Notes under the pieces: model-generated
Told to the model about the DNA's origin: nothing
What the model saw: the letters and a program-made list of their open reading frames with translations, nothing else
Databases searched by the model: none
Made by a program: the position numbers and the translations under genes
Virus record (IMG/VR): IMGVR_UViG_3300044491_002233
Coordinates: 1 to 61,160 of that record
Source of the DNA: a virus
Lineage: Duplodnaviria; Caudoviricetes
Strand: one strand, 5' to 3'
Length of the DNA: 61,160 bases
Shown: positions 1 to 61,160 of the stretch, in pieces
How the letters are laid out: the number at the start of each line of letters is the position of its first letter
Position numbering within the stretch: position 1 is the stretch's first letter

Positions 1-582
1 CAGAACTCTGTGTTCAAGGGTGCTGTTACATCTAAGACAGATGTGTTCCCAGAATTCGGCGGAAGTGCCGCACAGAAATTGTTCAGCAGAGACTCACACA
101 CAGTGATCTATTCTAACAGTTTGGGTGCAATCCAGATCGACAACTTGGTAAAAGTTGACGGTTCAACTGGTAAATCAGGCGTTGACGTGTACGAGACTGC
201 GGCTTCTATGGACTTGACTGACAAACTTAACATTGGTGTTGCATACACGGATGACAAAGTGAACTCAGTAGAGTACAAGGGTGCGGGTATCACATTCGAC
301 CTTTCTGATGCGACATCAGTTGCTTATACTCACACAATCAAGGCAGTGGAAAGCACATCGTTAGACACTAAGGCTAATGAAGTGACAGGTTCGCACACAA
401 TCGGTGCAACAACTTTCTCAGCGGGTTATGGTGAGATCGTTGATGGCAACAAATACACTACAGTTGGTGCTGAAAAGAAATTCGGCGACAACTTTAGCAT
501 GTACGGTGCTTTCCAACAAACGGACGTTGTTTCGGGTGTAGACACCCAAGACATGGCGGCTGGAATCAAATTTACATTCTAG
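1..582 (+). CDS. Outer-membrane porin, C-terminal part (5' end outside window)
   Basis: Frame open from base 1; alternating amphipathic beta-strands (LNIGVAY, FSAGYG, FSMYGAF); ends GIKFTF with the terminal Phe typical of beta-barrel OMPs. Confidence 0.8.
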   Translation, partial: QNSVFKGAVTSKTDVFPEFGGSAAQKLFSRDSHTVIYSNSLGAIQIDNLVKVDGSTGKSGVDVYETAASMDLTDKLNIGVAYTDDKVNSVEYKGAGITFDLSDATSVAYTHTIKAVESTSLDTKANEVTGSHTIGATTFSAGYGEIVDGNKYTTVGAEKKFGDNFSMYGAFQQTDVVSGVDTQDMAAGIKFTF

Positions 583-593
583 TTCCAATTAAT

Positions 594-619
594 TAAAGCC
601 GGCTCGCGAGCCGGCTTTA
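594..619. terminator. Bidirectional terminator / perfect 26-bp palindrome
   Basis: taaagccggctcgcgagccggcttta is its own reverse complement and lies between convergent genes. Confidence 0.8.
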
Positions 620-636
620 CACTCTCTTAAAATTTT

Positions 637-1653
637 TTAGTAGTTGTTGGGTCTGTAATTGGCGGCCCTAGTTATTCTAAAGCCATTTTTTTTCCAGGCC
701 ATGGTGTACGTCTTGTTTGGATCAGACCAATCGGTGTCGTAGTGATCGCCCGGATGTGTTTTGCCTTCTTCTGCCAGTGCCAGTTGTTCATCAAAGTACA
801 ATTCCGCACCCTCGTAGTAGTCTGCTCTGCAACATCTCTCCTTCATAGACACAAAGATCTGTGCCTTGAGATGTGCGTCTGTGAAACGTTCATTGACCCA
901 TTTGATGTGTCGTTCTATGTTTGCTCTGTTTAGATTATCTATAGACAGTGTGTATCCACGTCCAAATGCATTTGGATCTTCTGCTGTGAAGCACTCCATC
1001 CATGTGTCGAGACTGAAGTTGGGTGTGTGGGCCACATGATCTCTCTTGAATGCATCTATGGTGTTTTGGATGTCCAGCACAGTTTCTGCGTCAGAGGCCA
1101 ACTCTGTACGTTTTGGTCCGTGTGGGTCCGGAGCATGATGCACACGCAGGTTCAAGGTTCTGTTGGGTAGTTTACCACCCATCTCTGTGTCTTTGACCTG
1201 TATATAATTTACCTCCGGCAGTAAAGGTTTCAATAGACGATGGAAATGGCCACCATATGGCACAAATATTTCCGTACCGTCTGCTAGGTGATCGTTCTTA
1301 CAGCCATGCATTATGCAAGTCTCAAAGAGCTTGCCTTCGAACAGATCGATGCCACTCGCCTTGGCTTTATAGTGTGCATGAGTGAATCTCTTAGCAAGGT
1401 TACGCATGTAAAAGTTTATGTTCCTAAAATTAACCGGAGCCGCAAACACAATAAGATCAGCGTCATAACATTTTGCCATTTGCTCGTGCAACAGGTCAGC
1501 ACCTGTGGATGCCTCATGATCAAATTTACGTAAATTGATTATCTCTGTTTGAATTGATTGCTGATTCATCATCTTTGCCATCAAGTCGCTCCATGCTTGT
1601 GAGTCAGAGTTTTCGGCTCGTTTTAAACTGCAAGAAAAGATAATTGCTTTCAT
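637..1653 (-). CDS. Flavodoxin-like (NADPH-dependent FMN reductase fold) N-terminal domain plus unknown C-terminal domain
   Basis: N-terminal MKAIIFSCSLKR..SDS and ADLIVFAAPV match the FMN reductase pattern. Confidence 0.55.
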   Translation of the reverse strand: MKAIIFSCSLKRAENSDSQAWSDLMAKMMNQQSIQTEIINLRKFDHEASTGADLLHEQMAKCYDADLIVFAAPVNFRNINFYMRNLAKRFTHAHYKAKASGIDLFEGKLFETCIMHGCKNDHLADGTEIFVPYGGHFHRLLKPLLPEVNYIQVKDTEMGGKLPNRTLNLRVHHAPDPHGPKRTELASDAETVLDIQNTIDAFKRDHVAHTPNFSLDTWMECFTAEDPNAFGRGYTLSIDNLNRANIERHIKWVNERFTDAHLKAQIFVSMKERCCRADYYEGAELYFDEQLALAEEGKTHPGDHYDTDWSDPNKTYTMAWKKNGFRITRAANYRPNNY

Positions 1654-1733
1654 ATACTGTACTTATCATTGGTCATCAGACGATTTTACGCTTTTACGCA
1701 TTCGCGTATTTTTAAAAAACGCATTTCTAAAAT

Positions 1734-3392
1734 TTACGCTTCCGGTAGATGATTTTCAAGGGACCAACGAACAATATCGGTATGCATGGGTTTTCGCATA
1801 CCAACACAATTTAATTCAGATTGATCTTTGTGGGGAGTTTTGAAATCGAAGTCAAAATATTTTTTTAGAATATTTTTTTGACTTCCTGCATTTTTAATAT
1901 TGTCTAGCATGATGTTTTCAGATGCATTCATAATTTTAAAATATATTTCTTTATCGCAATATAATGATGTTACAAGTGTATCAACATTATGAGATACTTC
2001 ACGATTGTATAATGGTGGCGTTGCTTTTTTTGTAAAGTCGTGTTTCCAGTCGTCGGGGTGTCCTTCCTCTAGTTCTTTTAACAACTGGTCTTTCGAAGTA
2101 TCATAGAATGCATCTTGCCACGTCTTTGCTTTTTGTTCTTGTAGAATATTGTCAGCCGATGAATAGCAGTTTTTAAATGTTGACAGTTCTCTATCAAAAT
2201 CTTCTAGCATTTGTTCGGAAGTCAACTGTGTCTTGTGCATTTGTTGTGCAAACATATATTCATAATAAAAATATGCTTTATGTAAGAACATATTGTCGCC
2301 GCATTGTCCGTATAAAATTAAATCTGGTTTTTTAGAAAGATTACCCATTTGCCAATATGTTGGAATACAATCCCAATAAAAACAAGTTGGGTCATTTAAA
2401 TGCTTTTTAGTTATTGTTTCTATGTTTGACGTACTGATGTCTAATATGTCCCACTGCACTTCATTACCTCGTTCCTTCCAGTAGTTAACCATGTATTGTT
2501 TGTACTCAACCGGACAGTTTGGTGGATCAAAGGAATACGAAACTTTTTTTACATTTGGAAAATAACAATCCTGGACCACAGAGTCTATTCCTTCACTCAC
2601 ACTGCTGACAATATGCTTGTCTTTAAATTCTCTGTTAATAATGTCTGCATGGTATTGCCATTTTTTATGTATGAACTGTTCTAGCTCATTTTGGTCAGTG
2701 TATTCATGTGACGAATTCATGGCATCCATTAGGTCTTTGTAGGTGTTGTGTATTTGGACAATATTAATTTTATCGCCGACAGCTCTTATCATGTGGTCGG
2801 GTTGTAACATATAAACTTCTTTAAAAAGTGTCATGCACTGGGAAGGATCATATTGTTTTGCTCCCGGTGTGTGTTGATAGACATCTATGCCAGCATATTG
2901 ATCTGAGACATGAAATTTTTTAAGTTCGTCTGCATTTCTTCCATAAGTTGGGGAATTCATTATAAAGTTTTCCCAACGTTCAAATGTTTCCTTGGGCTCA
3001 TATGCCAATTGTTCCTCAGTGAATGTTTCTAACCGTCTAACAATTTCTTTCATGTCTAAATCATGTCTCTCTAGAGGCATCAAATAAAGAGCATTGGTAA
3101 ATTCAACCCTACCATTGTTACGCCAGAAGACCTTGCTTTGACAAAAATAATCAACAATGCAATGAGCAGTGTTTTCTGTTAAAATTGCAATTTGAAAATT
3201 GCCGTTTGCTTGTTCGAGTTCGTGAGGGTCTCTTTTTATAACATCATCGATACTTTCATCACTTATAACATAGCCAAAGTAGATGACAAGATGTTTTTCA
3301 TTTTGAAAAACTTTTACTTCGTTGTCAGCGTACCAATACCATTTGCCGTATTTGTTTGGAAGTTTTTTTGTATCGGATACAAAATATTTCAT
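1734..3392 (-). CDS. Asparagine-synthetase-like ATP-dependent amide ligase
   Basis: PP-loop SVSEGIDS (SGGxDS-like) and LYGQCGDNMF (GxGxDxxF); GATase-like ANGNFQIAIL..DYF segment; no N-terminal catalytic Cys. Confidence 0.65.
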   Translation of the reverse strand: MKYFVSDTKKLPNKYGKWYWYADNEVKVFQNEKHLVIYFGYVISDESIDDVIKRDPHELEQANGNFQIAILTENTAHCIVDYFCQSKVFWRNNGRVEFTNALYLMPLERHDLDMKEIVRRLETFTEEQLAYEPKETFERWENFIMNSPTYGRNADELKKFHVSDQYAGIDVYQHTPGAKQYDPSQCMTLFKEVYMLQPDHMIRAVGDKINIVQIHNTYKDLMDAMNSSHEYTDQNELEQFIHKKWQYHADIINREFKDKHIVSSVSEGIDSVVQDCYFPNVKKVSYSFDPPNCPVEYKQYMVNYWKERGNEVQWDILDISTSNIETITKKHLNDPTCFYWDCIPTYWQMGNLSKKPDLILYGQCGDNMFLHKAYFYYEYMFAQQMHKTQLTSEQMLEDFDRELSTFKNCYSSADNILQEQKAKTWQDAFYDTSKDQLLKELEEGHPDDWKHDFTKKATPPLYNREVSHNVDTLVTSLYCDKEIYFKIMNASENIMLDNIKNAGSQKNILKKYFDFDFKTPHKDQSELNCVGMRKPMHTDIVRWSLENHLPEA

Positions 3393-3411
3393 AATATTGT
3401 TTTTACTTATC

Positions 3412-3966
3412 TTAGATTTTTATGCCTGTAACTTTTATGAGTACCCGGTCGACATCACTTGTATTCCTTGTCCAGTGCAAGGCTTGCCAGTTGTTTAATC
3501 GCATACACTCACCCTTGGTCCATTTCCATTCTTCGTTATTAACATTAAAGATATGTCCGTCTACATGATCTTCGATTGCAACAAACATACGCCATATATC
3601 TATGCCGGGCTTCTCTAAGGTATGTTCCAAATTCAGCAAGCCGGGCAATGATAAACATACATCTTCTAAATAATCTCCTAGAAAGTCTAAATGAGGTTTA
3701 CACTCTTCTCTAGGCTTCTGTATTTGTATTTTTGCATTAATACATTTCAAAAACGGAAACTTTGCTCTAGCCCAATTTGTTATTAGATCGTTTCGTATAC
3801 TGTCATAACCTTCGGTACCTTTTTCAGGATTATCAAGATTAAACTTTGGTGTTCTGTAATTTCCGGGCAGTACTTCAAAACCCCAAGCATCTAAATCCGC
3901 AAGTCCGGCCGAGTCTTGGTACTCGTCGAGGTTATGTGCCCAGTTGATATATTCTTTTAACTTCAT
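3412..3966 (-). CDS. Asp/Asn beta-hydroxylase-like 2OG-Fe(II) oxygenase
   Basis: HxD (PHLD), distal His in HWTRNTSDVDR, terminal Arg. Confidence 0.7.
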   Translation of the reverse strand: MKLKEYINWAHNLDEYQDSAGLADLDAWGFEVLPGNYRTPKFNLDNPEKGTEGYDSIRNDLITNWARAKFPFLKCINAKIQIQKPREECKPHLDFLGDYLEDVCLSLPGLLNLEHTLEKPGIDIWRMFVAIEDHVDGHIFNVNNEEWKWTKGECMRLNNWQALHWTRNTSDVDRVLIKVTGIKI

Positions 3967-4582
3967 CTATCGCTTTTTTATAACTTGGTGCAACTTTAGG
4001 CATATACTTTATCTTATGCCCAAAGAAATAATCTTCGGTTGTCGGTAGTGTGCATTTTAATTTTTTCCTGCCTAACACAATCAATCCATTCAAATAGTAT
4101 TGTGGGTGTAGTCCTTCTCCTGACATCTGTGCCACTAGCTCGTATGTGGCTTTGGTTCTTTGGAAACAGTTAGGAATACCATCACCGATTATTGCATAGT
4201 CAACATTACTCCATATTAATTTGTCTAAGTCAGGTAGCATATGATCAGCATCATGATGACCAAACACTATAAAGTCGTGCTGTGTCCAATCATATGCGTG
4301 GCTGTCTTCTAGTACTGTGATGATTGCTTTAGTGTTAGGTTCTATTGAACGTTTGACAACATTAAAAAACTTTTCTCTTTTGTTCTCCGGCAAGAACATA
4401 TAGTTGTCCACTAGATACAACTTCTTATCAGAGCCTTGGATTTTATTCCATATATGCTTTGCTGTTGTACCAATAAATGTGCCTAACTCACAGACAGACT
4501 TCGCATCGCTGTTGTGGATGATATCAGTCATGTAGTCGTACTGTTGTACAGAATAACCAGACCACAAACTTTGTAATTGCAT
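3932..4582 (-). CDS. Class I SAM-dependent methyltransferase (Methyltransf_24-like)
   Basis: VCELGTFIGTT motif I; LYLVDNY motif II. Confidence 0.7.
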   Translation of the reverse strand: MQLQSLWSGYSVQQYDYMTDIIHNSDAKSVCELGTFIGTTAKHIWNKIQGSDKKLYLVDNYMFLPENKREKFFNVVKRSIEPNTKAIITVLEDSHAYDWTQHDFIVFGHHDADHMLPDLDKLIWSNVDYAIIGDGIPNCFQRTKATYELVAQMSGEGLHPQYYLNGLIVLGRKKLKCTLPTTEDYFFGHKIKYMPKVAPSYKKAIDEVKRIYQLGT

Positions 4583-4587
4583 AATGA

Positions 4588-4593
4588 TATTTA
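4588..4593 (-). promoter_or_regulatory. Late-type promoter box TAAATA, 5 nt before ATG
   Basis: Minus strand TAAATA-TCATT-ATG; no SD. Confidence 0.65.
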
Positions 4594-4614
4594 AGGTAGA
4601 GATATCACCGCCAC

Positions 4615-4641
4615 AAAAAAAGGCGACACAAAGCCGCCTTT
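4615..4641 (-). terminator. Rho-independent terminator after the DctP-like gene
   Basis: AAAGGCGGC-UUUGU-GUCGCCUUUUUUU. Confidence 0.8.
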
Positions 4642-4657
4642 AAATGTTATAAAAAAA

Positions 4658-5581
4658 TTATGATAATTTTTTGATACCGTCGATTAAGCCTGGAAAGAAT
4701 CTGCTTGACCATTTGTCGTAAAGTGGTTGTGCTTTTTCTCTCATTTCAGCTCTGTCTTCGTCTGACACAGTATGGATTGTAGTTCCTTGTTCTTGAGCAG
4801 TTGCTTCATATTGCTCAGCATCTTCTTGAGACCATTTTCTTTCTAATCTAGCCGCTTTGTTAGCCGCTTCAACGAAAAGAGCCTGTTCTTTTTCAGATAA
4901 TGATTTAAAGAAACTGTCACTAATCAAAATATCAGTTAAGAATAAAGAGTGTTTAGTATTAATCCAGTTTTTAGCCTTTTGTAGTCTGATGTAAGTGGTG
5001 TCTTTACAATCCATGTGAGATTGCATTTCACCTTCTAACTCATTAACAGGGCCTTTTCTTTTAACTGTGTTAACGCCTAAACTCTTCCAAAACTCTTGAG
5101 TGATTGGATTTGAGTTAGCTTTGATGTTGTGGCCTTTAAGGTCAGCTAATTTCTTAAACGGTGCATCAGAACCAATTGCTCTGTATCCGCCTGAGTAAGT
5201 GTATGCTAATCCTCTAACTCCAGTTTGTTTAGCAAGTCTGTCGTTCATCGCTCTGCCGATCGGTCCTTCTAGAACTCTTCTGGCATGAGCATGACTTTCA
5301 AACAACCAAGGCATGTCGAAAACATAAAAGTTGTCGTCATTGGTTGGTGCCGCTAGCTCGTAAACTTCAGTTTGGGACATTTGAATTTCGCCACTTTGGA
5401 CTAATCCCCAAATTTTATCTCTTGTGAAATCTGCGTCGTATTGTGTTTTGTACTGATCAGTTGTAAGTATCTCGATCTTGTACTCCGAATTTACCTCTTC
5501 TAACATCTTAGCAAATGCTTTTGCTGTTCTTAAGAATAAGTGTTCCGGTTGGTGGCTTATCAGCCATTTGATGTTTTTCAT
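4658..5581 (-). CDS. dctP: TRAP-type substrate-binding protein (DctP family) without signal peptide
   Basis: VFDMPWLFES..HARRVLEGPIG, GGYRAI, LADLKG and the long C-terminal helix are typical of DctP; SD AAGGAG; in-frame TAA at 5606-5608. Confidence 0.8.
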   Translation of the reverse strand: MKNIKWLISHQPEHLFLRTAKAFAKMLEEVNSEYKIEILTTDQYKTQYDADFTRDKIWGLVQSGEIQMSQTEVYELAAPTNDDNFYVFDMPWLFESHAHARRVLEGPIGRAMNDRLAKQTGVRGLAYTYSGGYRAIGSDAPFKKLADLKGHNIKANSNPITQEFWKSLGVNTVKRKGPVNELEGEMQSHMDCKDTTYIRLQKAKNWINTKHSLFLTDILISDSFFKSLSEKEQALFVEAANKAARLERKWSQEDAEQYEATAQEQGTTIHTVSDEDRAEMREKAQPLYDKWSSRFFPGLIDGIKKLS

Positions 5582-5624
5582 TGCGATCTCTCCTTGTATT
5601 GCAATTTAGTTTAAAACGTACAGT

Positions 5625-5630
5625 TATTTA
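5625..5630 (-). promoter_or_regulatory. Late-type promoter box (AATAAATA) for the DctP-like gene
   Basis: Same box as before the sheath and tube genes; followed by a leader carrying an SD. Confidence 0.6.
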
Positions 5631-5662
5631 TTGGATTATGTTGAGTTGGTAAAAAAAGTGTG

Positions 5663-6319
5663 TTATTTCTTCTTAAACACCACTTCTTTCTTTCGTGATC
5701 TGCCATACTCTGTATAGCCCAGTGTGTTTAATAATTCGATGATCTTCTTCCCCGCCTGTCTCTGGAGCTCGTTTTTGTGTTCGATCTCCACATTGAGCAC
5801 ACAATCGTTATCAAGCAGTGTTTGTTGTCCACCCAGCAGTATGTCGTATTCACTGCCTTGTGTGTCTATCTTTATTAGATCTACGTTCTTGAAATTGTAA
5901 TCGTCCAGTCTCTTTATTTCTAAAACTGATTCTTCCACTTGGTCTTCGAATACCTGATCCCTAAAGAAACTGTGTGCCCCGGATGTGGTCAATGACTTAT
6001 AGAATGTTTTGGTCTCTTGTTTCGAACCTAAGCCCACTTGGTGCAGGTCATAATTTTCTTTACCTGAAAGATTTGTCTCCAAACACTCTATGTTGGAGGC
6101 ATCTGGTTCGAATATAACCACGTTCTCAAATCTGTCACAGAAATCCCTGCTCCAAAATCCTATGTTTCCGCCTATGTCTATCGCTGTATGGAAGTTCTTG
6201 ACTTGGTGTAACGCATACTCTCTCTGAAGTCTTTGGTATGTTACCTCGTTGTTTATCTTCATCCACTCTTCGTAGTGTTGATCGTAATCTGGTAAAAACC
6301 AATCATGTACTTTACGCAT
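5663..6319 (-). CDS. FkbM-family methyltransferase
   Basis: AIDIGGNIG, FEP, LIKIDTQGSE; TAAATA at 6325-6330, 5 nt before ATG. Confidence 0.85.
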   Translation of the reverse strand: MRKVHDWFLPDYDQHYEEWMKINNEVTYQRLQREYALHQVKNFHTAIDIGGNIGFWSRDFCDRFENVVIFEPDASNIECLETNLSGKENYDLHQVGLGSKQETKTFYKSLTTSGAHSFFRDQVFEDQVEESVLEIKRLDDYNFKNVDLIKIDTQGSEYDILLGGQQTLLDNDCVLNVEIEHKNELQRQAGKKIIELLNTLGYTEYGRSRKKEVVFKKK

Positions 6320-6346
6320 GCGGATATTTAAATGAAATCTATGTTG

Positions 6347-7819
6347 TTACTGTTCTTCATCTGAGTGCAGTTCATTTAGAAGTTGTCTCAGTTTACCGCC
6401 TTCCACAGTAGCCTTAACCTTGACTCCTAACGCATCGCCTTTACGAGGATCCGGCACTTCTGGTCTAGCATCTGTGTCCGTGTTGCCCGTGACTTTGGAT
6501 GTCTGCTTCAATGAGTCATATATTTTATTCTTACCTTGCTGATTATAGCTCTGTGACTCGTCCTCGTCTAGACTTCTTATACGCAGACTGTCCACGTCAA
6601 ACTCGAGGTCTACTTTCTGTCCGACTCCCGAACTTGATCTGGTCTTCATGAACTGTATCTGGTATCTACCACGTTCCTTCATCGCCCGTGAAGTGAATAT
6701 ACCTATCACATTGTCCGCTGTCTGTATCTTGGATAGTCCGCCCGATATATGACTGTGATCAAACTCTATCTCCTCAACACTAGCCCTGTTCAACTGTGAT
6801 GCTGTAGCCAACACACACTGTTTCTCAACGACCAAGTTCCTCAGTTCCTCACTCACATACTTGTCTTTGATAAACAAGTCTGCTGGTGATATCCTTTTGC
6901 TCTTAGGCATCATCAGATCCAAGTAGTCAATCAGTATGCAGTCTATTTTCTTCTTGTTTTTCAGTTCTAGTTCCTTCAGATATGTTCTCACATCCAACAC
7001 GTTGCTACCACTCGGTAAGTATTTGATCTGCAGGTTACCTGATTTCTTTTTCAACATCTTGACCTTCATCTCAACGTTTTCTATTTCGGGAAATACTTTT
7101 CTTGTTGGAATATTTGTCATCATGGCATCCAATCTCATGGCAGTCAGTTGCTCGCTCAACTCAAATGATATGTAGCACACATTCAGTCCAGCCAGTGCCC
7201 AGTTGACCGCAAGATTCTGCAAGAACAAACTCTTACCTGCACCCGATCCACCTGCAAAGATGTTCAGCTCGCCTCTGTTGAATCCGCCAAACAGTTTCTT
7301 GTCCAAGTTGGCCCAACCTGTACTGATCTGTCCGTTGTTGTCTTTGAGTGCTTCAAGTCTTCCTTTTGGATCTTCGAAATAGTCCGTGCCGAGATCCCTT
7401 GTGAGGCCAACCTGTACTGCTTCCTTGACCATGTCCTCGACTGGACCATAGTCACCTCTCTCTAATAGATCAGCGGATGACAGTATTGCTTGTTCAAGTG
7501 CTTTGTGTCTACAAAATGTTTCAAACTCGTCCAGCAACCAATTGAAATGGCTTGGGTCCAGATCCTTCGCTGTTTTTAATTTTATATCGTGTGATGCATT
7601 GACTATGTCAACTTCTGGCATGACCTTGTACTCGTCCATGTAGTCTTTGACGAACTTGGCAATTGGTTGCAGTTTACGATCAAATGAATTAGGATTGAAT
7701 ATATTCTGTGCCCTCGCAAATGATTCAGCATCCGCCAACAACATTTCTATGTACAATTTCTGCACATCAAAAGAATAGTTCTTAGCCTGGTGTTGTTCGT
7801 TATTGTTATAGTCAGCCAT
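6347..7819 (-). CDS. gp41: Replicative DNA helicase (T4 gp41/DnaB-like)
   Basis: Walker A GGSGAGKS, ISFE, LIDYLD, ASQLNR, KTR. Confidence 0.92.
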   Translation of the reverse strand: MADYNNNEQHQAKNYSFDVQKLYIEMLLADAESFARAQNIFNPNSFDRKLQPIAKFVKDYMDEYKVMPEVDIVNASHDIKLKTAKDLDPSHFNWLLDEFETFCRHKALEQAILSSADLLERGDYGPVEDMVKEAVQVGLTRDLGTDYFEDPKGRLEALKDNNGQISTGWANLDKKLFGGFNRGELNIFAGGSGAGKSLFLQNLAVNWALAGLNVCYISFELSEQLTAMRLDAMMTNIPTRKVFPEIENVEMKVKMLKKKSGNLQIKYLPSGSNVLDVRTYLKELELKNKKKIDCILIDYLDLMMPKSKRISPADLFIKDKYVSEELRNLVVEKQCVLATASQLNRASVEEIEFDHSHISGGLSKIQTADNVIGIFTSRAMKERGRYQIQFMKTRSSSGVGQKVDLEFDVDSLRIRSLDEDESQSYNQQGKNKIYDSLKQTSKVTGNTDTDARPEVPDPRKGDALGVKVKATVEGGKLRQLLNELHSDEEQ

Positions 7820-8720
7820 TTTTTACTCCACATTTTATTTTACAACATTCGTGTGCAGAAGTAAATTGTTTTGTTGAATTAAAAAAATCTTTTATCTCGT
7901 TCCATTCCATTATGCTTTCGAGTGTGTTGTCTTTGATATTGAACATCTTTGTTTTTGGTGAGAACACACTTTTGTATTTGTAATGGTAACTCCCCATCCA
8001 ACAACAGGGATAGAAATCTCCTTCTGCGTCAATATACAGGTTATGTTGTGGTTTGTCATTTACCATACAGTTTGGTAATATTGATGTTGTAAATGTTGGA
8101 TCATCGAGAATCTCTTGTGATTGTTTGTATGACATGTCGACAAACTCCTCATCGGGCATTAGGTCTTTTTCTCCCAGCCATCTGTCGCTGTGTTCCAATC
8201 TAAACTGGTCAAACCCGATATTTTTTGAAAATGTTTCTGCGTCTTTTACTTGGTGTTGATTGTGTTTGAATACTATAAATTTCCATACCAGGGTACAACT
8301 CCCTGTTCTAACACATTCGACGGCATCCATTATGGATTTCCATTTTGCATTTTTCCTATACAAATGATTGGTGTCTTCTAGCCCGTCTATAGAAAATATT
8401 AGTGTGTCATTTTTATCTAGGATGTTTGATAATACTTGCCACCATTTTTTTGTCTTGGCAGAGCCATTTGTTGTAATATGTAGTCTACAGTTGTTGTCTT
8501 TTAATTGTTTGCACAATTCTAAAAAATTAGAATGATAAATTGGATCCCCATTATTACCACACATGTTTATCGTTGCATTTGGACCAACAAAGTTTACAAG
8601 ATGTTCGATGTTTATTTCGTGCAACAATCTTTTTTTAAATGTCTCGTAGAACCAAGTCCTTGAGCACAGAGGACATTCTAATGTGCATTTACTGGTTGGT
8701 TCGACATGAAAACTAACCAT
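7812..8720 (-). CDS. Radical SAM protein with twitch/SPASM-like C-terminus
   Basis: CTLECPLC (CxxxCxxC), TTNG, FSIDG, YIDAEGDFYPCC. Confidence 0.88.
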   Translation of the reverse strand: MVSFHVEPTSKCTLECPLCSRTWFYETFKKRLLHEINIEHLVNFVGPNATINMCGNNGDPIYHSNFLELCKQLKDNNCRLHITTNGSAKTKKWWQVLSNILDKNDTLIFSIDGLEDTNHLYRKNAKWKSIMDAVECVRTGSCTLVWKFIVFKHNQHQVKDAETFSKNIGFDQFRLEHSDRWLGEKDLMPDEEFVDMSYKQSQEILDDPTFTTSILPNCMVNDKPQHNLYIDAEGDFYPCCWMGSYHYKYKSVFSPKTKMFNIKDNTLESIMEWNEIKDFFNSTKQFTSAHECCKIKCGVKNG

Positions 8721-9726
8721 ACATTTTCCTTTTTAAATCTATTTTCAATTTACTTGACTCTGTTGTTTTCAGTATCGATTGTATAGTAAACAATCTGCCA
8801 TATTTCGACACAGCATCTGCCACATCACCCACAGTTTTATCCCATTCGGGAAATGCCACGCTCCACCCAAATTCTGTTGCCTGGTCCACTAACTTCTGTC
8901 CGGGAGCATCTCTGTCCGGAACAACAATAACTTGTCGACCAAGTCCGCCTATCAATTCTTTTTGCGTGTCATTTATTTCTGAACCCAATATGCTAACACC
9001 AGACACGGCTATGGCATCGAACGGTCCTTCGGTTACTATTACAAATTTTCTCGTCCAATCTTGTGCATCCATATTAAAAACATATCCGGGCCAAACGTCT
9101 GTGTAGTATTTTACTCCTTGTGATTCCTCGAACATCCTGCCCGTGAATCCAACCACTTCACCTCTCCAATAGAATGGTATCAGTAGCCTTTGATAGATGT
9201 CCCAGGTCTTGTCAGGCGAGTACATGAAGTCATACCAGTCGGCGCCTATGCCCCTGCTTTCCAAGTATTTTAGTAGTCCGTCGATCTTCTTCCATTGTGG
9301 TTCTGTGAGGTCGTTGCCCACGTACTTCTCTAGCCACACATCTAGTTTGTGTGTGTTCTTAGGCAGTGTCTTGTTTTTGAATGTTATGAATTTCTTCTTC
9401 TCGTACTTGACATCTCCTTCTTCCTCACGCATGGCCTCTATGGCCAACTTACGTATGGTGTCCTCAGGTATGCCTATGTAACTCATGAACTGCCGCATCT
9501 TGTAGGTCAGTTTACGTCCTATCACATAACTGGCCTTGAATCCACAGTTGAAACAGTGATAACTGACGGTACCATCCGCACTGGTCATCAGTCCCCCACG
9601 TTTCTTCTTGTCTGCAGTCTCTCCGTTGTACACACAACAGGGTGCGTTGAAACTAATCCATCCGCTAGGGGTTTTCTTTCTGTTCGCAGGTAGACTTGTC
9701 AGGATAGTAGATCCAATTAGATTCAT
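8713..9726 (-). CDS. gp61: DNA primase (T4 gp61-like)
   Basis: Zn ribbon (PCC...HCFNCG), FTGR, TOPRIM VTEGPFDA and PDRD. Confidence 0.88.
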   Translation of the reverse strand: MNLIGSTILTSLPANRKKTPSGWISFNAPCCVYNGETADKKKRGGLMTSADGTVSYHCFNCGFKASYVIGRKLTYKMRQFMSYIGIPEDTIRKLAIEAMREEEGDVKYEKKKFITFKNKTLPKNTHKLDVWLEKYVGNDLTEPQWKKIDGLLKYLESRGIGADWYDFMYSPDKTWDIYQRLLIPFYWRGEVVGFTGRMFEESQGVKYYTDVWPGYVFNMDAQDWTRKFVIVTEGPFDAIAVSGVSILGSEINDTQKELIGGLGRQVIVVPDRDAPGQKLVDQATEFGWSVAFPEWDKTVGDVADAVSKYGRLFTIQSILKTTESSKLKIDLKRKMYG

Positions 9727-9733
9727 AAACTAT

Positions 9734-9762
9734 ATTTTACTGTCTATATAAGATTTTGTCAA
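9734..9762 (-). promoter_or_regulatory. Sigma70-type promoter for the primase operon
   Basis: TTGACA-17nt-TAAAAT, 7 nt before ATG. Confidence 0.7.
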
Positions 9763-10540
9763 TGAGTCCGGTATTACCTGCGTCGTTGCCCCAACTAAAT
9801 CTGATATTTCTGAATATACCAGTGAAGTTGAAATTAGAGACAGCAGTCGATCCCGAGAAAGTATTAGTCACAGAGTTTTCACCGTCCATGGTGATATCAA
9901 ACCAATCAGTAGATCCGGGAGTGGCGCTCATTGTTCCCTGCACTCTTAATGATCCTGAAAAGTTTTTTGTATAGATCGCAATAGTGTGTAATGCTTTGTT
10001 GTTGTTTATACCTGGCCTCCCGTCGACAGACCCGGATGTTTTTGCCAGCGGACCCTGTGTTGATGTGAAACTGGTTACTTCGGTACTTGCGACAAATTCT
10101 GGATAAGCACCATCTAGCAACTCTATCGTGCCAGCGGCCGCATATCCCGTGTCAGCATATGTTATTTCCCTGCTACCGTCGGACTTGACTTCACGTACTG
10201 CGAAATTGTAGAATTTGGCCTCTAGAGGCAATAGGTCACCTTCGGTGATTGTAGCACGAGCATCTCCCTTGGTGCTCACTGTGGATCCGTCGTCTAAAAT
10301 AGATAAGGTCTTGGTCAAAACCGCTTTTTTAGATTCTGTATCTATGATATTGAATTCGTAGGTCTTGGAAGTGATATCCTGTGCCTTCTGATCCTCGTTT
10401 TTAAACGTGAATGTTATAGGATTTGACACACCCCTGTGCAGTGTTAGGCGTCTATCGTACACTTTCGAATTCCTCCCGTGATACCCATTTATATAGGCTA
10501 TTACCAATTGATTTAGTAAATACCTTGAAACTGTTTGCAT
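9737..10540 (-). CDS. Hypothetical beta-rich protein, possibly virion (BppU-N/Ig-like)
   Basis: Beta-strand-rich ORF; TAAATA 6 nt before ATG (10547-10552) and a second TATAAATA at 10557-10564. Confidence 0.5.
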   Translation of the reverse strand: MQTVSRYLLNQLVIAYINGYHGRNSKVYDRRLTLHRGVSNPITFTFKNEDQKAQDITSKTYEFNIIDTESKKAVLTKTLSILDDGSTVSTKGDARATITEGDLLPLEAKFYNFAVREVKSDGSREITYADTGYAAAGTIELLDGAYPEFVASTEVTSFTSTQGPLAKTSGSVDGRPGINNNKALHTIAIYTKNFSGSLRVQGTMSATPGSTDWFDITMDGENSVTNTFSGSTAVSNFNFTGIFRNIRFSWGNDAGNTGLIDKILYRQ

Positions 10541-10572
10541 AATACATATTTAACAGTATTTATAGATATAGA

Positions 10573-10947
10573 ATGAACGAAATTTTTAAAACATTAAGGG
10601 ACAATTTTCCTTTCTTAAGCCTCATTAGAAAAGGTGAGCTAGAGTATATTGGTATAGTACAGAATGAAGACTCTAATGTTATCAGTTTCTATGACTATGG
10701 CAGGTTAATGATGCCACAGGACAAGATGAAATTTTTAAAATGTGGAGAAACCTGGTGGCACGAATCTAACAGGAAATTACCAATCAATATCTTCCTAAAA
10801 GGAGACTTCCGTTATTTTCGATCAACATTAGTAAGTTTGAATGTAAAAGATGTTGAGATAGTAGAAGGCCCGACAGTTAAACTTTCCGAAATATCAAAGA
10901 AACGTGTGAAGCGTAGGACTATCCAATTGGTCCGAAAACCAGTCTAG
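10573..10947 (+). CDS. Hypothetical phage protein
   Basis: 124-aa ORF filling the gap between minus-strand genes. Confidence 0.65.
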   Translation: MNEIFKTLRDNFPFLSLIRKGELEYIGIVQNEDSNVISFYDYGRLMMPQDKMKFLKCGETWWHESNRKLPINIFLKGDFRYFRSTLVSLNVKDVEIVEGPTVKLSEISKKRVKRRTIQLVRKPV

Positions 10948-11099
10948 TTCTTTTCAGTACAGTTTATTCCATTAACTCTTTCCACATACTTGGTCAACGG
11001 ATTGTTTGCCTGGTACGATCCGAGCTCGGAACGAGTTGGACTGCGATGTTTTTTACTAGGATGTTTGGGTGTCTTTTTTTTAGGTTTTTGATGTAGCAT
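10944..11099 (-). CDS. Small basic hypothetical protein (51 aa; not in ORF track)
   Basis: Hand translation MLHQKPKKKTPKHPSKKHRSPT...CTEKN*; fills the gap; stop overlaps the convergent stop in CTAG. Confidence 0.5.
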   Translation of the reverse strand: MLHQKPKKKTPKHPSKKHRSPTRSELGSYQANNPLTKYVERVNGINCTEKN

Positions 11100-11670
11100 C
11101 AAAACTATATTTAGCTCTCGTGATCAGATTCATCTGTACCACTATGGCCTGTGCATAGGCTATAGCGTGTGATTTCTTGAAGAAGTATGAGCCGTCTGTG
11201 GGCTTTGTCCATACCTCCCGCATTATGTCCTGCCAGTCCTTGTACATCAACTGTCTTTTAGCGGGACGTATTATGGCCAACACAGCGGCCAGTTGCTCGA
11301 CGTTCCTTGGCTCCAGTTTAGACACTATGTTGAAGTGTCCGTTGAGGTGGAACAGGTTCTCTACGGTCTTTGGATCCTTCAGCATGTCCCAATCCGGTTC
11401 CTGTATCATAAGTTCCACTAGTTCCTGTTCTGACTTCACTTCCTTGTATATGTTTACATTCAACATGTCTATCTTAAAATATCCCCTGTCTTCGGCTTTC
11501 TTGTAGTCCAGCGATGAATTTCCTGTCACAGGATGTTCGGGAACAGCATGGAAGTAGACTCCTGTTTTATGTTTTTCTACTTTGCCATCTTTGATCATTG
11601 AAGCAGGTGTGTGCTTGAAAAGTTTTAGTGTGTTGTCTCTATCAAAGAAGTCTATGTCTACGTCAGGCAT
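11080..11670 (-). CDS. dnaE: Miniature DNA polymerase III alpha (family C) homologue
   Basis: PDVDIDF, KHKTGV, FKIDMLNV, LAIIRP and YFFKKSHAIAY occur in DnaE order within 196 aa. Confidence 0.8.
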   Translation of the reverse strand: MPDVDIDFFDRDNTLKLFKHTPASMIKDGKVEKHKTGVYFHAVPEHPVTGNSSLDYKKAEDRGYFKIDMLNVNIYKEVKSEQELVELMIQEPDWDMLKDPKTVENLFHLNGHFNIVSKLEPRNVEQLAAVLAIIRPAKRQLMYKDWQDIMREVWTKPTDGSYFFKKSHAIAYAQAIVVQMNLITRAKYSFDATSKT

Positions 11671-11903
11671 TAGTGCATACTCCCTTTACCCTTTTCGGCG
11701 TGTTGTATCATCTTGTCACGTGAGCCCGGTTGTAGCACTTCCAAAATATCTAACAGTTTTCTGTATCCTTCGGAATCAAGAACATTCCTGTTTATGTCTG
11801 GCATAATTACCCTTCCTATTGATCCGTCTTCTTTGATAACAACAGCACAATCACCATCATCGAAATCCAAATTATCTGCTATCTCTAGATCAATCTTAGA
11901 CAA
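11670..11903 (-). CDS. Hypothetical protein
   Basis: Overlaps both neighbours (TAATG with the mini-DnaE gene). Confidence 0.65.
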   Translation of the reverse strand: MSKIDLEIADNLDFDDGDCAVVIKEDGSIGRVIMPDINRNVLDSEGYRKLLDILEVLQPGSRDKMIQHAEKGKGSMH

Positions 11904-12579
11904 TCTTGGCCTCTCTTGCTGTGTCTTGTACCAACATGTGATCGGCCGGGTAGCTCTTCAACTTGCTAGGCCAGAAACTTGTGTTTATGAATCTTTCTAT
12001 CATTTGTAATTGTTCGTCGTTGAATGATTTTAACATCCTTTTGCCTGCACTGCAACCTAACAGCAACCATGGACTTATCTTGCCTTGTTGTATGTGTTGC
12101 ACCGCTCTGTTCTTGTTCACAAGTCTGAAGTAGTCGGGCCATTGTGCGTTCTGTTCCGTCGCCCAGTCCATCATTGTGGCTATGCTTCTCTGTAGTGCCG
12201 CCTCCACTGGTTCTGATTTCAGTGCTTCTATAAGATAGGTTTCGTACAAATCATCTCTAGACCAATGATCTAATTTAATCTTAGACCGGAGCACAAACTC
12301 TATATATTTCTCCGGATACAATGGGTTAATATGCATAATGAACCGACCAAACTTCACAAAGGCATTGTAGTATGGACTCTTAACAAAATCGTCGTATGTT
12401 TTTGTCTTTGAGTTGTGTTGGTGTATCTGATAGAATCTTTGGAATACCATGAATGCATTCACTACCCATTTCTCATCACGTTGTAGATATCTCCTCTTGG
12501 GTTCACACAAGTGAACTTGCAGTGTACGTTCCTTGGCAAATTCTTTGCTACAATATGTGCATTTATTTGTCGATGCCAT
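11896..12579 (-). CDS. Hypothetical protein with N-terminal Zn finger
   Basis: CTYC..F...TL..HLC motif; lies in the replication operon. Confidence 0.65.
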   Translation of the reverse strand: MASTNKCTYCSKEFAKERTLQVHLCEPKRRYLQRDEKWVVNAFMVFQRFYQIHQHNSKTKTYDDFVKSPYYNAFVKFGRFIMHINPLYPEKYIEFVLRSKIKLDHWSRDDLYETYLIEALKSEPVEAALQRSIATMMDWATEQNAQWPDYFRLVNKNRAVQHIQQGKISPWLLLGCSAGKRMLKSFNDEQLQMIERFINTSFWPSKLKSYPADHMLVQDTAREAKIV

Positions 12580-13018
12580 GTGCCTCTATCAGTTCTTCTA
12601 GTTCTCTGTCAGTTATCACTTTGTCTAGTGTCTCTAGGTCTGCTTCCTTCCATGTTGGGTATATGGTCTGTAGTTTTTTTAGGCTCTTGTTAGGCACACG
12701 CTTCATGGGTTTTAACCATGGATGGAACTGCTGTGTCTCTGCACCACACATGGCGGTCAGTATCCATAACAGTTTCTTGTGTTTGCCCAGTGTGAAGCAG
12801 TGTTTGTTCACACACTCATTGACCATCTCAATGTAGTGCTCCACGTAGAATGGATCCTTAGATGACACATTAGAAACATATCTCATCAGCATGTAGGGAG
12901 AATACAACGACTTCTCCTTGTCGTCGATTCTATCAAAATAGTCCTTATTTCTGAAGTCTACAGCCTTAAGTCCGTTTCTCAGATCAAAGAATTTCTTATT
13001 ACTTTTTTCTACTGGCAT
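12563..13018 (-). CDS. Probable clamp-loader small subunit (gp62-like)
   Basis: YSPYMLMRYVS...VNE and FHPWLK resemble gp62; size and context fit. Confidence 0.55.
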   Translation of the reverse strand: MPVEKSNKKFFDLRNGLKAVDFRNKDYFDRIDDKEKSLYSPYMLMRYVSNVSSKDPFYVEHYIEMVNECVNKHCFTLGKHKKLLWILTAMCGAETQQFHPWLKPMKRVPNKSLKKLQTIYPTWKEADLETLDKVITDRELEELIEAHGIDK

Positions 13019-13232
13019 ATTTCAATCCAAACATAGTGCATTCTTTTGCATCTACGAATGTTAATTTTATTTTCTTTTGCAAGTGATTCATAGCCGAAAT
13101 CTTGAATTTATTTTTCCCTAACCAATCAAAGAACTCTATCATCCAATTCTCGTCCATCCACACCGCGATCTTGTTGCTGGTAATCAATACAGGTGCGTCT
13201 ATGATTATAGTTCGTCTACCAGACTGAGCCAT
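12999..13232 (-). CDS. Hypothetical protein
   Basis: Overlaps both neighbours in the operon. Confidence 0.6.
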   Translation of the reverse strand: MAQSGRRTIIIDAPVLITSNKIAVWMDENWMIEFFDWLGKNKFKISAMNHLQKKIKLTFVDAKECTMFGLKYASRKK

Positions 13233-13719
13233 AGTCCACTTGCTCGCACTGCCTTGATATGTCCTTTACGAAATAGGCACACACGGGTCTACGTCCGTCG
13301 GTCAGTGGCACAGCCAACATCTGACCGGATTTGATCTTTGGGAAGTACCATTTCACTTCTGTGTAGATGTCTACCACGTCTATTGGATGGAAGTCGGGTT
13401 TAGGACTAGACAACGGATTGAATGTGAAAGCATCAAACCCCCTGTCGTTAAGACTCGTGATTGGTAACACGTGCATCTCAGACTGTCCTGCCTCACCTAT
13501 CAGCATCTTCCAATCTAGTGGCATCTTAATCCTGTGTTCTCCTATCTGTAGCACCGCCGCCGGTGCGTTGAAGCTCTCTAGGAATATCAATGGTATGTAG
13601 AAGAAATCTGGTTCAGCAGGATCTGAATTATCTAGTACTGCGAATCTTAGATTTTCATCTACCCATTCGGGTATCTTTTCTAGTTTATATGTTCTGTTAT
13701 CAAGTGTAAGGATTTTCAT
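13216..13719 (-). CDS. Hypothetical beta-rich phage protein
   Basis: 167-aa ORF coupled to uvsW. Confidence 0.65.
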   Translation of the reverse strand: MKILTLDNRTYKLEKIPEWVDENLRFAVLDNSDPAEPDFFYIPLIFLESFNAPAAVLQIGEHRIKMPLDWKMLIGEAGQSEMHVLPITSLNDRGFDAFTFNPLSSPKPDFHPIDVVDIYTEVKWYFPKIKSGQMLAVPLTDGRRPVCAYFVKDISRQCEQVDYGSVW

Positions 13720-15163
13720 AATTTATCTTTTCTATAGTATACGGGTAATTGGCCTCTTTGTAAAACTTTTTCCTTGCCCCCAAATGTCTTTTTGCAAACT
13801 TGCAACTGCTAGTAATGTCCCAGATCTGTACGCTGTCCTTGTCTTCCGCTTTCCTGATGCCACGACCTATGCTCTGTATGACCCTCACAAATGACTTCCC
13901 TGGCTCTATGAGAACAAGATTAAAAATCCTAGGAATATTAATACCAACAGCGGCCACTCCATATGTGGCGATAATAACTTTATTTGTTGCAGTAGATATT
14001 TCATCATATTGTTCTTTCCTGTCTGTGTTTTTTGTTGATCCGGACACGAATACAGCATCCTCGATTTGTTCTTCTAAAATCTCACCTGCAGATATCCTGT
14101 CTACAAGTATTAGTGTATTGCCCGAACCTGATATGTCTTTGATTGTGTTGGCCACCCACTTCATTCTGGTCTTGTCTGTGGTTAACCATTTTAGTTCCTC
14201 GCTATAGGTTTTGAACTGAGGATGATCTTGTGTCTGTAACACATTGACATGGCAATTAGCCAATACTCCTTTGTCTTGCAGTTCACTGGCTTGTATCCTG
14301 TTGGACACATCACCTATGCTACATTTTAGTCCCATAAATTCATAGTCTGCCTTTGGCACTGTTCCGGTCAAACCCCAACGTATGCCACAATGTGCGAATG
14401 GACCGGTCAACAATCTTTTCAACACATCTGCTTTGGCCATGTGCACCTCATCTATTATCACTGTGTTGATTCCTTGTATGGCTTCAAGAAAATCTGTGCT
14501 GTGTTCGTCTTTGCTTTTTTTTTCTAGCACGTTCAGTGACTGCCATGTTGCTATAGTGTTGAACCTGCCCAGTTCTTTTCTGTCTCCATAGTAAACGCCC
14601 ACGTCTAAGTTACAAGCCAGGAAGTCCTCCTCTGTCTGTGTCACGAGGCTCTTGTTGGGAACAATGGTCAGCGTTCTCCCATAAGGTTCGACTAATTGGC
14701 ATAGTGCCGCTGTGATTATGGTCTTACCCGCTCCTGTGGCTATCTCTTGTATGCTCTGTGGATGTTCTATAAACTTGTTTATTGTTTCCACTTGATAGTC
14801 TCTCAATTCAATTGGCTTTCCTGCCGCTGGATGGTTGTCCGGCCATTTTATATGTGACAGGTAATTTTTGTCTATTGCTTTGAATTCAAAATTGTGTTGT
14901 TTTCTTTTGTCTTCTACATCGATGTAAACTCCGCCTTCGTCTAATATGGGAAGTATCTGGTCCACTAGGTTTAGGTATGTGGTACCACCGAGCCCAAAGA
15001 AACTGACCTTACCGTCCCACCTGCCTAACTTGACTGCCGGAAGATGTCTAGCATATGGTATCTCGTATTTGAATTTGTTTGATAATCTCTTACGCCATTC
15101 GAGGCTCAGGTTCTCGAACTTCACATTCACTTCATCTTTTATTACTAATTTACAACTGCTCAT
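13700..15163 (-). CDS. uvsW: UvsW-like SF2 DNA helicase
   Basis: LRDYQ, ATGAGKT, DEVH, GLTGT, QSIGRGIR. Confidence 0.92.
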   Translation of the reverse strand: MSSCKLVIKDEVNVKFENLSLEWRKRLSNKFKYEIPYARHLPAVKLGRWDGKVSFFGLGGTTYLNLVDQILPILDEGGVYIDVEDKRKQHNFEFKAIDKNYLSHIKWPDNHPAAGKPIELRDYQVETINKFIEHPQSIQEIATGAGKTIITAALCQLVEPYGRTLTIVPNKSLVTQTEEDFLACNLDVGVYYGDRKELGRFNTIATWQSLNVLEKKSKDEHSTDFLEAIQGINTVIIDEVHMAKADVLKRLLTGPFAHCGIRWGLTGTVPKADYEFMGLKCSIGDVSNRIQASELQDKGVLANCHVNVLQTQDHPQFKTYSEELKWLTTDKTRMKWVANTIKDISGSGNTLILVDRISAGEILEEQIEDAVFVSGSTKNTDRKEQYDEISTATNKVIIATYGVAAVGINIPRIFNLVLIEPGKSFVRVIQSIGRGIRKAEDKDSVQIWDITSSCKFAKRHLGARKKFYKEANYPYTIEKINYENPYT

Positions 15164-15165
15164 AT

Positions 15166-16512
15166 TTAAAGTTTTACTATAACGTGATCATGCCAATCCC
15201 AACTACTCGGTTGGTGATCACTATAATACAACTTTTTTGGAAGATTTTCAAGCATTCTTTTTAGGTTGTCTGTACCCGTAGCGTAGTAACCACCGCCTAT
15301 TCCAACCAGTGATGCTTTTGGTTTTACTTTGCTCTTGATCAACGCCCTTGGTATTCTGTTCCTGACGAAGATGATCTTTGTTTGTTGGTTGATCAATTTG
15401 AACTGTTTACTCATTTGATGCAACTCGTATAGGTTCTCAAAGAACTCTTCTGATTTTTGATTGTCTAACAGATAGGTCCTTTCGCTGTTGAAACGTTCGA
15501 GGTCCTTCTTGTAGATGGGTTCTTTCACATCAAATCCCCAACTACATTCATTCAATATGTCAACACCGTGTGCCTTGAATGCGTTCATCCATCCCCAGAA
15601 ATCTTTGACGTCATCTTCCATGTGTATGTCACCACTCACAGGCATGATCAACGGAAAGCAGTTCAGCTCTATCAATCCTTTGACAACTTCCTTCTTGCTG
15701 AATCCTTTTGAATCAATCCATAACTTGTGGTAATTGTTGTGTGCTATCTTGTGACCTATCATGGTCTCGGCTGGTACATCTATTCCATTAGTTGATATGT
15801 CAAAGTTCTTCAACGAGTCCACTTGTGTCAACGCTGGTTTATCTTTGAGATTTTCATTCCAGAATTCCTGTAGAGATTCTGGTGCGTTGTCCAACACAAC
15901 CTCTCCAGCGACCAATCGTGCTGTGGGTTTACGATGTCCAATAACTTGTTTTTTGATCTCCTCGTAGTCGTTGAGTAGACTGTCGTCCGTGAATTTGAAA
16001 TCATATCTTACAGCGATCAAGGTCAGATAGTAGGCAGTGACATCGCTGTGTTGGAAGGTCCACTTCTTCTTCTCGCCATCGTACAACGCATACATTCCAG
16101 GCAGGTCACGTTTGTCTTTCATGCAACGTATCAGTTGTATCACTTTCTTGTGATATGGGAATCTCATCTCTATCCTGTCAATGTTGTCATCGTCTGTGTA
16201 CTTCTCTATGACCTTATCAAAACTGATAACACGGAAGTCGTCATCATACACTGGTTTATCGAGTAACTTTTTGATGTCCATGCCGTGTGCTTGGAATTTG
16301 GTCAGGTATCTTTTTAGAATCACTAGTGCTAGTCTGGCCTGTTTCTCTGTCCATGCATACTGTGATTCCGCCAGTGATCTCACAGTTTCGTAATCTTTGG
16401 GGTGTGGTTTGATCTGGGTCTTCTGCGTCGATAGGGGATCTGACCAAAAATAATCGTTATATGCTAGTATTTTGAGTGCTTCGTTAATTGTTTTTGGCAA
16501 ATCTGTGTGCAT
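15166..16512 (-). CDS. Hypothetical protein with possible HARP-like domain
   Basis: MRFPYHKKVIQLIR...YDGEKKKWTF resembles the HARP pattern; directly upstream of uvsW. Confidence 0.5.
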   Translation of the reverse strand: MHTDLPKTINEALKILAYNDYFWSDPLSTQKTQIKPHPKDYETVRSLAESQYAWTEKQARLALVILKRYLTKFQAHGMDIKKLLDKPVYDDDFRVISFDKVIEKYTDDDNIDRIEMRFPYHKKVIQLIRCMKDKRDLPGMYALYDGEKKKWTFQHSDVTAYYLTLIAVRYDFKFTDDSLLNDYEEIKKQVIGHRKPTARLVAGEVVLDNAPESLQEFWNENLKDKPALTQVDSLKNFDISTNGIDVPAETMIGHKIAHNNYHKLWIDSKGFSKKEVVKGLIELNCFPLIMPVSGDIHMEDDVKDFWGWMNAFKAHGVDILNECSWGFDVKEPIYKKDLERFNSERTYLLDNQKSEEFFENLYELHQMSKQFKLINQQTKIIFVRNRIPRALIKSKVKPKASLVGIGGGYYATGTDNLKRMLENLPKKLYYSDHQPSSWDWHDHVIVKL

Positions 16513-16546
16513 TTTTAAACCTGGTAATATTGATAATTATTAGTAT

Positions 16547-16574
16547 ATTATAGCATACTTGGTAATATAGTCAA
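16547..16574 (-). promoter_or_regulatory. Sigma70-type promoter (extended -10)
   Basis: TTGACT-16nt-TATAAT with TGn before the -10. Confidence 0.7.
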
Positions 16575-16577
16575 CCT

Positions 16578-17060
16578 ATGAAAAAGACCAGTAAGAAGAC
16601 TGTCACAGTCCGGAAACAATTGAAGATCAGGTTGGAAAATACTCTGACTATGCGTAAGAACACCAGGAACTTCAAACCCACACATTCTTTAGCGGTAACC
16701 TGGTTCAAGCATCTCAACAAGGGTTTGTTTGGTAATAAGTTGCCTGCAGTACCATTGTACTTGGTAAGGATGACCAATGACTGGGGCAGGTGTTGGGCTA
16801 ATTGGGACAACAGGAAATGTAGGAAGGGCACATATGATCAGAGTGTGATACCCTATGACAAGACCGACGTCACATTCGCGATAGAGATACACACCAAGTA
16901 TCCAACGTTCCGGGACTTCATAGAAACACTGGCACACGAGATGGTGCATTTATACCAGATGACCGTTATCAAAGATCCTTACAGCAATCACAACGCAAAC
17001 TTCTATGCGTTCAAGAACAAATTCAAAAGTGCTGGATTGACCTTATCAAGAACCGGCTAA
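16578..17060 (+). CDS. SprT-like zinc metalloprotease
   Basis: TLAHEMVHLYQ plus downstream H...F; FGNKLP. Confidence 0.8.
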   Translation: MKKTSKKTVTVRKQLKIRLENTLTMRKNTRNFKPTHSLAVTWFKHLNKGLFGNKLPAVPLYLVRMTNDWGRCWANWDNRKCRKGTYDQSVIPYDKTDVTFAIEIHTKYPTFRDFIETLAHEMVHLYQMTVIKDPYSNHNANFYAFKNKFKSAGLTLSRTG

Positions 17061-17798
17061 CACAGTATCCTCAAACTCTTTGTAACTCATGATTCGACTG
17101 TTACCCAGGTCCGTGCCTGTCTGTAGGTTGTGCAGGAAATCAGGGGGGTTGTCATGCACTACGGTGTAGTTCACATAAGGTCTCATCTTCAGCATCTTCC
17201 TGAATGTTGATAGCCATCCTTCGAATATGTCGTTGCCGCCTCTCTCGCCGTAGCAATCCGTGCCTTGGTAGATGTTGTTCAGTTCGCCCTTACCATACTC
17301 TCGGAAGTCGTAACCTATCAGGTAGATGTTCCGATGTCCGTGTATTCCGGCCGTCCAGAAAGCGGCGTTACCTGATATCCAGTGTGGGTTGTTGGGTATG
17401 AGATGCATCATACCTTTGTTCTGTTTCCTATTGACTTCCAGTGCTGGCCCATAGTGTATGGTCTTCAGTCCCACTTCGTCTTCGCACATTTTTACGCTGA
17501 TTTTAGTGTCAACGGAAAATATGAAGTCAGGCAGGAAGTCTCTGTACAGTGCATTACAGCCGTATGTCTGTCCGGTCGCTTTAAGTTTGTTCAGATCAAA
17601 TCCCTGTCGTGAAGGACCGTTACCTATGCAGTAAGCATTGCCGCGTGGTACTGCTTTGACTTTGTCTTCGTAGAATGCGGTCTCTTGTATTTTCTTGCCT
17701 TGCCTTATCACGGTATTGACCACAATGGTCTCGCCCATATAGGGTGTCCATTCTATAGGTTCTATGATGTTGCGTTTCCCTATGTTAATTTTTTGCAT
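17046..17798 (-). CDS. Maf/MptE-like (sialyltransferase-like fold) putative sugar transferase
   Basis: CIGNGPSR, YGCNALYRDF.PD, SGNAA, IYLIGYD; start moved to the TAATG overlap at 17798. Confidence 0.6.
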   Translation of the reverse strand: MQKINIGKRNIIEPIEWTPYMGETIVVNTVIRQGKKIQETAFYEDKVKAVPRGNAYCIGNGPSRQGFDLNKLKATGQTYGCNALYRDFLPDFIFSVDTKISVKMCEDEVGLKTIHYGPALEVNRKQNKGMMHLIPNNPHWISGNAAFWTAGIHGHRNIYLIGYDFREYGKGELNNIYQGTDCYGERGGNDIFEGWLSTFRKMLKMRPYVNYTVVHDNPPDFLHNLQTGTDLGNSRIMSYKEFEDTVLAGS

Positions 17799-18667
17799 TA
17801 TATGTATTGCTCCTCTAATCTTTTTTTGATCCTTGCCCATGGCAAGCCCTGTTCTATCTCATCCTCGAACCATTCGGTGTAAGATAACTTATTTGCCCAG
17901 TTCGACCTATTAGGCATGGCCGGTGTGTTGATGTCAGATAGACTTATGTTACCCACATCATGGCAAAGGCTAGATTCTGAAACGAAAACCGGTATGCCTT
18001 TGATCACTGCCTCCATAGCAGGATTACTGGAATGATTTACCACAGCCCACGTTCTTTCCAATGTTGCCTTGAAATCCGTGTCATCATAGGTTCTAAAATC
18101 TCGTTTGGGCATTCTTACTTTAACATTCTTGAATTTGTTTTCATCAAAACTTATAATGTTACGAGGATGCGGTCTAACCAATATTGGTCTGGTTGTGTAC
18201 TTTCTGATTTCTATAATCTGTTGTTCAATCCAATTAGACATCTTTGGCAATCCCTTCCACTGCTCTGATGAGTCATGCTGTCCACATATAACTATGAGCT
18301 CTCCTGTTGGATTCCATGGGCGTAACTCATGGCCGAACAAGGACCAGCGTTGGTCGTCAAACTCTTGATTAGCGAAGTCGGCATCTCTGTTGATACCGTT
18401 TATCCCTATTTTGAAACTGAGATTCCTACGCAATCCACCAACCTCTATAACGATAACGGGTTTGCCTTGACTCCGATATCTGTTCCATATGTTCTTGTAG
18501 CTCTGCATACGTCCTTGCCACAACACGCTCCATATCACTGCGACATCACCGTTAGTTTCTTTATTGACATGTACTTCGTCACCCTCGACCTTTATTGAAT
18601 CGATAAATTTCTTAAAGATGTTTTTGCTGTTAAGGGGACCATGCATGGGCCATGCTTCTATTCTCAT
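17798..18667 (-). CDS. KpsS/KpsC-like capsule biosynthesis glycosyltransferase, paralogue 1
   Basis: GQ..SS, VRPHP, VVNHSSNPAMEAVIKGIPVF. Confidence 0.65.
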   Translation of the reverse strand: MRIEAWPMHGPLNSKNIFKKFIDSIKVEGDEVHVNKETNGDVAVIWSVLWQGRMQSYKNIWNRYRSQGKPVIVIEVGGLRRNLSFKIGINGINRDADFANQEFDDQRWSLFGHELRPWNPTGELIVICGQHDSSEQWKGLPKMSNWIEQQIIEIRKYTTRPILVRPHPRNIISFDENKFKNVKVRMPKRDFRTYDDTDFKATLERTWAVVNHSSNPAMEAVIKGIPVFVSESSLCHDVGNISLSDINTPAMPNRSNWANKLSYTEWFEDEIEQGLPWARIKKRLEEQYI

Positions 18668-19548
18668 TATAATGATGGCGGCGCTTTCTTCCAGTAGTCG
18701 ATGGTAGGTATCGAACGTAGATCACTACGTGCAGATGTTCCTATCTTTTTTCGTTTGCCTTTCATGTGATCCATGTACTGTCCCAATTCGCTGTTAACAA
18801 ACACATGATGTCCTTTGACCCCTTTCCAATAACCTATGTCGTTAACTTTAATATTTTTCTCACTTCTATACATTTTTGATAGATGCCAAAAAACATAAGA
18901 GTCGTGCCATTCTAGTAATTTGAACACGTCGTCTGTGACGTAAAGTTTTTCCCAATCGTTAACAAAATTCTGTATCTCTGGATGATTCATGTTATATCCG
19001 ACGAACCCACATTCGGGATACTTGCCACCGTCATTTAGTTTTGGATTCTCTCTGCCTAGGTATGTGAGCATTGTGTTTTGTGGTAAAAGATTTTCAAAAA
19101 AACTCATTGGTATTGGTCTGAATGAGAATGTGTCACCGTCTATCCAAACAACGTAGTCATATTCTTTTGAATTTCGCACGGCATTCACAACGCAGAATAC
19201 TTTATTTGCGAATCTCACAGCGGCCCAGAGAAATGATCCTTTGTTTTTGTCCATGCCGCCCTTGGTCTGCAGTTCCGCCGGACGTCTTACGCCGCCTTTA
19301 ATTTCTTCAAGCTCTCCATTAGCAACAGGATCGTTTTTATGTTTGTCTTTGAATTTAAAAAGTTCCGGCTCGGCCGAATTAAGGTCAATCCAAGTTATCC
19401 TGTTGTATTTGCATTCTGGTTTTGGTTCTTCTGCATACACAACTAAGTCAATTTCTTTTGGAAATTGTTCGGCCATTGATTCTATACCCTTCTTTCCGTA
19501 CTGTTCCCACGTACCCGGTTTATATGATGTGATAACTTTAATTTTCAT
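18667..19548 (-). CDS. GT-A fold glycosyltransferase
   Basis: VVWIDGD DxD motif, ECGFVGYN, WHDS, HMKG. Confidence 0.65.
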   Translation of the reverse strand: MKIKVITSYKPGTWEQYGKKGIESMAEQFPKEIDLVVYAEEPKPECKYNRITWIDLNSAEPELFKFKDKHKNDPVANGELEEIKGGVRRPAELQTKGGMDKNKGSFLWAAVRFANKVFCVVNAVRNSKEYDYVVWIDGDTFSFRPIPMSFFENLLPQNTMLTYLGRENPKLNDGGKYPECGFVGYNMNHPEIQNFVNDWEKLYVTDDVFKLLEWHDSYVFWHLSKMYRSEKNIKVNDIGYWKGVKGHHVFVNSELGQYMDHMKGKRKKIGTSARSDLRSIPTIDYWKKAPPSL

Positions 19549-20311
19549 TTATTCTTCTATTTAAATCTTTATATCCCGGCCAGTTTAATAAAACTTGCTG
19601 TTGATCTTTTGGTAATTCGTCAATATAGTTTGATCCGCCCCTTCTGTAAAATTTAAGTTCTCCGGGTGCGTCTATGTTGTTCTTTTCTTGCATTTTCTTA
19701 AAAGTGGTTTGTTCTTTTGCATATGCAAACGCGGGTTGGTCAAAATCTCCAAATATAAATTCGATTAATCGTTGCCATTCTGAATCTTGTTTCTTGAGGT
19801 CTTCGTATCTAACAAACAACTTATTACCCGCATGTTGATTGTAATGATCTATCTGTGCATTCATGAAGTTGATTATTATATCAAATCCCCATTGCTTGTT
19901 GGTAGCAAAGTCGATGATGTCTGTATGGTCAGGGGCATCGAAATTCTTGTAAGGTATACTCTGTAGATATGGCCAGTAACTGAATAACACGTCTATGGGA
20001 TTTCTAAATAGATATATTATATTTTGCTTTTTCATTTCTTTTTGAAATATAAATTTACATTTATTCTGTATTTCGAAATATTCTTGCCACGGTATATGTC
20101 CTGTAGCACTCATCCAGTCGTGTCTGAACAGTATCCTAGGTACACCAGGTCTCGGCCTATCTACCCATTTGCTAAAATTTATTTTATATTTCTTAGCAAT
20201 GTAGTGTCCAAATAGATGTTTCATCCAAGTACGGCCACAACGAGGAAAACTTAATATTAGATTAGGTATACTATCGTATTGATTTTTAAGCACTCCAATT
20301 CTTCTATGCAT
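19538..20311 (-). CDS. PAPS-dependent sulfotransferase
   Basis: 5'-PSB SFPRCGRTWM, 3'-PB RNPIDVLFS, RYEDL, FYRRG. Confidence 0.85.
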   Translation of the reverse strand: MHRRIGVLKNQYDSIPNLILSFPRCGRTWMKHLFGHYIAKKYKINFSKWVDRPRPGVPRILFRHDWMSATGHIPWQEYFEIQNKCKFIFQKEMKKQNIIYLFRNPIDVLFSYWPYLQSIPYKNFDAPDHTDIIDFATNKQWGFDIIINFMNAQIDHYNQHAGNKLFVRYEDLKKQDSEWQRLIEFIFGDFDQPAFAYAKEQTTFKKMQEKNNIDAPGELKFYRRGGSNYIDELPKDQQQVLLNWPGYKDLNRRINEN

Positions 20312-21296
20312 TATCTAATCCCAATTTCTTTTTGAATCTTTTGAGTACAGTGCCGTTTCTTATCTCATCTGTACTCCACATCTTGTATCCTATATCGTGT
20401 ACCCATTGTGTCCTATCTGGGTATTCTGGGGTTTCGATGTTGTTTAAGTTTGTGTTTGCAACTGACCAACAGATCGCTAGATCCGATGTGACAAACGTGG
20501 GAATACCACGGACACATGAATCTACACTCGCGGTGCTGTTGTGTGTGACGAAGGCGTGACAGTTGGCCAATGCTTCTTGCAAATTGAATCTATAATATTT
20601 CTTTTCGTCTCCGACAAATGTTGTTGGACCTTCTATTAGTTCACAGTCTTCGGGGAATTCGTTTCTACGTCTTATCATCTGAGCCATGTGATTGGGGTGT
20701 GGTCGGATCAAGAACCTACGATCAGTAGCAGGTCGTAGTTTTTCATACACACCATTGAACCAGTCTATAGGATCTAGCTCATCCATGCTCCAGTTATCTT
20801 TGGGTTGAAGGCCAAACAGTATGGGGTCATCTTGATTTGATTTACGCCATGGTTCATATTTTATATTCCATAGGTTCTTCATCATGTTCCATCGGTCGCT
20901 TGGACTGTTATCGCTCAAGAAGTTACCGTTGTTCATTGGCGAATACAGGCTAACACGCCAGTGGTGGTTAGGGTGTGTTATCGTGTTACCAAAACTAGAC
21001 AATATGCCACCATCAAATGTAATAATGTAAATGCCTTTCTTTTTAGCACGTTCCACAAGATCCCTCCTACGTCCCTTGGTGTGGTGCAGTTGATTCTTTC
21101 CCCCGTAACCAAACATACAACCGATCGGTGCTGTTGGTTCCATTTCATCTTTACGCCACTCTCCGGTGAGTGTTTCATTTACTATTATAGGTTCATCACC
21201 ACATTGTTTTATACCCTCTTCCATGTGTTTCAGTAACTGAAAACTAGCACCATTCTTTCTATCTTTTACTGTCCTTCTAAATATCTCAACTTTCAT
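20304..21296 (-). CDS. KpsS/KpsC-like protein, paralogue 2
   Basis: LQPKDNWS, IRPHP, VTHNSTASVDSCVRGIPTF. Confidence 0.65.
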   Translation of the reverse strand: MKVEIFRRTVKDRKNGASFQLLKHMEEGIKQCGDEPIIVNETLTGEWRKDEMEPTAPIGCMFGYGGKNQLHHTKGRRRDLVERAKKKGIYIITFDGGILSSFGNTITHPNHHWRVSLYSPMNNGNFLSDNSPSDRWNMMKNLWNIKYEPWRKSNQDDPILFGLQPKDNWSMDELDPIDWFNGVYEKLRPATDRRFLIRPHPNHMAQMIRRRNEFPEDCELIEGPTTFVGDEKKYYRFNLQEALANCHAFVTHNSTASVDSCVRGIPTFVTSDLAICWSVANTNLNNIETPEYPDRTQWVHDIGYKMWSTDEIRNGTVLKRFKKKLGLDNA

Positions 21297-22101
21297 CTAG
21301 TATCCTCTTTGCTGTCCCATCACTCATTTCGTTGGCTGTGAATTGTCCATATGCTAGACTGTAGAACAACGGTCTAGGGTCTTCATAGACAGGTTGTTCA
21401 ATGCGTGCCAAACTCTTGCCCGCGATGGGAAACGCACAATTATTGCTGTCAGCGAACACAGGTACTCCGCTTGCAAGTGCTTTTACAGTAATAGAACTAT
21501 TGTTGGTTACAACGGCGTGTATGTCGTTCCAGTCAAACTTTTCTTTTGTCGTTTTAGAATTATTTTCTCCCGTGTGCATTACGCCATTTGCACCTAGTTG
21601 CACTTCCGGATTGTAAGGTTTTTCCCGGACGATGATTTCTCTGTCCGTGTATCTTTTAAGTTCAGTCAATGTGTTTTCCAACCAATTTTCACATTTGAAA
21701 AAAGTTTTGATCGAGTTAGTGGGAGGACACACTAATATCTTCTTTCCGTTTTTGTGATACGGTCTTATTTCATGCGGAAACGTTGCTTTGAATCTGTCGT
21801 CTGGTCTTTCGTCTATGAAGTTTTTCACATGATCATTTTTGACTATCCTCATGAAGTAAGGTTTCTGCCTGCTGATACCCCAATAAGGTCTATCCATGTA
21901 ATAGAAGTCTATCTTGTTTTTCTGGCAGTGTTCGTACACTAGATTGGTTCCCCTTAATATGCCAAGCAACCAAACTTTAGTAGCATCTTTTCTGGCAATT
22001 ACTTCATTGTATGGAAGTATTTTTGATCCAGGCATTCCTTTTTGTGCAAACTCGATATACTTCTCTGTTAGTTGTCTATGTGTCTTGCTTAGGTATATCA
22101 T
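21286..22101 (-). CDS. KpsS/KpsC-like protein, paralogue 3
   Basis: ILVCPP, VREKP, VVTNNSSITVKALASGVPVF, LAYGQFT. Confidence 0.6.
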   Translation of the reverse strand: MIYLSKTHRQLTEKYIEFAQKGMPGSKILPYNEVIARKDATKVWLLGILRGTNLVYEHCQKNKIDFYYMDRPYWGISRQKPYFMRIVKNDHVKNFIDERPDDRFKATFPHEIRPYHKNGKKILVCPPTNSIKTFFKCENWLENTLTELKRYTDREIIVREKPYNPEVQLGANGVMHTGENNSKTTKEKFDWNDIHAVVTNNSSITVKALASGVPVFADSNNCAFPIAGKSLARIEQPVYEDPRPLFYSLAYGQFTANEMSDGTAKRILDES

Positions 22102-23183
22102 TAGTCTATGTGCTTCATTAGGTCAGTGATATTAATTTTAAAGTTAATTAGATCTGTCAATCGTTTTACACCAGTTGGCTTTTTATCTTTCTCCAACGGG
22201 ATAGGCACTGTGTCTGCAAGATATAATTTGTGTTCTAGTCCCAGGTGATGTGATAATACAGGATAAACTTTCTTGTGTATCATTTTAGGATCTTGTATTT
22301 CGATTATTTTTGTTCCCGGGTCGCACCATAACAAATTTACTAGTCCTGCACCGTGTGCCGCAACAATGTGTGTAGCGCCTGCAAACGTTTTCATCTGATC
22401 TCGTATGGTCATGTTTTCTAGTGCAACTGTTTCCCAACCTTTAAGAGCTAACAGCAATTCGTCAGAGTTTGTGATCTTTCTCGTTTTCGCACCCGGACGT
22501 AACACTAAAATCTTCCTATTAGGTTTTATATCTTTTAACTCCAGACGACCTTTAAAGTGCCTTAACCATGGAGCAAGGTACGGAGTGATCACGCCATCTT
22601 TTGAGTTGCTCATGCTAGGAACCAGTAGATGCTTGAATTGCCATGTTTCGTTTTTTGGCATTACAAGAACTTTAACTTCAGGGAACAGTTCTTTGATACA
22701 TTTTTCTAGATATTTGCTTTCATTCGCCAACACATAGCAATACTTTGTGAAGTCAGTGGACCATCTCTTCTCTATCAATCTAAATTTTGATATGATGTCA
22801 ATCCATATGTGCCATGGATTGTTCACGCTCTGTTCGTCGATGGGCAACCACACATAGTAATATTTTTCATGGAAATGTTTGGTGACTGGTGGTAGGTCTG
22901 CTTGTATTTCGTCTCCCCATTCTTTCCACAGTTTGTGTGACTTGTGGGGTTTGTGTTTACTGTTGTGTGTGAGTCCCCAGATATAGTTGGTTATCAACTT
23001 CTGCTGATAGGTAACAAGCAACGGACAACTATGTACTTTGCAATCATAGAATTCAGCAACAAATGTCGGTAAACTTGTAAAATTTGATTTGACATCTTTG
23101 TGATACGGCACTGTGTAATCGTAACTGGTGTCCACAGTCTCCCATTTATCCAAGAAGTATCTGATTGAATCTATGTTCTTCAT
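22101..23183 (-). CDS. Glycosyltransferase family 61 (DUF563-like)
   Basis: NPWHIWID, RKITN, AAHGAGLVNLLW, IIEI. Confidence 0.82.
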   Translation of the reverse strand: MKNIDSIRYFLDKWETVDTSYDYTVPYHKDVKSNFTSLPTFVAEFYDCKVHSCPLLVTYQQKLITNYIWGLTHNSKHKPHKSHKLWKEWGDEIQADLPPVTKHFHEKYYYVWLPIDEQSVNNPWHIWIDIISKFRLIEKRWSTDFTKYCYVLANESKYLEKCIKELFPEVKVLVMPKNETWQFKHLLVPSMSNSKDGVITPYLAPWLRHFKGRLELKDIKPNRKILVLRPGAKTRKITNSDELLLALKGWETVALENMTIRDQMKTFAGATHIVAAHGAGLVNLLWCDPGTKIIEIQDPKMIHKKVYPVLSHHLGLEHKLYLADTVPIPLEKDKKPTGVKRLTDLINFKINITDLMKHID

Positions 23184-23222
23184 GTTGCTATTTGCCTATA
23201 ATTATACTATAATTATTGAGCT
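23184..23222. promoter_or_regulatory. Divergent promoter region of the glycan island
   Basis: 39-bp AT-rich gap; CAAATA 5 nt before the minus ATG, TATAATTA 7 nt before the plus ATG. Confidence 0.5.
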
Positions 23223-23912
23223 ATGCCTACCAAACTATTCATTAATGGATGTTCGTTCCTAACTTACAGACCTAAAGATAATGTCAATACTCATTGCGGT
23301 CTCGAATTGGCAAAACTGTTAGGATATGATGTCGAAGTAAACCTAGCCAATGGGGGCAGAGGGTCGAAGAGATTGATGTGGACCACTAGAGTTTGGTGTG
23401 AGAAATTCCCAGAACTTGCAGAAAACTGTTTTTTCCTAATCGGATCTAGTGGTGGAAACAGGTTTGATTATCCAACATCTGATGGATACAAGGCACATAA
23501 ATTCCCCACAATGAAGACAACTTGGAAAACTTGGGATCCAAACAGAGACAAACACACAACAAGTTTTATAAAATATCTTTTCAGCCTAGGGGCAGACCTA
23601 GATCAAATGACACAAATTGAATCTATATTAGGTCTATTAGACCTACAAGACTATTTTGAAAATAAAAAATTTCCTTACGTATTTTACAACACACTTTCAG
23701 ATAACAAAATAGAAAATCCAGATATACAATTACTATTTGATAAAATTAAAAAAGAAAGATTTTTTAAGCCAGAGACTAGTCATTTAGATTATACGGTGGC
23801 AAACAATCAGCAGTGTAAACCAAATGATCCACACCCCAATGAAGAAGGCCATAAACAATGGGCCGAACAACTGAAGGAGTTTATAGATGCTAACAATCTA
23901 CTCACCATCTAA
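23223..23912 (+). CDS. SGNH/GDSL hydrolase-like protein (possible acyltransferase/esterase)
   Basis: LFINGCSF block I, NLANGG block II, DPHPNEEGH block V. Confidence 0.75.
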   Translation: MPTKLFINGCSFLTYRPKDNVNTHCGLELAKLLGYDVEVNLANGGRGSKRLMWTTRVWCEKFPELAENCFFLIGSSGGNRFDYPTSDGYKAHKFPTMKTTWKTWDPNRDKHTTSFIKYLFSLGADLDQMTQIESILGLLDLQDYFENKKFPYVFYNTLSDNKIENPDIQLLFDKIKKERFFKPETSHLDYTVANNQQCKPNDPHPNEEGHKQWAEQLKEFIDANNLLTI

Positions 23913-24699
23913 TAATCTAAACAGCAAGGCTTGGGAAGTGTTTAATGGAGTTGAAAAATCATGGCCTGATCAGATCACAAAGTTAAACAACGCAGTGGAA
24001 ACAGATCCGGTCAATAACAGCATGTTCTGGGGATTTGTTGGTAACAACAGAGAAATGGTTAAGAAACTGGAAGCACGTAATCACAACTACTGGTTTACTG
24101 ATACTCCATATTTTGGCAGGTTTGACAATAACAATCTCAAACCAGATAATCACTACTGGCGTATCTGTAAGAATGCTATACACGTTCCGTACATCAAAGG
24201 ATGTAAGGCAGATAGATTTGAGAAGTTTGGTTTGAAGATTAAGGCACCTAATTTTGCTGGCAAACACATTTTGGTTTGTCCTAGTTCGGCAGGAATACAC
24301 GGGTATCTAGATAGACCAAACTGGACAAAGGAAACAATAAACCAGATCAAGAGATACACAGATAGACCCATCAAACTTCGACACAAGCCTAGGGGCAGGG
24401 GTACGTCAGGGCCGAGTGAGGCCATAGTACCTCTATCCGAAGATCTCAAAGAAGCCTGGTGTGTGGTCACTAGTTGTAGCATAGCGGCCGTTGAGGCTAT
24501 GTGTGAAGGAATACCTGTGTTCTGTGATGACAAAAGTTTCGCTGTAGATGTTGGAAACGTGGAACTGTCTGACATTGAGAATCCGTACTACGGTGGCCCG
24601 GAACCTTGGTTATACAGCCTAGCATATCAACAGTTTACACCCGAGGAGTTTGCGAATGGTACAGCAGTAGAGATATTGATGGACAAAGGAATATTATGA
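23887..24699 (+). CDS. KpsS/KpsC-like protein, paralogue 4
   Basis: ILVCPS, LRHKP, VVTSCSIAAVEAMCEGIPVF, LAYQQFT. Confidence 0.62.
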   Translation: MLTIYSPSNNLNSKAWEVFNGVEKSWPDQITKLNNAVETDPVNNSMFWGFVGNNREMVKKLEARNHNYWFTDTPYFGRFDNNNLKPDNHYWRICKNAIHVPYIKGCKADRFEKFGLKIKAPNFAGKHILVCPSSAGIHGYLDRPNWTKETINQIKRYTDRPIKLRHKPRGRGTSGPSEAIVPLSEDLKEAWCVVTSCSIAAVEAMCEGIPVFCDDKSFAVDVGNVELSDIENPYYGGPEPWLYSLAYQQFTPEEFANGTAVEILMDKGIL

Positions 24700-25322
24700 A
24701 GATTGAAAAAATAAACGGTTTCTGGGTGCCCAGCAACGATATACACATAGAAGAATGGAAAGGTGGCCAGCCTTTCACACAAAATAAATGTTTGAACAAG
24801 TTTCTAAAATACTGCAAATCACAGAATAAAAAAATGAAGACAGTTATTGATGTGGGTGCCTGGTGTGGTACATGGGCAAAAGCAATTGAACCATTTGTTA
24901 GAAAAGTAATTGCATTTGAACCTGACAAAACACATTTTACATGCCTACAGCGTAATTGCACTATCAATTGTGACCCGAGGATGGAAGCAGTTGGATCCGA
25001 AATAAAAACTATTTCATTAACCGATGATGATTTTACACAGGCAAAAAGAGTAGATAAGCAGGGCGATATAAGAATGATCACATTAGATCATATGAAGTAT
25101 CAAGACGTTGATATGATTAAAATTGATGTCGAAGGCTACGAAATGGAAGTACTTAAAGGTGCGACAAAAACTTTAGATGGTGTAACGTATCTAATGATTG
25201 AACTAAACAACAACACTAAAAAATATGGTAGCAGTAATATTGAAGTTGAAAGATATATAAACTCATTAGGATTTAAAGTACTAATGACACATTGGCCAGA
25301 CAAAGTTTTCTATCGTGCATAA
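24696..25322 (+). CDS. FkbM-family methyltransferase
   Basis: VIDVGAWCG, AFEP, IKIDVEGYE; start set at the ATGA overlap. Confidence 0.85.
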   Translation: MKIEKINGFWVPSNDIHIEEWKGGQPFTQNKCLNKFLKYCKSQNKKMKTVIDVGAWCGTWAKAIEPFVRKVIAFEPDKTHFTCLQRNCTINCDPRMEAVGSEIKTISLTDDDFTQAKRVDKQGDIRMITLDHMKYQDVDMIKIDVEGYEMEVLKGATKTLDGVTYLMIELNNNTKKYGSSNIEVERYINSLGFKVLMTHWPDKVFYRA

Positions 25323-25329
25323 CTTAAAT

Positions 25330-25335
25330 TAAATA
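25330..25335 (+). promoter_or_regulatory. Late-type box TAAATA, 6 nt before the epimerase ATG
   Basis: TAAATA-CTCAAA-ATG. Confidence 0.6.
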
Positions 25336-25341
25336 CTCAAA

Positions 25342-26346
25342 ATGAAAATTTTTATAACAGGTATAGCAGGTTTTTTAGGTTCCCATCTAGCAGATTTAAT
25401 GATATCAGAAGGCCACACAGTTGCTGGCAATGACAACATGATTGGCGGATACGCCGACAATGTCCCCCAAAATGTAGAGTTCCATCAGGTGGATTGTTGT
25501 GATTTAGAAAACATGACCAAAGCCATGGAAGGCTGTGACATAGTTTACCATACTGCCGCAACGGCATACGAAGGTCTGTCTGTATTTTCTCCTGTGCTTG
25601 TCACAAGGAACATATTCGAAGCATCAGTCACAACTATTACAGCGGCTATAAGGAACAAGGTTAAACGTATTGTGTATTGTTCAAGCATGGCGAGATATGG
25701 CCAGCATGATCAAATGCCATACAAAGAAACATATGAATGTCGGCCACAGGATCCATATGGTATCGCAAAGAAAGCCGGTGAGGATGTATTAAAAAATTTA
25801 TGTGAGACTCATGGGGTTGAGTATGTAATTGCCGTACCACACAACATAGTTGGTCCAAGACAGAAGTACGATGACCCATTTAGGAATGTCATGTCCATTA
25901 TGTTGAACAGGATGTTACAAGGCAAACAACCTATCATATACGGAGACGGAGAGCAACAAAGATGTTTTAGTTACATAGATGATTGTTTGTACTGTTTAAA
26001 CGCACTAGCATTCCAAGACAATGTAGTCGGAGAAGTGATCAACATTGGACCAGACGAAGAACCCATAACGATCAATGAGCTAGCGGAGGCCTGTGCAAAT
26101 GAAACCGGACTTAACCTAGATCCTATACATCACAAAGACAGACCTAAAGAAGTTAAACTAGCAGTATGTTCATCAGACAAAGCAAGAGAATTATTAGGTT
26201 ACAACACGGCAACAAACATGCGGCAATCTGTTAAGAAAACAGCCGAGTACATAAGAACCAGAGGCACAAAAAAATTTCAATATCATTTGCCATTAGAAAT
26301 TATAAACGAACAAACACCCGATACTTGGAAGAACAAATTGATATGA
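25342..26346 (+). CDS. NAD-dependent nucleotide-sugar epimerase/dehydratase
   Basis: TGIAGFLG, CSS, YGIAK (YxxxK), NIVGP, RCFSYIDD. Confidence 0.92.
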   Translation: MKIFITGIAGFLGSHLADLMISEGHTVAGNDNMIGGYADNVPQNVEFHQVDCCDLENMTKAMEGCDIVYHTAATAYEGLSVFSPVLVTRNIFEASVTTITAAIRNKVKRIVYCSSMARYGQHDQMPYKETYECRPQDPYGIAKKAGEDVLKNLCETHGVEYVIAVPHNIVGPRQKYDDPFRNVMSIMLNRMLQGKQPIIYGDGEQQRCFSYIDDCLYCLNALAFQDNVVGEVINIGPDEEPITINELAEACANETGLNLDPIHHKDRPKEVKLAVCSSDKARELLGYNTATNMRQSVKKTAEYIRTRGTKKFQYHLPLEIINEQTPDTWKNKLI

Positions 26347-27053
26347 TTTCATTTTGTTGTCCGTCACGAGGCAGACCTGAATTGGCAAAAAGACTAGTCG
26401 ACACTGCTACCGCAACACAAAAACACGATACAGAATTTTTATTCTATCTCAATAATGATGATGAGAAATTAGAAGAATACAAAGATTTACTAGACGAAAA
26501 ATATTATACAGTAGGACCAAATCAATCTACTTGTTACAGTTGGAACTTGATGAGTGATAAAGCCTCACACGATATCGTTATGCTCATGGGAGATGACGTG
26601 CAAGTACAAACACAAGACTGGGATCAGATAATTGCAGACGAAATAAACAAATACAAAGATAAGATTTTAATGGTAGTGCCGAGTGATGGCAGGACCAAAG
26701 GAAACAAAAATTTTGGAGATCATCCAATGTTATGGAGAGATAAACCACTGCCGGCGGCACATTTCGCAGTCCATAAGAACTGGATTAATACGCTGGGCTA
26801 TCTGGCACCGGTGTACTTCTGGCATTGGCATGTGGATTCTTATACCCAGAAAGTTGCACGTAAACTGAATAGATGTCTTTACCTACCAACAGTAGAATTT
26901 AAGGCAAAAAAAATACTCAATGACAATGCAGGCCAGCAGATAAGGGGTAATTTAAATATTGCAAAACGTGACGAGTTTGTTTGGACCAAGGTGCGTGACA
27001 GGCATATGAATGCTGACATTGCCGCGTTAAGATCTTTTATCGAATCTTTCTAA
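26343..27053 (+). CDS. GT2-like glycosyltransferase
   Basis: ISFCCPSRGRP, SWN, LMGDD; ATGA overlap start. Confidence 0.7.
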   Translation: MISFCCPSRGRPELAKRLVDTATATQKHDTEFLFYLNNDDEKLEEYKDLLDEKYYTVGPNQSTCYSWNLMSDKASHDIVMLMGDDVQVQTQDWDQIIADEINKYKDKILMVVPSDGRTKGNKNFGDHPMLWRDKPLPAAHFAVHKNWINTLGYLAPVYFWHWHVDSYTQKVARKLNRCLYLPTVEFKAKKILNDNAGQQIRGNLNIAKRDEFVWTKVRDRHMNADIAALRSFIESF

Positions 27054-27467
27054 TAGGTTTAACCACACTTCTTCTTTCATATCTATTTGTAAAACTGGTC
27101 TTCTGATGTAACTTCTTTTATTTCGAACTATTTTTATATCATTTGATCTTGTGATCAAAAAAGTATTTGGGAAATATGTTATTGTTTTTCCAGCCAACAA
27201 TATATCTTTTTCGTTACTTCTATCCGATCTTTCTTTAAAGAACCACAAGCACATGATGTCTTTGCTTTTATCTATATCTTGTAGGTCTTCATAAAACTGA
27301 AATCCGACCTTGTATTTGCTGTCAAACTCGTTCCATATGTCGTGTGTGAGATTATTTTGATTTTCGTACAGCCTGTCATACTCTTTGGTGTCATATATTG
27401 TAGAGGCAACAAAGTGTTTGACCGGTTCCTTAAAGAAATGATTTGGTTCTAATTTTTCCCACTTCAT
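27027..27467 (-). CDS. Hypothetical protein (possible degenerate 2OG-oxygenase fold)
   Basis: TGATG overlap start; ITYFPNTFLI...RRPVLQI; no HxD. Confidence 0.45.
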   Translation of the reverse strand: MKWEKLEPNHFFKEPVKHFVASTIYDTKEYDRLYENQNNLTHDIWNEFDSKYKVGFQFYEDLQDIDKSKDIMCLWFFKERSDRSNEKDILLAGKTITYFPNTFLITRSNDIKIVRNKRSYIRRPVLQIDMKEEVWLNLLERFDKRS

Positions 27468-28144
27468 CAGGCACTGAATAGATTTATGACTTCCTTCTTC
27501 CAATCATCGGCGTACTCGCAGTTCCGGTATCCGTCGAACCATGGCCCACCCTCGGTGTAGTGAAGTATCTTGGGTTTGCCGTCTTTGGGTTCCTTGTACC
27601 AACCCACCAACCAGTTATATTCATGAGGCAAAGAACCAATATCGGAGTCATCTAACCAACTAAATCTGTGTAAAAATTTTGGTGTTTCTTTGTTTAGCAC
27701 TTCCGGAGTCAACATCGTGTTCTTAGGATGTCCGCAATTCCAAAGAACCATGCTACTCCAATTTTTTCTAGGGTATGTTGTTTGCACTTGTCCATCCATC
27801 TTGATCGACCCTTCCTCGGGTGTGTAATCGTGTTGTACACAAATCACTGCCTTAGAGTCATCACAATACTTTTCGAGCTCTTTTGTAGGAATCTTCCAAA
27901 GAAAATCACAATCACAAAATACTGCCCATCCCTTGTAGTCGTTCAGGAATGGGACAAAGAATCTAGTAAATGTGAATTCTGTTGTCGCTAACTTGTCGAT
28001 GTCTCGGGTATATATGCCTTGCGCTCGCATCTCATTTTGCTTGAGAGGTATCACCTCTGCCGACGGATCCCTACGTTTGATAGAGTGTTCACACACTTGA
28101 TATGATATGTCTTCTCGCGAATCCCAGCCTACGTATACTTTCAT
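27467..28144 (-). CDS. GT8-like glycosyltransferase
   Basis: TEFTFTRF, FCDCDF, RKNWSS, YNWLVG, HYTEGGPW. Confidence 0.8.
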   Translation of the reverse strand: MKVYVGWDSREDISYQVCEHSIKRRDPSAEVIPLKQNEMRAQGIYTRDIDKLATTEFTFTRFFVPFLNDYKGWAVFCDCDFLWKIPTKELEKYCDDSKAVICVQHDYTPEEGSIKMDGQVQTTYPRKNWSSMVLWNCGHPKNTMLTPEVLNKETPKFLHRFSWLDDSDIGSLPHEYNWLVGWYKEPKDGKPKILHYTEGGPWFDGYRNCEYADDWKKEVINLFSA

Positions 28145-28764
28145 TTAGATAATATTTCGTGTATTTGTTTCCAATTATTTACACGTATTATGTCAGGATG
28201 ATTGAGGTCTCTGTTATATGGGTGGTCGATTAATATAGGCTTTAAACCGTAATAGAGCCCTGCTAGTGCGTTCTTAGGCTTGTCCTCAACCCAATACAGC
28301 CCAGTATCATGAAACTCGGCTAATGCCGAATCTTTGTCAGCACCGGTGCCTAGTATATGATAATTGGTAAACACATGCTCACCAAACAGTTCTCCCAATC
28401 TTTTCTTACGTAATTGCTGTCCCGGTATGTCTGATGTCTGTGATGTGATAGGTATGAACGTCCAACCCTCAGCGGCCAACAGTTTGACCCAAGTCTGTGA
28501 CTCCAGCATCGGTCTCTGTGTGCCCATCCAAGCACTCCTGTTGAATTCCCTAATCTCTTGTCTTATTGTGTCTTTGCTCACCCCGTACCTAATAGACATG
28601 TCGTATTCGTTTAGCATGTTTGGTAATTGTTTGTATGGGTAATATCTTTTTCCTCTTTCATCAAAATATGATCTCAACGACATCCATTTTTCGAAATGAT
28701 GTTCCCACTCTAATAACACACCGTCTACGTCTGTGAGTATTATTCTATTATTTGATGTCAGCAT
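28141..28764 (-). CDS. HAD-family nucleotidase/phosphatase (T4 30.2-like)
   Basis: LTDVDGVL, ITS, K, WVED..N. Confidence 0.78.
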   Translation of the reverse strand: MLTSNNRIILTDVDGVLLEWEHHFEKWMSLRSYFDERGKRYYPYKQLPNMLNEYDMSIRYGVSKDTIRQEIREFNRSAWMGTQRPMLESQTWVKLLAAEGWTFIPITSQTSDIPGQQLRKKRLGELFGEHVFTNYHILGTGADKDSALAEFHDTGLYWVEDKPKNALAGLYYGLKPILIDHPYNRDLNHPDIIRVNNWKQIHEILSK

Positions 28765-29209
28765 CTTCCATTCCTGCTACTCTCAACTTAACAATGTTTG
28801 TTATCTGCCATTGTTTTTGATCTAAACCTTTGGTGATGCCTAACCATTGATTCCTTATCAATGCGAAGTCGTTTATAATTTTATCCATGTCAACGACATC
28901 GTCCTCACCGTCCACATATTTCTCTGCATCTCTGCTTGATAACGCCCTGTTGTAATTTTCCAAATATTTCCTAAAAGTCTTTGATCTCAGTCTCCTCAAC
29001 TCGATGTTTAGGTATTCCAATATCGCTTCTAACTGTTGCAGTTGACTGAATCTTTCTTCCACTATGCCTGGCAGTGACGCACTGGCTCTCTCTAGGTTAC
29101 CGTAGATCTTGCACTGCTTCTTGGCCTCGATCAATTCCTTGTCGAAGTATGCCACACAGTCTGGTATCTTTGCTAGGTTCCTGCTGACTTCGTTGTACCA
29201 ATTAATCAT
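28748..29209 (-). CDS. uvsY: Recombination mediator UvsY
   Basis: Helical 153 aa; EKYVDGEDD, KQWQITNIVKLR; near uvsX. Confidence 0.75.
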   Translation of the reverse strand: MINWYNEVSRNLAKIPDCVAYFDKELIEAKKQCKIYGNLERASASLPGIVEERFSQLQQLEAILEYLNIELRRLRSKTFRKYLENYNRALSSRDAEKYVDGEDDVVDMDKIINDFALIRNQWLGITKGLDQKQWQITNIVKLRVAGMEDADIK

Positions 29210-29435
29210 CTTCGCCGTATCCGTCTGACTCTTCGTCTTCCTCGAACACAGTGTTGATTGCTTCTTCTAATTTGGGATCGAATTCGGCTGACGCTTTGAT
29301 CTCGTCATGTTCAACACCAATATCCTCTAGGCTCTTAATGAAGTCTATGGCACAATCCAATTTCTGTCTCTCTGGAACGTAGTGTACAATGGAGTTCCAT
29401 AATCTTTCTATATCCTCGTGTGTAAAGTCTATCAT
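29202..29435 (-). CDS. Acidic hypothetical protein
   Basis: Coupled between uvsX and uvsY. Confidence 0.65.
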   Translation of the reverse strand: MIDFTHEDIERLWNSIVHYVPERQKLDCAIDFIKSLEDIGVEHDEIKASAEFDPKLEEAINTVFEEDEESDGYGEDD

Positions 29436-30529
29436 TACTCTTCTTTTTTACTTTTTGTTTTTGTTTCTACTTCGATGGGAGCGTCAATATCTTCTACCTC
29501 TTCTACAAGTGTTTCGTCTTTGAACTCTCTCATTATCATATCTAATTTATCACCGGTCCATTGTTTTCTGAAGTCAATGTGTTCTTTTCCTTTAGAATCA
29601 ATATACTTCAATCTGTTTCCTGTTTGTACTAGCAAACCTTTTTTTTCAAACAACTCAACTAGACCACTGTATGGATCCATTCCGGTGTCATAAGGTATCT
29701 TGACTTGCACACCTTCAAACGGTTTAGCATATCTAGTTTTCATAACTTTACAGGCGGCTCTTATACCTCTCACATCTGAAACTTTATTTCCTGCTTCGTC
29801 TTCTTTTAATTTTAATTTCTTCATTGCAACAACAATAGAACTTGCATAGATAAATCCTTGTCCGCCTGATATCTTGTCATCTGGATCAAACATATCTTGT
29901 GATGCATATGTGTGGTTGGTTGCTATAAGGCCCACGTTCCAACTACCAAACATGTTTACACAGTTTCTCACAAGTGCCGTTAGTGCTTTAGGTTTTCTAC
30001 CCAAATCGCCTTTCATGTCACCCGCTTCGAACTGATTCACGTCTGTTGGAGTAAGCATCATGCCCAGACTGTCTATAACGAACAGTACCTTAGGTGCGCC
30101 TTCTTTGTTGTCTGCGTGTTGTTCTTTGTAACCTTTCATAAACTCTGAAACAGTTTTCGCAACATCATCGACCATTGACATGCTCAATTTTAAAAGTTTG
30201 TCTTCTGATGTGTCCACTTTCAATGCTTGTAACCATTTCTCATCTAGTGCATTCTCTGTGTCGATCAAGATAACAAAGATGCCTTGCTCTTGTGCATTCT
30301 TGATTATGTTGCCTGATGCTATGTAACTCTTGCCTGCCCCTGATTCACCTGCAAGTACAGTCACTTTGCCTAATGGAATTCCTTTGTTGAAGTCACTGGT
30401 CATTAAATAGTTTAATGCGTAATTTCCTGTGCTAATCCAATCTGTGGGATCGCTGAAACCAATGCCTAGTCCTTGTATAGACTTTGTGATACTCTTTCTA
30501 AATTTTGTTGCGTCAAACACTTTTGTCAT
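29435..30529 (-). CDS. uvsX: RecA-like recombinase UvsX
   Basis: GESGAGKS, IDTE, VIDSLG, ISGG, KTR; SD-supported start MTKVF at 30529. Confidence 0.92.
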   Translation of the reverse strand: MTKVFDATKFRKSITKSIQGLGIGFSDPTDWISTGNYALNYLMTSDFNKGIPLGKVTVLAGESGAGKSYIASGNIIKNAQEQGIFVILIDTENALDEKWLQALKVDTSEDKLLKLSMSMVDDVAKTVSEFMKGYKEQHADNKEGAPKVLFVIDSLGMMLTPTDVNQFEAGDMKGDLGRKPKALTALVRNCVNMFGSWNVGLIATNHTYASQDMFDPDDKISGGQGFIYASSIVVAMKKLKLKEDEAGNKVSDVRGIRAACKVMKTRYAKPFEGVQVKIPYDTGMDPYSGLVELFEKKGLLVQTGNRLKYIDSKGKEHIDFRKQWTGDKLDMIMREFKDETLVEEVEDIDAPIEVETKTKSKKEE

Positions 30530-30540
30530 TTTTGTTTTCC

Positions 30541-30639
30541 TTATAATACTATCCAAAGTATAATCGCTACAATCAATACCCATGCAGGTATTTGTTTGTA
30601 CAAGATCCATTCGATAGCCTTTTGTATTTTCTTTTTCAT
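30541..30639 (-). CDS. 32-aa single-pass membrane protein (not in ORF track)
   Basis: MKKKIQKAIEWILYKQIPAWVLIVAIILWIVL*; ATG 6 nt after a -10; stop merges with the uvsX SD. Confidence 0.6.
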   Translation of the reverse strand: MKKKIQKAIEWILYKQIPAWVLIVAIILWIVL

Positions 30640-30645
30640 ATTAAT

Positions 30646-30687
30646 ATATTACTACACAAGGCCTTGATAGTCAATATCAAGGCCTTG
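30646..30687 (-). promoter_or_regulatory. Sigma70-type promoter overlapped by a 13-bp inverted repeat
   Basis: TTGACT-17nt-TAATAT; arms caaggccttgata / tatcaaggccttg at 30657-30687. Confidence 0.65.
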
Positions 30688-30699
30688 GTAAATGTCAGA

Positions 30700-31704
30700 T
30701 TATTTTGCTTGTCTTGATCTAATCAACTTCAAGATGTCTTCTGCTCTCTTGGCGCTGTCACCTGCAGGTGCCGCCGTTGCCGGAGCCGCCTCAGGTTGTG
30801 GTGCTGGTGCACTTTCAGTAACCGGAGCCGCTTCTGCCATTGGTGTTGCCGCTTCTGCCATTGGTGTTGCCGCCGGAGCCGATGCTGTTGGCACTGCTAC
30901 CTGTGGTTTACCTTGGTAAGCCACGCCTGCTGGTCTGAAGTATTGTCCGTACTGCTCGAGATCATACGCCTCACCTTCAACAGATTTCGCAAATAATTCT
31001 GCAATTATTTTAACTTCTGCTTCGGTTGGCTCTTTTGGTCTGAAGTCACCTAGGTTATGTAGCCCATGCGTATCAATTGCGGCTCTTTCTGCCTCATCTA
31101 ATGCACGTTCTCTTCTTGACCATTTTGATGTTGAGTAGTCAGCATAACCACCTTTAGTTGTTTTAGTAATCCTAAAATCAACACCTTTCACATAATCAGT
31201 TGGCAGTTCTTCCATTTCTGGATCCATCAATGCTCCTCTGATAATGTTGAAGATCTGAGGTCCAATAATAAATCTTCTGATTGGATTCTCAGGTGTTGAG
31301 TCCTCTGCTAACGGATTTGTTGTAACAAAACCTTGGAAAATATAACTTTTCTTTTTCCAATATTTCCTGCCCATATCTTCCATGCTCTTGTCTTTGAACC
31401 ATGGTCTGACTTCTGTCAGTACTGGACAAGTCTTGCCATACATTTCCATGCAAGGAACTTGCACTGTAACTGGTCTAGAATCAGTCTGACCTTTGATACC
31501 TGCGAAAGGTAATTTGATCATGTTTCTTTCAGTCCAGAAAAAAGTATTGTTTGTGTCCTTGTCTGGTAGGAACCTGACCACTGCTTCTGAGCCTTCTGCT
31601 ATGTTCCAGTGTGGGTAGATGGCGTTGTCTCCGCCTGTTTGTGAAGTTGAGCGATTAACTTCTTGTGATTTTAACTTCGCTCTTATTTCAGCTAATGATG
31701 CCAT
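30700..31704 (-). CDS. gp32: Single-stranded DNA-binding protein (gp32-like)
   Basis: AVVRFLP, C...G..CPV, K..Y..V..NP, G.DF.I.K...GYADY..SKW; SD AAGGAGG. Confidence 0.88.
   Translation of the reverse strand: MASLAEIRAKLKSQEVNRSTSQTGGDNAIYPHWNIAEGSEAVVRFLPDKDTNNTFFWTERNMIKLPFAGIKGQTDSRPVTVQVPCMEMYGKTCPVLTEVRPWFKDKSMEDMGRKYWKKKSYIFQGFVTTNPLAEDSTPENPIRRFIIGPQIFNIIRGALMDPEMEELPTDYVKGVDFRITKTTKGGYADYSTSKWSRRERALDEAERAAIDTHGLHNLGDFRPKEPTEAEVKIIAELFAKSVEGEAYDLEQYGQYFRPAGVAYQGKPQVAVPTASAPAATPMAEAATPMAEAAPVTESAPAPQPEAAPATAAPAGDSAKRAEDILKLIRSRQAK
30827..30873. repeat. 21-bp in-frame tandem repeat in the gp32 linker
   Basis: gccgcttctgccattggtgtt x2 plus partial copy (TPMAEAA). Confidence 0.9.
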
Positions 31705-31830
31705 AATGTAAGCCTCCTTTATTGTGCCTATGTTTGTTGTTTGCCTAAATGTATATTAGACATATAGTACATAATATACAACTATATTTATCAGTTGTCT
31801 ACTATTATTATTGGTAATATGGAGATTTTA

Positions 31831-33864
31831 TTATGCTATGTTGGCCAGCGTCTTGATTCTGTCCAGTTCCGTGTTGATCGCTTCTGCTTCCGCTTGTGCT
31901 TCTGCTGGAACTTCCATTTCTTCTTCTGAGAAGAATTCTTCAAGTTGTAATCCTGCCATCTCTATGGCATCTTTCAGTGTGTACTCGTCGGCACCTACTT
32001 TGAACTTGTCACCTGCTTTCATGCCCGCCGCCTTGGCCTTCTGTACCGCCTGTGCGAATTGATTGCCTTCAGTCTTGTCAGCATATCTTTCATCGCCTGC
32101 CTGCATTCTCTTGTAAGCAGTTGTGTTCATCATCTTGTCTGCTTTGGTTACATCAAGTTTTGTAGCGTTCTCTTTGTCTTTTTTTTCTATTTCTTTATCT
32201 ATTGGGTAATCTCCCATTTTAGCATATTCATTCACAGTCTCATCAACCCATGATTCAAACGCTTCTGTTTCTTTACTAGGTGCTTTGTATTCTGCACCTT
32301 TGTCACCATATGATTGACCTTTGATGTTTTTAAATTTGTTTATTTCTTGTGGATCTTTCCTTACTTGATCTGTGTAACCTGGTTCCGACTGCATCTTCTT
32401 GTAGTCGTCAATATATCTCTTCGCCAACTGCACTGCAATTTTTTTATTTTTTATGTAGTCGGCCGATGGTTTAAATGCCGCCGACTTCTCTTGATCCATC
32501 TCGTCTGCTACTCTACTTGCGAAATTAGCCACTCGATCTTCTTCACCTTTTGGTGTTGAGATTAATCTAGATGCTATGTCTGACAGAATCGAACTTAACA
32601 TTGTGTTCTTGTCTTTGAATTTTGTTATTTTTAACATCTTGTCTGCTGTGTCATCTTTTCTTAGTATTAATTTGCTATCAGGATCTGACAAATATCCTTG
32701 TACTATTGCTCCATGATCAACTGGTGCCTGGATTGGGGCGTCAATTGGCTCTGCATCTTTTGGAAGTACTGTTGGCACTGTTTCTTTATCTTTCTTTTCA
32801 AAGTTCTTGCCTGGATCCAGTTCGTTCACTTGTTCTTGCTCTTTGGTTGCCTCGAATTCGCTCATTATTTTGTTTATGATTGGGAAAGCATCTTCTACTC
32901 TACTGTCTAGGTTTTTCATTGTGAACTTCTCTCTCAGTTTGTTTACTGTTTCGTCGTCTAATATTTGCTCTTCCGATGTTTTGAAATCTTTACTTGCGTT
33001 CTCATAGTGTGTCTGGTTAGAAAGGTTCTTCATGTAACCTCTTAGGTTCTCTAGTTTCAATTTAGTTTGCTCTATGATATCCCCTGCGTTGTCGTTCAAT
33101 TGATCTTTGTTAGATGCATATCTTGAGAATGAATTTAATTTTGCGATGTCTTCCGAAGTCGAAACGATGTGCTGTCCAAACTCGTCATGTGGTCTTCCAC
33201 CGTTCGCAACGTGTCTCATCATTGCCCTCGCACCTGCTAGGTGTGTCATTGGATACTTGAATCTTTCACCATCTTCGTTCTCTATGTAGAGCGATTGTAT
33301 CTGTCTTGATCTCGCACCCGGCACAGTCTCGTCAACTTTGCCTTTGTGTCTGATTATCAATTTTGTTTTGTTTAGGTTCTCGAATGAACTCTTGGAAGTG
33401 CCTGTTAGGCCTTCTGCAACCGGTGCCTTTTCAACACCCGCTAATTTAGTGATTCTTGCTAGTTCTTCTGACATCTCGTCAGTATTTACCGTTTTGTTCG
33501 TATCTGCAAGATTTTCATAGTCCTGCTTCGTTAGGTTGTTTTTAGTGATATCTCGCACATCAAACCCCATTTGGTGTTCAACAGCATAGTCCTTTAACTC
33601 TTTAAGGAAAGCATACCATTCGTCTTTGCTGTCTTCATCGATCTTGTTGACAAGATTTCTGTTGTAGTACACTTTCATATTCTCGCCGTCTGCTAGGCTT
33701 ATGCTAACACTACCAAAAGTGTCTGCGTCTTCTTGGAATTCGAACTCAAAGAACACAGCACTGCTTGGATCTGCTGTGGCGGCTCCATTCTCGTCACCTA
33801 ACCTTATGTTTGAGAACTGCGATCTTATCTTATTGAATAAATCTTGTGAATTTTTAGGGTTCAT
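31831..33864 (-). CDS. Large charged hypothetical protein, probable virion/head component
   Basis: 677 aa, D/E/K-rich; TAAATA 6 nt before ATG (33871-33876); adjacent to terminase. Confidence 0.6.
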   Translation of the reverse strand: MNPKNSQDLFNKIRSQFSNIRLGDENGAATADPSSAVFFEFEFQEDADTFGSVSISLADGENMKVYYNRNLVNKIDEDSKDEWYAFLKELKDYAVEHQMGFDVRDITKNNLTKQDYENLADTNKTVNTDEMSEELARITKLAGVEKAPVAEGLTGTSKSSFENLNKTKLIIRHKGKVDETVPGARSRQIQSLYIENEDGERFKYPMTHLAGARAMMRHVANGGRPHDEFGQHIVSTSEDIAKLNSFSRYASNKDQLNDNAGDIIEQTKLKLENLRGYMKNLSNQTHYENASKDFKTSEEQILDDETVNKLREKFTMKNLDSRVEDAFPIINKIMSEFEATKEQEQVNELDPGKNFEKKDKETVPTVLPKDAEPIDAPIQAPVDHGAIVQGYLSDPDSKLILRKDDTADKMLKITKFKDKNTMLSSILSDIASRLISTPKGEEDRVANFASRVADEMDQEKSAAFKPSADYIKNKKIAVQLAKRYIDDYKKMQSEPGYTDQVRKDPQEINKFKNIKGQSYGDKGAEYKAPSKETEAFESWVDETVNEYAKMGDYPIDKEIEKKDKENATKLDVTKADKMMNTTAYKRMQAGDERYADKTEGNQFAQAVQKAKAAGMKAGDKFKVGADEYTLKDAIEMAGLQLEEFFSEEEMEVPAEAQAEAEAINTELDRIKTLANIA

Positions 33865-33876
33865 GTACTGTATTTA

Positions 33877-35469
33877 TTATCCTGTGAACGAACCAAATAT
33901 AGGCATTGGCGTTATCTCAGCAGTTCTGTCTGTCCATTTCTCGAATATTTTAGGATCAAAATCTGCTAAAACTTTCATCATACGAGTCATTAGTAAGCAA
34001 GAACTTACTAAATCATCATGTTGTCCAGGCTTTGCTTTATAACTTAATCCACTAGCAACGAAATCTTTCATCTCTGAAATCAATAGTTGTGAGTTTATTT
34101 TAATTTTCCCACCTTCGACTAGTTCTTTGAATTTTGTGCAGGCATCGATCTTGTGTTTTGCGGTAGTATTGAACCCTCTCCTAAATTTACGCCTATGCCC
34201 TTTTCTGATCGGTTCGGATAGGAACATGCCCATAATGTTCTCCTCACCTATGTCCATCACTCTCATCAGAGCGGCCTCACCTATGGAGTTGTTCTCCATG
34301 CTGTAGAATATCTGCGGCGTTGCTGTAGAATCCTTTTCCATGATCGTGTCGTGGATGTGTTTGGTAATTCCTTGCAAGATTCTAATTTGTTGATTCATAG
34401 GAGTCATGTTGTGATGCCATTCGCCTATTTGTTCGAATGTAGGCAATTCAAAAATTTGTATTGCGGCAAAGTCGCCTCCTGTTCCCATTGCAGGATCTAA
34501 AGATACCATGTATGTGTGTCCTGGGGTAGGTCTCTTGAACCATCGCACTTGTCCTGTTGTCTCTATTGGTGCCGTGCCTTCTAGGTCAGCGAGATATATG
34601 CTGTCAATCAAGGTCTCGTCAAAGATCAAGAATTCACACTCGTGTTCCCTTCGGAACCGCTCCTCACCTATCCTGGAACGTTCTGCGTCTGCCCATGCAT
34701 TGTCTCTGTCAGGGTGTTCTGACCAGTGTGCCTTCATGGCATAGAAACCGTTTGTGCCGATTACCTTGTCATTGCCGTACTCATCGAATCTCTTGTTAGC
34801 CTCTTTCCAGATCATGGCAAACTGGTCCTCGTCACTGTTTGGTGTTGATGTGATCATACATTTACCACCTGTACTAAGTGTTGGTGACAGTGATGTCCAG
34901 AATTCTTTGGCCTTTTCTGGTGGTTGCACGAATGCAAACTCATCACAATATATTAATGTAAGTGACATACCCCGTCCCGTGTTCTCTGTCGTTGTTGTGG
35001 CCATTATTTTTGAGCCATTGTCAAACTCTATGCTGTTCCTGTTGTACTGTGTCACACCTGCCTTGATCCAACTGGGCAACATCTCATAGGCGTAACGCAC
35101 CCTTGACATGATGTCCGATGCTCCTGCGTATTTGTGTGCCGCGATCAGTATCTGTGAATCAGGTCTGAACATGGCATACCAGATAAGGAATCCTGACGCA
35201 CAGGTTGTTTTACCTGTTTGCCTAGGAAGCATTGCTATTGAAAATCTATGATCGTTATAACTTTCAATCAGTCTTTCTTGATATGGGAATGGTTCGAATG
35301 GTATGGATCCTTTGACAGGGTGTTGTATTCTCATAAATGTTTTCATGAAGAACAAGGGACCGGTTTTTGGATCCATGCATTTCTCAAGTTGTTCCACTTG
35401 AGTTTTGCTGTATTTGTGTTTCTTATGCGCCTTCTTAATTTGGTCGCTATCTAATGATACATACGCCAT
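33877..35469 (-). CDS. gp17: Terminase large subunit
   Basis: YQ, PRQTGKTT, YCDEFAF, TSTPN, LDPA.G.GGD, HDDLV; TAAATA 7 nt before ATG. Confidence 0.95.
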   Translation of the reverse strand: MAYVSLDSDQIKKAHKKHKYSKTQVEQLEKCMDPKTGPLFFMKTFMRIQHPVKGSIPFEPFPYQERLIESYNDHRFSIAMLPRQTGKTTCASGFLIWYAMFRPDSQILIAAHKYAGASDIMSRVRYAYEMLPSWIKAGVTQYNRNSIEFDNGSKIMATTTTENTGRGMSLTLIYCDEFAFVQPPEKAKEFWTSLSPTLSTGGKCMITSTPNSDEDQFAMIWKEANKRFDEYGNDKVIGTNGFYAMKAHWSEHPDRDNAWADAERSRIGEERFRREHECEFLIFDETLIDSIYLADLEGTAPIETTGQVRWFKRPTPGHTYMVSLDPAMGTGGDFAAIQIFELPTFEQIGEWHHNMTPMNQQIRILQGITKHIHDTIMEKDSTATPQIFYSMENNSIGEAALMRVMDIGEENIMGMFLSEPIRKGHRRKFRRGFNTTAKHKIDACTKFKELVEGGKIKINSQLLISEMKDFVASGLSYKAKPGQHDDLVSSCLLMTRMMKVLADFDPKIFEKWTDRTAEITPMPIFGSFTG

Positions 35470-35508
35470 GGTATAGTATTTAACGCTGTGTAGTTGGTTA
35501 GAAAAGTA

Positions 35509-36345
35509 TTACTTTGCTTCTTTGTCTTTGATGGCTTTTTTCATTGGTTCTTTCTTGTCGCCATCTTTATCCATGTCTAAGAAGTCTGGTTTTGCCGCTT
35601 CTTGATACGCTGATTTGAAATTTTCGTATTGTGTCCTAAGACTGTTCGCTAACTCTTCCTCAGTAATCTTGTCTTCTGCCGCCATTGGATTGTCACCAGG
35701 TGAAACCCTTGTGTAAGTTTTCTTTTGTCTGTTTAATCCACCTGAGTTAACATTTACTAGTGTGTCTATGTCTTGAACTTTCTCTCCAGGTTCGTTTGCG
35801 AATGTTTCTTCTTTTTGCTCGTCTTCTGGATTTTTTATGATGTCTCTCATCCTAGCCATGTCCATTGAACCCGCCGCATCGTCTTGATCCATTTCTGGTT
35901 CTGCGTGTGGTTCTGCGTGTGGTTCTGCACCAATCATTGCTGGATCAACCTGTTGCACACCCGCAAGTTTTAATATCTGCATCATCATTGATGCTTCTTG
36001 TGGAGTGTCTGCTGAAATTTGAATTGCTTCTTTCACAGTTTCCTTTTTGTCTTCTTTGCCTGCTTTTTTGTCATGGTACGCTTTTAGGCCTGCTGGCATC
36101 TTGCCTTCGACTGCTTCTTCTGTTCCGTTGATGCTGTCCCAGAAACCTGCTAGGCTCTCACCGTGTTTCTTAATGAATTCTTCTCTTGAAAGTTTCTCTG
36201 CCTCGTCGTGCAGGTAGTCTTTCATGCCACCTTCTGTGACTGCTTTTGGATTTGTCTTCTCAACGTTCTCCACTGCGTCTTTGACCAATTCAGGTCTTGA
36301 TTCTGCTATTTCTTTTAATTTTGTTAACACGTCTATCATTTCCAT
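35509..36345 (-). CDS. Charged low-complexity protein, probable internal head protein
   Basis: E/K-rich; several (I/L/V)xE sites; C-terminal PDFLDMDKDGDKKE. Confidence 0.5.
   Translation of the reverse strand: MEMIDVLTKLKEIAESRPELVKDAVENVEKTNPKAVTEGGMKDYLHDEAEKLSREEFIKKHGESLAGFWDSINGTEEAVEGKMPAGLKAYHDKKAGKEDKKETVKEAIQISADTPQEASMMMQILKLAGVQQVDPAMIGAEPHAEPHAEPEMDQDDAAGSMDMARMRDIIKNPEDEQKEETFANEPGEKVQDIDTLVNVNSGGLNRQKKTYTRVSPGDNPMAAEDKITEEELANSLRTQYENFKSAYQEAAKPDFLDMDKDGDKKEPMKKAIKDKEAK
35897..35928. repeat. 12-bp in-frame tandem repeat (AEPH)
   Basis: ggttctgcgtgt x2 plus ggttctgc. Confidence 0.85.
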
Positions 36346-36348
36346 AAC

Positions 36349-36951
36349 TTATTTCCTTTTTGGGTCCGGGTGTGGGTTGGTTGGTTTAGAAAGCGGACTT
36401 GGTGTTCCTTTTTCTTCAATGTGACTCTGAACTCCGGTCTCACCACCCTTTGGATGGTCCTTGTTCTCTTGTCTATCTTTTAGTAATTCTTTAAGCAATC
36501 CCATGTTTGCTTTTGTTGAATGAAAATCTTCTGCATTAACTTTTGGTGCATCTTTGTATTCAATATCCATTAGTTTGTTTGCATATTCAGATTTCTGTGC
36601 AACCTGCATGTCGTTCTGATATTCTTCTGTAGGTTCGCCTGGTTTCCTTACTACAATGTGTGTTGCTGGAACTCTCAAAATGTCTGACAGATATTCGTGC
36701 ATTACTCTTTGTGACGCTGGATAATTTGTAGTGACGTCAAAGATTGTAACTTGCTCGTTGCTTAAGGCAGGAAAATCTAGCGGCAGTGTCATAATAGGTG
36801 TTTTCTTGCCTGCTGACATGTTTGTAACGTCGAATTTAGCCAATGCTGATTCAAGTTTTGAAGCGAAATCGCCTGCTAATTCACCTGCAACCTTAATTTT
36901 ATAGTCATATGACTTTGTTGATTCTATTAGGTAGTCTTTAAACGTGCTCAT
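36349..36951 (-). CDS. Hypothetical late protein
   Basis: Start MSTFKDYLIES, 6 nt after TAAATA (36958-36963). Confidence 0.65.
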   Translation of the reverse strand: MSTFKDYLIESTKSYDYKIKVAGELAGDFASKLESALAKFDVTNMSAGKKTPIMTLPLDFPALSNEQVTIFDVTTNYPASQRVMHEYLSDILRVPATHIVVRKPGEPTEEYQNDMQVAQKSEYANKLMDIEYKDAPKVNAEDFHSTKANMGLLKELLKDRQENKDHPKGGETGVQSHIEEKGTPSPLSKPTNPHPDPKRK

Positions 36952-36960
36952 ATGCAATAT

Positions 36961-37485
36961 TTAGTCTTTTTTAAGTAGTTTCTTCATTAATTCGTTACGA
37001 TCAGATATAACAAATCCGTCGCTTTCCTCCACTGGACCACCGTCTTTGTTGCCGTCCTTGTCCAGTTTCATTTTCTTTAGTTGCAGTTCCACCATCTTGA
37101 GCTTCTTGTCTATCTTGCTACCCTTGGCGTCTATGGCGTTACGTAGAAAGTTTCCTGCAACCTCGAATATACGCCCTGAATAACGTGAGTCCACGTTCAT
37201 GCCCAGGTCCATAAGATTCTTGTAACTCTCTTCTGCTTCAATGGCCAGTTTGTCTAATTCTAGGTCTGACAATTCTCCCAACCCTTTGACCTGTGGAAGT
37301 GCGGCCGCTATCTTGTCAAATTCCGCATAAGATTTTTTAAGTGCCTCTGCGGTCTTTGGATCGACGTTCTTCATTACTTTGCCTGTCTGTTCTTTGTTTG
37401 CTTTGGCTTGTTCTTTCTTGTCTACCTCTTTAAATGCCTCTTTGACATTTGGTAAATTAAGGATATCTTCCAGTTTCTTTGTCAT
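36961..37485 (-). CDS. Probable terminase small subunit (gp16-like)
   Basis: GRIFEVAGNFL coiled coil and FVISDRNELMKKL echo gp16 PRAFEV / FVGSTAEL; TAAATA 5 nt before ATG. Confidence 0.6.
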   Translation of the reverse strand: MTKKLEDILNLPNVKEAFKEVDKKEQAKANKEQTGKVMKNVDPKTAEALKKSYAEFDKIAAALPQVKGLGELSDLELDKLAIEAEESYKNLMDLGMNVDSRYSGRIFEVAGNFLRNAIDAKGSKIDKKLKMVELQLKKMKLDKDGNKDGGPVEESDGFVISDRNELMKKLLKKD

Positions 37486-37493
37486 TGTTCTAT

Positions 37494-37934
37494 TTACTTA
37501 CGTTTGCCGTTATGGAACAACTGTTCTTCTGACACCACCCTGAACTTGATACGTCTCTGTTTGGCGTATGCGTTTGCGGCCTCCCACTTGGCCATGTTTA
37601 TCACTACCTGTTTTTTCTTGGCCATGCTCTTGCCCGCGGCCTCCATTGTGGTCTGGCTCATGGGTTTGACCTCTACCATCTCTGCATGTTTGCGACCTTC
37701 CTTGTCTTGGTACACTATAAAGAAGTCTGGCACGTACACGGTATATTTGCCCGTGAATGGATGTCTGTATGGGATTTTAATTGATTCCGATGCCCACTGG
37801 TATACATTAGGATGTTCATCGCACAGTCTCATGAATGAGTGTTCCCAACTTGACCTGTAAGTTGGTGTTTTTGTACCTACATACTTCTCTTGATTTTTGG
37901 GAGAGAACTTGCCCCTAGCAAATCTCGGTAACAT
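37494..37934 (-). CDS. gp4: Head completion nuclease (T4 gp4-like)
   Basis: YRSSWE, WASE.I.IPY, Y.PDF, EVKP, N.AKWEAA. Confidence 0.9.
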   Translation of the reverse strand: MLPRFARGKFSPKNQEKYVGTKTPTYRSSWEHSFMRLCDEHPNVYQWASESIKIPYRHPFTGKYTVYVPDFFIVYQDKEGRKHAEMVEVKPMSQTTMEAAGKSMAKKKQVVINMAKWEAANAYAKQRRIKFRVVSEEQLFHNGKRK

Positions 37935-38311
37935 TAGTCTATGATGTTTCTAGATATGGTCTCTTTGGTGGTAAGTGTTTGCCTTACACCCAATCTACTC
38001 GACTTGTATCTGTTAGCATTTAAAATTATTGTTATAAGTTCGTTGAGTAGTGCTTCGTCGGCGCCGGCTAGATTATCTAGAATTTGTTGAGGTTTTATGT
38101 TGTCTATCTTTGCCTGCGCCATTATCACGTACGCCGTTGATTCCGCCGCCGGTCTGGCAAATCCTCTTTTTACAAAAAATCCAACGGTGCTGTCATATTC
38201 TCCTGCGTTGAATTCATAGTCTGTTTCGTAAGTCGATGATGTTAGTGTCTCGATTGTCTTGTCCAGAGATGTTTGATCCTTGGGTGGAAGATTTGTATAA
38301 AATTCGGCCAT
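37934..38311 (-). CDS. Hypothetical protein
   Basis: TAATG overlaps on both sides. Confidence 0.65.
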   Translation of the reverse strand: MAEFYTNLPPKDQTSLDKTIETLTSSTYETDYEFNAGEYDSTVGFFVKRGFARPAAESTAYVIMAQAKIDNIKPQQILDNLAGADEALLNELITIILNANRYKSSRLGVRQTLTTKETISRNIID

Positions 38312-39702
38312 TATAAGTTCACTTTCTCAGTTACTATGTTTACATCTTGTAAGGTTCTATCTATTTTTATGTATCCCTCGGTGACTAAATTTCGTATGTC
38401 TGTAATTGCTTTGTTCCTATAGACAGTTTTTACTGAAGCAGACGCATTAGAATACGAAATGTTTGATTCTGCGATAGTTTGGTTGTCACGAGATCCTATG
38501 TCTTTGTAATAAATTCCAGCGGCAATTTCGTCTCTTAATACAGTATCGTTGAGTATCAAATTGTACGATTCGCTGGGCGTAAAATACTTTGTAGTGTCTA
38601 GAGATGTAGACGAAATAACATTTACAGAAGTTTTGTCCTTGTTGTCGTTTGTTCCTTTTGCAGTTGCTATTATTGCCGCACCGGCCACGGCCGCACCCAC
38701 TGTGAAGTTGCCAACAGGATTAGTGATAGATCCTGCCTGTTTTCCTACTTCTAAAACTCCTTCCTTGGCTATGCCTTTCAGCTCTTCCTTGACCCCTGAT
38801 TTCTTAATTTTTTTTGCATTGTTGTATGTGTTAGAGGCTGACAATATTGCACCAAGGATGTTCCCGGTCTGCACGTTCCGGATCACTGAGCCTATTCCAT
38901 CTACAACACCACCTGGACCAAAAATACTATTTGTGCCACGACCCAACACAGTGAGTGGACTAGGTTCTTTGTCATAGTGTATTGTGGCAAACCCTGGCGG
39001 TTGGTTCTTGGTGATTATTCCTGACTTGTATATCACAGTCTCATAGTAAATCTGCATGGTGTTTTCTAACACGCCTGCGCCATCGGCTTGGTTTAGGTTG
39101 TCATGAGCAAAAGAGGCAATTACTGGATTGACCAATGTCATGGATGTGAATCTTTGTTTGTGTAAGACAAATATTTCAATTCTTTTCAAATAAGGTTTCT
39201 TTTTCTCGTTAGGGGTGTCTAGTCCAAATTTATTAGTTCTATTACTAAGTTCGATGTTGTCGTAATAATCATCTTTTGTGTCATTTATGGTAAGATCTGT
39301 GTCCATGGCCACTGAATCGGCAATCTTGTGTTCGTAGTACTTCTTCCAAAATGCGTTTACAGTGTCTGCATGATCATCATGGAACGTGATGTTTACAGGT
39401 TCATATTGAATCCTTGTCGCTGTGTACATCTTTTTGTTGTATTGAATTTTTTCTTCTAGGTTCATCCCGTACTTTGGTAGGTCACATGCCTTTACTAGCA
39501 TGTCAAGTTCGTATTTCTCATTGGGCTTGAACCCATTAAAAAACAAAGTTTCGTCGGTAGTAAATTTTACATGAAACAGGAATTTCTGTTTCGGCATCAG
39601 TTTATAGTTGTCGTCTAGGTACAGTCTTGATGCGTGTCTATAGTCTTTCATTCCAGGAAGTCCGTCCTGGAAACCTTGTAGGAAGTTGTTTATACTTGGC
39701 AT
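38311..39702 (-). CDS. Tail-tube-like baseplate protein (gp48/gp54-like)
   Basis: VK..DLP, YEPVNITFHDD tube-fold motifs; start MPSINNF 5 nt after TATAAATA. Confidence 0.6.
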   Translation of the reverse strand: MPSINNFLQGFQDGLPGMKDYRHASRLYLDDNYKLMPKQKFLFHVKFTTDETLFFNGFKPNEKYELDMLVKACDLPKYGMNLEEKIQYNKKMYTATRIQYEPVNITFHDDHADTVNAFWKKYYEHKIADSVAMDTDLTINDTKDDYYDNIELSNRTNKFGLDTPNEKKKPYLKRIEIFVLHKQRFTSMTLVNPVIASFAHDNLNQADGAGVLENTMQIYYETVIYKSGIITKNQPPGFATIHYDKEPSPLTVLGRGTNSIFGPGGVVDGIGSVIRNVQTGNILGAILSASNTYNNAKKIKKSGVKEELKGIAKEGVLEVGKQAGSITNPVGNFTVGAAVAGAAIIATAKGTNDNKDKTSVNVISSTSLDTTKYFTPSESYNLILNDTVLRDEIAAGIYYKDIGSRDNQTIAESNISYSNASASVKTVYRNKAITDIRNLVTEGYIKIDRTLQDVNIVTEKVNL

Positions 39703-39707
39703 ACTGT

Positions 39708-39715
39708 TATTTATA
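39708..39715 (-). promoter_or_regulatory. T4 late promoter consensus TATAAATA
   Basis: Exact match, just downstream of a terminator. Confidence 0.8.
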
Positions 39716-39720
39716 GTCAC

Positions 39721-39748
39721 AAAAAAAGCGCCATATAAAGGCGCCTTT
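39721..39748 (-). terminator. Terminator after the tail tube gene
   Basis: GGCGCC / GGCGC stem followed by U7. Confidence 0.75.
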
Positions 39749-39777
39749 CCTGTTTATAATTGCTTACTTAATTCTTA

Positions 39778-40398
39778 TTAACCACCAGTACTTAGAGTAC
39801 CGAGTGTTCTAGATACCGCTGTACCAATTCCTGTTCCTGTTGGAGTCTGGATTGCGTTGTCGTATCTGATTGACATAGTGATAGTTGCTGGATCTGAAGT
39901 TGCGTATGCAAGTGAGTTGTAGTTAACGTTCTCAACGTATGCACCGTACAATTCAAATGTTTCTAAAACATTTGGTGCACTCGCTCCGTTACCACCGTCT
40001 AGCATTTCAATTCTAGTTGTGAATTTGTAATCAATACCAGATGCCGCTGAACTCTGTTCAAAGAAATCGAATTGCTTCTGGATCTGTTCGCCAACCAGTT
40101 TAGTGACTGAGTTGTTAACGTCATCTCTTAGAGTGATTGTGATTGCTTCCCAAGTGTGTTTACCTGCCACATAAACTTTTGAGTTGTACACATCCAGTGT
40201 TACGGTGTCAAAAGATAATTGTGGTCTTGTTATATCAATAACTTGTTTTGTAAGTTCTGATCTCGGTGTTGATACTCCAAAATTTTCCAGGATCGCTCTG
40301 AAACGATACTGTAGTTTCGGCATCAATAATCCCTGTGATGCTGAACTCTGATCGTTTGCTAAAGGTACTGTGAATTTTGATAAAGTTGATATTGCCAT
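39778..40398 (-). CDS. gp19: Tail tube protein
   Basis: YVAGKHTWEAITITLRDD, FELYGAY; follows sheath; SD AGGAG and TAAATA at 40413-40418. Confidence 0.85.
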   Translation of the reverse strand: MAISTLSKFTVPLANDQSSASQGLLMPKLQYRFRAILENFGVSTPRSELTKQVIDITRPQLSFDTVTLDVYNSKVYVAGKHTWEAITITLRDDVNNSVTKLVGEQIQKQFDFFEQSSAASGIDYKFTTRIEMLDGGNGASAPNVLETFELYGAYVENVNYNSLAYATSDPATITMSIRYDNAIQTPTGTGIGTAVSRTLGTLSTGG

Positions 40399-40426
40399 TT
40401 GTTTCTCCTATCTATTTATTCCAAAA

Positions 40427-43400
40427 TTAGTTCCCTAAATTTGCAATTTCTCCTGTGTTTTTAATTCTCAACGGTATGTAAATAAACTCAACTGATTTTA
40501 TTGGTTCAATTGCTATGTCCACATACAGTTCATTCCTATCAATCCTCGTAGGTGTGTTGTTTGTGTCATCACAAACTACTAGGAAGTCATACAATGCTCT
40601 CTGTCCAACAAGTTCCAACAAGAATGATTCAACTGCTTGTTTGATTTCATTTCTTGTTAATTCATCATTTGGTTCAAAAATAAATGGTTTAGCAATAGCA
40701 TCTAGTTGTGTTCTTAAGTACACTGCTAACCTTGAAACATTGATCCTGTCTAAGGCAGAACTTCCTGATGTCTTGGTCAAGTTACCAAAGTTAACAATTC
40801 CTGCTCCTGAGAAGAAAGTGATTGGGTTCACTTTGACCTCATGCATTGAATCTCTCACTGACTCCGTAACAGATATTGTTTGGAATTCTCCTGAACTTGC
40901 ATTTACATAACCAACTGCTGTAGCGTTGTCAATAACACCTCTCCTAGTACCCGCTGGTGCAAACCATGGGAAAGAAACGTTGTCGCTGTTGGCCAGTGTC
41001 CTCATCATCATGTGACTTGGTGGAACAACAATTGATTTTCCTGTGTTATCTGTCGTTAATCCTGATGGATAAAACAAGCCTAAGTAATCACTTGAACTTA
41101 CAAGGCCGTCTTCGCCGTTGTCAAGTGCTGACGCTGAATTGTTTGCCCAGTTGCTAATTGATGTTGCTGTGCCTTCTAATCTCAAAGGAGTGTCACCTAT
41201 CACAAACGCTGTGTTGTTTCTGTCTGTATTTAGATTGACCATGTTTGAAATCAATTCTGGATAACCCGGTGTAGCAATCACGTTGAATCCTCTTTGGTCT
41301 TCTCTGATTGCTTGGTTGGTGTCGATCTCTGATTTCATTTGCTCAACGATCACTTTTCTCTGTGCTTTTCTACCAAAAGATCCAGAACCGTCTGCGTTGT
41401 TGCTTGATTTAGTAACCCATCTGTCAGGGTAGTAAGTTGATACGCTCTCGTTACTTGCTCTGATGTTACCTAAACCAGTTGATCCGCTTCCTGGATATTT
41501 CGTAGTTGTGATGTAACTGTTTTTGTATTCTTTTACATTGTAACCAGATCTTCTAGTGTTCCATAGCAAGATACCTTGTGGGTAGTTGTCTGGATTAGGA
41601 GCATCTGGATCTAGGAAGCCATCGCTCAACAAGTTCTTGATCGTTGATTTAGTTCCTGCCGCTGTCGATGTTCCCGCCACTTTGTCGGTTGAAGTGTGCC
41701 ATCTTGCATCTGCGAAAACTACACCATCTTCTGTTGTTTGGTCTGTTTTGTCAACTAACACCCATGCCGCACCAGTTGTAGTAACTGCCACTTGGTTTGC
41801 TGTGTTTGTTGAACTAATTGAAGCCGCTGTATTGTATTTGTAAAGTTTTGGATAGTTCTCAAGGTCGCTTGTGTCAATCCATAAGTCATTAGTTACAAGT
41901 GTAGTACCATCTGACTGTGTAGTTGGTGCTGTAGCACTGAACTGTGGACCATTTGGATCTGTTGATGCGTATGCTGTCGCATAACCAACCCAAGTCGTAC
42001 CGTTATGTGCCATGATGTCTGCTTCTAAACTTGTATCGTACCATAATGTACCATCCGCTGGTTCATTAGTTGGTGCACTTGTTCCTGCTGTGTAACTTAA
42101 TCTTTTCCAGTTCGATGCAATCACTTCGTTACCTACAGTTGAGTCTTCCGAATCACCTGTTGGTGCAACATACAAGTTGTCCACTAGTGTTGAGCTGTTT
42201 GCAGTGTATCCACCGTAAGCATGTGCCTGTGATGTTCCTAGTCCTGCATCTCCCAATGGGTCACCGTTGATATTGTTTAATCTAAGTTCACCACCCAGTG
42301 TGTGTTCTAAAACAATCTCACCAGTGGTTAATTTTGATGCTTTTACATATTTTAATTCAGTAGTTGAAGTTTCTAGTGCATTCACATTAACTGCACCATT
42401 AACATCTGACACAAAAGTGTCTGAAGTTGTACCACTCATTGTGATAGTGATCGCTGTACTTAAACTTGCACTGTTCTTTCTCGATTCTTGAATTGTAAAA
42501 GATTCAGAACCTGTGAATGTGTGTGACGTCAGTCTGCTTGTTACTTTAGTTGCTCCGCCTTCGTATCTAAAAAGTTGGAAGTCACCAATATTTGGTGTGA
42601 TATCTTGTTGTCCATCACTTGACTGTTCAGTGACATTGTACTGTGCGTATAAACTGCCCACAGTCAAACCTGCTCCACCTTTCGCTGGATCTAGGTTGTA
42701 GATCGCACTGTGGTTGTTGGCATAAAGTGGACTAGCAACTGCTGAGAAACTAGCACTTGATGAACTGTAAAGTTTAGCAACAAGGTTCGCACCTGAGTTT
42801 GCGTTTGTAGTTTTGAACCAAACTGATCCACTTGGTCTGTCTTCGTCTGCGGTCTTCCAAGTTGGTCTGTTGGTGTGTTTGTCTTGTAAGAATTTAGCGT
42901 TTTTGTATGTGCCTGCTGTGATCCCTAGGTCTGCTAAAAGTGTTCCAGAAGCACCTGCTTCGAATCTGATGGTACCGTTACCTGCTGTAGAATCACCAAA
43001 TGATAGACCATTGTGGAATATCTCTAGATTTCCTGTCGTAGAGTTTACACTTGCTGTAACACCTGCCGCGTTGGCAGAGTTAATTGATGATGCAACGTTT
43101 GAAAGTGTTGTAGAACTTGTTGTAACAGTCTCACCGTTGATCTTCATTGTGTGTCCACTCGTCACTGTAGTTCCTGATGCCACTGTAATCACTGGGATAG
43201 ACAAATGCCATGCAGATGAACCAAGTTGTACCCAAGTATTGCTTGGTGTTTTCTTGTACATCTTATTAGTCACGTGTGTTGTATTAATTGCGTAATCACC
43301 TGCTACTCCAATTGAAGTCAAAGGTGCACCAGTTGATACGCCACCTACTAAATCTGTCACTGCTGTAATCAGTGTTGGAGAAATTGTTGTGAATGCTTGA

Positions 43401-43858
43401 TCTGTTTTGTTCCATTCAAACAATCCATATGAGCTTGATGCAAGGTCAAACCAATATGTGCCGTCTGTTGGATTTGCTGTTGGAGCCGATGCACTTCCTA
43501 ATAATTCACTAGTGTTAACATTAGCTCTTAGTACGTATGCTCTATTGGCAACTCCTAAGAACGAGTATGCCGCTTGTAAACCCCATTCATTTAATTCATA
43601 TCCGTGTAACGAATTTCCTGAAACGTCTGTGTAGAATTTTGGATCTCCAAAAGTCTCTGTTAATTCTCTTTGAGATGAGACCAAATATGCAGTGTTGGCA
43701 TTGGCAACTGTTGTGCCCGTTGCAGTTGTTGTGCCTGCTCCGTTTGTCTTATCCTGTCCTGATGCTACTATAAAAAGAGGTGTAGTACCCGCATCTGATG
43801 GTACATAAAAACTTTCGTTTATTACTGAAACCTCTACTCCTGGTGATGTTAAAGCCAT
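40427..43858 (-). CDS. gp18: Contractile tail sheath with large central insertion
   Basis: SPGVEV, FGDP, PWFAPAG.RRG, DRINV.RL, FEPND, CD.TNNTP; SD AAGGAG and TAAATA at 43897-43902. Confidence 0.93.
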   Translation of the reverse strand: MALTSPGVEVSVINESFYVPSDAGTTPLFIVASGQDKTNGAGTTTATGTTVANANTAYLVSSQRELTETFGDPKFYTDVSGNSLHGYELNEWGLQAAYSFLGVANRAYVLRANVNTSELLGSASAPTANPTDGTYWFDLASSSYGLFEWNKTDQAFTTISPTLITAVTDLVGGVSTGAPLTSIGVAGDYAINTTHVTNKMYKKTPSNTWVQLGSSAWHLSIPVITVASGTTVTSGHTMKINGETVTTSSTTLSNVASSINSANAAGVTASVNSTTGNLEIFHNGLSFGDSTAGNGTIRFEAGASGTLLADLGITAGTYKNAKFLQDKHTNRPTWKTADEDRPSGSVWFKTTNANSGANLVAKLYSSSSASFSAVASPLYANNHSAIYNLDPAKGGAGLTVGSLYAQYNVTEQSSDGQQDITPNIGDFQLFRYEGGATKVTSRLTSHTFTGSESFTIQESRKNSASLSTAITITMSGTTSDTFVSDVNGAVNVNALETSTTELKYVKASKLTTGEIVLEHTLGGELRLNNINGDPLGDAGLGTSQAHAYGGYTANSSTLVDNLYVAPTGDSEDSTVGNEVIASNWKRLSYTAGTSAPTNEPADGTLWYDTSLEADIMAHNGTTWVGYATAYASTDPNGPQFSATAPTTQSDGTTLVTNDLWIDTSDLENYPKLYKYNTAASISSTNTANQVAVTTTGAAWVLVDKTDQTTEDGVVFADARWHTSTDKVAGTSTAAGTKSTIKNLLSDGFLDPDAPNPDNYPQGILLWNTRRSGYNVKEYKNSYITTTKYPGSGSTGLGNIRASNESVSTYYPDRWVTKSSNNADGSGSFGRKAQRKVIVEQMKSEIDTNQAIREDQRGFNVIATPGYPELISNMVNLNTDRNNTAFVIGDTPLRLEGTATSISNWANNSASALDNGEDGLVSSSDYLGLFYPSGLTTDNTGKSIVVPPSHMMMRTLANSDNVSFPWFAPAGTRRGVIDNATAVGYVNASSGEFQTISVTESVRDSMHEVKVNPITFFSGAGIVNFGNLTKTSGSSALDRINVSRLAVYLRTQLDAIAKPFIFEPNDELTRNEIKQAVESFLLELVGQRALYDFLVVCDDTNNTPTRIDRNELYVDIAIEPIKSVEFIYIPLRIKNTGEIANLGN

Positions 43859-43973
43859 TTTTCGTTTTCTCCTTGCAAGTTTAACGTATACAGAGTTATT
43901 TATGTAGGATTAGGTAATTGTACGCTTGATCTGTTAAAATCTGGTGCCTATATAGGCGACGTAAATAACACGT

Positions 43974-44333
43974 ATGAATTATTCAACAAGACCGCTGTGC
44001 GTACACTGTAAATCCAAACCCAGGGCATATGCCTACAAGAGGAATGACAAAATTTATTGGCGTAGGTTGTGTGACACATGTAATCGTAGGAAGGCCAAAA
44101 AAAATGTTGGGGGGATCACTGCCTTGCAACGATCCGGATACAAGAAAAAATCTAAATGTGAATTGTGTGGTTACAAGGCCCAAGAACTTGCACAGATGGA
44201 CGTATTTTTCGTCGATGGTGATCTACGTAATGTGAAACCTACTAATCTAAAAACTGTTTGCGCCAATTGCCAGAGGTTGCAAGGTATCAGACGTCTCGGA
44301 TGGCGTGTTGGTGATCTTGTTGCTGACGATTAA
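43974..44333 (+). CDS. Zn-binding HNH-like protein lacking the catalytic His
   Basis: Four CxxC; DVFFVDGD..N....NL..VCANC; TAAATA 6 nt before ATG. Confidence 0.65.
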   Translation: MNYSTRPLCVHCKSKPRAYAYKRNDKIYWRRLCDTCNRRKAKKNVGGITALQRSGYKKKSKCELCGYKAQELAQMDVFFVDGDLRNVKPTNLKTVCANCQRLQGIRRLGWRVGDLVADD

Positions 44334-44900
44334 TTCGTCTATTTTTGCATATAGATCTTCTTTTGTACCGTTGTTGCTGATAACAAAGTCAAATTCCTCT
44401 TTTGCCCAAGCATATTCCGACGTATGTATTCCCTTTGGTTCTATGTTTCCTTCTACATAGTCAACGAACCAATCAGGATCTGATCCTCTTTTGACGAGGA
44501 TTATCTTTCCGCCATGTGCTCTGATTTGTTTGAGTTCGTTAGGAAATCTAGTGTCTGCTATAACAGTGTTTTTTCCTTTATATCTGCCGATGCAACTGTC
44601 GACCCATATGCCGTCATACATCTGGCCTCGCATCACTTCCGTGCCGAAGTACTGCAACACCCATCTTGGCGTTGTGGGTTTGCCAAATTTTTCACTCCAG
44701 AAAGCGTCTGGTTGTTCTCTCCATTGTCTGCTGGCGTCAGTGTCTCCTTCTAACAGAGCCCGGTCCCAATTGAACATAGATGCAACGGCATCTTTTAGAC
44801 TTTTTGCGAAACTGTCTTTTTGATATCCGTGTCGTTCTACTAGCCTGTCAGACACAGTACCTTTGCCAGAACCTATTAAACCTACTACACCTATCAGCAT
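44247..44900 (-). CDS. gp1: Deoxynucleoside monophosphate kinase
   Basis: GLIGSGKGT, FA.SLK, TPR.VLQ.FGTE, DTRF.NE, H.SE. Confidence 0.9.
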   Translation of the reverse strand: MLIGVVGLIGSGKGTVSDRLVERHGYQKDSFAKSLKDAVASMFNWDRALLEGDTDASRQWREQPDAFWSEKFGKPTTPRWVLQYFGTEVMRGQMYDGIWVDSCIGRYKGKNTVIADTRFPNELKQIRAHGGKIILVKRGSDPDWFVDYVEGNIEPKGIHTSEYAWAKEEFDFVISNNGTKEDLYAKIDELIVSNKITNTPSETSDTLQPLAIGANSF

Positions 44901-44906
44901 AGTGTC

Positions 44907-44935
44907 ATTATACTATTTTTTTAATCTTTTTTCAA
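44907..44935 (-). promoter_or_regulatory. Sigma70-type promoter for the dNMP kinase
   Basis: TTGAAA-17nt-TATAAT, 6 nt before ATG. Confidence 0.7.
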
Positions 44936-45095
44936 TCTCTTTGATTGCTTCTCTGACCGAGTTTAGTATGGTAATTCTCAGGCTCTTTTTCTTTTGTTTT
45001 AAAGCCCTAATACTCATGACTTCCAATTCCTGTACCAATTGTTCTAGCTCATCTAATGTTAGGTCAGAGTAATTCTTGTAGTGGGAGTCTTTCAT
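44913..45095 (-). CDS. Small coiled-coil hypothetical protein
   Basis: 60 aa; TAAATA 7 nt before ATG. Confidence 0.6.
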   Translation of the reverse strand: MKDSHYKNYSDLTLDELEQLVQELEVMSIRALKQKKKSLRITILNSVREAIKEIEKRLKK

Positions 45096-45126
45096 AGCAG
45101 GGTATTTAAATAGAGTTTGGTGTCAA

Positions 45127-45888
45127 TTAACCAATAACAAAACTGTGCGGAGTGCCGCCTTCTTGGAAATTGCCTATCTCAGATTCTAATTTTTCCATCT
45201 CGGCATTACCTTCGTTCTTAAGTGCATCACCGTTCAGTGTTGTTCCACCTTGTGGGCCTGCTATAGTGTTGAACTTGCCCCTTGCTTCGCCAAGCATAAC
45301 TTTAGACACCGCAAGTGTGTAGTCTCTGATCCATGGTTTGGCGTAGATGTCTTTGAACAGCGTGATGTCTGGTCTGTAGTTGTCCGTGTGCATTAGAACA
45401 GTCTCATCATCTGCTCTTGGTCTCTGAGTTATTGTTAATTTTTTTGTGGCTACATCGAAATGGAATTGTATGAAACTACCAAACATTTTTCCTACCAGTT
45501 CTTGGTATGATGCGAATGCATAGTAAGTGGCCAGACCGCCAGTGGCTCCTGCCCTCAACAGATAGGTATTTGTGTAGGCTAAGTTAAAAGGTTCGAACAG
45601 TGTTCCACCTTCGCCACCTTCGGTCCTGGATCCGACAGTTCTCCTATTTAGGTTCCTGACGTTAATTATTTCGTCTGGTAGTATATATGAATTTTGATTC
45701 TTTTTTAAAGTAAGAAACGCATAAGATTCCTCTACAGCGTTTGATGATCGTTGTCTAAATTTGTTCAATGCTCTAGTTAAAGCAGTTTCATAGTGTTTTG
45801 GGTCTAATTCAACGTCAATCATACCATCACCAAGGTTGTTCTTGACGTAATCGTATATTTCTTGCTGACCTGTTTGTAGTTCTGACAT
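45127..45888 (-). CDS. gp13: Neck protein (gp13-like)
   Basis: LG...IDVEL, WIRDY..A..K..LG..R.KF, P.GG.TLNG; start MSELQ 5 nt after TATAAATA. Confidence 0.8.
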   Translation of the reverse strand: MSELQTGQQEIYDYVKNNLGDGMIDVELDPKHYETALTRALNKFRQRSSNAVEESYAFLTLKKNQNSYILPDEIINVRNLNRRTVGSRTEGGEGGTLFEPFNLAYTNTYLLRAGATGGLATYYAFASYQELVGKMFGSFIQFHFDVATKKLTITQRPRADDETVLMHTDNYRPDITLFKDIYAKPWIRDYTLAVSKVMLGEARGKFNTIAGPQGGTTLNGDALKNEGNAEMEKLESEIGNFQEGGTPHSFVIG

Positions 45889-45893
45889 ACACA

Positions 45894-45923
45894 TATTTAT
45901 AGTCATTGCCTGTGCAATAAATA
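45894..45923. promoter_or_regulatory. Divergent late promoter pair
   Basis: TATAAATA on minus (45894-45901) and AATAAATA on plus (45916-45923). Confidence 0.75.
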
Positions 45924-45931
45924 TGTATGAT

Positions 45932-47101
45932 ATGCCAAGATTATCCATTTTTAAGCCAGAGAAAGGCAATGACTACAAGTTCTTCGATCGCAACATCAAG
46001 GAGATGTTTCAGGTAGGTGGCACAGATCTACACTTTCACAAATATGTGGGACCTTACAATCAGGGAGAAGATCAGAAGGACGGAAAAGCATCACCAACAC
46101 AACCACAGTATTCGGGTGACAGTCTAAACGAGAGAACCATACAAGATCTATTGTTTTTAGAAAACAGAGATAGGAAATACGACGACGATGTGTATGTTGT
46201 CAGGGGAATCTACAATGTGCAAGATGCTGATTTTAATCTATCACAGTTTGGTATGTTTTTACAGAATGACACATTATTCCTTACAGTGCATCTGAACGAT
46301 ATTGTGGAAAGGATTGGCAGGAAACCGATGAGTGGAGACGTAATAGAATTTCCACACATGAAGGAAGATTATTCTTTAGATGAGAGTGTGCCGATTGCAC
46401 TCAAAAGATACTACGTTGTAGAAGATGTTAATAGGGCCGCGGAAGGATTCAGTCAAACTTGGTGGCCACATCTATTAAGATTAAAAATGAAGACACTAGT
46501 TGACTCTCAAGAATTCAAAGACATCATAGGTGATGCAACAACCACAGGATCAGTTGCAAGTTACATGAGCACATACAACAGGGAGAAAACTATCAACGAT
46601 CAGATCGTAGCTCAAGCCGAACAAGATGCTCCAAAGGCAGGCTTCAACTACAAACAATATTATGTTGCACCTATAGACGAAAGAGGAAACATCAGAACAG
46701 ACAACGTCAACACAGAATCACAAAGGGCAAGTCAGTCAAGAACTGTCAATGCCACGATAGACACGCCAGCAAGTTCACATTATGGGTTCTATCTTGATGG
46801 GGATGGAGTTGCACCAAACGGCAATCCAGCAGGTTTTGGTATAACTTTCCCAACTACGCAAGTTGACAACGGCGATTATTTCTTGAGAACTGATTATTTG
46901 CCTAACAGGTTGTTCAGATACGACGGAGTCAGATGGGTTAAAATTGAGGACAGTGTTAGAATAACTACAACGAACAATGATTCTAGAGGAAATTATAAAA
47001 CAAGTTTTGTTAACAATGCAACAGAATCAACAATAAACGGATTAACAACAAAACAAAGACAGTCTTTGACAGATGCATTAAAACCAAAGGCTGACAATTA
47101 A
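45932..47101 (+). CDS. gp14: Neck/head-closure protein (gp14-like)
   Basis: DLLFLE, LSQFG.F..ND, RKP.SGDVIEFP; between gp13 and gp15. Confidence 0.72.
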   Translation: MPRLSIFKPEKGNDYKFFDRNIKEMFQVGGTDLHFHKYVGPYNQGEDQKDGKASPTQPQYSGDSLNERTIQDLLFLENRDRKYDDDVYVVRGIYNVQDADFNLSQFGMFLQNDTLFLTVHLNDIVERIGRKPMSGDVIEFPHMKEDYSLDESVPIALKRYYVVEDVNRAAEGFSQTWWPHLLRLKMKTLVDSQEFKDIIGDATTTGSVASYMSTYNREKTINDQIVAQAEQDAPKAGFNYKQYYVAPIDERGNIRTDNVNTESQRASQSRTVNATIDTPASSHYGFYLDGDGVAPNGNPAGFGITFPTTQVDNGDYFLRTDYLPNRLFRYDGVRWVKIEDSVRITTTNNDSRGNYKTSFVNNATESTINGLTTKQRQSLTDALKPKADN

Positions 47102-48543
47102 TGTTACACTTTTACGAAGGACAGGTTAGGAAGTTTCTCACTCAATTTATTAGGATTTTGAGTAACTTTTCTGTTGAGACTGGAAAAGGCAAAGATGGTT
47201 CTGTTCAGTTAAGAGCAGTACCGGTGGTGTACGGAGATCCAACAAGGCAGGTCGCAAACATAATCAGGAACAATTCAGAGAACGCACTACAGTACGCACC
47301 GAGGATAGCCGCGTATGTAAGGGAACTTAACTACGACAGGGATAGGATGCAGAATCCTTATCACATAGAGAAACAGCATTTGAGAGAAAGAGGCATCGAC
47401 GCAGACGGCAACTACACCAATGAGATGGGTGCAGGATACACTGTAGAGAAAGTGATGCCATCGCCATTTAGAATGGAAGTGTCGGCGGATATTTGGACGA
47501 CAAACACAGATCAGAAACTACAGATTATGGAACAGATATTGTATCTTTTCAACCCAGACTTCGAGATACAGAAAACGGACAACTACATCGATTGGACTAG
47601 TTTGAGTTATGTCGAATTAACGGGTACTACTTTCAGTTCGAGAACAATCCCGGTAGGTGCAGATTCAGAAATAGATGTTGCAACACTGACATTCAGTATG
47701 CCCATATGGTTATCACCACCTGTCAAAGTCAAGAAATTAGGAGTGGTGCAGAAGATCATAATGAGTATCTACGACGACGACGGCGGAATAGCCAAAGGAT
47801 TGATAGACGGAGAACTGACATCGAGGAGTTACATCACACCAAACAATTTTGGATTGTTAGTCTCAGGAAATCAACTGCGATTGTTGGGATCAACAGGTAC
47901 AAATGTGAAATCGGGAGGAGACGGATTCCAAACAGGAGCAAACGAACCTAATAATTATGATCCGTTTGAAACATTTGGACCAGCGGTAAACTGGAAAGTT
48001 CTACTAGATCAATATGGTAAGGTCACAAACGGCACATCACAAATAAGATTGACACAACCAAATGGAAACGAAATCGTTGGTACTATAGCAACAACAACAT
48101 TGGATGACACAATTTTATTATACACTATAGATAGTGATACCATACCAAGCAACACACTGACAGCAGTTAAGAAGATTATCAATCCTGCAACATTTAATCC
48201 TGGAACACCAGCAAATGGTGACAGATACTTGGTCATAAACGACGTGGGGGATAGCACAGCCAGTTTCCAGAGTGCCACTTGGGGTACACTTGTAGCCAGC
48301 GTTGGCGACATCATAGAATACAACAGTACAACATCAAAATGGAACATAGCCTTTGATGCATCAAATCCGGATTCAACACAGCATTACGTCACAAACCTAA
48401 ACACAGGAATACAGTACAGGTTCAATGGCACAGAATGGGTCAAATCGTACGAGGGTGTTTACACACAAGGTAATTGGAGCATCGTGCTAGACGGTGGGGC
48501 AGATCCAGGATATAATTCTAGCCTTGACGCTACCACTCCGTAG
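47101..48543 (+). CDS. gp15: Tail terminator/sheath stabiliser (gp15-like) with C-terminal extension
   Basis: HFY..Q.R, VPV.YG, P.PF, QI.EQIL..FNP. Confidence 0.8.
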   Translation: MLHFYEGQVRKFLTQFIRILSNFSVETGKGKDGSVQLRAVPVVYGDPTRQVANIIRNNSENALQYAPRIAAYVRELNYDRDRMQNPYHIEKQHLRERGIDADGNYTNEMGAGYTVEKVMPSPFRMEVSADIWTTNTDQKLQIMEQILYLFNPDFEIQKTDNYIDWTSLSYVELTGTTFSSRTIPVGADSEIDVATLTFSMPIWLSPPVKVKKLGVVQKIIMSIYDDDGGIAKGLIDGELTSRSYITPNNFGLLVSGNQLRLLGSTGTNVKSGGDGFQTGANEPNNYDPFETFGPAVNWKVLLDQYGKVTNGTSQIRLTQPNGNEIVGTIATTTLDDTILLYTIDSDTIPSNTLTAVKKIINPATFNPGTPANGDRYLVINDVGDSTASFQSATWGTLVASVGDIIEYNSTTSKWNIAFDASNPDSTQHYVTNLNTGIQYRFNGTEWVKSYEGVYTQGNWSIVLDGGADPGYNSSLDATTP

Positions 48544-48552
48544 TTGTATAAT
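48524..48552 (+). promoter_or_regulatory. Sigma70-type promoter for the NUDIX gene
   Basis: TTGACG-17nt-TATAAT, 5 nt before ATG. Confidence 0.75.
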
Positions 48553-48557
48553 AACTT

Positions 48558-48986
48558 ATGAAAGATAATATTGTCTGCTCGGGTGCTCTGTTCTACAGCA
48601 CTAGCACCAAACGTTTCCTGTTCCTGCAACGCACCGACAAGAAGACACAGGGCATGTGGGGTCTGGTGGGCGGACAGGCCAAGTACACGGAATCTGCATT
48701 CGAAGGTTTGAAGCGTGAGATCGAGGAAGAAGTGGGTGACACTCCCAAGTTCAAAAAGGTCATACCCTTGGAGATGTTCACGTCAAACGATCAGAAGTTT
48801 TTCTTCCACACGTATTTGATAGCGATCGAATCAGAATTTATTCCTAAATTAAATATGGAACATTCCGGCTACTGCTGGACAGCATTTGAGTGCTGGCCTA
48901 AGAACTTACACATGGGATTGAGAAACACCTTGAACAATAAAAGTATAAAAGGTAAGTTACAGACTATTCTTGATCTTATAGTTTAA
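48558..48986 (+). CDS. NUDIX hydrolase
   Basis: WGLVGG.....ES...GLKREIEEEVG Nudix box. Confidence 0.88.
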   Translation: MKDNIVCSGALFYSTSTKRFLFLQRTDKKTQGMWGLVGGQAKYTESAFEGLKREIEEEVGDTPKFKKVIPLEMFTSNDQKFFFHTYLIAIESEFIPKLNMEHSGYCWTAFECWPKNLHMGLRNTLNNKSIKGKLQTILDLIV

Positions 48987-49546
48987 AGTCTTCCAACAGC
49001 AACTTCGATAACACCTGCTTCTTCGGTAGTTTTATCTTCTAGGCTTTTTCCAATCACGCTTCCGGCTGGTGGGTTACTATCTTCAGTCCATGCTCTGGCG
49101 TGTCCTGCTGTCGCACTAGAAACCATCATGTCACCTTTTGACACAGTGCCTATGACTTTGGTTGGTACCCTACCCAGTAATGCGATCGGTGGGTGTGTTT
49201 CTGTTAGTAATTCTGGTTGTCGGTGTGGACTGTTCATCACACAGTATGGATCTGTTGATAGAACTCCTGCGATCCTCTTGTCAGCATCTGCGGTGGTCTC
49301 TGTTATCTCATTTACACCACCAAAGCTAACAACAGTGCCTGGTTCATAGACTTGGTCAGCATGATATCTTTCAGCCACGTCAGCGTACTTGGCCTGTCGG
49401 GCAACTGTCTCGAATCCACCCGCTGTGGAGTTGTCATGTATCCTCAATGCGTCATTGGTCGTGTCCACTGTGACCTCGCCCAACGCACCCGTGAACGCAT
49501 CGTTCTGTGAGCTGGTCCCTCTTCTAAATTGTAATGTTGTTGGCAT
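48983..49546 (-). CDS. Short tail-fibre-type protein with peptidase-G2/intramolecular-chaperone-like C-domain
   Basis: LQFRRGT...GALGEVTVDT N-module; YADVAERY...IALLGRVP.KV.G. Confidence 0.65.
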   Translation of the reverse strand: MPTTLQFRRGTSSQNDAFTGALGEVTVDTTNDALRIHDNSTAGGFETVARQAKYADVAERYHADQVYEPGTVVSFGGVNEITETTADADKRIAGVLSTDPYCVMNSPHRQPELLTETHPPIALLGRVPTKVIGTVSKGDMMVSSATAGHARAWTEDSNPPAGSVIGKSLEDKTTEEAGVIEVAVGRL

Positions 49547-49570
49547 AGTTTTCTCTCCTCTTATTTATTG

Positions 49571-51793
49571 TTATGCTCCCACGTAGGCCTCATCTGAGCC
49601 TAGGTCTAATGTTTCTGTGGTACCGATCGGGTCCATCATGTCAAAAACCGTTCCAAGGTTCACACCGAACGCGTCAGTTCCGCCAGACTCGAATGGCGTC
49701 TCCTGTGTGGTCTGGGCGGCGTTGTAACTGAGGTCGTAGTTGCCATCCGAACCCGGCATCGTGGATATGGTCGAGTTGGGATAACTTGATCCGGATCCTC
49801 CTCCACCACCGTCCGCCCAGCTCAACACACCGGTACCGTCCGTTGATAATACCTGTCCGGACGTGCCCGTGCCGTCGGGCAGTGTGAGTATGGTGTTAGA
49901 CGTTACCGTGCCTGGAGCCCTCAAGGCAATGTACTGTCCGCCCGAGGTGTCCTGTAATCTCACCTGACCCTGTGCCAACACGTCGATCTGTGTGTTGATC
50001 TGTGGTGATGTCAGCGTCTTGTTGGTCAATGTCTCCGATCCGGTTTTAGTGGCTAGTGCAGATGCTTCAACACCATCAACTGTGTCCGCGTCAAGGCCTG
50101 ATCCCGTGCCGTCCACGGTCTTGATCGCGGTCAGTATCTCTGACGCTGTCTGGTCAGCAGTTGCACCACTTTCAATGCCATCCAGTTTGGTGCCGTCTGT
50201 GGCCACGTCCCTGCCATCCACTGTGCCGGTCACTGTGATGTTGCCGGTCACTGACAGTGCGTTGTTGGCCACCACCTGTCCGCTGAATGTTGCAGAGGTG
50301 TCGGTAATCACAAGTTCGGTGTTGCCGTCCGCAGAGACGGTGATGGTCCCATTTGAGCCTGAATCCGTTACAGCCACTGATGAGTTCAGTTGTGCTATGG
50401 AGGTGGTTGAAACCGCCGCCACAGAGTCATCCACGTACACTTTGGTGGCCGCGTCGGTGTCCGCCGTTGGCGTGCCCAGGTTTATGATTTTGTTGGAGTC
50501 GACGTTGACCGCACCCGTGCCCGAGTTGGTTATGGTGATGTCCGCGTTGGACGGGGCGGATATGGTGGAACCAGTTATGACCAAGTCACCCACACCCGCG
50601 GTCTCCACCGTGGTTGATTCGTAGTCGTTGGCGATGCTGTTGTGTTGTTGACCCCTGCCCGCTTTCTTCTTTAACACCCGCAGTGAATTAGTGGCAGTGT
50701 CCGCGGACAGCGCCAGGTCTCCGAGGTATATGGTTGACCCCGTCACATACAAGGCCGCCCACTGTGACGTGGGAGAACCCAGACTGTAGGTGTTGTCCGC
50801 GCGTGGCACTATGTTGCCGCCCATGTCTATGCTGTCATTGATCTGTATGGCGCTTGAGTCATCGGACTTGATCGAGTTCAGTACCACCTGACCCGTGCCA
50901 CCCGGATTAAGCGTGATGTCTGAGTTGCTGGGACTATTGATCGTGCTTCCTGTGAATGTGATGTCTCCGGTTGAGGCTACCATATCGACAAAACTTAACG
51001 TACCACTTCCGTTGGTCTGTAGCACCTGATTGGCACTACCATCTGTGGTTGGGAACTTGTATGCGTTGTTGAACGTGATAGCACCACTGTCGTTGCCGTC
51101 AATCTTGAATTGTGTCTTACTTGGTGTGTTGGCATCTGCCGATGTGCCATCTGTGGTGACCGAAACAGCAAACTGTGTCCTGTTGGCATTGTTGGTGTTG
51201 TCAAAAGCAAACGTACCACCGACAATCAGTGCTGAACCATTCCAGTATTCGTGGTTACTTCTATATAGATAATCTCCCGAGTTGACTGCAAGTGGTGAGG
51301 CAATCGTGCCTCTGTATCTCCTTGTTCTTAAATCTGGGGCGTCAGCACTATCGTTGTACTGCTCCATCCTGACCTGTGCGGTCTGGGCACCTTCGCCCGT
51401 CATGTGTAGTGTCACTTCAGGCGAGGATTGGTTGATACCAATGTAGTTGTTGCCCTGGTCGATGCTGAGCGTGGATGTCGTCGTTATGAAGTTGCCGGTC
51501 GGATCCACCACGCACAGTTCGTTGGCCGCACCAAGGGTGGTGCCGTCCAGTACATTAAGTTCTGCGGCAGTGGAGGTGACCGCTGTGCCACCTATCGATA
51601 GATTGGTGGTGTTTAATCCTGTTGTGGTTGCTGTTCCGTTTACCTGTAATGCTGTTGTGGGTTCTGAAGTACCTACACCTATCCTTGAGTTCGTGACGTC
51701 GAGGTATAAAAGATTCGTCTCGAATGCTAGGTCCGTGCCGTTACGCGTCAGGTTAGACTTCAGCACCGAACCGGATATACGACCAATGGCCAT
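49571..51793 (-). CDS. Tail fibre / virion structural protein
   Basis: G/S/T-rich; RIGVGT..P, DAATK.YVD, GQVLSTDGTG.LSW fibre motifs. Confidence 0.75.
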   Translation of the reverse strand: MAIGRISGSVLKSNLTRNGTDLAFETNLLYLDVTNSRIGVGTSEPTTALQVNGTATTTGLNTTNLSIGGTAVTSTAAELNVLDGTTLGAANELCVVDPTGNFITTTSTLSIDQGNNYIGINQSSPEVTLHMTGEGAQTAQVRMEQYNDSADAPDLRTRRYRGTIASPLAVNSGDYLYRSNHEYWNGSALIVGGTFAFDNTNNANRTQFAVSVTTDGTSADANTPSKTQFKIDGNDSGAITFNNAYKFPTTDGSANQVLQTNGSGTLSFVDMVASTGDITFTGSTINSPSNSDITLNPGGTGQVVLNSIKSDDSSAIQINDSIDMGGNIVPRADNTYSLGSPTSQWAALYVTGSTIYLGDLALSADTATNSLRVLKKKAGRGQQHNSIANDYESTTVETAGVGDLVITGSTISAPSNADITITNSGTGAVNVDSNKIINLGTPTADTDAATKVYVDDSVAAVSTTSIAQLNSSVAVTDSGSNGTITVSADGNTELVITDTSATFSGQVVANNALSVTGNITVTGTVDGRDVATDGTKLDGIESGATADQTASEILTAIKTVDGTGSGLDADTVDGVEASALATKTGSETLTNKTLTSPQINTQIDVLAQGQVRLQDTSGGQYIALRAPGTVTSNTILTLPDGTGTSGQVLSTDGTGVLSWADGGGGGSGSSYPNSTISTMPGSDGNYDLSYNAAQTTQETPFESGGTDAFGVNLGTVFDMMDPIGTTETLDLGSDEAYVGA

Positions 51794-51888
51794 ACCTGGT
51801 ACTCCTTATAATAATGTTAGTGTGGCAAACGCCACGCACGGCCTCTTTATCATTGCCGGCCGACAGCAGTATGAGTATTTATGCGCCT

Positions 51889-51920
51889 AAAAAAAAAGGG
51901 CGATGTTTCCACCGCCCTTT
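51889..51920 (-). terminator. Rho-independent terminator
   Basis: AAAGGGCGGUG-GAAA-CAUCGCCC followed by U9. Confidence 0.9.
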
Positions 51921-51947
51921 GATTCTACTAAAAAGTAAAATTATTTA

Positions 51948-52979
51948 TTAGTTGTTGGTCCTCACAACACAGTTTACCAATTTGATACCTGCGTCTGAGT
52001 TGGTCTCAAGTGCTCTACCAATAACGTGGAATGGGTTGATTGACTCACCCGCCGCTACTGCTCTAGCACAACCTTTCACGCTTGAAGTCACAAGCCTCTG
52101 ACCTTTTGTCACAGCACCTGTTACCCTAACTGGAGTCCTTCCAGTCATCGCGATGAATGGGTGTGATTCGTTGTTACCTGCCGCTGAGTTCATCATGAAC
52201 GCTGGTTGGTCGGACACAACACCGAACACTGCTTCTGACATCTCAGAAGTTGATTCAGTGATCTCTGCGTCACCGCCCAGTTCTACAACTGCGCCTGCTG
52301 TCATTGGAGCGTCTGCTTCGAAACGCTCGCCGATGTCCGCGTACTGCGCCGATGTTGCTGTAGCGTGTAACACGTTACATCTCATGTCCACGAGGTTGAA
52401 GTCCGAGTTTGGAACCTCGGTTCCCTCGTTGTGTGTTGATCTAAGTGCAGTCCAGGCACCACCCGCGTTGCCGTAGATGGATGTTCCGTCATCCGCGTAT
52501 GCGTCGTCCCATAGCCAGTAGATGTCTTGTTCAGCCACGTCTGATCCCGTACCCCTGTGTAGGTGCACGCCCGAGAACCTCGGCATCTGTCCTGACTGTG
52601 ACACGTTTTTGTTAAGTGCGATGATGGCGTCCTCAACGCTTAAGTTCTGTGTGTTGATGATTGTTTCCGTACCGTTTACAGTAAGGTTACCTGGGATGGT
52701 CACACCGTCTGACGTGATCGTCATCGACGTTGTGTTGTCCGCAGTTACAGTGATCGTACCGTTCGATCCCGAGTCAGTGACAGTGATGTTTGTGTCTAGT
52801 TGTGAAATACTGTTCTGTGACAGACCCGCTAGTGAGTCGTCCACATATTTCTTGTTGGCCACGTCACCGTCAGCGCTTGGTGCCGCTGTGGCTAGACCTG
52901 TGATGGTGTTAGCACTTGCTGATATAGTAATATCACCAACTGATACACCGTTATGTACTCTAAAGTTTCTTGTTGTCAT
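51948..52979 (-). CDS. Tail-fibre-type protein with peptidase-G2/chaperone-like C-domain
   Basis: DVANKKYVD, GNLTVNGT..VED.II.LN, YADIGERF...IAMTGRTPVRV. Confidence 0.7.
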   Translation of the reverse strand: MTTRNFRVHNGVSVGDITISASANTITGLATAAPSADGDVANKKYVDDSLAGLSQNSISQLDTNITVTDSGSNGTITVTADNTTSMTITSDGVTIPGNLTVNGTETIINTQNLSVEDAIIALNKNVSQSGQMPRFSGVHLHRGTGSDVAEQDIYWLWDDAYADDGTSIYGNAGGAWTALRSTHNEGTEVPNSDFNLVDMRCNVLHATATSAQYADIGERFEADAPMTAGAVVELGGDAEITESTSEMSEAVFGVVSDQPAFMMNSAAGNNESHPFIAMTGRTPVRVTGAVTKGQRLVTSSVKGCARAVAAGESINPFHVIGRALETNSDAGIKLVNCVVRTNN

Positions 52980-53027
52980 GGTTCCTATGTCTCCCGCATG
53001 ATTGTGTTTGATTTAATGATGAGCCGT

Positions 53028-53068
53028 AAAAAAACGCCCCAACAGTAGTATTTACCATTGGGACGTTT
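53028..53068 (-). terminator. Terminator hairpin with a late promoter box at its apex
   Basis: 16-bp stem (G-U allowed) plus U tract; TAAATA at 53049-53054. Confidence 0.7.
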
Positions 53069-53099
53069 AGAATTATCGTTAAGGTTCTAGTTTTGCCTA

Positions 53100-54857
53100 C
53101 TAAACTGCTACAAGTGAGTACTGCACCTTGGCCGCTGTTTGGCCACCTGTGCTAACCGCTTGTATGTTCACTGTACCACTGTCGTATACGGCAGTGACAG
53201 TCGCTAAGTCACCAGCACCAGTGTTGGTGATACCAAATACTGTGATGAATGCAGTTGAACCGTTATGGGTTACAACACCTTTCATAGAACTGTATTCTGT
53301 GTTAGCAGTATCAGTCAACTGGATGAATACTTCAGCACTTCTGTAAGAAGTGGCATTGAAGCTCATGATAGTAGTCGCACTTGATGTGAAGTTAACTGAA
53401 GTCGCCTCAGATCTAGCAACACCACCCGTTACAAGTGAAGTACCATCAGCACCTGTGATCGCAAATATCCTCGCACCCGAGTGAGGAGCAGAAGTAAATG
53501 TGATGTTGGTACCTGATACCGAGTAGTTCTCAGTTGGTTCTTGGTAAACGTTGTCAATGTAAACGAACACGTTGTTCGCTGATTCTGGAGCAGAGCTAAA
53601 GAAACCAGTGAACGTTGTGGTCGAACCGTCACCTGTTGTTGATTCTTTAGTGAAAGTCGGTGCGTCACCGGCAATCGCGAATGTGACGTACGTTGAACCG
53701 TCCGTGGATCCTTCGAAGGATCCAGTCTCAGAGTTGAACCTGATGACACCAGTGGCCGCCGTTGGTCTGGCCGCAGTATTACCTTGTGGAAGTAATAGAG
53801 CGTCTGTCTTAGAACCAATGTCTAGGCTGTAGCTCGGTGTTCCAGTTCCGATACCGATCCTGTCTGTGCCACCGTCAATAAACAGTAGGTTTTGATCGTT
53901 GTTACCCTCGAACCTGGCGTCTAGGTCAGCGCCCGCTTCGTTGAAAGTGAATGTTCCACCGTCAAAGATCACTGTGCTTGAAGTGGTCAGTGTTGTGATG
54001 CCTGTGGCAGAACCAATGAAGTTACCACCTGATGATTCGATGTCCTTGGCCTTGAAGTCAGCGTATGAATCGATCGTCACGTTACCTGCTGTGGTTCCGT
54101 CCTCACCTGATGTTATGGCCGTGACGAATTCGTCCGCCGACTCATCCCACATGAAAGAAACGTTGTCGTCTGACCCCCTGTTCATGAACAGACCTTGGTC
54201 GAACGTGTTTGCGTCTCCACCCGAGTTGTTCTTAGCCAATTGGATCAAAGGATCTTCAACTACTAAAGTCTGTGAATCTATCGTTGTTGTGGTACCGTTT
54301 ACTGTCAAGTCACCAGTCACAGTCATGGCTGAACTCACAGCGACCTGTCCCGTTCCGTTAGGAGTCAGTGTGATGTCACCGTTTGTGGTCAAACTTGTAA
54401 TTGTTGATGCCGTGGTTGATACACCTGTAACTCCCAATTCGATTGTTGAAGCGGTAATCTTCGCCCTCTTGGTTCCTGCTATGGAGAAGTGTATCTCGTC
54501 TAGGTCTGAACTTGGTTCAACACTTACTTTAGTGTCCTCGTCCGCGTCCTTTAGTTCCGTACCTGATGCCAGGTTGGCCCAAGCACCGTTGGCGTAACCT
54601 TCGATGGTTGCGTCGTCTGTGCTGTACCTGATGTCACCGTTTACTGGTGAGCCCGGTCTCTGTGCGTTGGTTCCTGATGGTAGTCTTAGAGAGTCCGTAG
54701 CAGAGATGTGTAGTGTGGTCGCCGGTGAGGCTGTACCGATACCGATTCTGCTGTTGGTCACGTCTAAGGCTAATAAATTTGTCTCAAAAGTAAGGTCAGT
54801 TCCTGATCTAGCCAAGTTGGCTGACAGCATCTGTCCTGTTATTCGTCCTATTGCCAT
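53100..54857 (-). CDS. Tail fibre / baseplate structural protein
   Basis: LPSGT.AQRP..G.IR, GDGSTTTF, VFVYIDNVYQEP..NYSVSG modules. Confidence 0.75.
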   Translation of the reverse strand: MAIGRITGQMLSANLARSGTDLTFETNLLALDVTNSRIGIGTASPATTLHISATDSLRLPSGTNAQRPGSPVNGDIRYSTDDATIEGYANGAWANLASGTELKDADEDTKVSVEPSSDLDEIHFSIAGTKRAKITASTIELGVTGVSTTASTITSLTTNGDITLTPNGTGQVAVSSAMTVTGDLTVNGTTTTIDSQTLVVEDPLIQLAKNNSGGDANTFDQGLFMNRGSDDNVSFMWDESADEFVTAITSGEDGTTAGNVTIDSYADFKAKDIESSGGNFIGSATGITTLTTSSTVIFDGGTFTFNEAGADLDARFEGNNDQNLLFIDGGTDRIGIGTGTPSYSLDIGSKTDALLLPQGNTAARPTAATGVIRFNSETGSFEGSTDGSTYVTFAIAGDAPTFTKESTTGDGSTTTFTGFFSSAPESANNVFVYIDNVYQEPTENYSVSGTNITFTSAPHSGARIFAITGADGTSLVTGGVARSEATSVNFTSSATTIMSFNATSYRSAEVFIQLTDTANTEYSSMKGVVTHNGSTAFITVFGITNTGAGDLATVTAVYDSGTVNIQAVSTGGQTAAKVQYSLVAV

Positions 54858-54950
54858 TGTTTTATCCCCTTATCGATAATTGTTGTCTTGCAAAACTATA
54901 GGTATTTATTTTAAAAGGTTGATTTGTGTGGTGTTAAATAGCCATACGAT

Positions 54951-55484
54951 ATGAAGAAATATGACTTTATAACCGTGCTAGGCACCAATTCCATTAAGAT
55001 AGGTGTGGATCGATTGCGTGAATACGGTCCTGTAATGACAGTCAGCAACAAGGAATTGCCGTTAAAAAATCTAGATTACGTGTGGACACGTGACGAGGAT
55101 CATGTGCGCTGGTATCTGCAACAGAAACCAGCACCCGTGCAGTGTGTGACCACACCGCAATTGTACAACAAGTACGTTTTCTACGACTTCGTACACAGTT
55201 TCCCACCACTGAATCCACAGTTCAATCTGCAACTGGATGTCAACACCAATGACCAAACCTTAGCACTGCTGTCAGCGATAGGACTGACTAACAAGATAGT
55301 GATGTTGGTTGGGTATGCGATCAGCGATCAGAAGGTGCTTAAGGACCTCAGAAGCGTGATCATGCTACATCCTAACATTAAGTTCTACTTTCTGTGCAAT
55401 CCACCCAAGACCAAACAGTTGGACTTTTGTGCCAATGCGGAGTGCGTGTTATTCAAGGACATGGAGCAGTTGAAGGATGCATAA
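54951..55484 (+). CDS. Hypothetical protein, distant Maf-like fold possible
   Basis: ITVLG...SN...DYVW.RD...ALLSA...IVMLVGY parallels the 17046-17798 protein; TAAATA at 54935-54940. Confidence 0.5.
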   Translation: MKKYDFITVLGTNSIKIGVDRLREYGPVMTVSNKELPLKNLDYVWTRDEDHVRWYLQQKPAPVQCVTTPQLYNKYVFYDFVHSFPPLNPQFNLQLDVNTNDQTLALLSAIGLTNKIVMLVGYAISDQKVLKDLRSVIMLHPNIKFYFLCNPPKTKQLDFCANAECVLFKDMEQLKDA

Positions 55485-55836
55485 AGTAGACATCAACTAC
55501 ATAGTGAAAGTTATGTGGCCGGGACACTGCCGTAATAGGAGCCTCAAGGTTCTAGAGGAACGTGCGGACATAGTTGAGACCATGAACGGACATCGCAAGA
55601 AGATAGAGAATTTTTGTCAGGCATCATGCACGGATGCATACAACGTCAGCAACGAATACGACATGAAAGGATTCAACATAGGATTCAAGTCCGGACAGGA
55701 TGTGTACAACTTCATCCTGGAACAGGCCACGATAGGTTACGAGATAGACAGGGAGATCGGCAGGTTCAACATCTTCTCACAGAAATACATCAAGCACATC
55801 ATAAGGTACACAGCAAAAGGTATAGTGATAGATTAA
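55477..55836 (+). CDS. Hypothetical protein
   Basis: Overlaps the upstream gene; stop overlaps the convergent stop. Confidence 0.6.
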   Translation: MHKVDINYIVKVMWPGHCRNRSLKVLEERADIVETMNGHRKKIENFCQASCTDAYNVSNEYDMKGFNIGFKSGQDVYNFILEQATIGYEIDREIGRFNIFSQKYIKHIIRYTAKGIVID

Positions 55837-56879
55837 TCAGCGAAGCCGTGCATGACTACGATCCTGGCACTGTCATGTGGCGCCTCTATGGAAGATCCGT
55901 CAGTGCCGCCAGTGAACGCCAAAATGTTAGAGGAGATGGTGTAGTTCTGTGTGGGCTCCTGAATCACACCGTCCACGTACACGATCACGTTTTTAGCGTC
56001 GGATGGTGTCACAGTCATGATGAACTGTGTAGATGATCCGTCACCTGTGAACACATCCTTAGTGATATTAGCCGCGGCAGATTCAGTACGTAACGCGGTA
56101 TAGGTCGAACCGTCCAGGGAGACTTCATATTTGCCCGTTGTAGTATTAAAGCGTATGATACCTTCCTGTGCGGATGGTCTTTCTAGTGTAGTTCCTGAAG
56201 GGACGACCATACCTGTTGTCGTGTTGAAATCAAACAATCCCGTTCCCTGTGTGGTGAACGTCATGTCCGCATTGGTCACTATATTGCCAATATTGTTCGC
56301 CGTGAACTCTGTGTTTCCGGTGTTGGTTTCTAAATTCTGTAAACCTTTCGTGCCCGTGTATCTGCCACCGGATATGTAAACTGATTTACCTGTAAAATCT
56401 ATTCCATTAGGCAAGTTGGACCCGATGAAGTGTAACACACCAGATTGGTAGTCAAAGAACCATTCGTCGTTGTTAGACGAACTTGAACCCACAGCGAACA
56501 CCTGGTCACCGCTTGCCGCCGCGTTGCCGGCATCTGATGAAGTATGGATATAAACCTTAACTTGATATGTAGATCCTATTTCAGGTGGTATCCAGTCAAT
56601 CACTCCGGTCTTCCAGGTCCTGTTGGCCGCCGCAGTTCCGTCGTTAGTTGCCTCGATGGGTCCACTTGTTGGATAAACTGTAACCACACCTGCACTCGAT
56701 CCCGGCATCACTGCAGGAATGCCTGATGCTTGGTTCCATGTGTTGTCACCCCTTAGCAATAACGGAGATGCGATGGCCTCGTTAGGCGCCTTCTTGGCCG
56801 CATTAGTGTCTGTCTTGGTCCTGCCGTATCCGAGTTTCTTCCAAAGATAATCTACTTTTTTCGCATCAGTAATGGCCAT
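55833..56879 (-). CDS. Virion structural protein (baseplate/fibre module)
   Basis: WFFDYQSGVL, PSGTT.ERP..GIIRFN, FTGDGS..F, VIVYVDGVIQEP..NYTIS. Confidence 0.7.
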   Translation of the reverse strand: MAITDAKKVDYLWKKLGYGRTKTDTNAAKKAPNEAIASPLLLRGDNTWNQASGIPAVMPGSSAGVVTVYPTSGPIEATNDGTAAANRTWKTGVIDWIPPEIGSTYQVKVYIHTSSDAGNAAASGDQVFAVGSSSSNNDEWFFDYQSGVLHFIGSNLPNGIDFTGKSVYISGGRYTGTKGLQNLETNTGNTEFTANNIGNIVTNADMTFTTQGTGLFDFNTTTGMVVPSGTTLERPSAQEGIIRFNTTTGKYEVSLDGSTYTALRTESAAANITKDVFTGDGSSTQFIMTVTPSDAKNVIVYVDGVIQEPTQNYTISSNILAFTGGTDGSSIEAPHDSARIVVMHGFAD

Positions 56880-59800
56880 TATTCAATGCTCAGTGCTGTG
56901 ACACTGTCTCCAGATTCTAGTTTAATACGAACAAGTATGTTGTTGCCTGTGGCGTTAGTAGCATTCTCCGAACCTAGGTTCATTTCAAACGTTTGGTTCG
57001 AATAAGTTGTGTTGTCGATAATTCGGTCTCCAGGAGAGGTTGCACATCCATCTGATCCATTTCCACCATTGCCTGTGTCTGAACCCGGCACACCAGAACC
57101 TGCGTAAGTTTCACCGGCAGTCAACCATCCGTTCAATCCAGATGCCGAGTCAATTGCTGTGCCTGGAGCCGCAATAAACACGCCTGACACTCTTCCCGAC
57201 AACCTTATAGTAAAGGTACTCATTGTTGTCCTTCTAAAAGCGAAGTTAAAATACTGTGCCTCACCTCCGTCCCTGCCTGTGGCAAGGTCTGGACCCGCTG
57301 GTAGGTATCCAGAGCTCAGGTCTGTGGTGAAGTGTTTTATGGTGCCAAATCTCGTGATAGCCTCGTTGGTTCCCGCCACGGTGACTGCACCTGACCATGC
57401 GTGATCCGTGTAGTAGTTGGCATTTGATGAATCATTTAGTGACGGGGTGTCACCTGACAGGGAACCAAGTCCGCTTATCCTCACGGCGTCATCGATGAAC
57501 GTGGCGCCGAGTGAATCTGATACAGTGATACCGCCGTCCTCTTTGTTTAGACCGGTTGGACCACTAGATCTTTTGAAGACCTGAATTTTTGTTGATGTTT
57601 CTGAATACGAACCAGTTCCGTTAGCGTTTTTACTTCTGGCTTGTATAGTACTGACAACTTCTTGGTTGTCTAGAGTTGTTATAGGAACGGATAGAGTACC
57701 TAGTGTGTAAGCAGAACCAACACCTGTATCCGTGTTTGGTATGCCACCTGTGAGCATAGAAATTGCACCGTCAACATCTGCGTAAGTGTAATTGGAATCG
57801 TTTATAACGTTTCCTGAAGTGGATTCTTGATCAGTTCCGTTATCGACTTCGTGTGGTGAAGATGTATCTTGGTAGGCCTGACCTGTGAAGTTTGCCACAG
57901 TTGTGCCGGTAATGTTTAATGTCGGCGATCCGGCGTTATAGTAGGGCACTCCTGAAATATATTGGTATGTGCCTTGTGTGCCTTCACTCACTGTTCCTAT
58001 TGTAGTAGTTGGTGTTGCCGTGATGTCGTCCTTGACCACGTGTACGTAGTTGGTGTCGCCTGTGGTGGTGTGCGTCAGTCTCTGTGCGTTGACACCCACA
58101 GTGTATGCCGATAGATTCTTAGTGATCTTGGCGCTGGAAACCAGGTAGAAACGCTGTGGATACGAACTGTCTACTGTGTCGTAGTCTACGTTCGAGCTCA
58201 CGACCAAACTGGTGAATGTGCCCGTCTCGTTCTCTGCTGTGGTGAATGCTTTGGTTCCATCGTTTGAAGCATTGATCTCCGCGGCCAGTGTTCCAGTGGA
58301 ACCATCATAGAAGTTTGATGCCGTTGATGTGTCGATTGTCGTGGTTGTGGTGTATCTTCTTGCCACTGTTGTTTCTAGACTGTCGCCCGCTGAAAGTGTT
58401 GTGGCCGCTCCGGTGTTGTCGTCGAAGCCAGCGCACAGGTGTGGGTTTGTTCCCTGCGCACCATCCGCCAGTGTGATCGATTTCGAACTTAGTCCCGCGG
58501 GTGCTGATGGTACCGCTTTCATCACGAAAGTAAGTGTTTCCTCGTCATCCTGCTCTATGGTGTCGGGTGTTCCGTGTGCCCTGAATCTGAAGTTGATGTT
58601 GCCGTTTGATGCGCCTGTGTAGTCCTTGTCAACAGTGACACCTACAACTCCCGCTGTGGACCCATCCTCAACAATAGCAAGTGTGCTGGATGAATCATCA
58701 TAGTAATCATAGAAGTAATCGTCGGCATTTTGTGAGGTGTTGGTGAATCTTGTTAGTGATCTCACGTTGCTGTCTAGGTCTGTGTGATCATAAAGGGTGT
58801 ATTGGTTGTTTCCAGACCCGGTCGAAACGGTCACGGCAGTTCCCGCTATGTTGGCCCTCACGTCTGGTTCAACGATTATGTTGAGGTTACTGCTGAAAGT
58901 TGAATTTGTGTGTCCATTCGCCAGTGTTAGGCTAGTAGTGAATGTGGTAGTGGTACCGTTGTTCTGGTTGTCCGAACTCAGGTTGAATGTGTTTGCGATT
59001 GTGTTGCCCGTATCTCCGGAACCTCCTGATCCGATGTTGACCAGTGTGGCACCTGCACCCTCGCCGAAGTCCCAACTGTATGTCTGTGTGGCTGAGAAAT
59101 CTGTGTTTGCGCCTGGCAGTGTGGCTGTGTCGTTGGTGAATGTTACAGGGAATCCTGAAGTTGACTCTTCGTTTATTCCTCGTATGGTCGAGTCTGCCAC
59201 TGAGTATGCAACAGTGTGTGTTGAATAAACTTCGAAATTGGCATCCGCACTTTGTGGTATCTGTTCTGGTGCCGCTGTCGAGTGTGAAAGTAGTGTTAAC
59301 CTGATCCTGTACTTGGTATCACCCGGTCCTGTGCCCGCCACTGAACTGTCATCTGCCGATGGTGAGTTGGTGTAGGTGTGTGCTAATCTCGAGCCCGATG
59401 CTCCGCCCGCCGCCGAGTCGTTGGCTATGCTGTCCGAAGTGCCATCACCCCAGTCCACTTCATAGGTACAGTCTGCCACAGTGTTGGTCGTGGTGTTTTC
59501 TAGGTAAACTGTAGCACCTGAATCTGCTGTCGTGATCGTCGATCCTCCCGACGATGCACTCTTGATGAGGTATCCGACCACGGGTGCCGGTGTGGCTACT
59601 GCTATAAAATCTGTCTCAGTATTGGTAGCGAATGATCCAGAGGAATCTGTGACTAAAGCATCATTTTCGAATGCCTTGACAGTAACAGAATAAGTGCCAC
59701 CGGTGTTGTAAGTGTGTGTTGGAGTTGAATCGGAAGTGCCTGTGGTGGTGTCACCGTCGCCCCACGTGATAGTATATCTAGTGTTAGCACCTGCTGTTGG

Positions 59801-60547
59801 TACAGTTGTTATTGTTAGAGTGACATCCTCACCTTCTGATATCGATCGACTATCTGCTACGAACGACACCGACTTGAGATAAGTTCCCCTTTCTATATTT
59901 GATATGGTCTCATTGAGGTCATCAATAGCCTGTGTGACTGATGTTGAACTTGTTAGTCCTAAGTATGCACCGTCTCCAAATGTTGAATCGGCGGGCAACC
60001 TCAGTTGAACGTTGTCGCCCGTGATACCACTGCTAGAAAGTGTGGCTATGGAATCGTCGACATACAATTTCGTTGTGGCATCTGAATCCGCCACAGGTTC
60101 AGCCACTTGTAAATTTGATAGGGTGACGTTCGTGAAATCGGTCCTCGTGGATCCATCATCTGGTGTTGTACCGACCCTGAACTTGTCTAGGGTCTCGTCC
60201 CAGTATAGGACCGCGTTGTTCTCGGTGGTCCTGTTGATCATTATACCAGCGTCCGTGGCGCCGGAAGCATTGTCGTTCAAGGTGATTATATTGTCCTCGA
60301 CTGTTAAATTCTGTGAGTCTATGGTTGTGGTTGTGCCCTGTACTGTAAGGTCACCGGTGATTGTAGTGGTACCTTGCACCCTCATAGTACCGTTGACATC
60401 TAATGCGAAGTTGCCCGGAGAATCGGTCTTTACACCTATTCTTCCGTTAGTTACATCAAGGTGTAAGAGATCCGTGTTGAACGAAAGATCCGTTGATCGG
60501 ATCAGATTCGATTCTAATATTTCTCCACTAATTCTGTTTATTGCCAT
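56879..60547 (-). CDS. Large virion protein with PKD/Ig-like repeats
   Basis: WGDG..THTY, DWGDG, YSWDFGEG PKD motifs; start MAINRISG matches paralogue starts. Confidence 0.78.
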   Translation of the reverse strand: MAINRISGEILESNLIRSTDLSFNTDLLHLDVTNGRIGVKTDSPGNFALDVNGTMRVQGTTTITGDLTVQGTTTTIDSQNLTVEDNIITLNDNASGATDAGIMINRTTENNAVLYWDETLDKFRVGTTPDDGSTRTDFTNVTLSNLQVAEPVADSDATTKLYVDDSIATLSSSGITGDNVQLRLPADSTFGDGAYLGLTSSTSVTQAIDDLNETISNIERGTYLKSVSFVADSRSISEGEDVTLTITTVPTAGANTRYTITWGDGDTTTGTSDSTPTHTYNTGGTYSVTVKAFENDALVTDSSGSFATNTETDFIAVATPAPVVGYLIKSASSGGSTITTADSGATVYLENTTTNTVADCTYEVDWGDGTSDSIANDSAAGGASGSRLAHTYTNSPSADDSSVAGTGPGDTKYRIRLTLLSHSTAAPEQIPQSADANFEVYSTHTVAYSVADSTIRGINEESTSGFPVTFTNDTATLPGANTDFSATQTYSWDFGEGAGATLVNIGSGGSGDTGNTIANTFNLSSDNQNNGTTTTFTTSLTLANGHTNSTFSSNLNIIVEPDVRANIAGTAVTVSTGSGNNQYTLYDHTDLDSNVRSLTRFTNTSQNADDYFYDYYDDSSSTLAIVEDGSTAGVVGVTVDKDYTGASNGNINFRFRAHGTPDTIEQDDEETLTFVMKAVPSAPAGLSSKSITLADGAQGTNPHLCAGFDDNTGAATTLSAGDSLETTVARRYTTTTTIDTSTASNFYDGSTGTLAAEINASNDGTKAFTTAENETGTFTSLVVSSNVDYDTVDSSYPQRFYLVSSAKITKNLSAYTVGVNAQRLTHTTTGDTNYVHVVKDDITATPTTTIGTVSEGTQGTYQYISGVPYYNAGSPTLNITGTTVANFTGQAYQDTSSPHEVDNGTDQESTSGNVINDSNYTYADVDGAISMLTGGIPNTDTGVGSAYTLGTLSVPITTLDNQEVVSTIQARSKNANGTGSYSETSTKIQVFKRSSGPTGLNKEDGGITVSDSLGATFIDDAVRISGLGSLSGDTPSLNDSSNANYYTDHAWSGAVTVAGTNEAITRFGTIKHFTTDLSSGYLPAGPDLATGRDGGEAQYFNFAFRRTTMSTFTIRLSGRVSGVFIAAPGTAIDSASGLNGWLTAGETYAGSGVPGSDTGNGGNGSDGCATSPGDRIIDNTTYSNQTFEMNLGSENATNATGNNILVRIKLESGDSVTALSIE

Positions 60548-60610
60548 AATACTACTTGGATATTTACCAATATATTGTGCCATATATAAAGTGACATAAA
60601 TATTCTTAAT

Positions 60611-61160
60611 ATGGCACTATTACCTAGTAGAAAAATCCAAAAATCTTCAGAAATATTACTCGATGTTAGCCAAGTTATTTTTCGTAAAAACACCTTAAGT
60701 GGTGACACAGTAGATGGCGGAACCATAACAAATTTCTCCAGTACAGGAATGGATGATCGGGCAGATTCCGTACAACTTGTTGTCAAAAACGATCAGATAG
60801 AAATAAAAAACGACCTTGTCGTGAAAGGCACGGTGACAGTTGAGAATCTAGAGTACGTACAGGCACAGGTGCCCAAACTGAATGTTCAAAAGGCCATAAT
60901 GATTGACCACAACGAGGTCATATGGAAGGACCGATTAGGCAAGAGTGTCAAGACCAGTAGTCTAACAGAAGTGGGCACACTGAAAAAATTAGACGTTGAA
61001 AAAACATTTTATGCCGCCAACGGCAGGGTAGGGGTTAACACACAGGCACCGTCCGCACAGTTTAGTGTAAACGTTGACGGATATGAAGTGATCACACGTA
61101 TGCACGAAAAGAATGCCTACGTCGGAACACACGTTCCGGTGTCTTTCGCTATAGGTACAG
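60611..61160 (+). CDS. Probable virion protein, 3' end outside window (not in ORF track)
   Basis: Open frame MALLPSRKIQK...NGRVGVNTQAP to the window end; TAAATA 8 nt before ATG. Confidence 0.7.
   Translation, partial: MALLPSRKIQKSSEILLDVSQVIFRKNTLSGDTVDGGTITNFSSTGMDDRADSVQLVVKNDQIEIKNDLVVKGTVTVENLEYVQAQVPKLNVQKAIMIDHNEVIWKDRLGKSVKTSSLTEVGTLKKLDVEKTFYAANGRVGVNTQAPSAQFSVNVDGYEVITRMHEKNAYVGTHVPVSFAIGT

Follow-up and report, generated by a model that had tools for sequence, protein, structure and literature searches.

A leaderless DctP-family protein with late-gene signals in large aquatic phages

A phage gene encodes a complete DctP-type protein, the binding-protein component of TRAP transporters, that lacks an export leader and carries the expression signals of a late gene. 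The missing leader, membership in a leaderless clade, the absence of a TRAP partner and the late signals combine to make non-transport, intracellular ligand binding the best reading. Judged from these features, the protein very likely has a binding role in the cytoplasm that is independent of any transporter. We lean slightly towards the whole explanation, in which a TRAP-type binder made late in infection would act in the cytoplasm and possibly hand its ligand to enzymes, perhaps those of an acid-activating pathway. An earlier note on this DNA had proposed a cytoplasmic ligand-binding protein that is not part of a transporter. That core proposal holds as the best reading, while its more specific suggestions of an immune-signal sponge and of a virion protein lack support.

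A TRAP binding-protein fold with neither leader nor transporter

The stretch of DNA analyzed (hereafter the window) spans 61,160 bases and is the entire IMG/VR record IMGVR_UViG_3300044491_002233, which CheckV estimates to be 17% complete. The source phage is large, uncultured and estuarine. The DctP-like gene occupies positions 4658–5581 on the minus strand, as do all features located below, and encodes 307 aa. Pfam recognizes the product as DctP (PF03480; E = 4.3e-36, 125.1 bits against a cut-off of 23.4), and because residues 11–291 align to profile positions 6–283 of 286, the match extends over the whole domain. NCBIfam NF037995 is also exceeded (107.4 bits, cut-off 50), but the subfamily-level model TIGR00787 is not (85.3 bits, cut-off 175.05). 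Automatic pipelines label phage genes of this kind 'C4-dicarboxylate transport'.

An AlphaFold2 model of the protein (mean pLDDT 96.3), together with Foldseek, reveals the two-lobed binding-protein fold with its long spanning helix. Every PDB match listed by Foldseek is a TRAP binding protein (TM scores 0.77–0.85), and the nearest solved DctP-type proteins by fold are 4p47, IseP (8t9t/8te9), 4nhb, 4xeq, 4xfe, DctPAm (7bbr) and SiaP. The phage protein has in common with DctP-type TRAP proteins the full two-lobed fold and a Pfam score well over the cut-off. Unlike them, it lacks a signal peptide as well as DctQ and DctM partners. Fused or longer forms (539–2000 aa) numbered zero at E <= 1e-10 among 1749 candidates, a weak indication.

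On the evidence of the reading frame, leader-directed export of the protein is impossible. The N-terminus, MKNIKWLISH, already belongs to strand 1 of the mature fold, and an in-frame TAA (5608–5606) sits at codon -9, with eight sense codons between it and the ATG (5581–5579). The protein therefore cannot be extended N-terminally, and the earlier note was right that it starts at the mature fold and can acquire no signal peptide. We found neither a signal peptide nor a lipobox, and 10-residue hydropathy peaks at 0.95 within the first 35 residues. Nor do the 120 top-ranking sequence relatives have a hydrophobic N-terminus ahead of the strand bearing the conserved W-x3-H-x-P motif, except for one 365-aa form whose extra N-terminus is probably an over-called start. 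Viral loci with such genes offer an internal control in the TctC-like binding proteins encoded next to them: these phage proteins, unlike the DctP-like ones, keep their leaders, with classic signal peptides in 7 of 7.

The expected membrane partners are missing as well. DctM (PF06808) and DctQ (PF04290) are absent from the window, in line with the earlier note, although in a record only 17% complete this absence alone is weak. Five related phage records of 122–180 kb (33–78% complete) also lack both; with phage records 17–78% complete, the absence of dctQM holds for the records and is not proven for whole genomes. Among five bacterial genomes with relatives of the gene, two encode DctM, both times beside a classical DctP and not beside the relative.

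An excerpt of a field review describes TRAP binding proteins as extra-cytoplasmic, and also describes 'orphan' TTT-family binding proteins (Bordetella Bug/TctC, AdpC) with far fewer adjacent membrane partners, or none (PMC5812351). The phage DctP-like protein resembles these orphans in having no adjacent membrane partner. It differs from them in having no leader, whereas the orphans are exported, periplasmic members of family PF03401.

A leaderless clade with a variable clamp residue

Relatives of the DctP-like gene are present on at least 326 contigs of IMG/VR. A FastTree tree of 112 rows unites the leaderless forms (61 viral, 13 bacterial and the window copy) in one clade with SH-like support of 100, which branches from within signal-peptide-bearing Bdellovibrionota proteins. 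The subfamily is marked by invariant motifs of its own, namely the N-terminal W-x3-H-x-P, an H-x-H after the P-F-L-F strand, T-Y-S-G-G-x-R and T-T-x-x-R. Signal-peptide-bearing relatives from Bdellovibrionota and Elusimicrobia have the subfamily motifs in common with the phage protein at ~30–35% identity and are likewise not adjacent to dctQM, but unlike it they carry classic hydrophobic leaders. Genes beside these relatives encode an AMP-binding enzyme, an MBOAT acyltransferase and an ABC transporter. The earlier note had called for a check of phage homologues for leaders: 80 IMG/VR loci yielded 61 distinct viral copies, and each of these, like the window copy, is leaderless. The distant Bdellovibrionota relatives do have signal peptides, though not beside dctQM.

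A nucleotide search of 50,697 phage records, from which entries close to the window may be missing, with the 2.4-kb region returned no match, and tblastn against these records returned only six weak matches (21–26% identity) and no cultured-phage relative. We found no literature on leaderless or phage DctP-type proteins in full-text searches of openly accessible papers, in which 'DctP' collides with dCTP.

The pocket of the phage protein departs from the classical family at one position and agrees with it at another. A profile of residues 112–170 aligns through its positions 2–58 to residues 107–162 of Haemophilus influenzae SiaP, placing Lys154 at the position of Arg-147, the carboxylate clamp, and Arg134 at that of Arg-127. 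The usual KIR motif does read NIK, as previously noted. The same profile scored 12.9 bits against the SiaP R147A chain (2xwk) and 14.8 bits against the wild type. Arg134 was also considered as the classical clamp arginine and is ruled out by this mapping. According to an excerpt of a study of the family, the clamp arginine is found in 5943 of 6142 DctP-family sequences (96.8%), in contrast to the lysine of the phage protein, and confers high-affinity carboxylate binding (PMC4646407).

Across 92 leaderless relatives, the Arg-147 position is occupied by R in 37, A in 19, L in 8, K in 6 and Y in 5. Signal-peptide-bearing relatives are already variable here (R in 21 of 46), so the loss of the arginine is not explained by a move to the cytoplasm. 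The arginine at the Arg-127 position, by contrast, is kept from DctP-type TRAP proteins such as SiaP, and Arg134 is retained in 87 of the 92. Several other residues are near-invariant in the same set: H10 (85), H97 (85), H99 (91), R199 (91), H211 (91), E247 (92) and R248 (90). H211 aligns to a histidine of the classical protein 4p47. We infer that a small organic anion would be bound through Arg134 and other invariant residues of the pocket region; the affinity could be lower than that of scavenging receptors and still be enough at cytoplasmic concentrations.

Expression signals of a stand-alone late unit

The DctP-like gene would be transcribed as a unit of its own, from a T4-type late box to its own terminator, and such a unit implies a protein probably made in quantity late in infection. 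The late box, strong ribosome site and terminator described by the earlier note are all in place. An ATAAATA late-promoter-type box (5631–5625), a consensus match, lies 44 nt 5' of the ATG, and an AAGGAG ribosome site (5595–5590) lies 8 nt 5' of it. Beginning 17 nt past the stop codon, a terminator-like hairpin with T run (4641–4619), also a consensus match, consists of a 9-bp stem with five G-C pairs and a loop of 5, followed by TTTTTGTGGCG.

Although ATAAATA boxes are not enriched in number in the window (14 against 10.8 expected), their placement is highly non-random. Eleven of the 14 fall no more than 100 nt ahead of a gene start on the same strand, compared with 5.6% of positions (binomial P = 5e-12), and the genes preceded by boxes include those for tail sheath, tail tube, a tail-fibre-like protein, virion proteins and a single-stranded DNA (ssDNA)-binding protein. 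The association extends to the viral homologues, where ATAAATA occurs within 100 nt upstream in 38 of 59 distinct upstream regions, compared with 135 of 1232 comparison ORFs in the same loci.

The leader between box and gene (5582–5624) contains the AAGGAG, the in-frame TAA and a conserved block. Alignment of the leaders of seven relatives yields one such block, and a consensus RNA fold of the seven predicts 0 pairs; by its sequence, the block is a linear motif. When 63 upstream regions were compared with the leader of the sheath gene, that of the DctP-like gene was the top match (local score 28, median 14). This score was reached by 4 of 2000 shuffles, and the box itself accounts for much of the match. 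The resemblance to the sheath leader reported by the earlier note is real but modest.

Two estuary metatranscriptome libraries, X16 and X18, which come from separate studies and may contain DNA, include contigs identical to the DctP-like gene. Among the contigs of four RNA libraries over positions 3300–6400, those of X16 and X18 cover parts of the DctP-like gene only. Such contigs cannot rank genes or mark transcript ends, and we conclude nothing from the uncovered neighbours.

Enzyme neighbours and competing explanations

Three findings go beyond the earlier note: the hundreds of phage copies of the gene, its distant signal-peptide-bearing relatives in Bdellovibrionota, and its company of enzyme genes, including one for a protein of asparagine-synthetase fold. 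Three recurrent neighbours lie downstream in the window. The nearest, c4 (3932–4582; 216 aa), is a class I SAM methyltransferase-like protein whose gene adjoins the DctP-like gene in 19 loci. Methyltransf_24 matches 4 of 12 members (best E 1.3e-3, short of the cut-off), and its ESM Atlas look-alikes are Methyltransf_24 clusters (score 0.95). The next, c5 (3412–3966; 184 aa), present in 18 loci, is an Fe(II)/2-oxoglutarate oxygenase-like cupin with invariant H92, D94 and H164; Asp_Arg_Hydrox matches 6 of 12 members (best E 2.8e-4) and TauD 3 of 12, all under the cut-offs.

The third, c35 (1734–3392; 552 aa), present in nine loci, has the asparagine-synthetase/beta-lactam-synthetase fold. Foldseek matched its model (pLDDT 86.8) to beta-lactam synthetase (E = 5e-12), then to carbapenam synthetase, TsnB9 and AsnB (to 1e-9), over ~600 columns spanning the two-domain Ntn-type and PP-loop fold. 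The TM score of ~0.5 and large rmsd indicate that the relative placement of the domains differs from that in the matched synthetases. ESM Atlas look-alikes are Asn_synthase clusters (score 0.98), and Pfam gave weak matches to 2 of 7 members at E 0.09, none above cut-off. While the two-domain fold is common to c35, beta-lactam and carbapenam synthetases and asparagine synthetase B, identity to these enzymes is ~10%, and the PP-loop motif reads S-E-G-x-D-S (invariant, S266 to S271) in place of S-G-G-x-D-S. With hhalign, the motif alone aligned to an S-G-G-I-D-S family of other lineages, at a probability of 3%. An N-terminal cysteine nucleophile is absent, residue 2 being a lysine that is near-invariant in 32 sequences; beta-lactam synthetase similarly lacks the N-terminal catalytic cysteine. 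None of c4, c5 and c35 reaches a Pfam cut-off, and a PDB sequence search with their profiles gave nothing usable.

Upstream lies an FkbM-type methyltransferase gene (5663–6319; Methyltransf_21, E = 3e-16; phrog_8156), found beside the DctP-like gene in eight loci and treated as context. Overall, a PP-loop or AsnB-fold gene is located within three genes in 30 of 61 distinct viral copies, as in the window, and is directly adjacent in 14. None of the recurrent neighbours occurs at 15 of the 61, and within the 16-row clade of the window some copies adjoin a prohead protease or unrelated genes instead. The enzyme link is thus statistical and partial. Given its own promoter-like box and terminator, the gene may be a self-contained cassette that settles in variable regions, and its neighbours may be coincidental. 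Complex prediction for the DctP-like protein with c35 scored 0.00 in both of two runs made without controls and carries no weight either way.

These neighbourhoods bear on how the protein might work. An unlikely alternative to enzyme hand-over is a sponge, a protein made in bulk that soaks up a host metabolite or signal in the cell with no enzyme partner. The stand-alone unit with its promoter-like box, strong ribosome site and terminator would suit such a sponge, as would the many unrelated gene contexts and a binding fold without catalytic precedent, apt for stoichiometric capture. Yet the late-type box is common to tail and virion genes, and about half of the viral copies lie within three genes of PP-loop/AsnB-fold enzymes. 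For the immune-signal version of the sponge we found nothing in favour: anti-defence sponges are needed early in infection, which makes a late-type promoter a poor fit. It is improbable that the fold has instead become an enzyme or enzyme subunit in which conserved His, Glu and Arg residues carry out chemistry on the ligand. Other periplasmic-binding-protein folds have turned catalytic, and the near-invariant histidines, arginines and glutamate, the unconserved clamp arginine and the enzyme-rich neighbourhoods would all agree with this; but H211 has its counterpart in 4p47, and we know of no catalytic DctP-family member.

It is very improbable that the protein is packaged or injected as a result of being made together with the structural genes, and we found nothing that favours a virion role specifically. 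The late-type box and the closeness of the leader to that of the sheath gene are compatible with packaging, but the ssDNA-binding protein gene is preceded by late boxes too, the DctP-like gene belongs to a replication and metabolism region of the window, with genes for primase, helicase and methyltransferase as neighbours, and the weak tblastn matches include no homologue from a cultured phage whose virion proteome is known. We give least credence of all to a true transporter part that reaches a host TRAP transporter through leaderless export or release at lysis. The intact DctP fold and the existence of exported, leader-bearing TctC-like proteins in phages speak for it; against it stand the lack of a leader in each of the 61 viral copies, while neighbouring TctC-like genes retain theirs, the absence of DctQ/DctM in the phage records examined, and loss of the arginine clamp needed for high-affinity scavenging (PMC4646407, in excerpt).

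The favoured reading is that a complete DctP-type protein would remain cytoplasmic during infection and work without a TRAP membrane transporter. More speculatively, the bound compound might be held for, or passed to, the co-travelling enzymes, with the ATP-dependent amide-forming AsnB-fold enzyme c35, the oxygenase-like c5 and the methyltransferase-like c4 as proposed recipients. A link to an amide-forming pathway is a tentative suggestion. More doubtful is the broadest version, which would apply to large aquatic phages by the hundred as well as to certain predatory bacteria: a cytoplasmic descendant of a periplasmic TRAP receptor would form the subunit that captures substrate in a soluble, 'binding-protein-dependent' enzyme system, delivering an organic acid to PP-loop/AsnB-fold enzymes for a late-infection product.

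The textbook TRAP binding protein is an extra-cytoplasmic receptor, and a conserved arginine is considered to be the selectivity filter of the family. The leaderless clade, which is large, consists mostly of phage copies and is under selection, breaks both rules: it has no leader or transporter, and its clamp residue is variable. Late-gene expression signals accompany these genes across many phage lineages. A ligand, if found, would expose a step of late metabolism, missed by current annotation, in jumbo phages that abound in estuaries and the sea, and would show a new intracellular reuse of the binding-protein fold.

A leaderless gene with late-type signals

The interval flagged by the earlier note (4615-5630) holds one minus-strand gene together with its signals. 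The open reading frame (ORF; 4658..5581, minus strand) encodes a 307-aa protein with the N-terminus MKNIKWLISH, and its ATG (5581-5579) is read directly from the sequence. An AAGGAG ribosome site (5595-5590) sits 8 nt upstream of the ATG, and a hairpin of 9 pairs (5 G-C) with a T run (4641-4619) begins 17 nt past the stop codon, in line with the strong SD and private terminator described earlier. Because an in-frame TAA (5608-5606) lies nine codons 5' of the start, a longer N-terminus is impossible, and the claim that no leader can be added stands.

The gene encodes a complete DctP-type binding protein. The match to Pfam PF03480 has E 4.3e-36, with residues 11-291 covering profile positions 6-283 of 286; NCBIfam NF037995 scores above its cut-off and TIGR00787 under its own, and PHROGs returns only an unnamed family. 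The AlphaFold2 model, built from a 148-row alignment, reaches pLDDT 96.3 and pTM 0.93. Among the Foldseek PDB matches listed (4p47, IseP 8t9t/8te9, 4nhb, 4xeq, 4xfe, 7bbr, PA5167 and SiaP), all are TRAP binding proteins, at TM 0.77-0.85.

The gene lies on part of the genome of a large myovirus that distantly resembles T4. We base this on the large terminase, closest to that of the 286-kb Pseudomonas jumbo phage PA5oct (54.7% identity), on the other genes encoded (a 1143-aa tail sheath, tail tube, virion proteins, a gp32-like ssDNA-binding protein, primase, DnaB-type helicase and a radical-SAM/SPASM protein), and on near-identical DNA in estuary and seawater metagenome runs. The window is the entire IMG/VR record of 61,160 bases, with a CheckV completeness of 17%. 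The sheath (40427-43858, minus strand) is far beyond the usual length, and since phrog_10581 matches it end to end, the extra length is a family trait. The radical-SAM/SPASM gene (7812-8720, minus strand) sits between primase (8713-9726) and helicase (6347-7819) and recurs in 6 related loci (cluster 48).

The proposed late box is an ATAAATA at 5631-5625 (minus strand). The window holds 14 such boxes against 10.8 expected, so the count is uninformative by itself; their placement is informative. For 11 of the 14, a gene start on the same strand follows within 100 nt, a zone that takes in only 5.6% of positions (P 5e-12); another two precede, by 5 nt, an ATG inside ORFs that were probably called with too early a start. 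Genes preceded by a box include those for the sheath, tube, a tail-fibre-like protein, virion proteins and the ssDNA-binding protein. Across phage lineages, ATAAATA occurs within 100 nt in 38 of 59 distinct DctP-like upstream regions versus 135 of 1232 other ORFs; close relatives carry GGTAAATA in its place. The likeness to the sheath leader also held up, to a modest degree: that leader is the best local match among 63 upstream regions (score 28 versus a median of 14), a score attained by 4 of 2000 shuffles.

Seven relatives, at 39-87% protein identity, share a conserved stretch of leader between box and ribosome site. The conserved block is linear, TTTAAA-N-TAAATT...ATACAAGGAG (window 5582-5624), with no pairing predicted in the alignment of the 7 leaders (A10), and could be a protein- or ribosome-binding leader. 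Gene-identical contigs appear in two estuary metatranscriptome libraries (X16, X18), which records presence in RNA libraries only. Elsewhere, the 740-aa tail-fibre-like gene (49571-51793) is preceded by a pair of ATAAATA boxes, spaced 66 nt apart, with a G+C-rich hairpin and its T run between them (51876-51948, minus strand). This element may mark the junction of a terminator and a promoter, or encode a very short late transcript.

A leaderless clade and its transporter partners

Leader absence is shared by a whole clade. A word-indexed search with a cut-off of E <= 1e-5 found 299 relatives; the 120 best-scoring (37-100% identity) start within about 10 residues of the conserved W-x3-H-x-P strand, save one 365-aa form whose start is probably over-called. 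An exhaustive search gave 3619 representatives at E <= 1e-3, with hydrophobic-leader forms appearing from about E 1e-45 downward (within the top 150). Among 148 aligned representatives, 92 lack an extension, 46 carry a hydrophobic leader and 10 a non-hydrophobic extension.

At least 326 IMG/VR contigs encode a relative, of which we analysed 80 fetched loci. GTDB species genomes added 58 loci, mostly from Bdellovibrionota (Bacteriovoracaceae, Pseudobdellovibrio) and Elusimicrobia MAGs, and some of these contigs are 0.2-1.8 Mb long. None of the 61 distinct viral copies has a leader; in the nine with longer called ORFs, a Met inside the ORF immediately precedes the motif and hydrophobic stretches are absent. 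A FastTree phylogeny (112 rows) groups the 61 viral copies, the window's and 13 bacterial copies without leaders in a single clade (SH-like support 100), nested, under midpoint rooting only, among signal-peptide-bearing Bdellovibrionota proteins. Two bacterial rows scored as leaderless outside this clade are borderline calls. One Elusimicrobia genome clusters at least 8 subfamily paralogues in about 25 kb (L041; G009:C15:250000-276000).

As a control, all seven TctC-like binding proteins beside DctP-like genes in viral loci have classic signal peptides, so these phages do equip export-bound binding proteins with leaders. These TctC-like genes (PF03401, cluster 45) adjoin leaderless DctP-like genes in loci L092, L094, L104, L110, L114, L121 and L138; for a phage to encode an exported TTT-family binding protein is unusual in its own right.

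The window encodes neither DctM nor DctQ, as the earlier note had observed, which is weak evidence alone because the 17%-complete record is a fragment of a large phage; neither was found in five related phage records (122-180 kb, 33-78% complete). DctM is present in 2 of 5 bacterial genomes holding relatives, and both genes adjoin a classical DctP, not the relative. The earlier note had named signal-bearing homologues with dctQM elsewhere as evidence against its reading; only the signal peptides were found, and in distant bacterial relatives only. In six bacterial MAG loci (L004, L005, L006, L010, L013, L039), the leaderless gene is third in a same-strand trio, after an MFS transporter and a conserved 200-aa protein without a Pfam match (cluster 43, also in viral L106 and L107), a context that hints at a link with a different kind of membrane carrier.

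The clamp position and neighbouring genes

The KIR motif does read NIK in this protein, and the point matters. A profile of residues 112-170 from 27 relatives, searched against PDB sequences, aligns at positions 2-58 with H. influenzae SiaP residues 107-162, so that Lys154 takes the place of Arg-147. At 12.9 bits, the SiaP R147A chain (2xwk) scores below wild-type chains (14.8), as would follow from residue 147 falling on the Arg column of the profile. Arg134, in T-Y-S-G-G-Y-R, was ruled out as the classical clamp, since it maps to the Arg-127 position. Fischer et al. (PMC4646407) report Arg at the clamp position in 5943 of 6142 DctP-family sequences and find it required for high-affinity, carboxylate-selective binding, with mutants still functional at high substrate concentration. 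Among 92 leaderless relatives the position is R in 37, A in 19, L in 8, K in 6 and Y in 5, and Arg134 is retained in 87. Leader-bearing relatives of the same subfamily have R in only 21 of 46, so clamp relaxation is older than leader loss.

Clustering 2089 ORFs from all loci revealed a recurrent set directly downstream of the gene in the window's lineage. The c4 product (3932-4582; 19 loci) is methyltransferase-like: 4 of 12 members match Methyltransf_24 below cut-off, with ESM Atlas look-alikes at 0.95. That of c5 (3412-3966; 18 loci) has an invariant H-x-D...H, and 6 of 12 members match Asp_Arg_Hydrox below cut-off. The c35 product (1734-3392; 9 loci) has almost no match in Pfam and an AsnB fold by structure model: the model (pLDDT 86.8) matches beta-lactam synthetase, carbapenam synthetase, TsnB9 and asparagine synthetases (E 5e-12 to 1e-8), and Atlas look-alikes are Asn_synthase clusters (0.98). 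Its S-E-G-x-D-S is invariant, and position 2 lacks Cys. In some loci c4 and c5 have traded places, an argument that selection maintains their linkage. Further downstream, a 338-aa ORF (637-1653, minus strand) has a weak flavodoxin-like/FMN-reductase N-terminus (E 0.0027, below cut-off); related loci carry an ORF of about 340 aa there (cluster 40), to which the window's does not belong.

In other lineages the DctP-like gene keeps different company: one or two PP-loop proteins with S-G-G-I-D-S (c1, c13, c111), or a redoxin, a TctC-like protein and a DUF2061 membrane protein of 81-86 aa. A PP-loop or AsnB-fold gene lies within three genes of 30 of the 61 distinct viral copies and of the window's, directly adjacent in 14; 15 of the 61 have none of the recurrent partners. 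The association is real but partial. With signals of its own, the DctP-like gene could be a cassette that inserts into variable islands. Some bacterial and viral loci have an AMP-binding enzyme, a short-chain dehydrogenase and a beta-keto-acid cleavage enzyme as neighbours; bacterial L003, L012 and L047 and viral L100, L103 and L104 share these (the last as PF05853) plus a PP-loop protein, an arrangement resembling a catabolic or biosynthetic operon that has passed between bacterial and viral contigs.

Candidate functions

A 2018 review treats TRAP-type binding proteins as extra-cytoplasmic (PMC5812351), and searches of freely available main-text articles gave no description of leaderless or phage DctP-type proteins. 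A genuine exported receptor is very improbable here, no viral copy examined having a leader. Incorporation into the virion is scarcely more probable. The many invariant His, Arg and Glu residues would suit a binding fold turned catalytic, which we consider unlikely. A stoichiometric sponge is somewhat more plausible, though still doubtful; late timing speaks against an anti-defence role.

We favour a cytoplasmic, off-transporter binding protein made late in infection. No fused longer forms were found at E <= 1e-10 among 1749 candidate proteins of 539-2000 aa. Since the neighbouring enzymes have acid-activating, amide-forming folds, the most economical mechanism would be that the DctP-like protein holds an organic acid or hands it over to them.

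Follow-up and report, generated by a model that had tools for sequence, protein, structure and literature searches.

How can a protein of 196 residues carry all three catalytic aspartates of a family C DNA polymerase? This question is raised by an open reading frame in the window, by which we mean the whole 61,160-nucleotide stretch of viral DNA analyzed here, and the initial annotation had answered it in two ways: as a self-sufficient minimal nucleotidyltransferase with a new role, or as one subunit of an enzyme split between this protein and the small proteins encoded beside it. Based on the analyses below, we consider it likely that the gene encodes the C-terminal unit (C-unit) of a pared-down DNA polymerase of family C that consists of two chains. 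Such an enzyme is characteristic of jumbo phages of group 2.2 (RaK2/PA5oct/Atu_ph07-like), and its other chain (N-unit) is encoded far from the C-unit in relatives.

A 196-residue family C polymerase unit in a jumbo phage

The gene runs from 11670 down to 11080 on the minus strand, and its translation contains all five of the motifs that had been listed for it: PDVDIDF (residues 2-8), KHKTGV (33-38), KIDML (66-70), AIIRP (132-136) and FKKSHAIAY (164-172). The coupled start that had been described is likewise evident on reading the sequence, as the A of the ATG (11670-11668) is shared with the TAA stop of an upstream 77-aa ORF to give TAATG on the minus strand. GGGAG is found 9 nt 5' of this ATG, and a promoter and terminator scan of 10500-12100 returned nothing above shuffled expectation. 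The features of the gene are as follows.

11080-11670, minus strand: coding sequence of the probable C-unit (Mg2+- and template-binding) of a split minimal DNA polymerase III alpha, 196 aa (ORF, PHROGs, profile, AF2 and VIA)
11650-11664, minus strand: codons of the DxD strand, D3-V-D5-I-D7, equivalent to E. coli D401/D403/D405
11467-11475, minus strand: codons of K66-I-D68, with the third catalytic carboxylate, equivalent to E. coli K553/D555 by HMM alignment to 2hnh
11263-11268, minus strand: codons of R135-P136 (AIIRP), equivalent to E. coli R639-P640 in the fingers by HMM alignment
11167-11181, minus strand: codons of F164-K-K-S-H168 (FKKSH), equivalent to E. coli F756-N-K-S-H760 in a second HMM stretch that aligns 153-179 with 742-769

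In PHROGs the protein matches phrog_11778, 'DNA polymerase', with an E-value of 2.4e-67, and tblastn against a phage collection matched 96 phage records, all of them jumbo phages. Identity was 55% to Atu_ph07, 53% to Phosso, 50% to PA5oct and 37% to RaK2, a 55% ceiling that holds for the collection searched, where records of the phage's own or a very near genome may be absent; megablast of 9000-15000 against the phage collection gave no match. The contig itself is 61 kb long, is estimated to be 17% complete and encodes DnaB, primase, an SF2 helicase, a UvsX-like recombinase, SSB, TerL, tail sheath and tail tube. Judged by its T4-like genes and its relatives (Atu_ph07, RaK2, PA5oct), the window's phage is an uncultured jumbo phage of group 2.2 type, and its lineage is probably marine.

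A condensed counterpart of DnaE residues 400-781

By itself, the C-unit sequence is too diverged for single-sequence tools. Pfam searched with the C-unit alone gave DNA_pol3_finger at E 0.014, below the cut-off, with DUF7739 likewise sub-threshold and no domain above cut-off; NCBIfam, including TIGR00594, gave no match; and phmmer of the single sequence against the PDB returned chance triosephosphate isomerase rows only (E>=0.078). A profile built from 85 C-unit relatives, on the other hand, matched E. coli Pol III alpha (2hnh) with an E-value of 1.2e-5, and Pol III alpha made up 9 of the 11 PDB sequences listed in that search. The resulting alignment pairs KIDML with K553-F-D555-F-L, AIIRP with ALFRP (636-640) and FKKSHAIAYA with FNKSHSAAYA (756-765).

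The fold agrees with the profile. An AF2 model of the chain alone has a pLDDT of 96.8, and Foldseek placed family C polymerases at all of ranks 1-17, with a best E-value of 1.1e-3 and none reaching 0.001. In VIA-align the top 14 rows were all family C polymerases (Z 9.5 to 5.9), with 188 residues aligned to 3e0d_A and the next, unrelated row at Z 3.3; the alignment to 2hnh (Z 8.8) extends across E. coli DnaE 400-781, residue 1 of the model being equivalent to residue 400. The likeness of the C-unit to DnaE is thus beyond chance, and the question of a palm fold, put forward in the initial annotation, is answered by a model that matches family C polymerases only. Because the protein is 196 aa long and its alignment is confined to DnaE 400-781, the PHP, HhH, clamp-binding and OB regions are absent, as had been claimed. 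Thumb and fingers are heavily shortened, with ~380 DnaE residues reduced to ~190, so that neither stable binding of a primer-template nor processivity can be taken for granted.

Purifying selection on an intact catalytic triad

A protein that retains about one sixth of the length of DnaE and has no Pfam-level match could in principle be the degenerating remnant of a full-length dnaE acquired from a host, or a relic of it without catalytic function. We find this hardly credible. Across 85 diverse C-unit relatives (30-50% identity), D3, D5, K66 and D68 are invariant in 85/85, as is P136, and D7, R135, K165 and H168 are each at least 90% conserved; the same four residues are also invariant among 73 close relatives, where D7 is likewise kept in 73/73. 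The three catalytic aspartates, D3, D5 and D68, are accordingly retained in both sets, as the initial annotation had stated for the window's copy. Comparison with the close relatives gave a median dN/dS of 0.035 (range 0.016-0.067; 62 valid of 72 pairwise values), which indicates strong purifying selection. Homologues of near-identical length number 4541 in protein databases at E<=0.001 and fall into 454 clusters at 50% identity. The gene further lies within a conserved cluster that extends from a helicase to primase and DnaB, and this synteny is kept across phages infecting different host classes. Together, the dN/dS values and the many homologues of similar length bear out the earlier view that this is not a decaying fragment.

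In relatives a separate protein carries the remainder of the palm

The Pol-beta-like nucleotidyltransferase superfamily is built on one catalytic core in which hG[GS] precedes [DE]x[DE] and a third carboxylate. In the phage proteins this motif set is divided, with the DxD and the third Asp on the C-unit and the G[GS] on the N-unit only. The N-unit is a separate protein of ~175 aa in relatives, where it bears a GVGRGS nucleotide-binding motif that is invariant in 56 N-unit sequences and is encoded 14-224 kb from the C-unit gene. PF07733 is found above cut-off in Atu_ph07 and Phosso at loci distant from the C-unit. Residues 97-175 of the N-unit correspond to positions 313-391 of TIGR00594 (E 3.5e-9), and in its AF2 model (pLDDT 88.6) residues 75-176 align to E. 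coli DnaE 277/279-393 with Z 10.2-10.9, the next unrelated row being at Z 2.1; the first ~74 residues had no match in this fold comparison, which barely tests that part. The N-unit chain ends in ...F[LIM][KRE]-stop in 81 of 82 ORFs read, the remaining ORF being cut by a contig end.

The two units also occur together. Tallies by genus from tblastn are the same for N-unit and C-unit in Escherichia (34/34), Pseudomonas (11/11), Erwinia (8/8), Salmonella (8/8) and Xanthomonas (4/4) and differ by one in Klebsiella (10/11). Both units are present on one contig in two IMG/VR records, G001 (~44 kb apart) and G006 (~84 kb apart), and among five long N-unit contigs tested the C-unit was also present in only one, the other four being fragments of 18-40% completeness. 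Within the 61-kb window, a tblastn search for the N-units of Atu_ph07 and Phosso yielded no match with an E-value under 1.2 and PF07733 gave no candidate; nor did the window have a PF00136 match to a family B polymerase, a domain that is above cut-off in 4/4 relatives carrying both units. Since neither gene is present in this contig, which is a fragment of ~17% of the genome, we infer from relatives that the window's own phage encodes both an N-unit and a family B polymerase. Three long contigs that carry an N-unit (G002-G004) were examined for overlap with the window, and matched it weakly in a few proteins but nowhere at the DNA level.

These findings bear on the proposal that the 196-aa protein acts alone, catalyzing primer extension, terminal addition or signal-nucleotide synthesis. 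The invariance of all three carboxylates, the confident fold of the chain by itself (pLDDT 96.8) and the absence of a partner gene from the window would all suit such an enzyme. The chain, however, begins exactly at the DxD strand and is devoid of the triphosphate-binding G[GS] loop and helix, the N-unit co-occurs with it across genera, natural fusions of the two exist, and the interface predicted between them buries the aspartate-bearing residues 2-9 (see below). Because the half of the palm that binds the nucleotide through G[GS] sits on the N-unit, the self-sufficient minimal nucleotidyltransferase of the initial annotation does not hold, and we judge activity of the lone chain to be very improbable; a role in signal synthesis or terminal addition has no support in this analysis.

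Conserved neighbors of the C-unit gene

If the C-unit needs a partner, its obligatory partners might instead be, or might include besides a distant N-unit, the small proteins encoded on either side (11670-13018 and 10573-10947). The surrounding genes are as follows.

6347-7819, minus strand: DnaB-like helicase (PHROGs)
7812-8720, minus strand: radical-SAM-like protein (PHROGs)
8713-9726, minus strand: DNA primase (PHROGs)
10573-10947, plus strand: convergent downstream neighbor, 124 aa, phrog_11637
11670-11903, minus strand: upstream 77-aa ORF whose TAA overlaps the C-unit ATG; no Pfam or PHROG match
11896-12579, minus strand: upstream neighbor, 227 aa, weak N-terminal C2H2-like zinc finger, phrog_11058
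13700-15163, minus strand: SF2 DNA helicase, phrog_16, sharing 52-55% identity with its Atu_ph07 and Phosso counterparts, which likewise lie upstream of the C-unit

The order of helicase, radical-SAM-like protein and primase (6347-9726) is identical in Atu_ph07 and Phosso. Both the 227-aa neighbor and the 124-aa neighbor (33-47% identity) adjoin the C-unit in 4/4 relatives tested, which together with the translational coupling of the C-unit start to the 77-aa ORF could speak for a flanking partner. Against this, neither Pfam, PHROGs, NCBIfam nor the Atlas detects DnaE similarity in the neighbors, and Atlas look-ups of the 227-aa and the 124-aa protein each returned phage hypothetical clusters only. 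The coupled 77-aa ORF has no tblastn match (E<=1e-3) in the loci of Atu_ph07, Phosso, G001 and G006 (0/4), so it appears to be lineage-specific, is not conserved beyond the close clade and does not qualify as a conserved partner. Finally, the N-unit fully accounts for the missing half of the palm, given that its DnaE range (279-393) abuts that of the C-unit (400-781). We therefore regard obligatory flanking partners as unlikely. The part of the initial annotation that proposed a subunit of a split enzyme stands, with the N-unit of relatives as the partner, while the part that sought this partner among the adjacent small proteins does not, the N-unit gene being 14-224 kb away in relatives.

A predicted complex and naturally fused forms

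No contig overlap identified the cognate N-unit, and the N-unit of the most abundant marine clade (L134), which comes from another contig, was for this reason used as the probable cognate. The modeled complex of the window's C-unit with this marine N-unit scored an ipSAE of 0.90 in 3/3 runs versus 0.00 for the best of three controls, on a scale whose mark is reached by 58/80 solved complexes and 2/110 mismatched pairs, and this score may reflect memory because the chains are halves of a fold that has been solved as a single chain in DnaE. The models have 172-174 contacts, at least 95% of which agree between runs, and a partner pLDDT of 85-86, and the predicted interface takes in residues 2-9 of the C-unit and 137-150 of the N-unit. 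What the complex model shows is likeness to the DnaE arrangement and not binding, although we consider that the chains probably bind each other.

Nature also offers the two units as one protein. Three fused proteins, each 375-376 aa long and mutually 78-81% identical, come from ENA and Logan and consist of an N-unit, a 10-residue linker and a C-unit in a single frame; a search of IMG/VR for relatives of the fused form found none. A further candidate for a fused form, the 350-aa protein P0271, was rejected as a probable assembly chimera because its first ~230 residues are unrelated and its sole source is one 2-kb contig.

Proposed mechanism

We propose that the C-unit, as a condensation of E. 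coli DnaE 400-781 into 196 residues, would supply the beta-strands that bear D3, D5 and D68, along with a thumb of greatly diminished size and some of the fingers (AIIRP, FKKSH). The N-unit would supply the GVGRGS loop and helix equivalent to DnaE ~279-393, ending with ...EFL[KR] a few residues before the point at which the C-unit starts. The two chains most likely dock without splicing, the DxD strand pairing beside the GS loop, and would in this way rebuild a single Pol-beta-like nucleotidyltransferase active site. Intein-mediated trans-splicing was considered and rejected, since both units are too short for intein halves and end or begin at DnaE-homologous residues.

The assembled enzyme, or mini Pol III, is probably a template-dependent DNA polymerase and would work alongside the family B polymerase of the phage, for example in primer extension, one-strand synthesis or repair. 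More tentatively, and as a role that we consider possible but rather doubtful, it may serve the jumbo-phage replisome as a polymerase devoted to primer extension, and not as a back-up, extending the RNA primers of the nearby primase and handing them to the T4-like PolB. The division of labor between DnaE and PolC in Firmicutes is a cellular counterpart of such a role. On this primer-extension reading, activity would depend on the expression of both genes, because the active site comes from two separately encoded chains, and the fused lineage would represent the simplest core of a family C polymerase that occurs in nature as a single chain.

For the window itself the result is ordinary, namely a correctly spotted and strongly conserved member of a described family. 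That family is nonetheless widespread, with its 4541 database proteins, and a family C core of ~370 residues whose two chains come together at the active site would be smaller than any other known enzyme of its class. Such an enzyme would be a tractable model for the minimal needs of palm, thumb and fingers, and it bears on the proposal that minimal forms of this kind resemble ancestral Pol III (PMC7824862).

Comparison with known polymerases

The novelty implied by the initial annotation is not borne out. In 2021, jumbo phages of group 2.2, among which the T4-like Atu_ph07 is named, were described from sequence as encoding a minimal Pol III alpha (Iyer et al., Viruses 13:63, PMC7824862), with an N-terminal NTP-binding and a C-terminal Mg2+- and template-binding unit encoded by distant genes beside a family B polymerase. 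Because the family was described then and is present in PHROGs, the window's gene is not a new kind of enzyme; it adds a well-conserved member to a known family. PF07733 has also been reported in 51.9% of the largest marine jumbo-phage cluster (Weinheimer & Aylward 2022), and our literature searches turned up no member of the split minimal Pol III alpha family that had been studied by biochemistry or genetics.

The window's protein resembles the C-terminal unit of that system in being a stand-alone protein of ~190 aa that comprises the Mg2+-binding strands and template-binding part of DnaE, and here too the other Pol III domains are lacking while relatives carry a distant N-unit gene and a family B polymerase (PMC7824862). 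It differs from the described members in that it comes from an uncultured lineage and shares no more than 55% identity with the records of the collection searched. To the published account we add the fixed break between ...EFL[KR] and M-x-D-x-D, the modeled heterodimer and the fused lineage, some of which the supplement of that account may hold (PMC7824862).

Bacterial DnaE and PolC (2hnh, 3e0d, 5lew, 3f2b) have in common with the C-unit the palm and fingers fold, the catalytic triad (equivalents of D401/D403/D555) and the K-x-D, RP and F-x-K-S-H motifs. Unlike full-length family C polymerases, the C-unit falls below the curated PF07733 and TIGR00594 cut-offs, and it has none of the PHP domain, HhH, beta-clamp motif, OB fold and tau-binding domain of DnaE and PolC. 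DnaE and PolC carry a complete palm on a single polypeptide, whereas the palm of mini Pol III is split over two, with the C-unit starting at the DxD strand.

Identity and conservation of the C-unit

The gene at 11080-11670 of the window (minus strand) encodes a 196-aa protein, hereafter the C-unit, whose translation begins with ATG and contains every motif on which the initial annotation had based its proposal of a family C polymerase: PDVDIDF (residues 2-8), KHKTGV (33-38), KIDML (66-70), AIIRP (132-136) and FKKSHAIAY (164-172). The proposed TAATG-coupled start is likewise present, with one A serving both the ATG (11670-11668) and the TAA that ends the 77-aa ORF upstream (11670-11903), and GGGAG lies 9 nt 5' of the ATG. 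With the single sequence as query, Pfam returned only DNA_pol3_finger (E 0.014, under the cut-off), NCBIfam gave no match and phmmer against the PDB gave chance rows only; among PHROGs, phrog_11778 ('DNA polymerase', a profile of 197 positions) is hit at E 2.4e-67. When 1.84 billion representatives were searched exhaustively with HMMER, 454 clusters came out at E<=0.001, of which 299 reached <=1e-10 and 75 <=1e-30; an alignment (A2) was built from the window C-unit and 84 full-length representatives at 30-50% identity. D3, D5, K66, D68 and P136 are invariant in A2, so all three catalytic aspartates (D3, D5, D68) are retained, and D7, A23, H34, G37, P44, W94, P121, A128, I134, R135, K138, K165, H168 and A173 are conserved at >=90%.

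With the A2 profile as query, 2hnh (E. coli Pol III alpha) is found at E 1.2e-5, in an alignment that pairs K66/D68 with K553/D555, R135-P136 with R639-P640 and F164...H168 with F756...H760, and Pol III alpha accounts for nine of the 11 PDB sequences listed. An AlphaFold2 model of the C-unit alone, made with A2 (mean pLDDT 96.8, pTM 0.89), has the fold of a family C polymerase: Foldseek ranks 1-17 are all such enzymes (best E 1.1e-3, none reaching 0.001), and VIA-align places the model on 3e0d_A (Z 9.5, 188 residues aligned, rmsd 3.9), PolC 3f2b (Z 9.4) and E. coli 2hnh (Z 8.8, chain residues 400-781 covered by model residues 1-189); unrelated structures start at Z 3.3. On the strength of these profile and structural matches, the C-unit is a condensed DnaE 400-781 comprising the aspartate-bearing palm strands, a thumb remnant and part of the fingers.

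The possibility that the gene is a decaying fragment, against which the initial annotation had argued, is excluded because homologues are numerous, catalytic residues are kept and dN/dS is low. Of 4561 candidates (107-343 aa) from a word-indexed search, 4541 pass E<=0.001; identity is 84-96% in the top 120, almost every one of which has a length of exactly 196 aa. IMG/VR holds at least 568 C-unit loci, the best 80 being 87-97% identical; together with the window these gave 81 CDS (73 of 591 nt, 8 of 588 nt). D3, D5, D7, K66 and D68 are kept in 73/73 equal-length CDS, and median Nei-Gojobori dN/dS against the window is 0.035 (range 0.016-0.067) in 62 of 72 pairs, the remaining 10 having saturated dS and no value.

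By tblastn against 50,697 phage records, the C-unit is present in 96, all of them jumbo phages and all below 60% identity: 55% in Atu_ph07, 53% in Sinorhizobium phage Phosso, 50% in PA5oct and relatives, 44-45% in XacN1/Xoo-sp13 and 37% in RaK2/K64-1/GAP32/CBB. These relatives are annotated variously as 'DNA polymerase', 'DnaE-like DNA polymerase III alpha', 'hypothetical' and 'putative membrane protein'. At the Atu_ph07 locus (L001, 8001-8567), the RefSeq CDS starts at 8073, but the tblastn match begins at 8001, taking in the DxD strand; the annotated start probably cuts off the catalytic N-terminus.

A second chain carries the GS loop

PF07733 scores over its cut-off in Atu_ph07 and Phosso at sites distant from the C-unit, in 177-aa ORFs, the N-units, that end ...GVGRGS[SC]V[AS]SY...LDF[SD]EFL[EN]-stop. 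In E. coli DnaE the corresponding text continues via a short linker into PDFDVDF, which puts the break between the units after the helix that succeeds the GS loop and before the DxD strand. IMG/VR contains at least 575 N-unit loci; 81 of the 82 ORFs inspected end ...F[LIM][KRE]-stop at one aligned position, the last being cut by a contig end, and G142-V-G-R-G-S147 is invariant in 56 aligned N-units. TIGR00594 aligns through its positions 313-391 with N-unit residues 97-175 (E 3.5e-9); being a fragment, the N-unit predictably scores far under the cut-off set for the whole protein. In the AF2 model of the N-unit (pLDDT 88.6), Foldseek ranks 1-14 are family C polymerases (E 0.03-0.7, ranks as printed), and residues 75-176 superpose on E. 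coli DnaE 277/279-393 (Z 10.2-10.9) and M. tuberculosis DnaE1 (Z 12.5), the next unrelated row having Z 2.1. With the N-unit mapping to 393 and the C-unit from 400, the modelled units thus abut on DnaE. Residues 1-74 (model m404bc4da981f, from the marine locus L134:2986-3513) had no match in a second-look fold comparison; this region is predicted to form a small alpha/beta domain that contacts the C-unit in the complex model.

That complex model combined the window C-unit (A2) with the L134 N-unit (alignment A4), chosen as a probable cognate clade. It gave ipSAE 0.90 in 3/3 runs (best of three controls 0.00), 172-174 contacts, >=95% contact agreement between runs and partner pLDDT 85-86; in the tool's calibration 58/80 solved complexes and 2/110 mismatched pairs reached the mark, counts that apply only approximately here, our own alignments having been supplied. 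The confident predicted interface joins C-unit 2-9 (DxD strand) to N-unit 137-150 (GS loop). DnaE structures already show both pieces joined in a single chain, and the high score may mirror those solved structures; we read the model as DnaE-like complementarity of the pieces, not as proof of binding. Natural fusions support the fit independently: P0187 (375 aa) and P0272 and P0273 (376 aa), from ENA and Logan assemblies and mutually 78-81% identical, hold in a single frame the N-unit, a conserved 10-residue linker (EFIKD..EG.YNIAD) and the C-unit. As single-chain cores of a family C polymerase they would be the smallest, and IMG/VR has no relative of them. A further 350-aa 'fusion', P0271, was set aside as a likely assembly chimera.

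Co-occurrence of the two units

A tblastn search with the Atu_ph07 N-unit matched 136 phage records, among them weak partial matches to full-size DnaE of unrelated Streptomyces, Enterococcus, Bacteroides and Clostridium phages. The jumbo-phage tallies agree with those for the C-unit: 34/34 for Escherichia, 11/11 for Pseudomonas, 8/8 for Erwinia, 8/8 for Salmonella, 4/4 for Xanthomonas and 10/11 for Klebsiella. The units lie ~14 kb apart in Xoo-sp13, ~33 kb in RaK2, ~33 kb in CBB, ~43 kb in PA5oct, ~182 kb in Atu_ph07 and ~224 kb in Phosso. Two IMG/VR contigs hold both, G001 (137 kb, ~44 kb apart) and G006 (228 kb, ~84 kb apart), and a C-unit is missing from four further long contigs with an N-unit (completeness 18-40%). 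The window is an entire IMG/VR record of 61,160 bases with a CheckV-estimated completeness of 17%; PF07733 and tblastn found no N-unit in it, and an overlap search linked no N-unit contig to it. The family B polymerase that the initial annotation suggested seeking elsewhere in the genome is also absent from these 61 kb, but PF00136 scores over its cut-off in 4/4 relatives with both units. Since relatives carry both, we infer an N-unit partner and a PolB for the window's own phage.

Genomic context

Features of the window
5663-6319, minus: methyltransferase
6347-7819, minus: DnaB-like helicase
7812-8720, minus: radical-SAM-like protein, wedged between DnaB and primase
8713-9726, minus: primase
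9737-10540, minus: virion structural protein
10573-10947, plus: 124-aa ORF (phrog_11637)
11080-11670, minus: C-unit
11670-11903, minus: 77-aa ORF, TAATG-coupled
11896-12579, minus: 227-aa ORF, weak C2H2-like zinc finger (phrog_11058)
12563-13018, minus: 151-aa ORF
12999-13232, minus: 77-aa ORF
13216-13719, minus: 167-aa ORF
13700-15163, minus: SF2 helicase
25342-27053, plus: nucleotide-sugar epimerase with glycosyltransferase
29435-30610, minus: UvsX-like recombinase, T4-like core
30700-31704, minus: gp32-like SSB, T4-like core
33877-35469, minus: large terminase, T4-like core
39778-40398, minus: tail tube, T4-like core
40427-43858, minus: tail sheath, 1143 aa, T4-like core
44247-44900, minus: dNMP kinase

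Gene order around the C-unit is kept in Atu_ph07 and Phosso, and the 227-aa and 124-aa proteins flank it in 4/4 relatives (Atu_ph07, Phosso, G001, G006), perhaps with an accessory role in the mini-polymerase or the replisome. The initial annotation had raised a split enzyme formed with flanking small proteins. The split is supported by the N-unit of the relatives, but the partner is not a neighbour, because no adjacent gene resembles DnaE (Pfam, PHROGs, NCBIfam, Atlas) and no homologue of the coupled 77-aa ORF could be detected in the same relatives (0/4). The initial annotation's observation is confirmed and its interpretation partly supported. Elsewhere, eight ORFs of 257-448 aa run in one direction (15166-23183, minus); at E<=1e-5, PHROGs gave nothing for seven of them, and the sole match of the eighth, at 17046-17840 (minus), is to a family without an assigned function. 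The radical-SAM-like protein, methyltransferase, epimerase/glycosyltransferase and dNMP kinase together hint at DNA or nucleotide modification.

Function and relation to known polymerases

The C-unit chain supplies the metal ligands together with some of the template- and nucleotide-contacting fingers; the loop with the GS motif, which binds the triphosphate, is on the N-unit. The two chains complement each other exactly, are inherited together and now and then occur as a fusion. Non-covalent association would give a nucleotidyltransferase core of ~370 residues that would copy DNA without proofreading, clamp-binding or OB domains.

Iyer et al. 2021 (PMC7824862) describe a split minimal Pol III alpha, of which the window gene is the C-terminal unit, and suggest one-strand cooperation with a family B enzyme, or repair. 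The gene is a new member, from an uncultured phage, of a family known from computational description. We add the invariant break point, the 393/400 abutting structural mapping, the interface seen in the complex model and the lineage of fused forms, some of which may already be part of that 2021 work. Our literature search found no bench test of any split mini Pol III member; the term 'DNA polymerase' is absent from the main text of the PA5oct omics paper, and DNA polymerase goes unmentioned in a 2026 review of jumbo phages. The C-unit gene lies between those for helicase and primase, as would suit a replisome function. DnaE in PolC-using bacteria offers an analogy for the extension of primase products, and our guess is that the two-chain enzyme might act in the same way.
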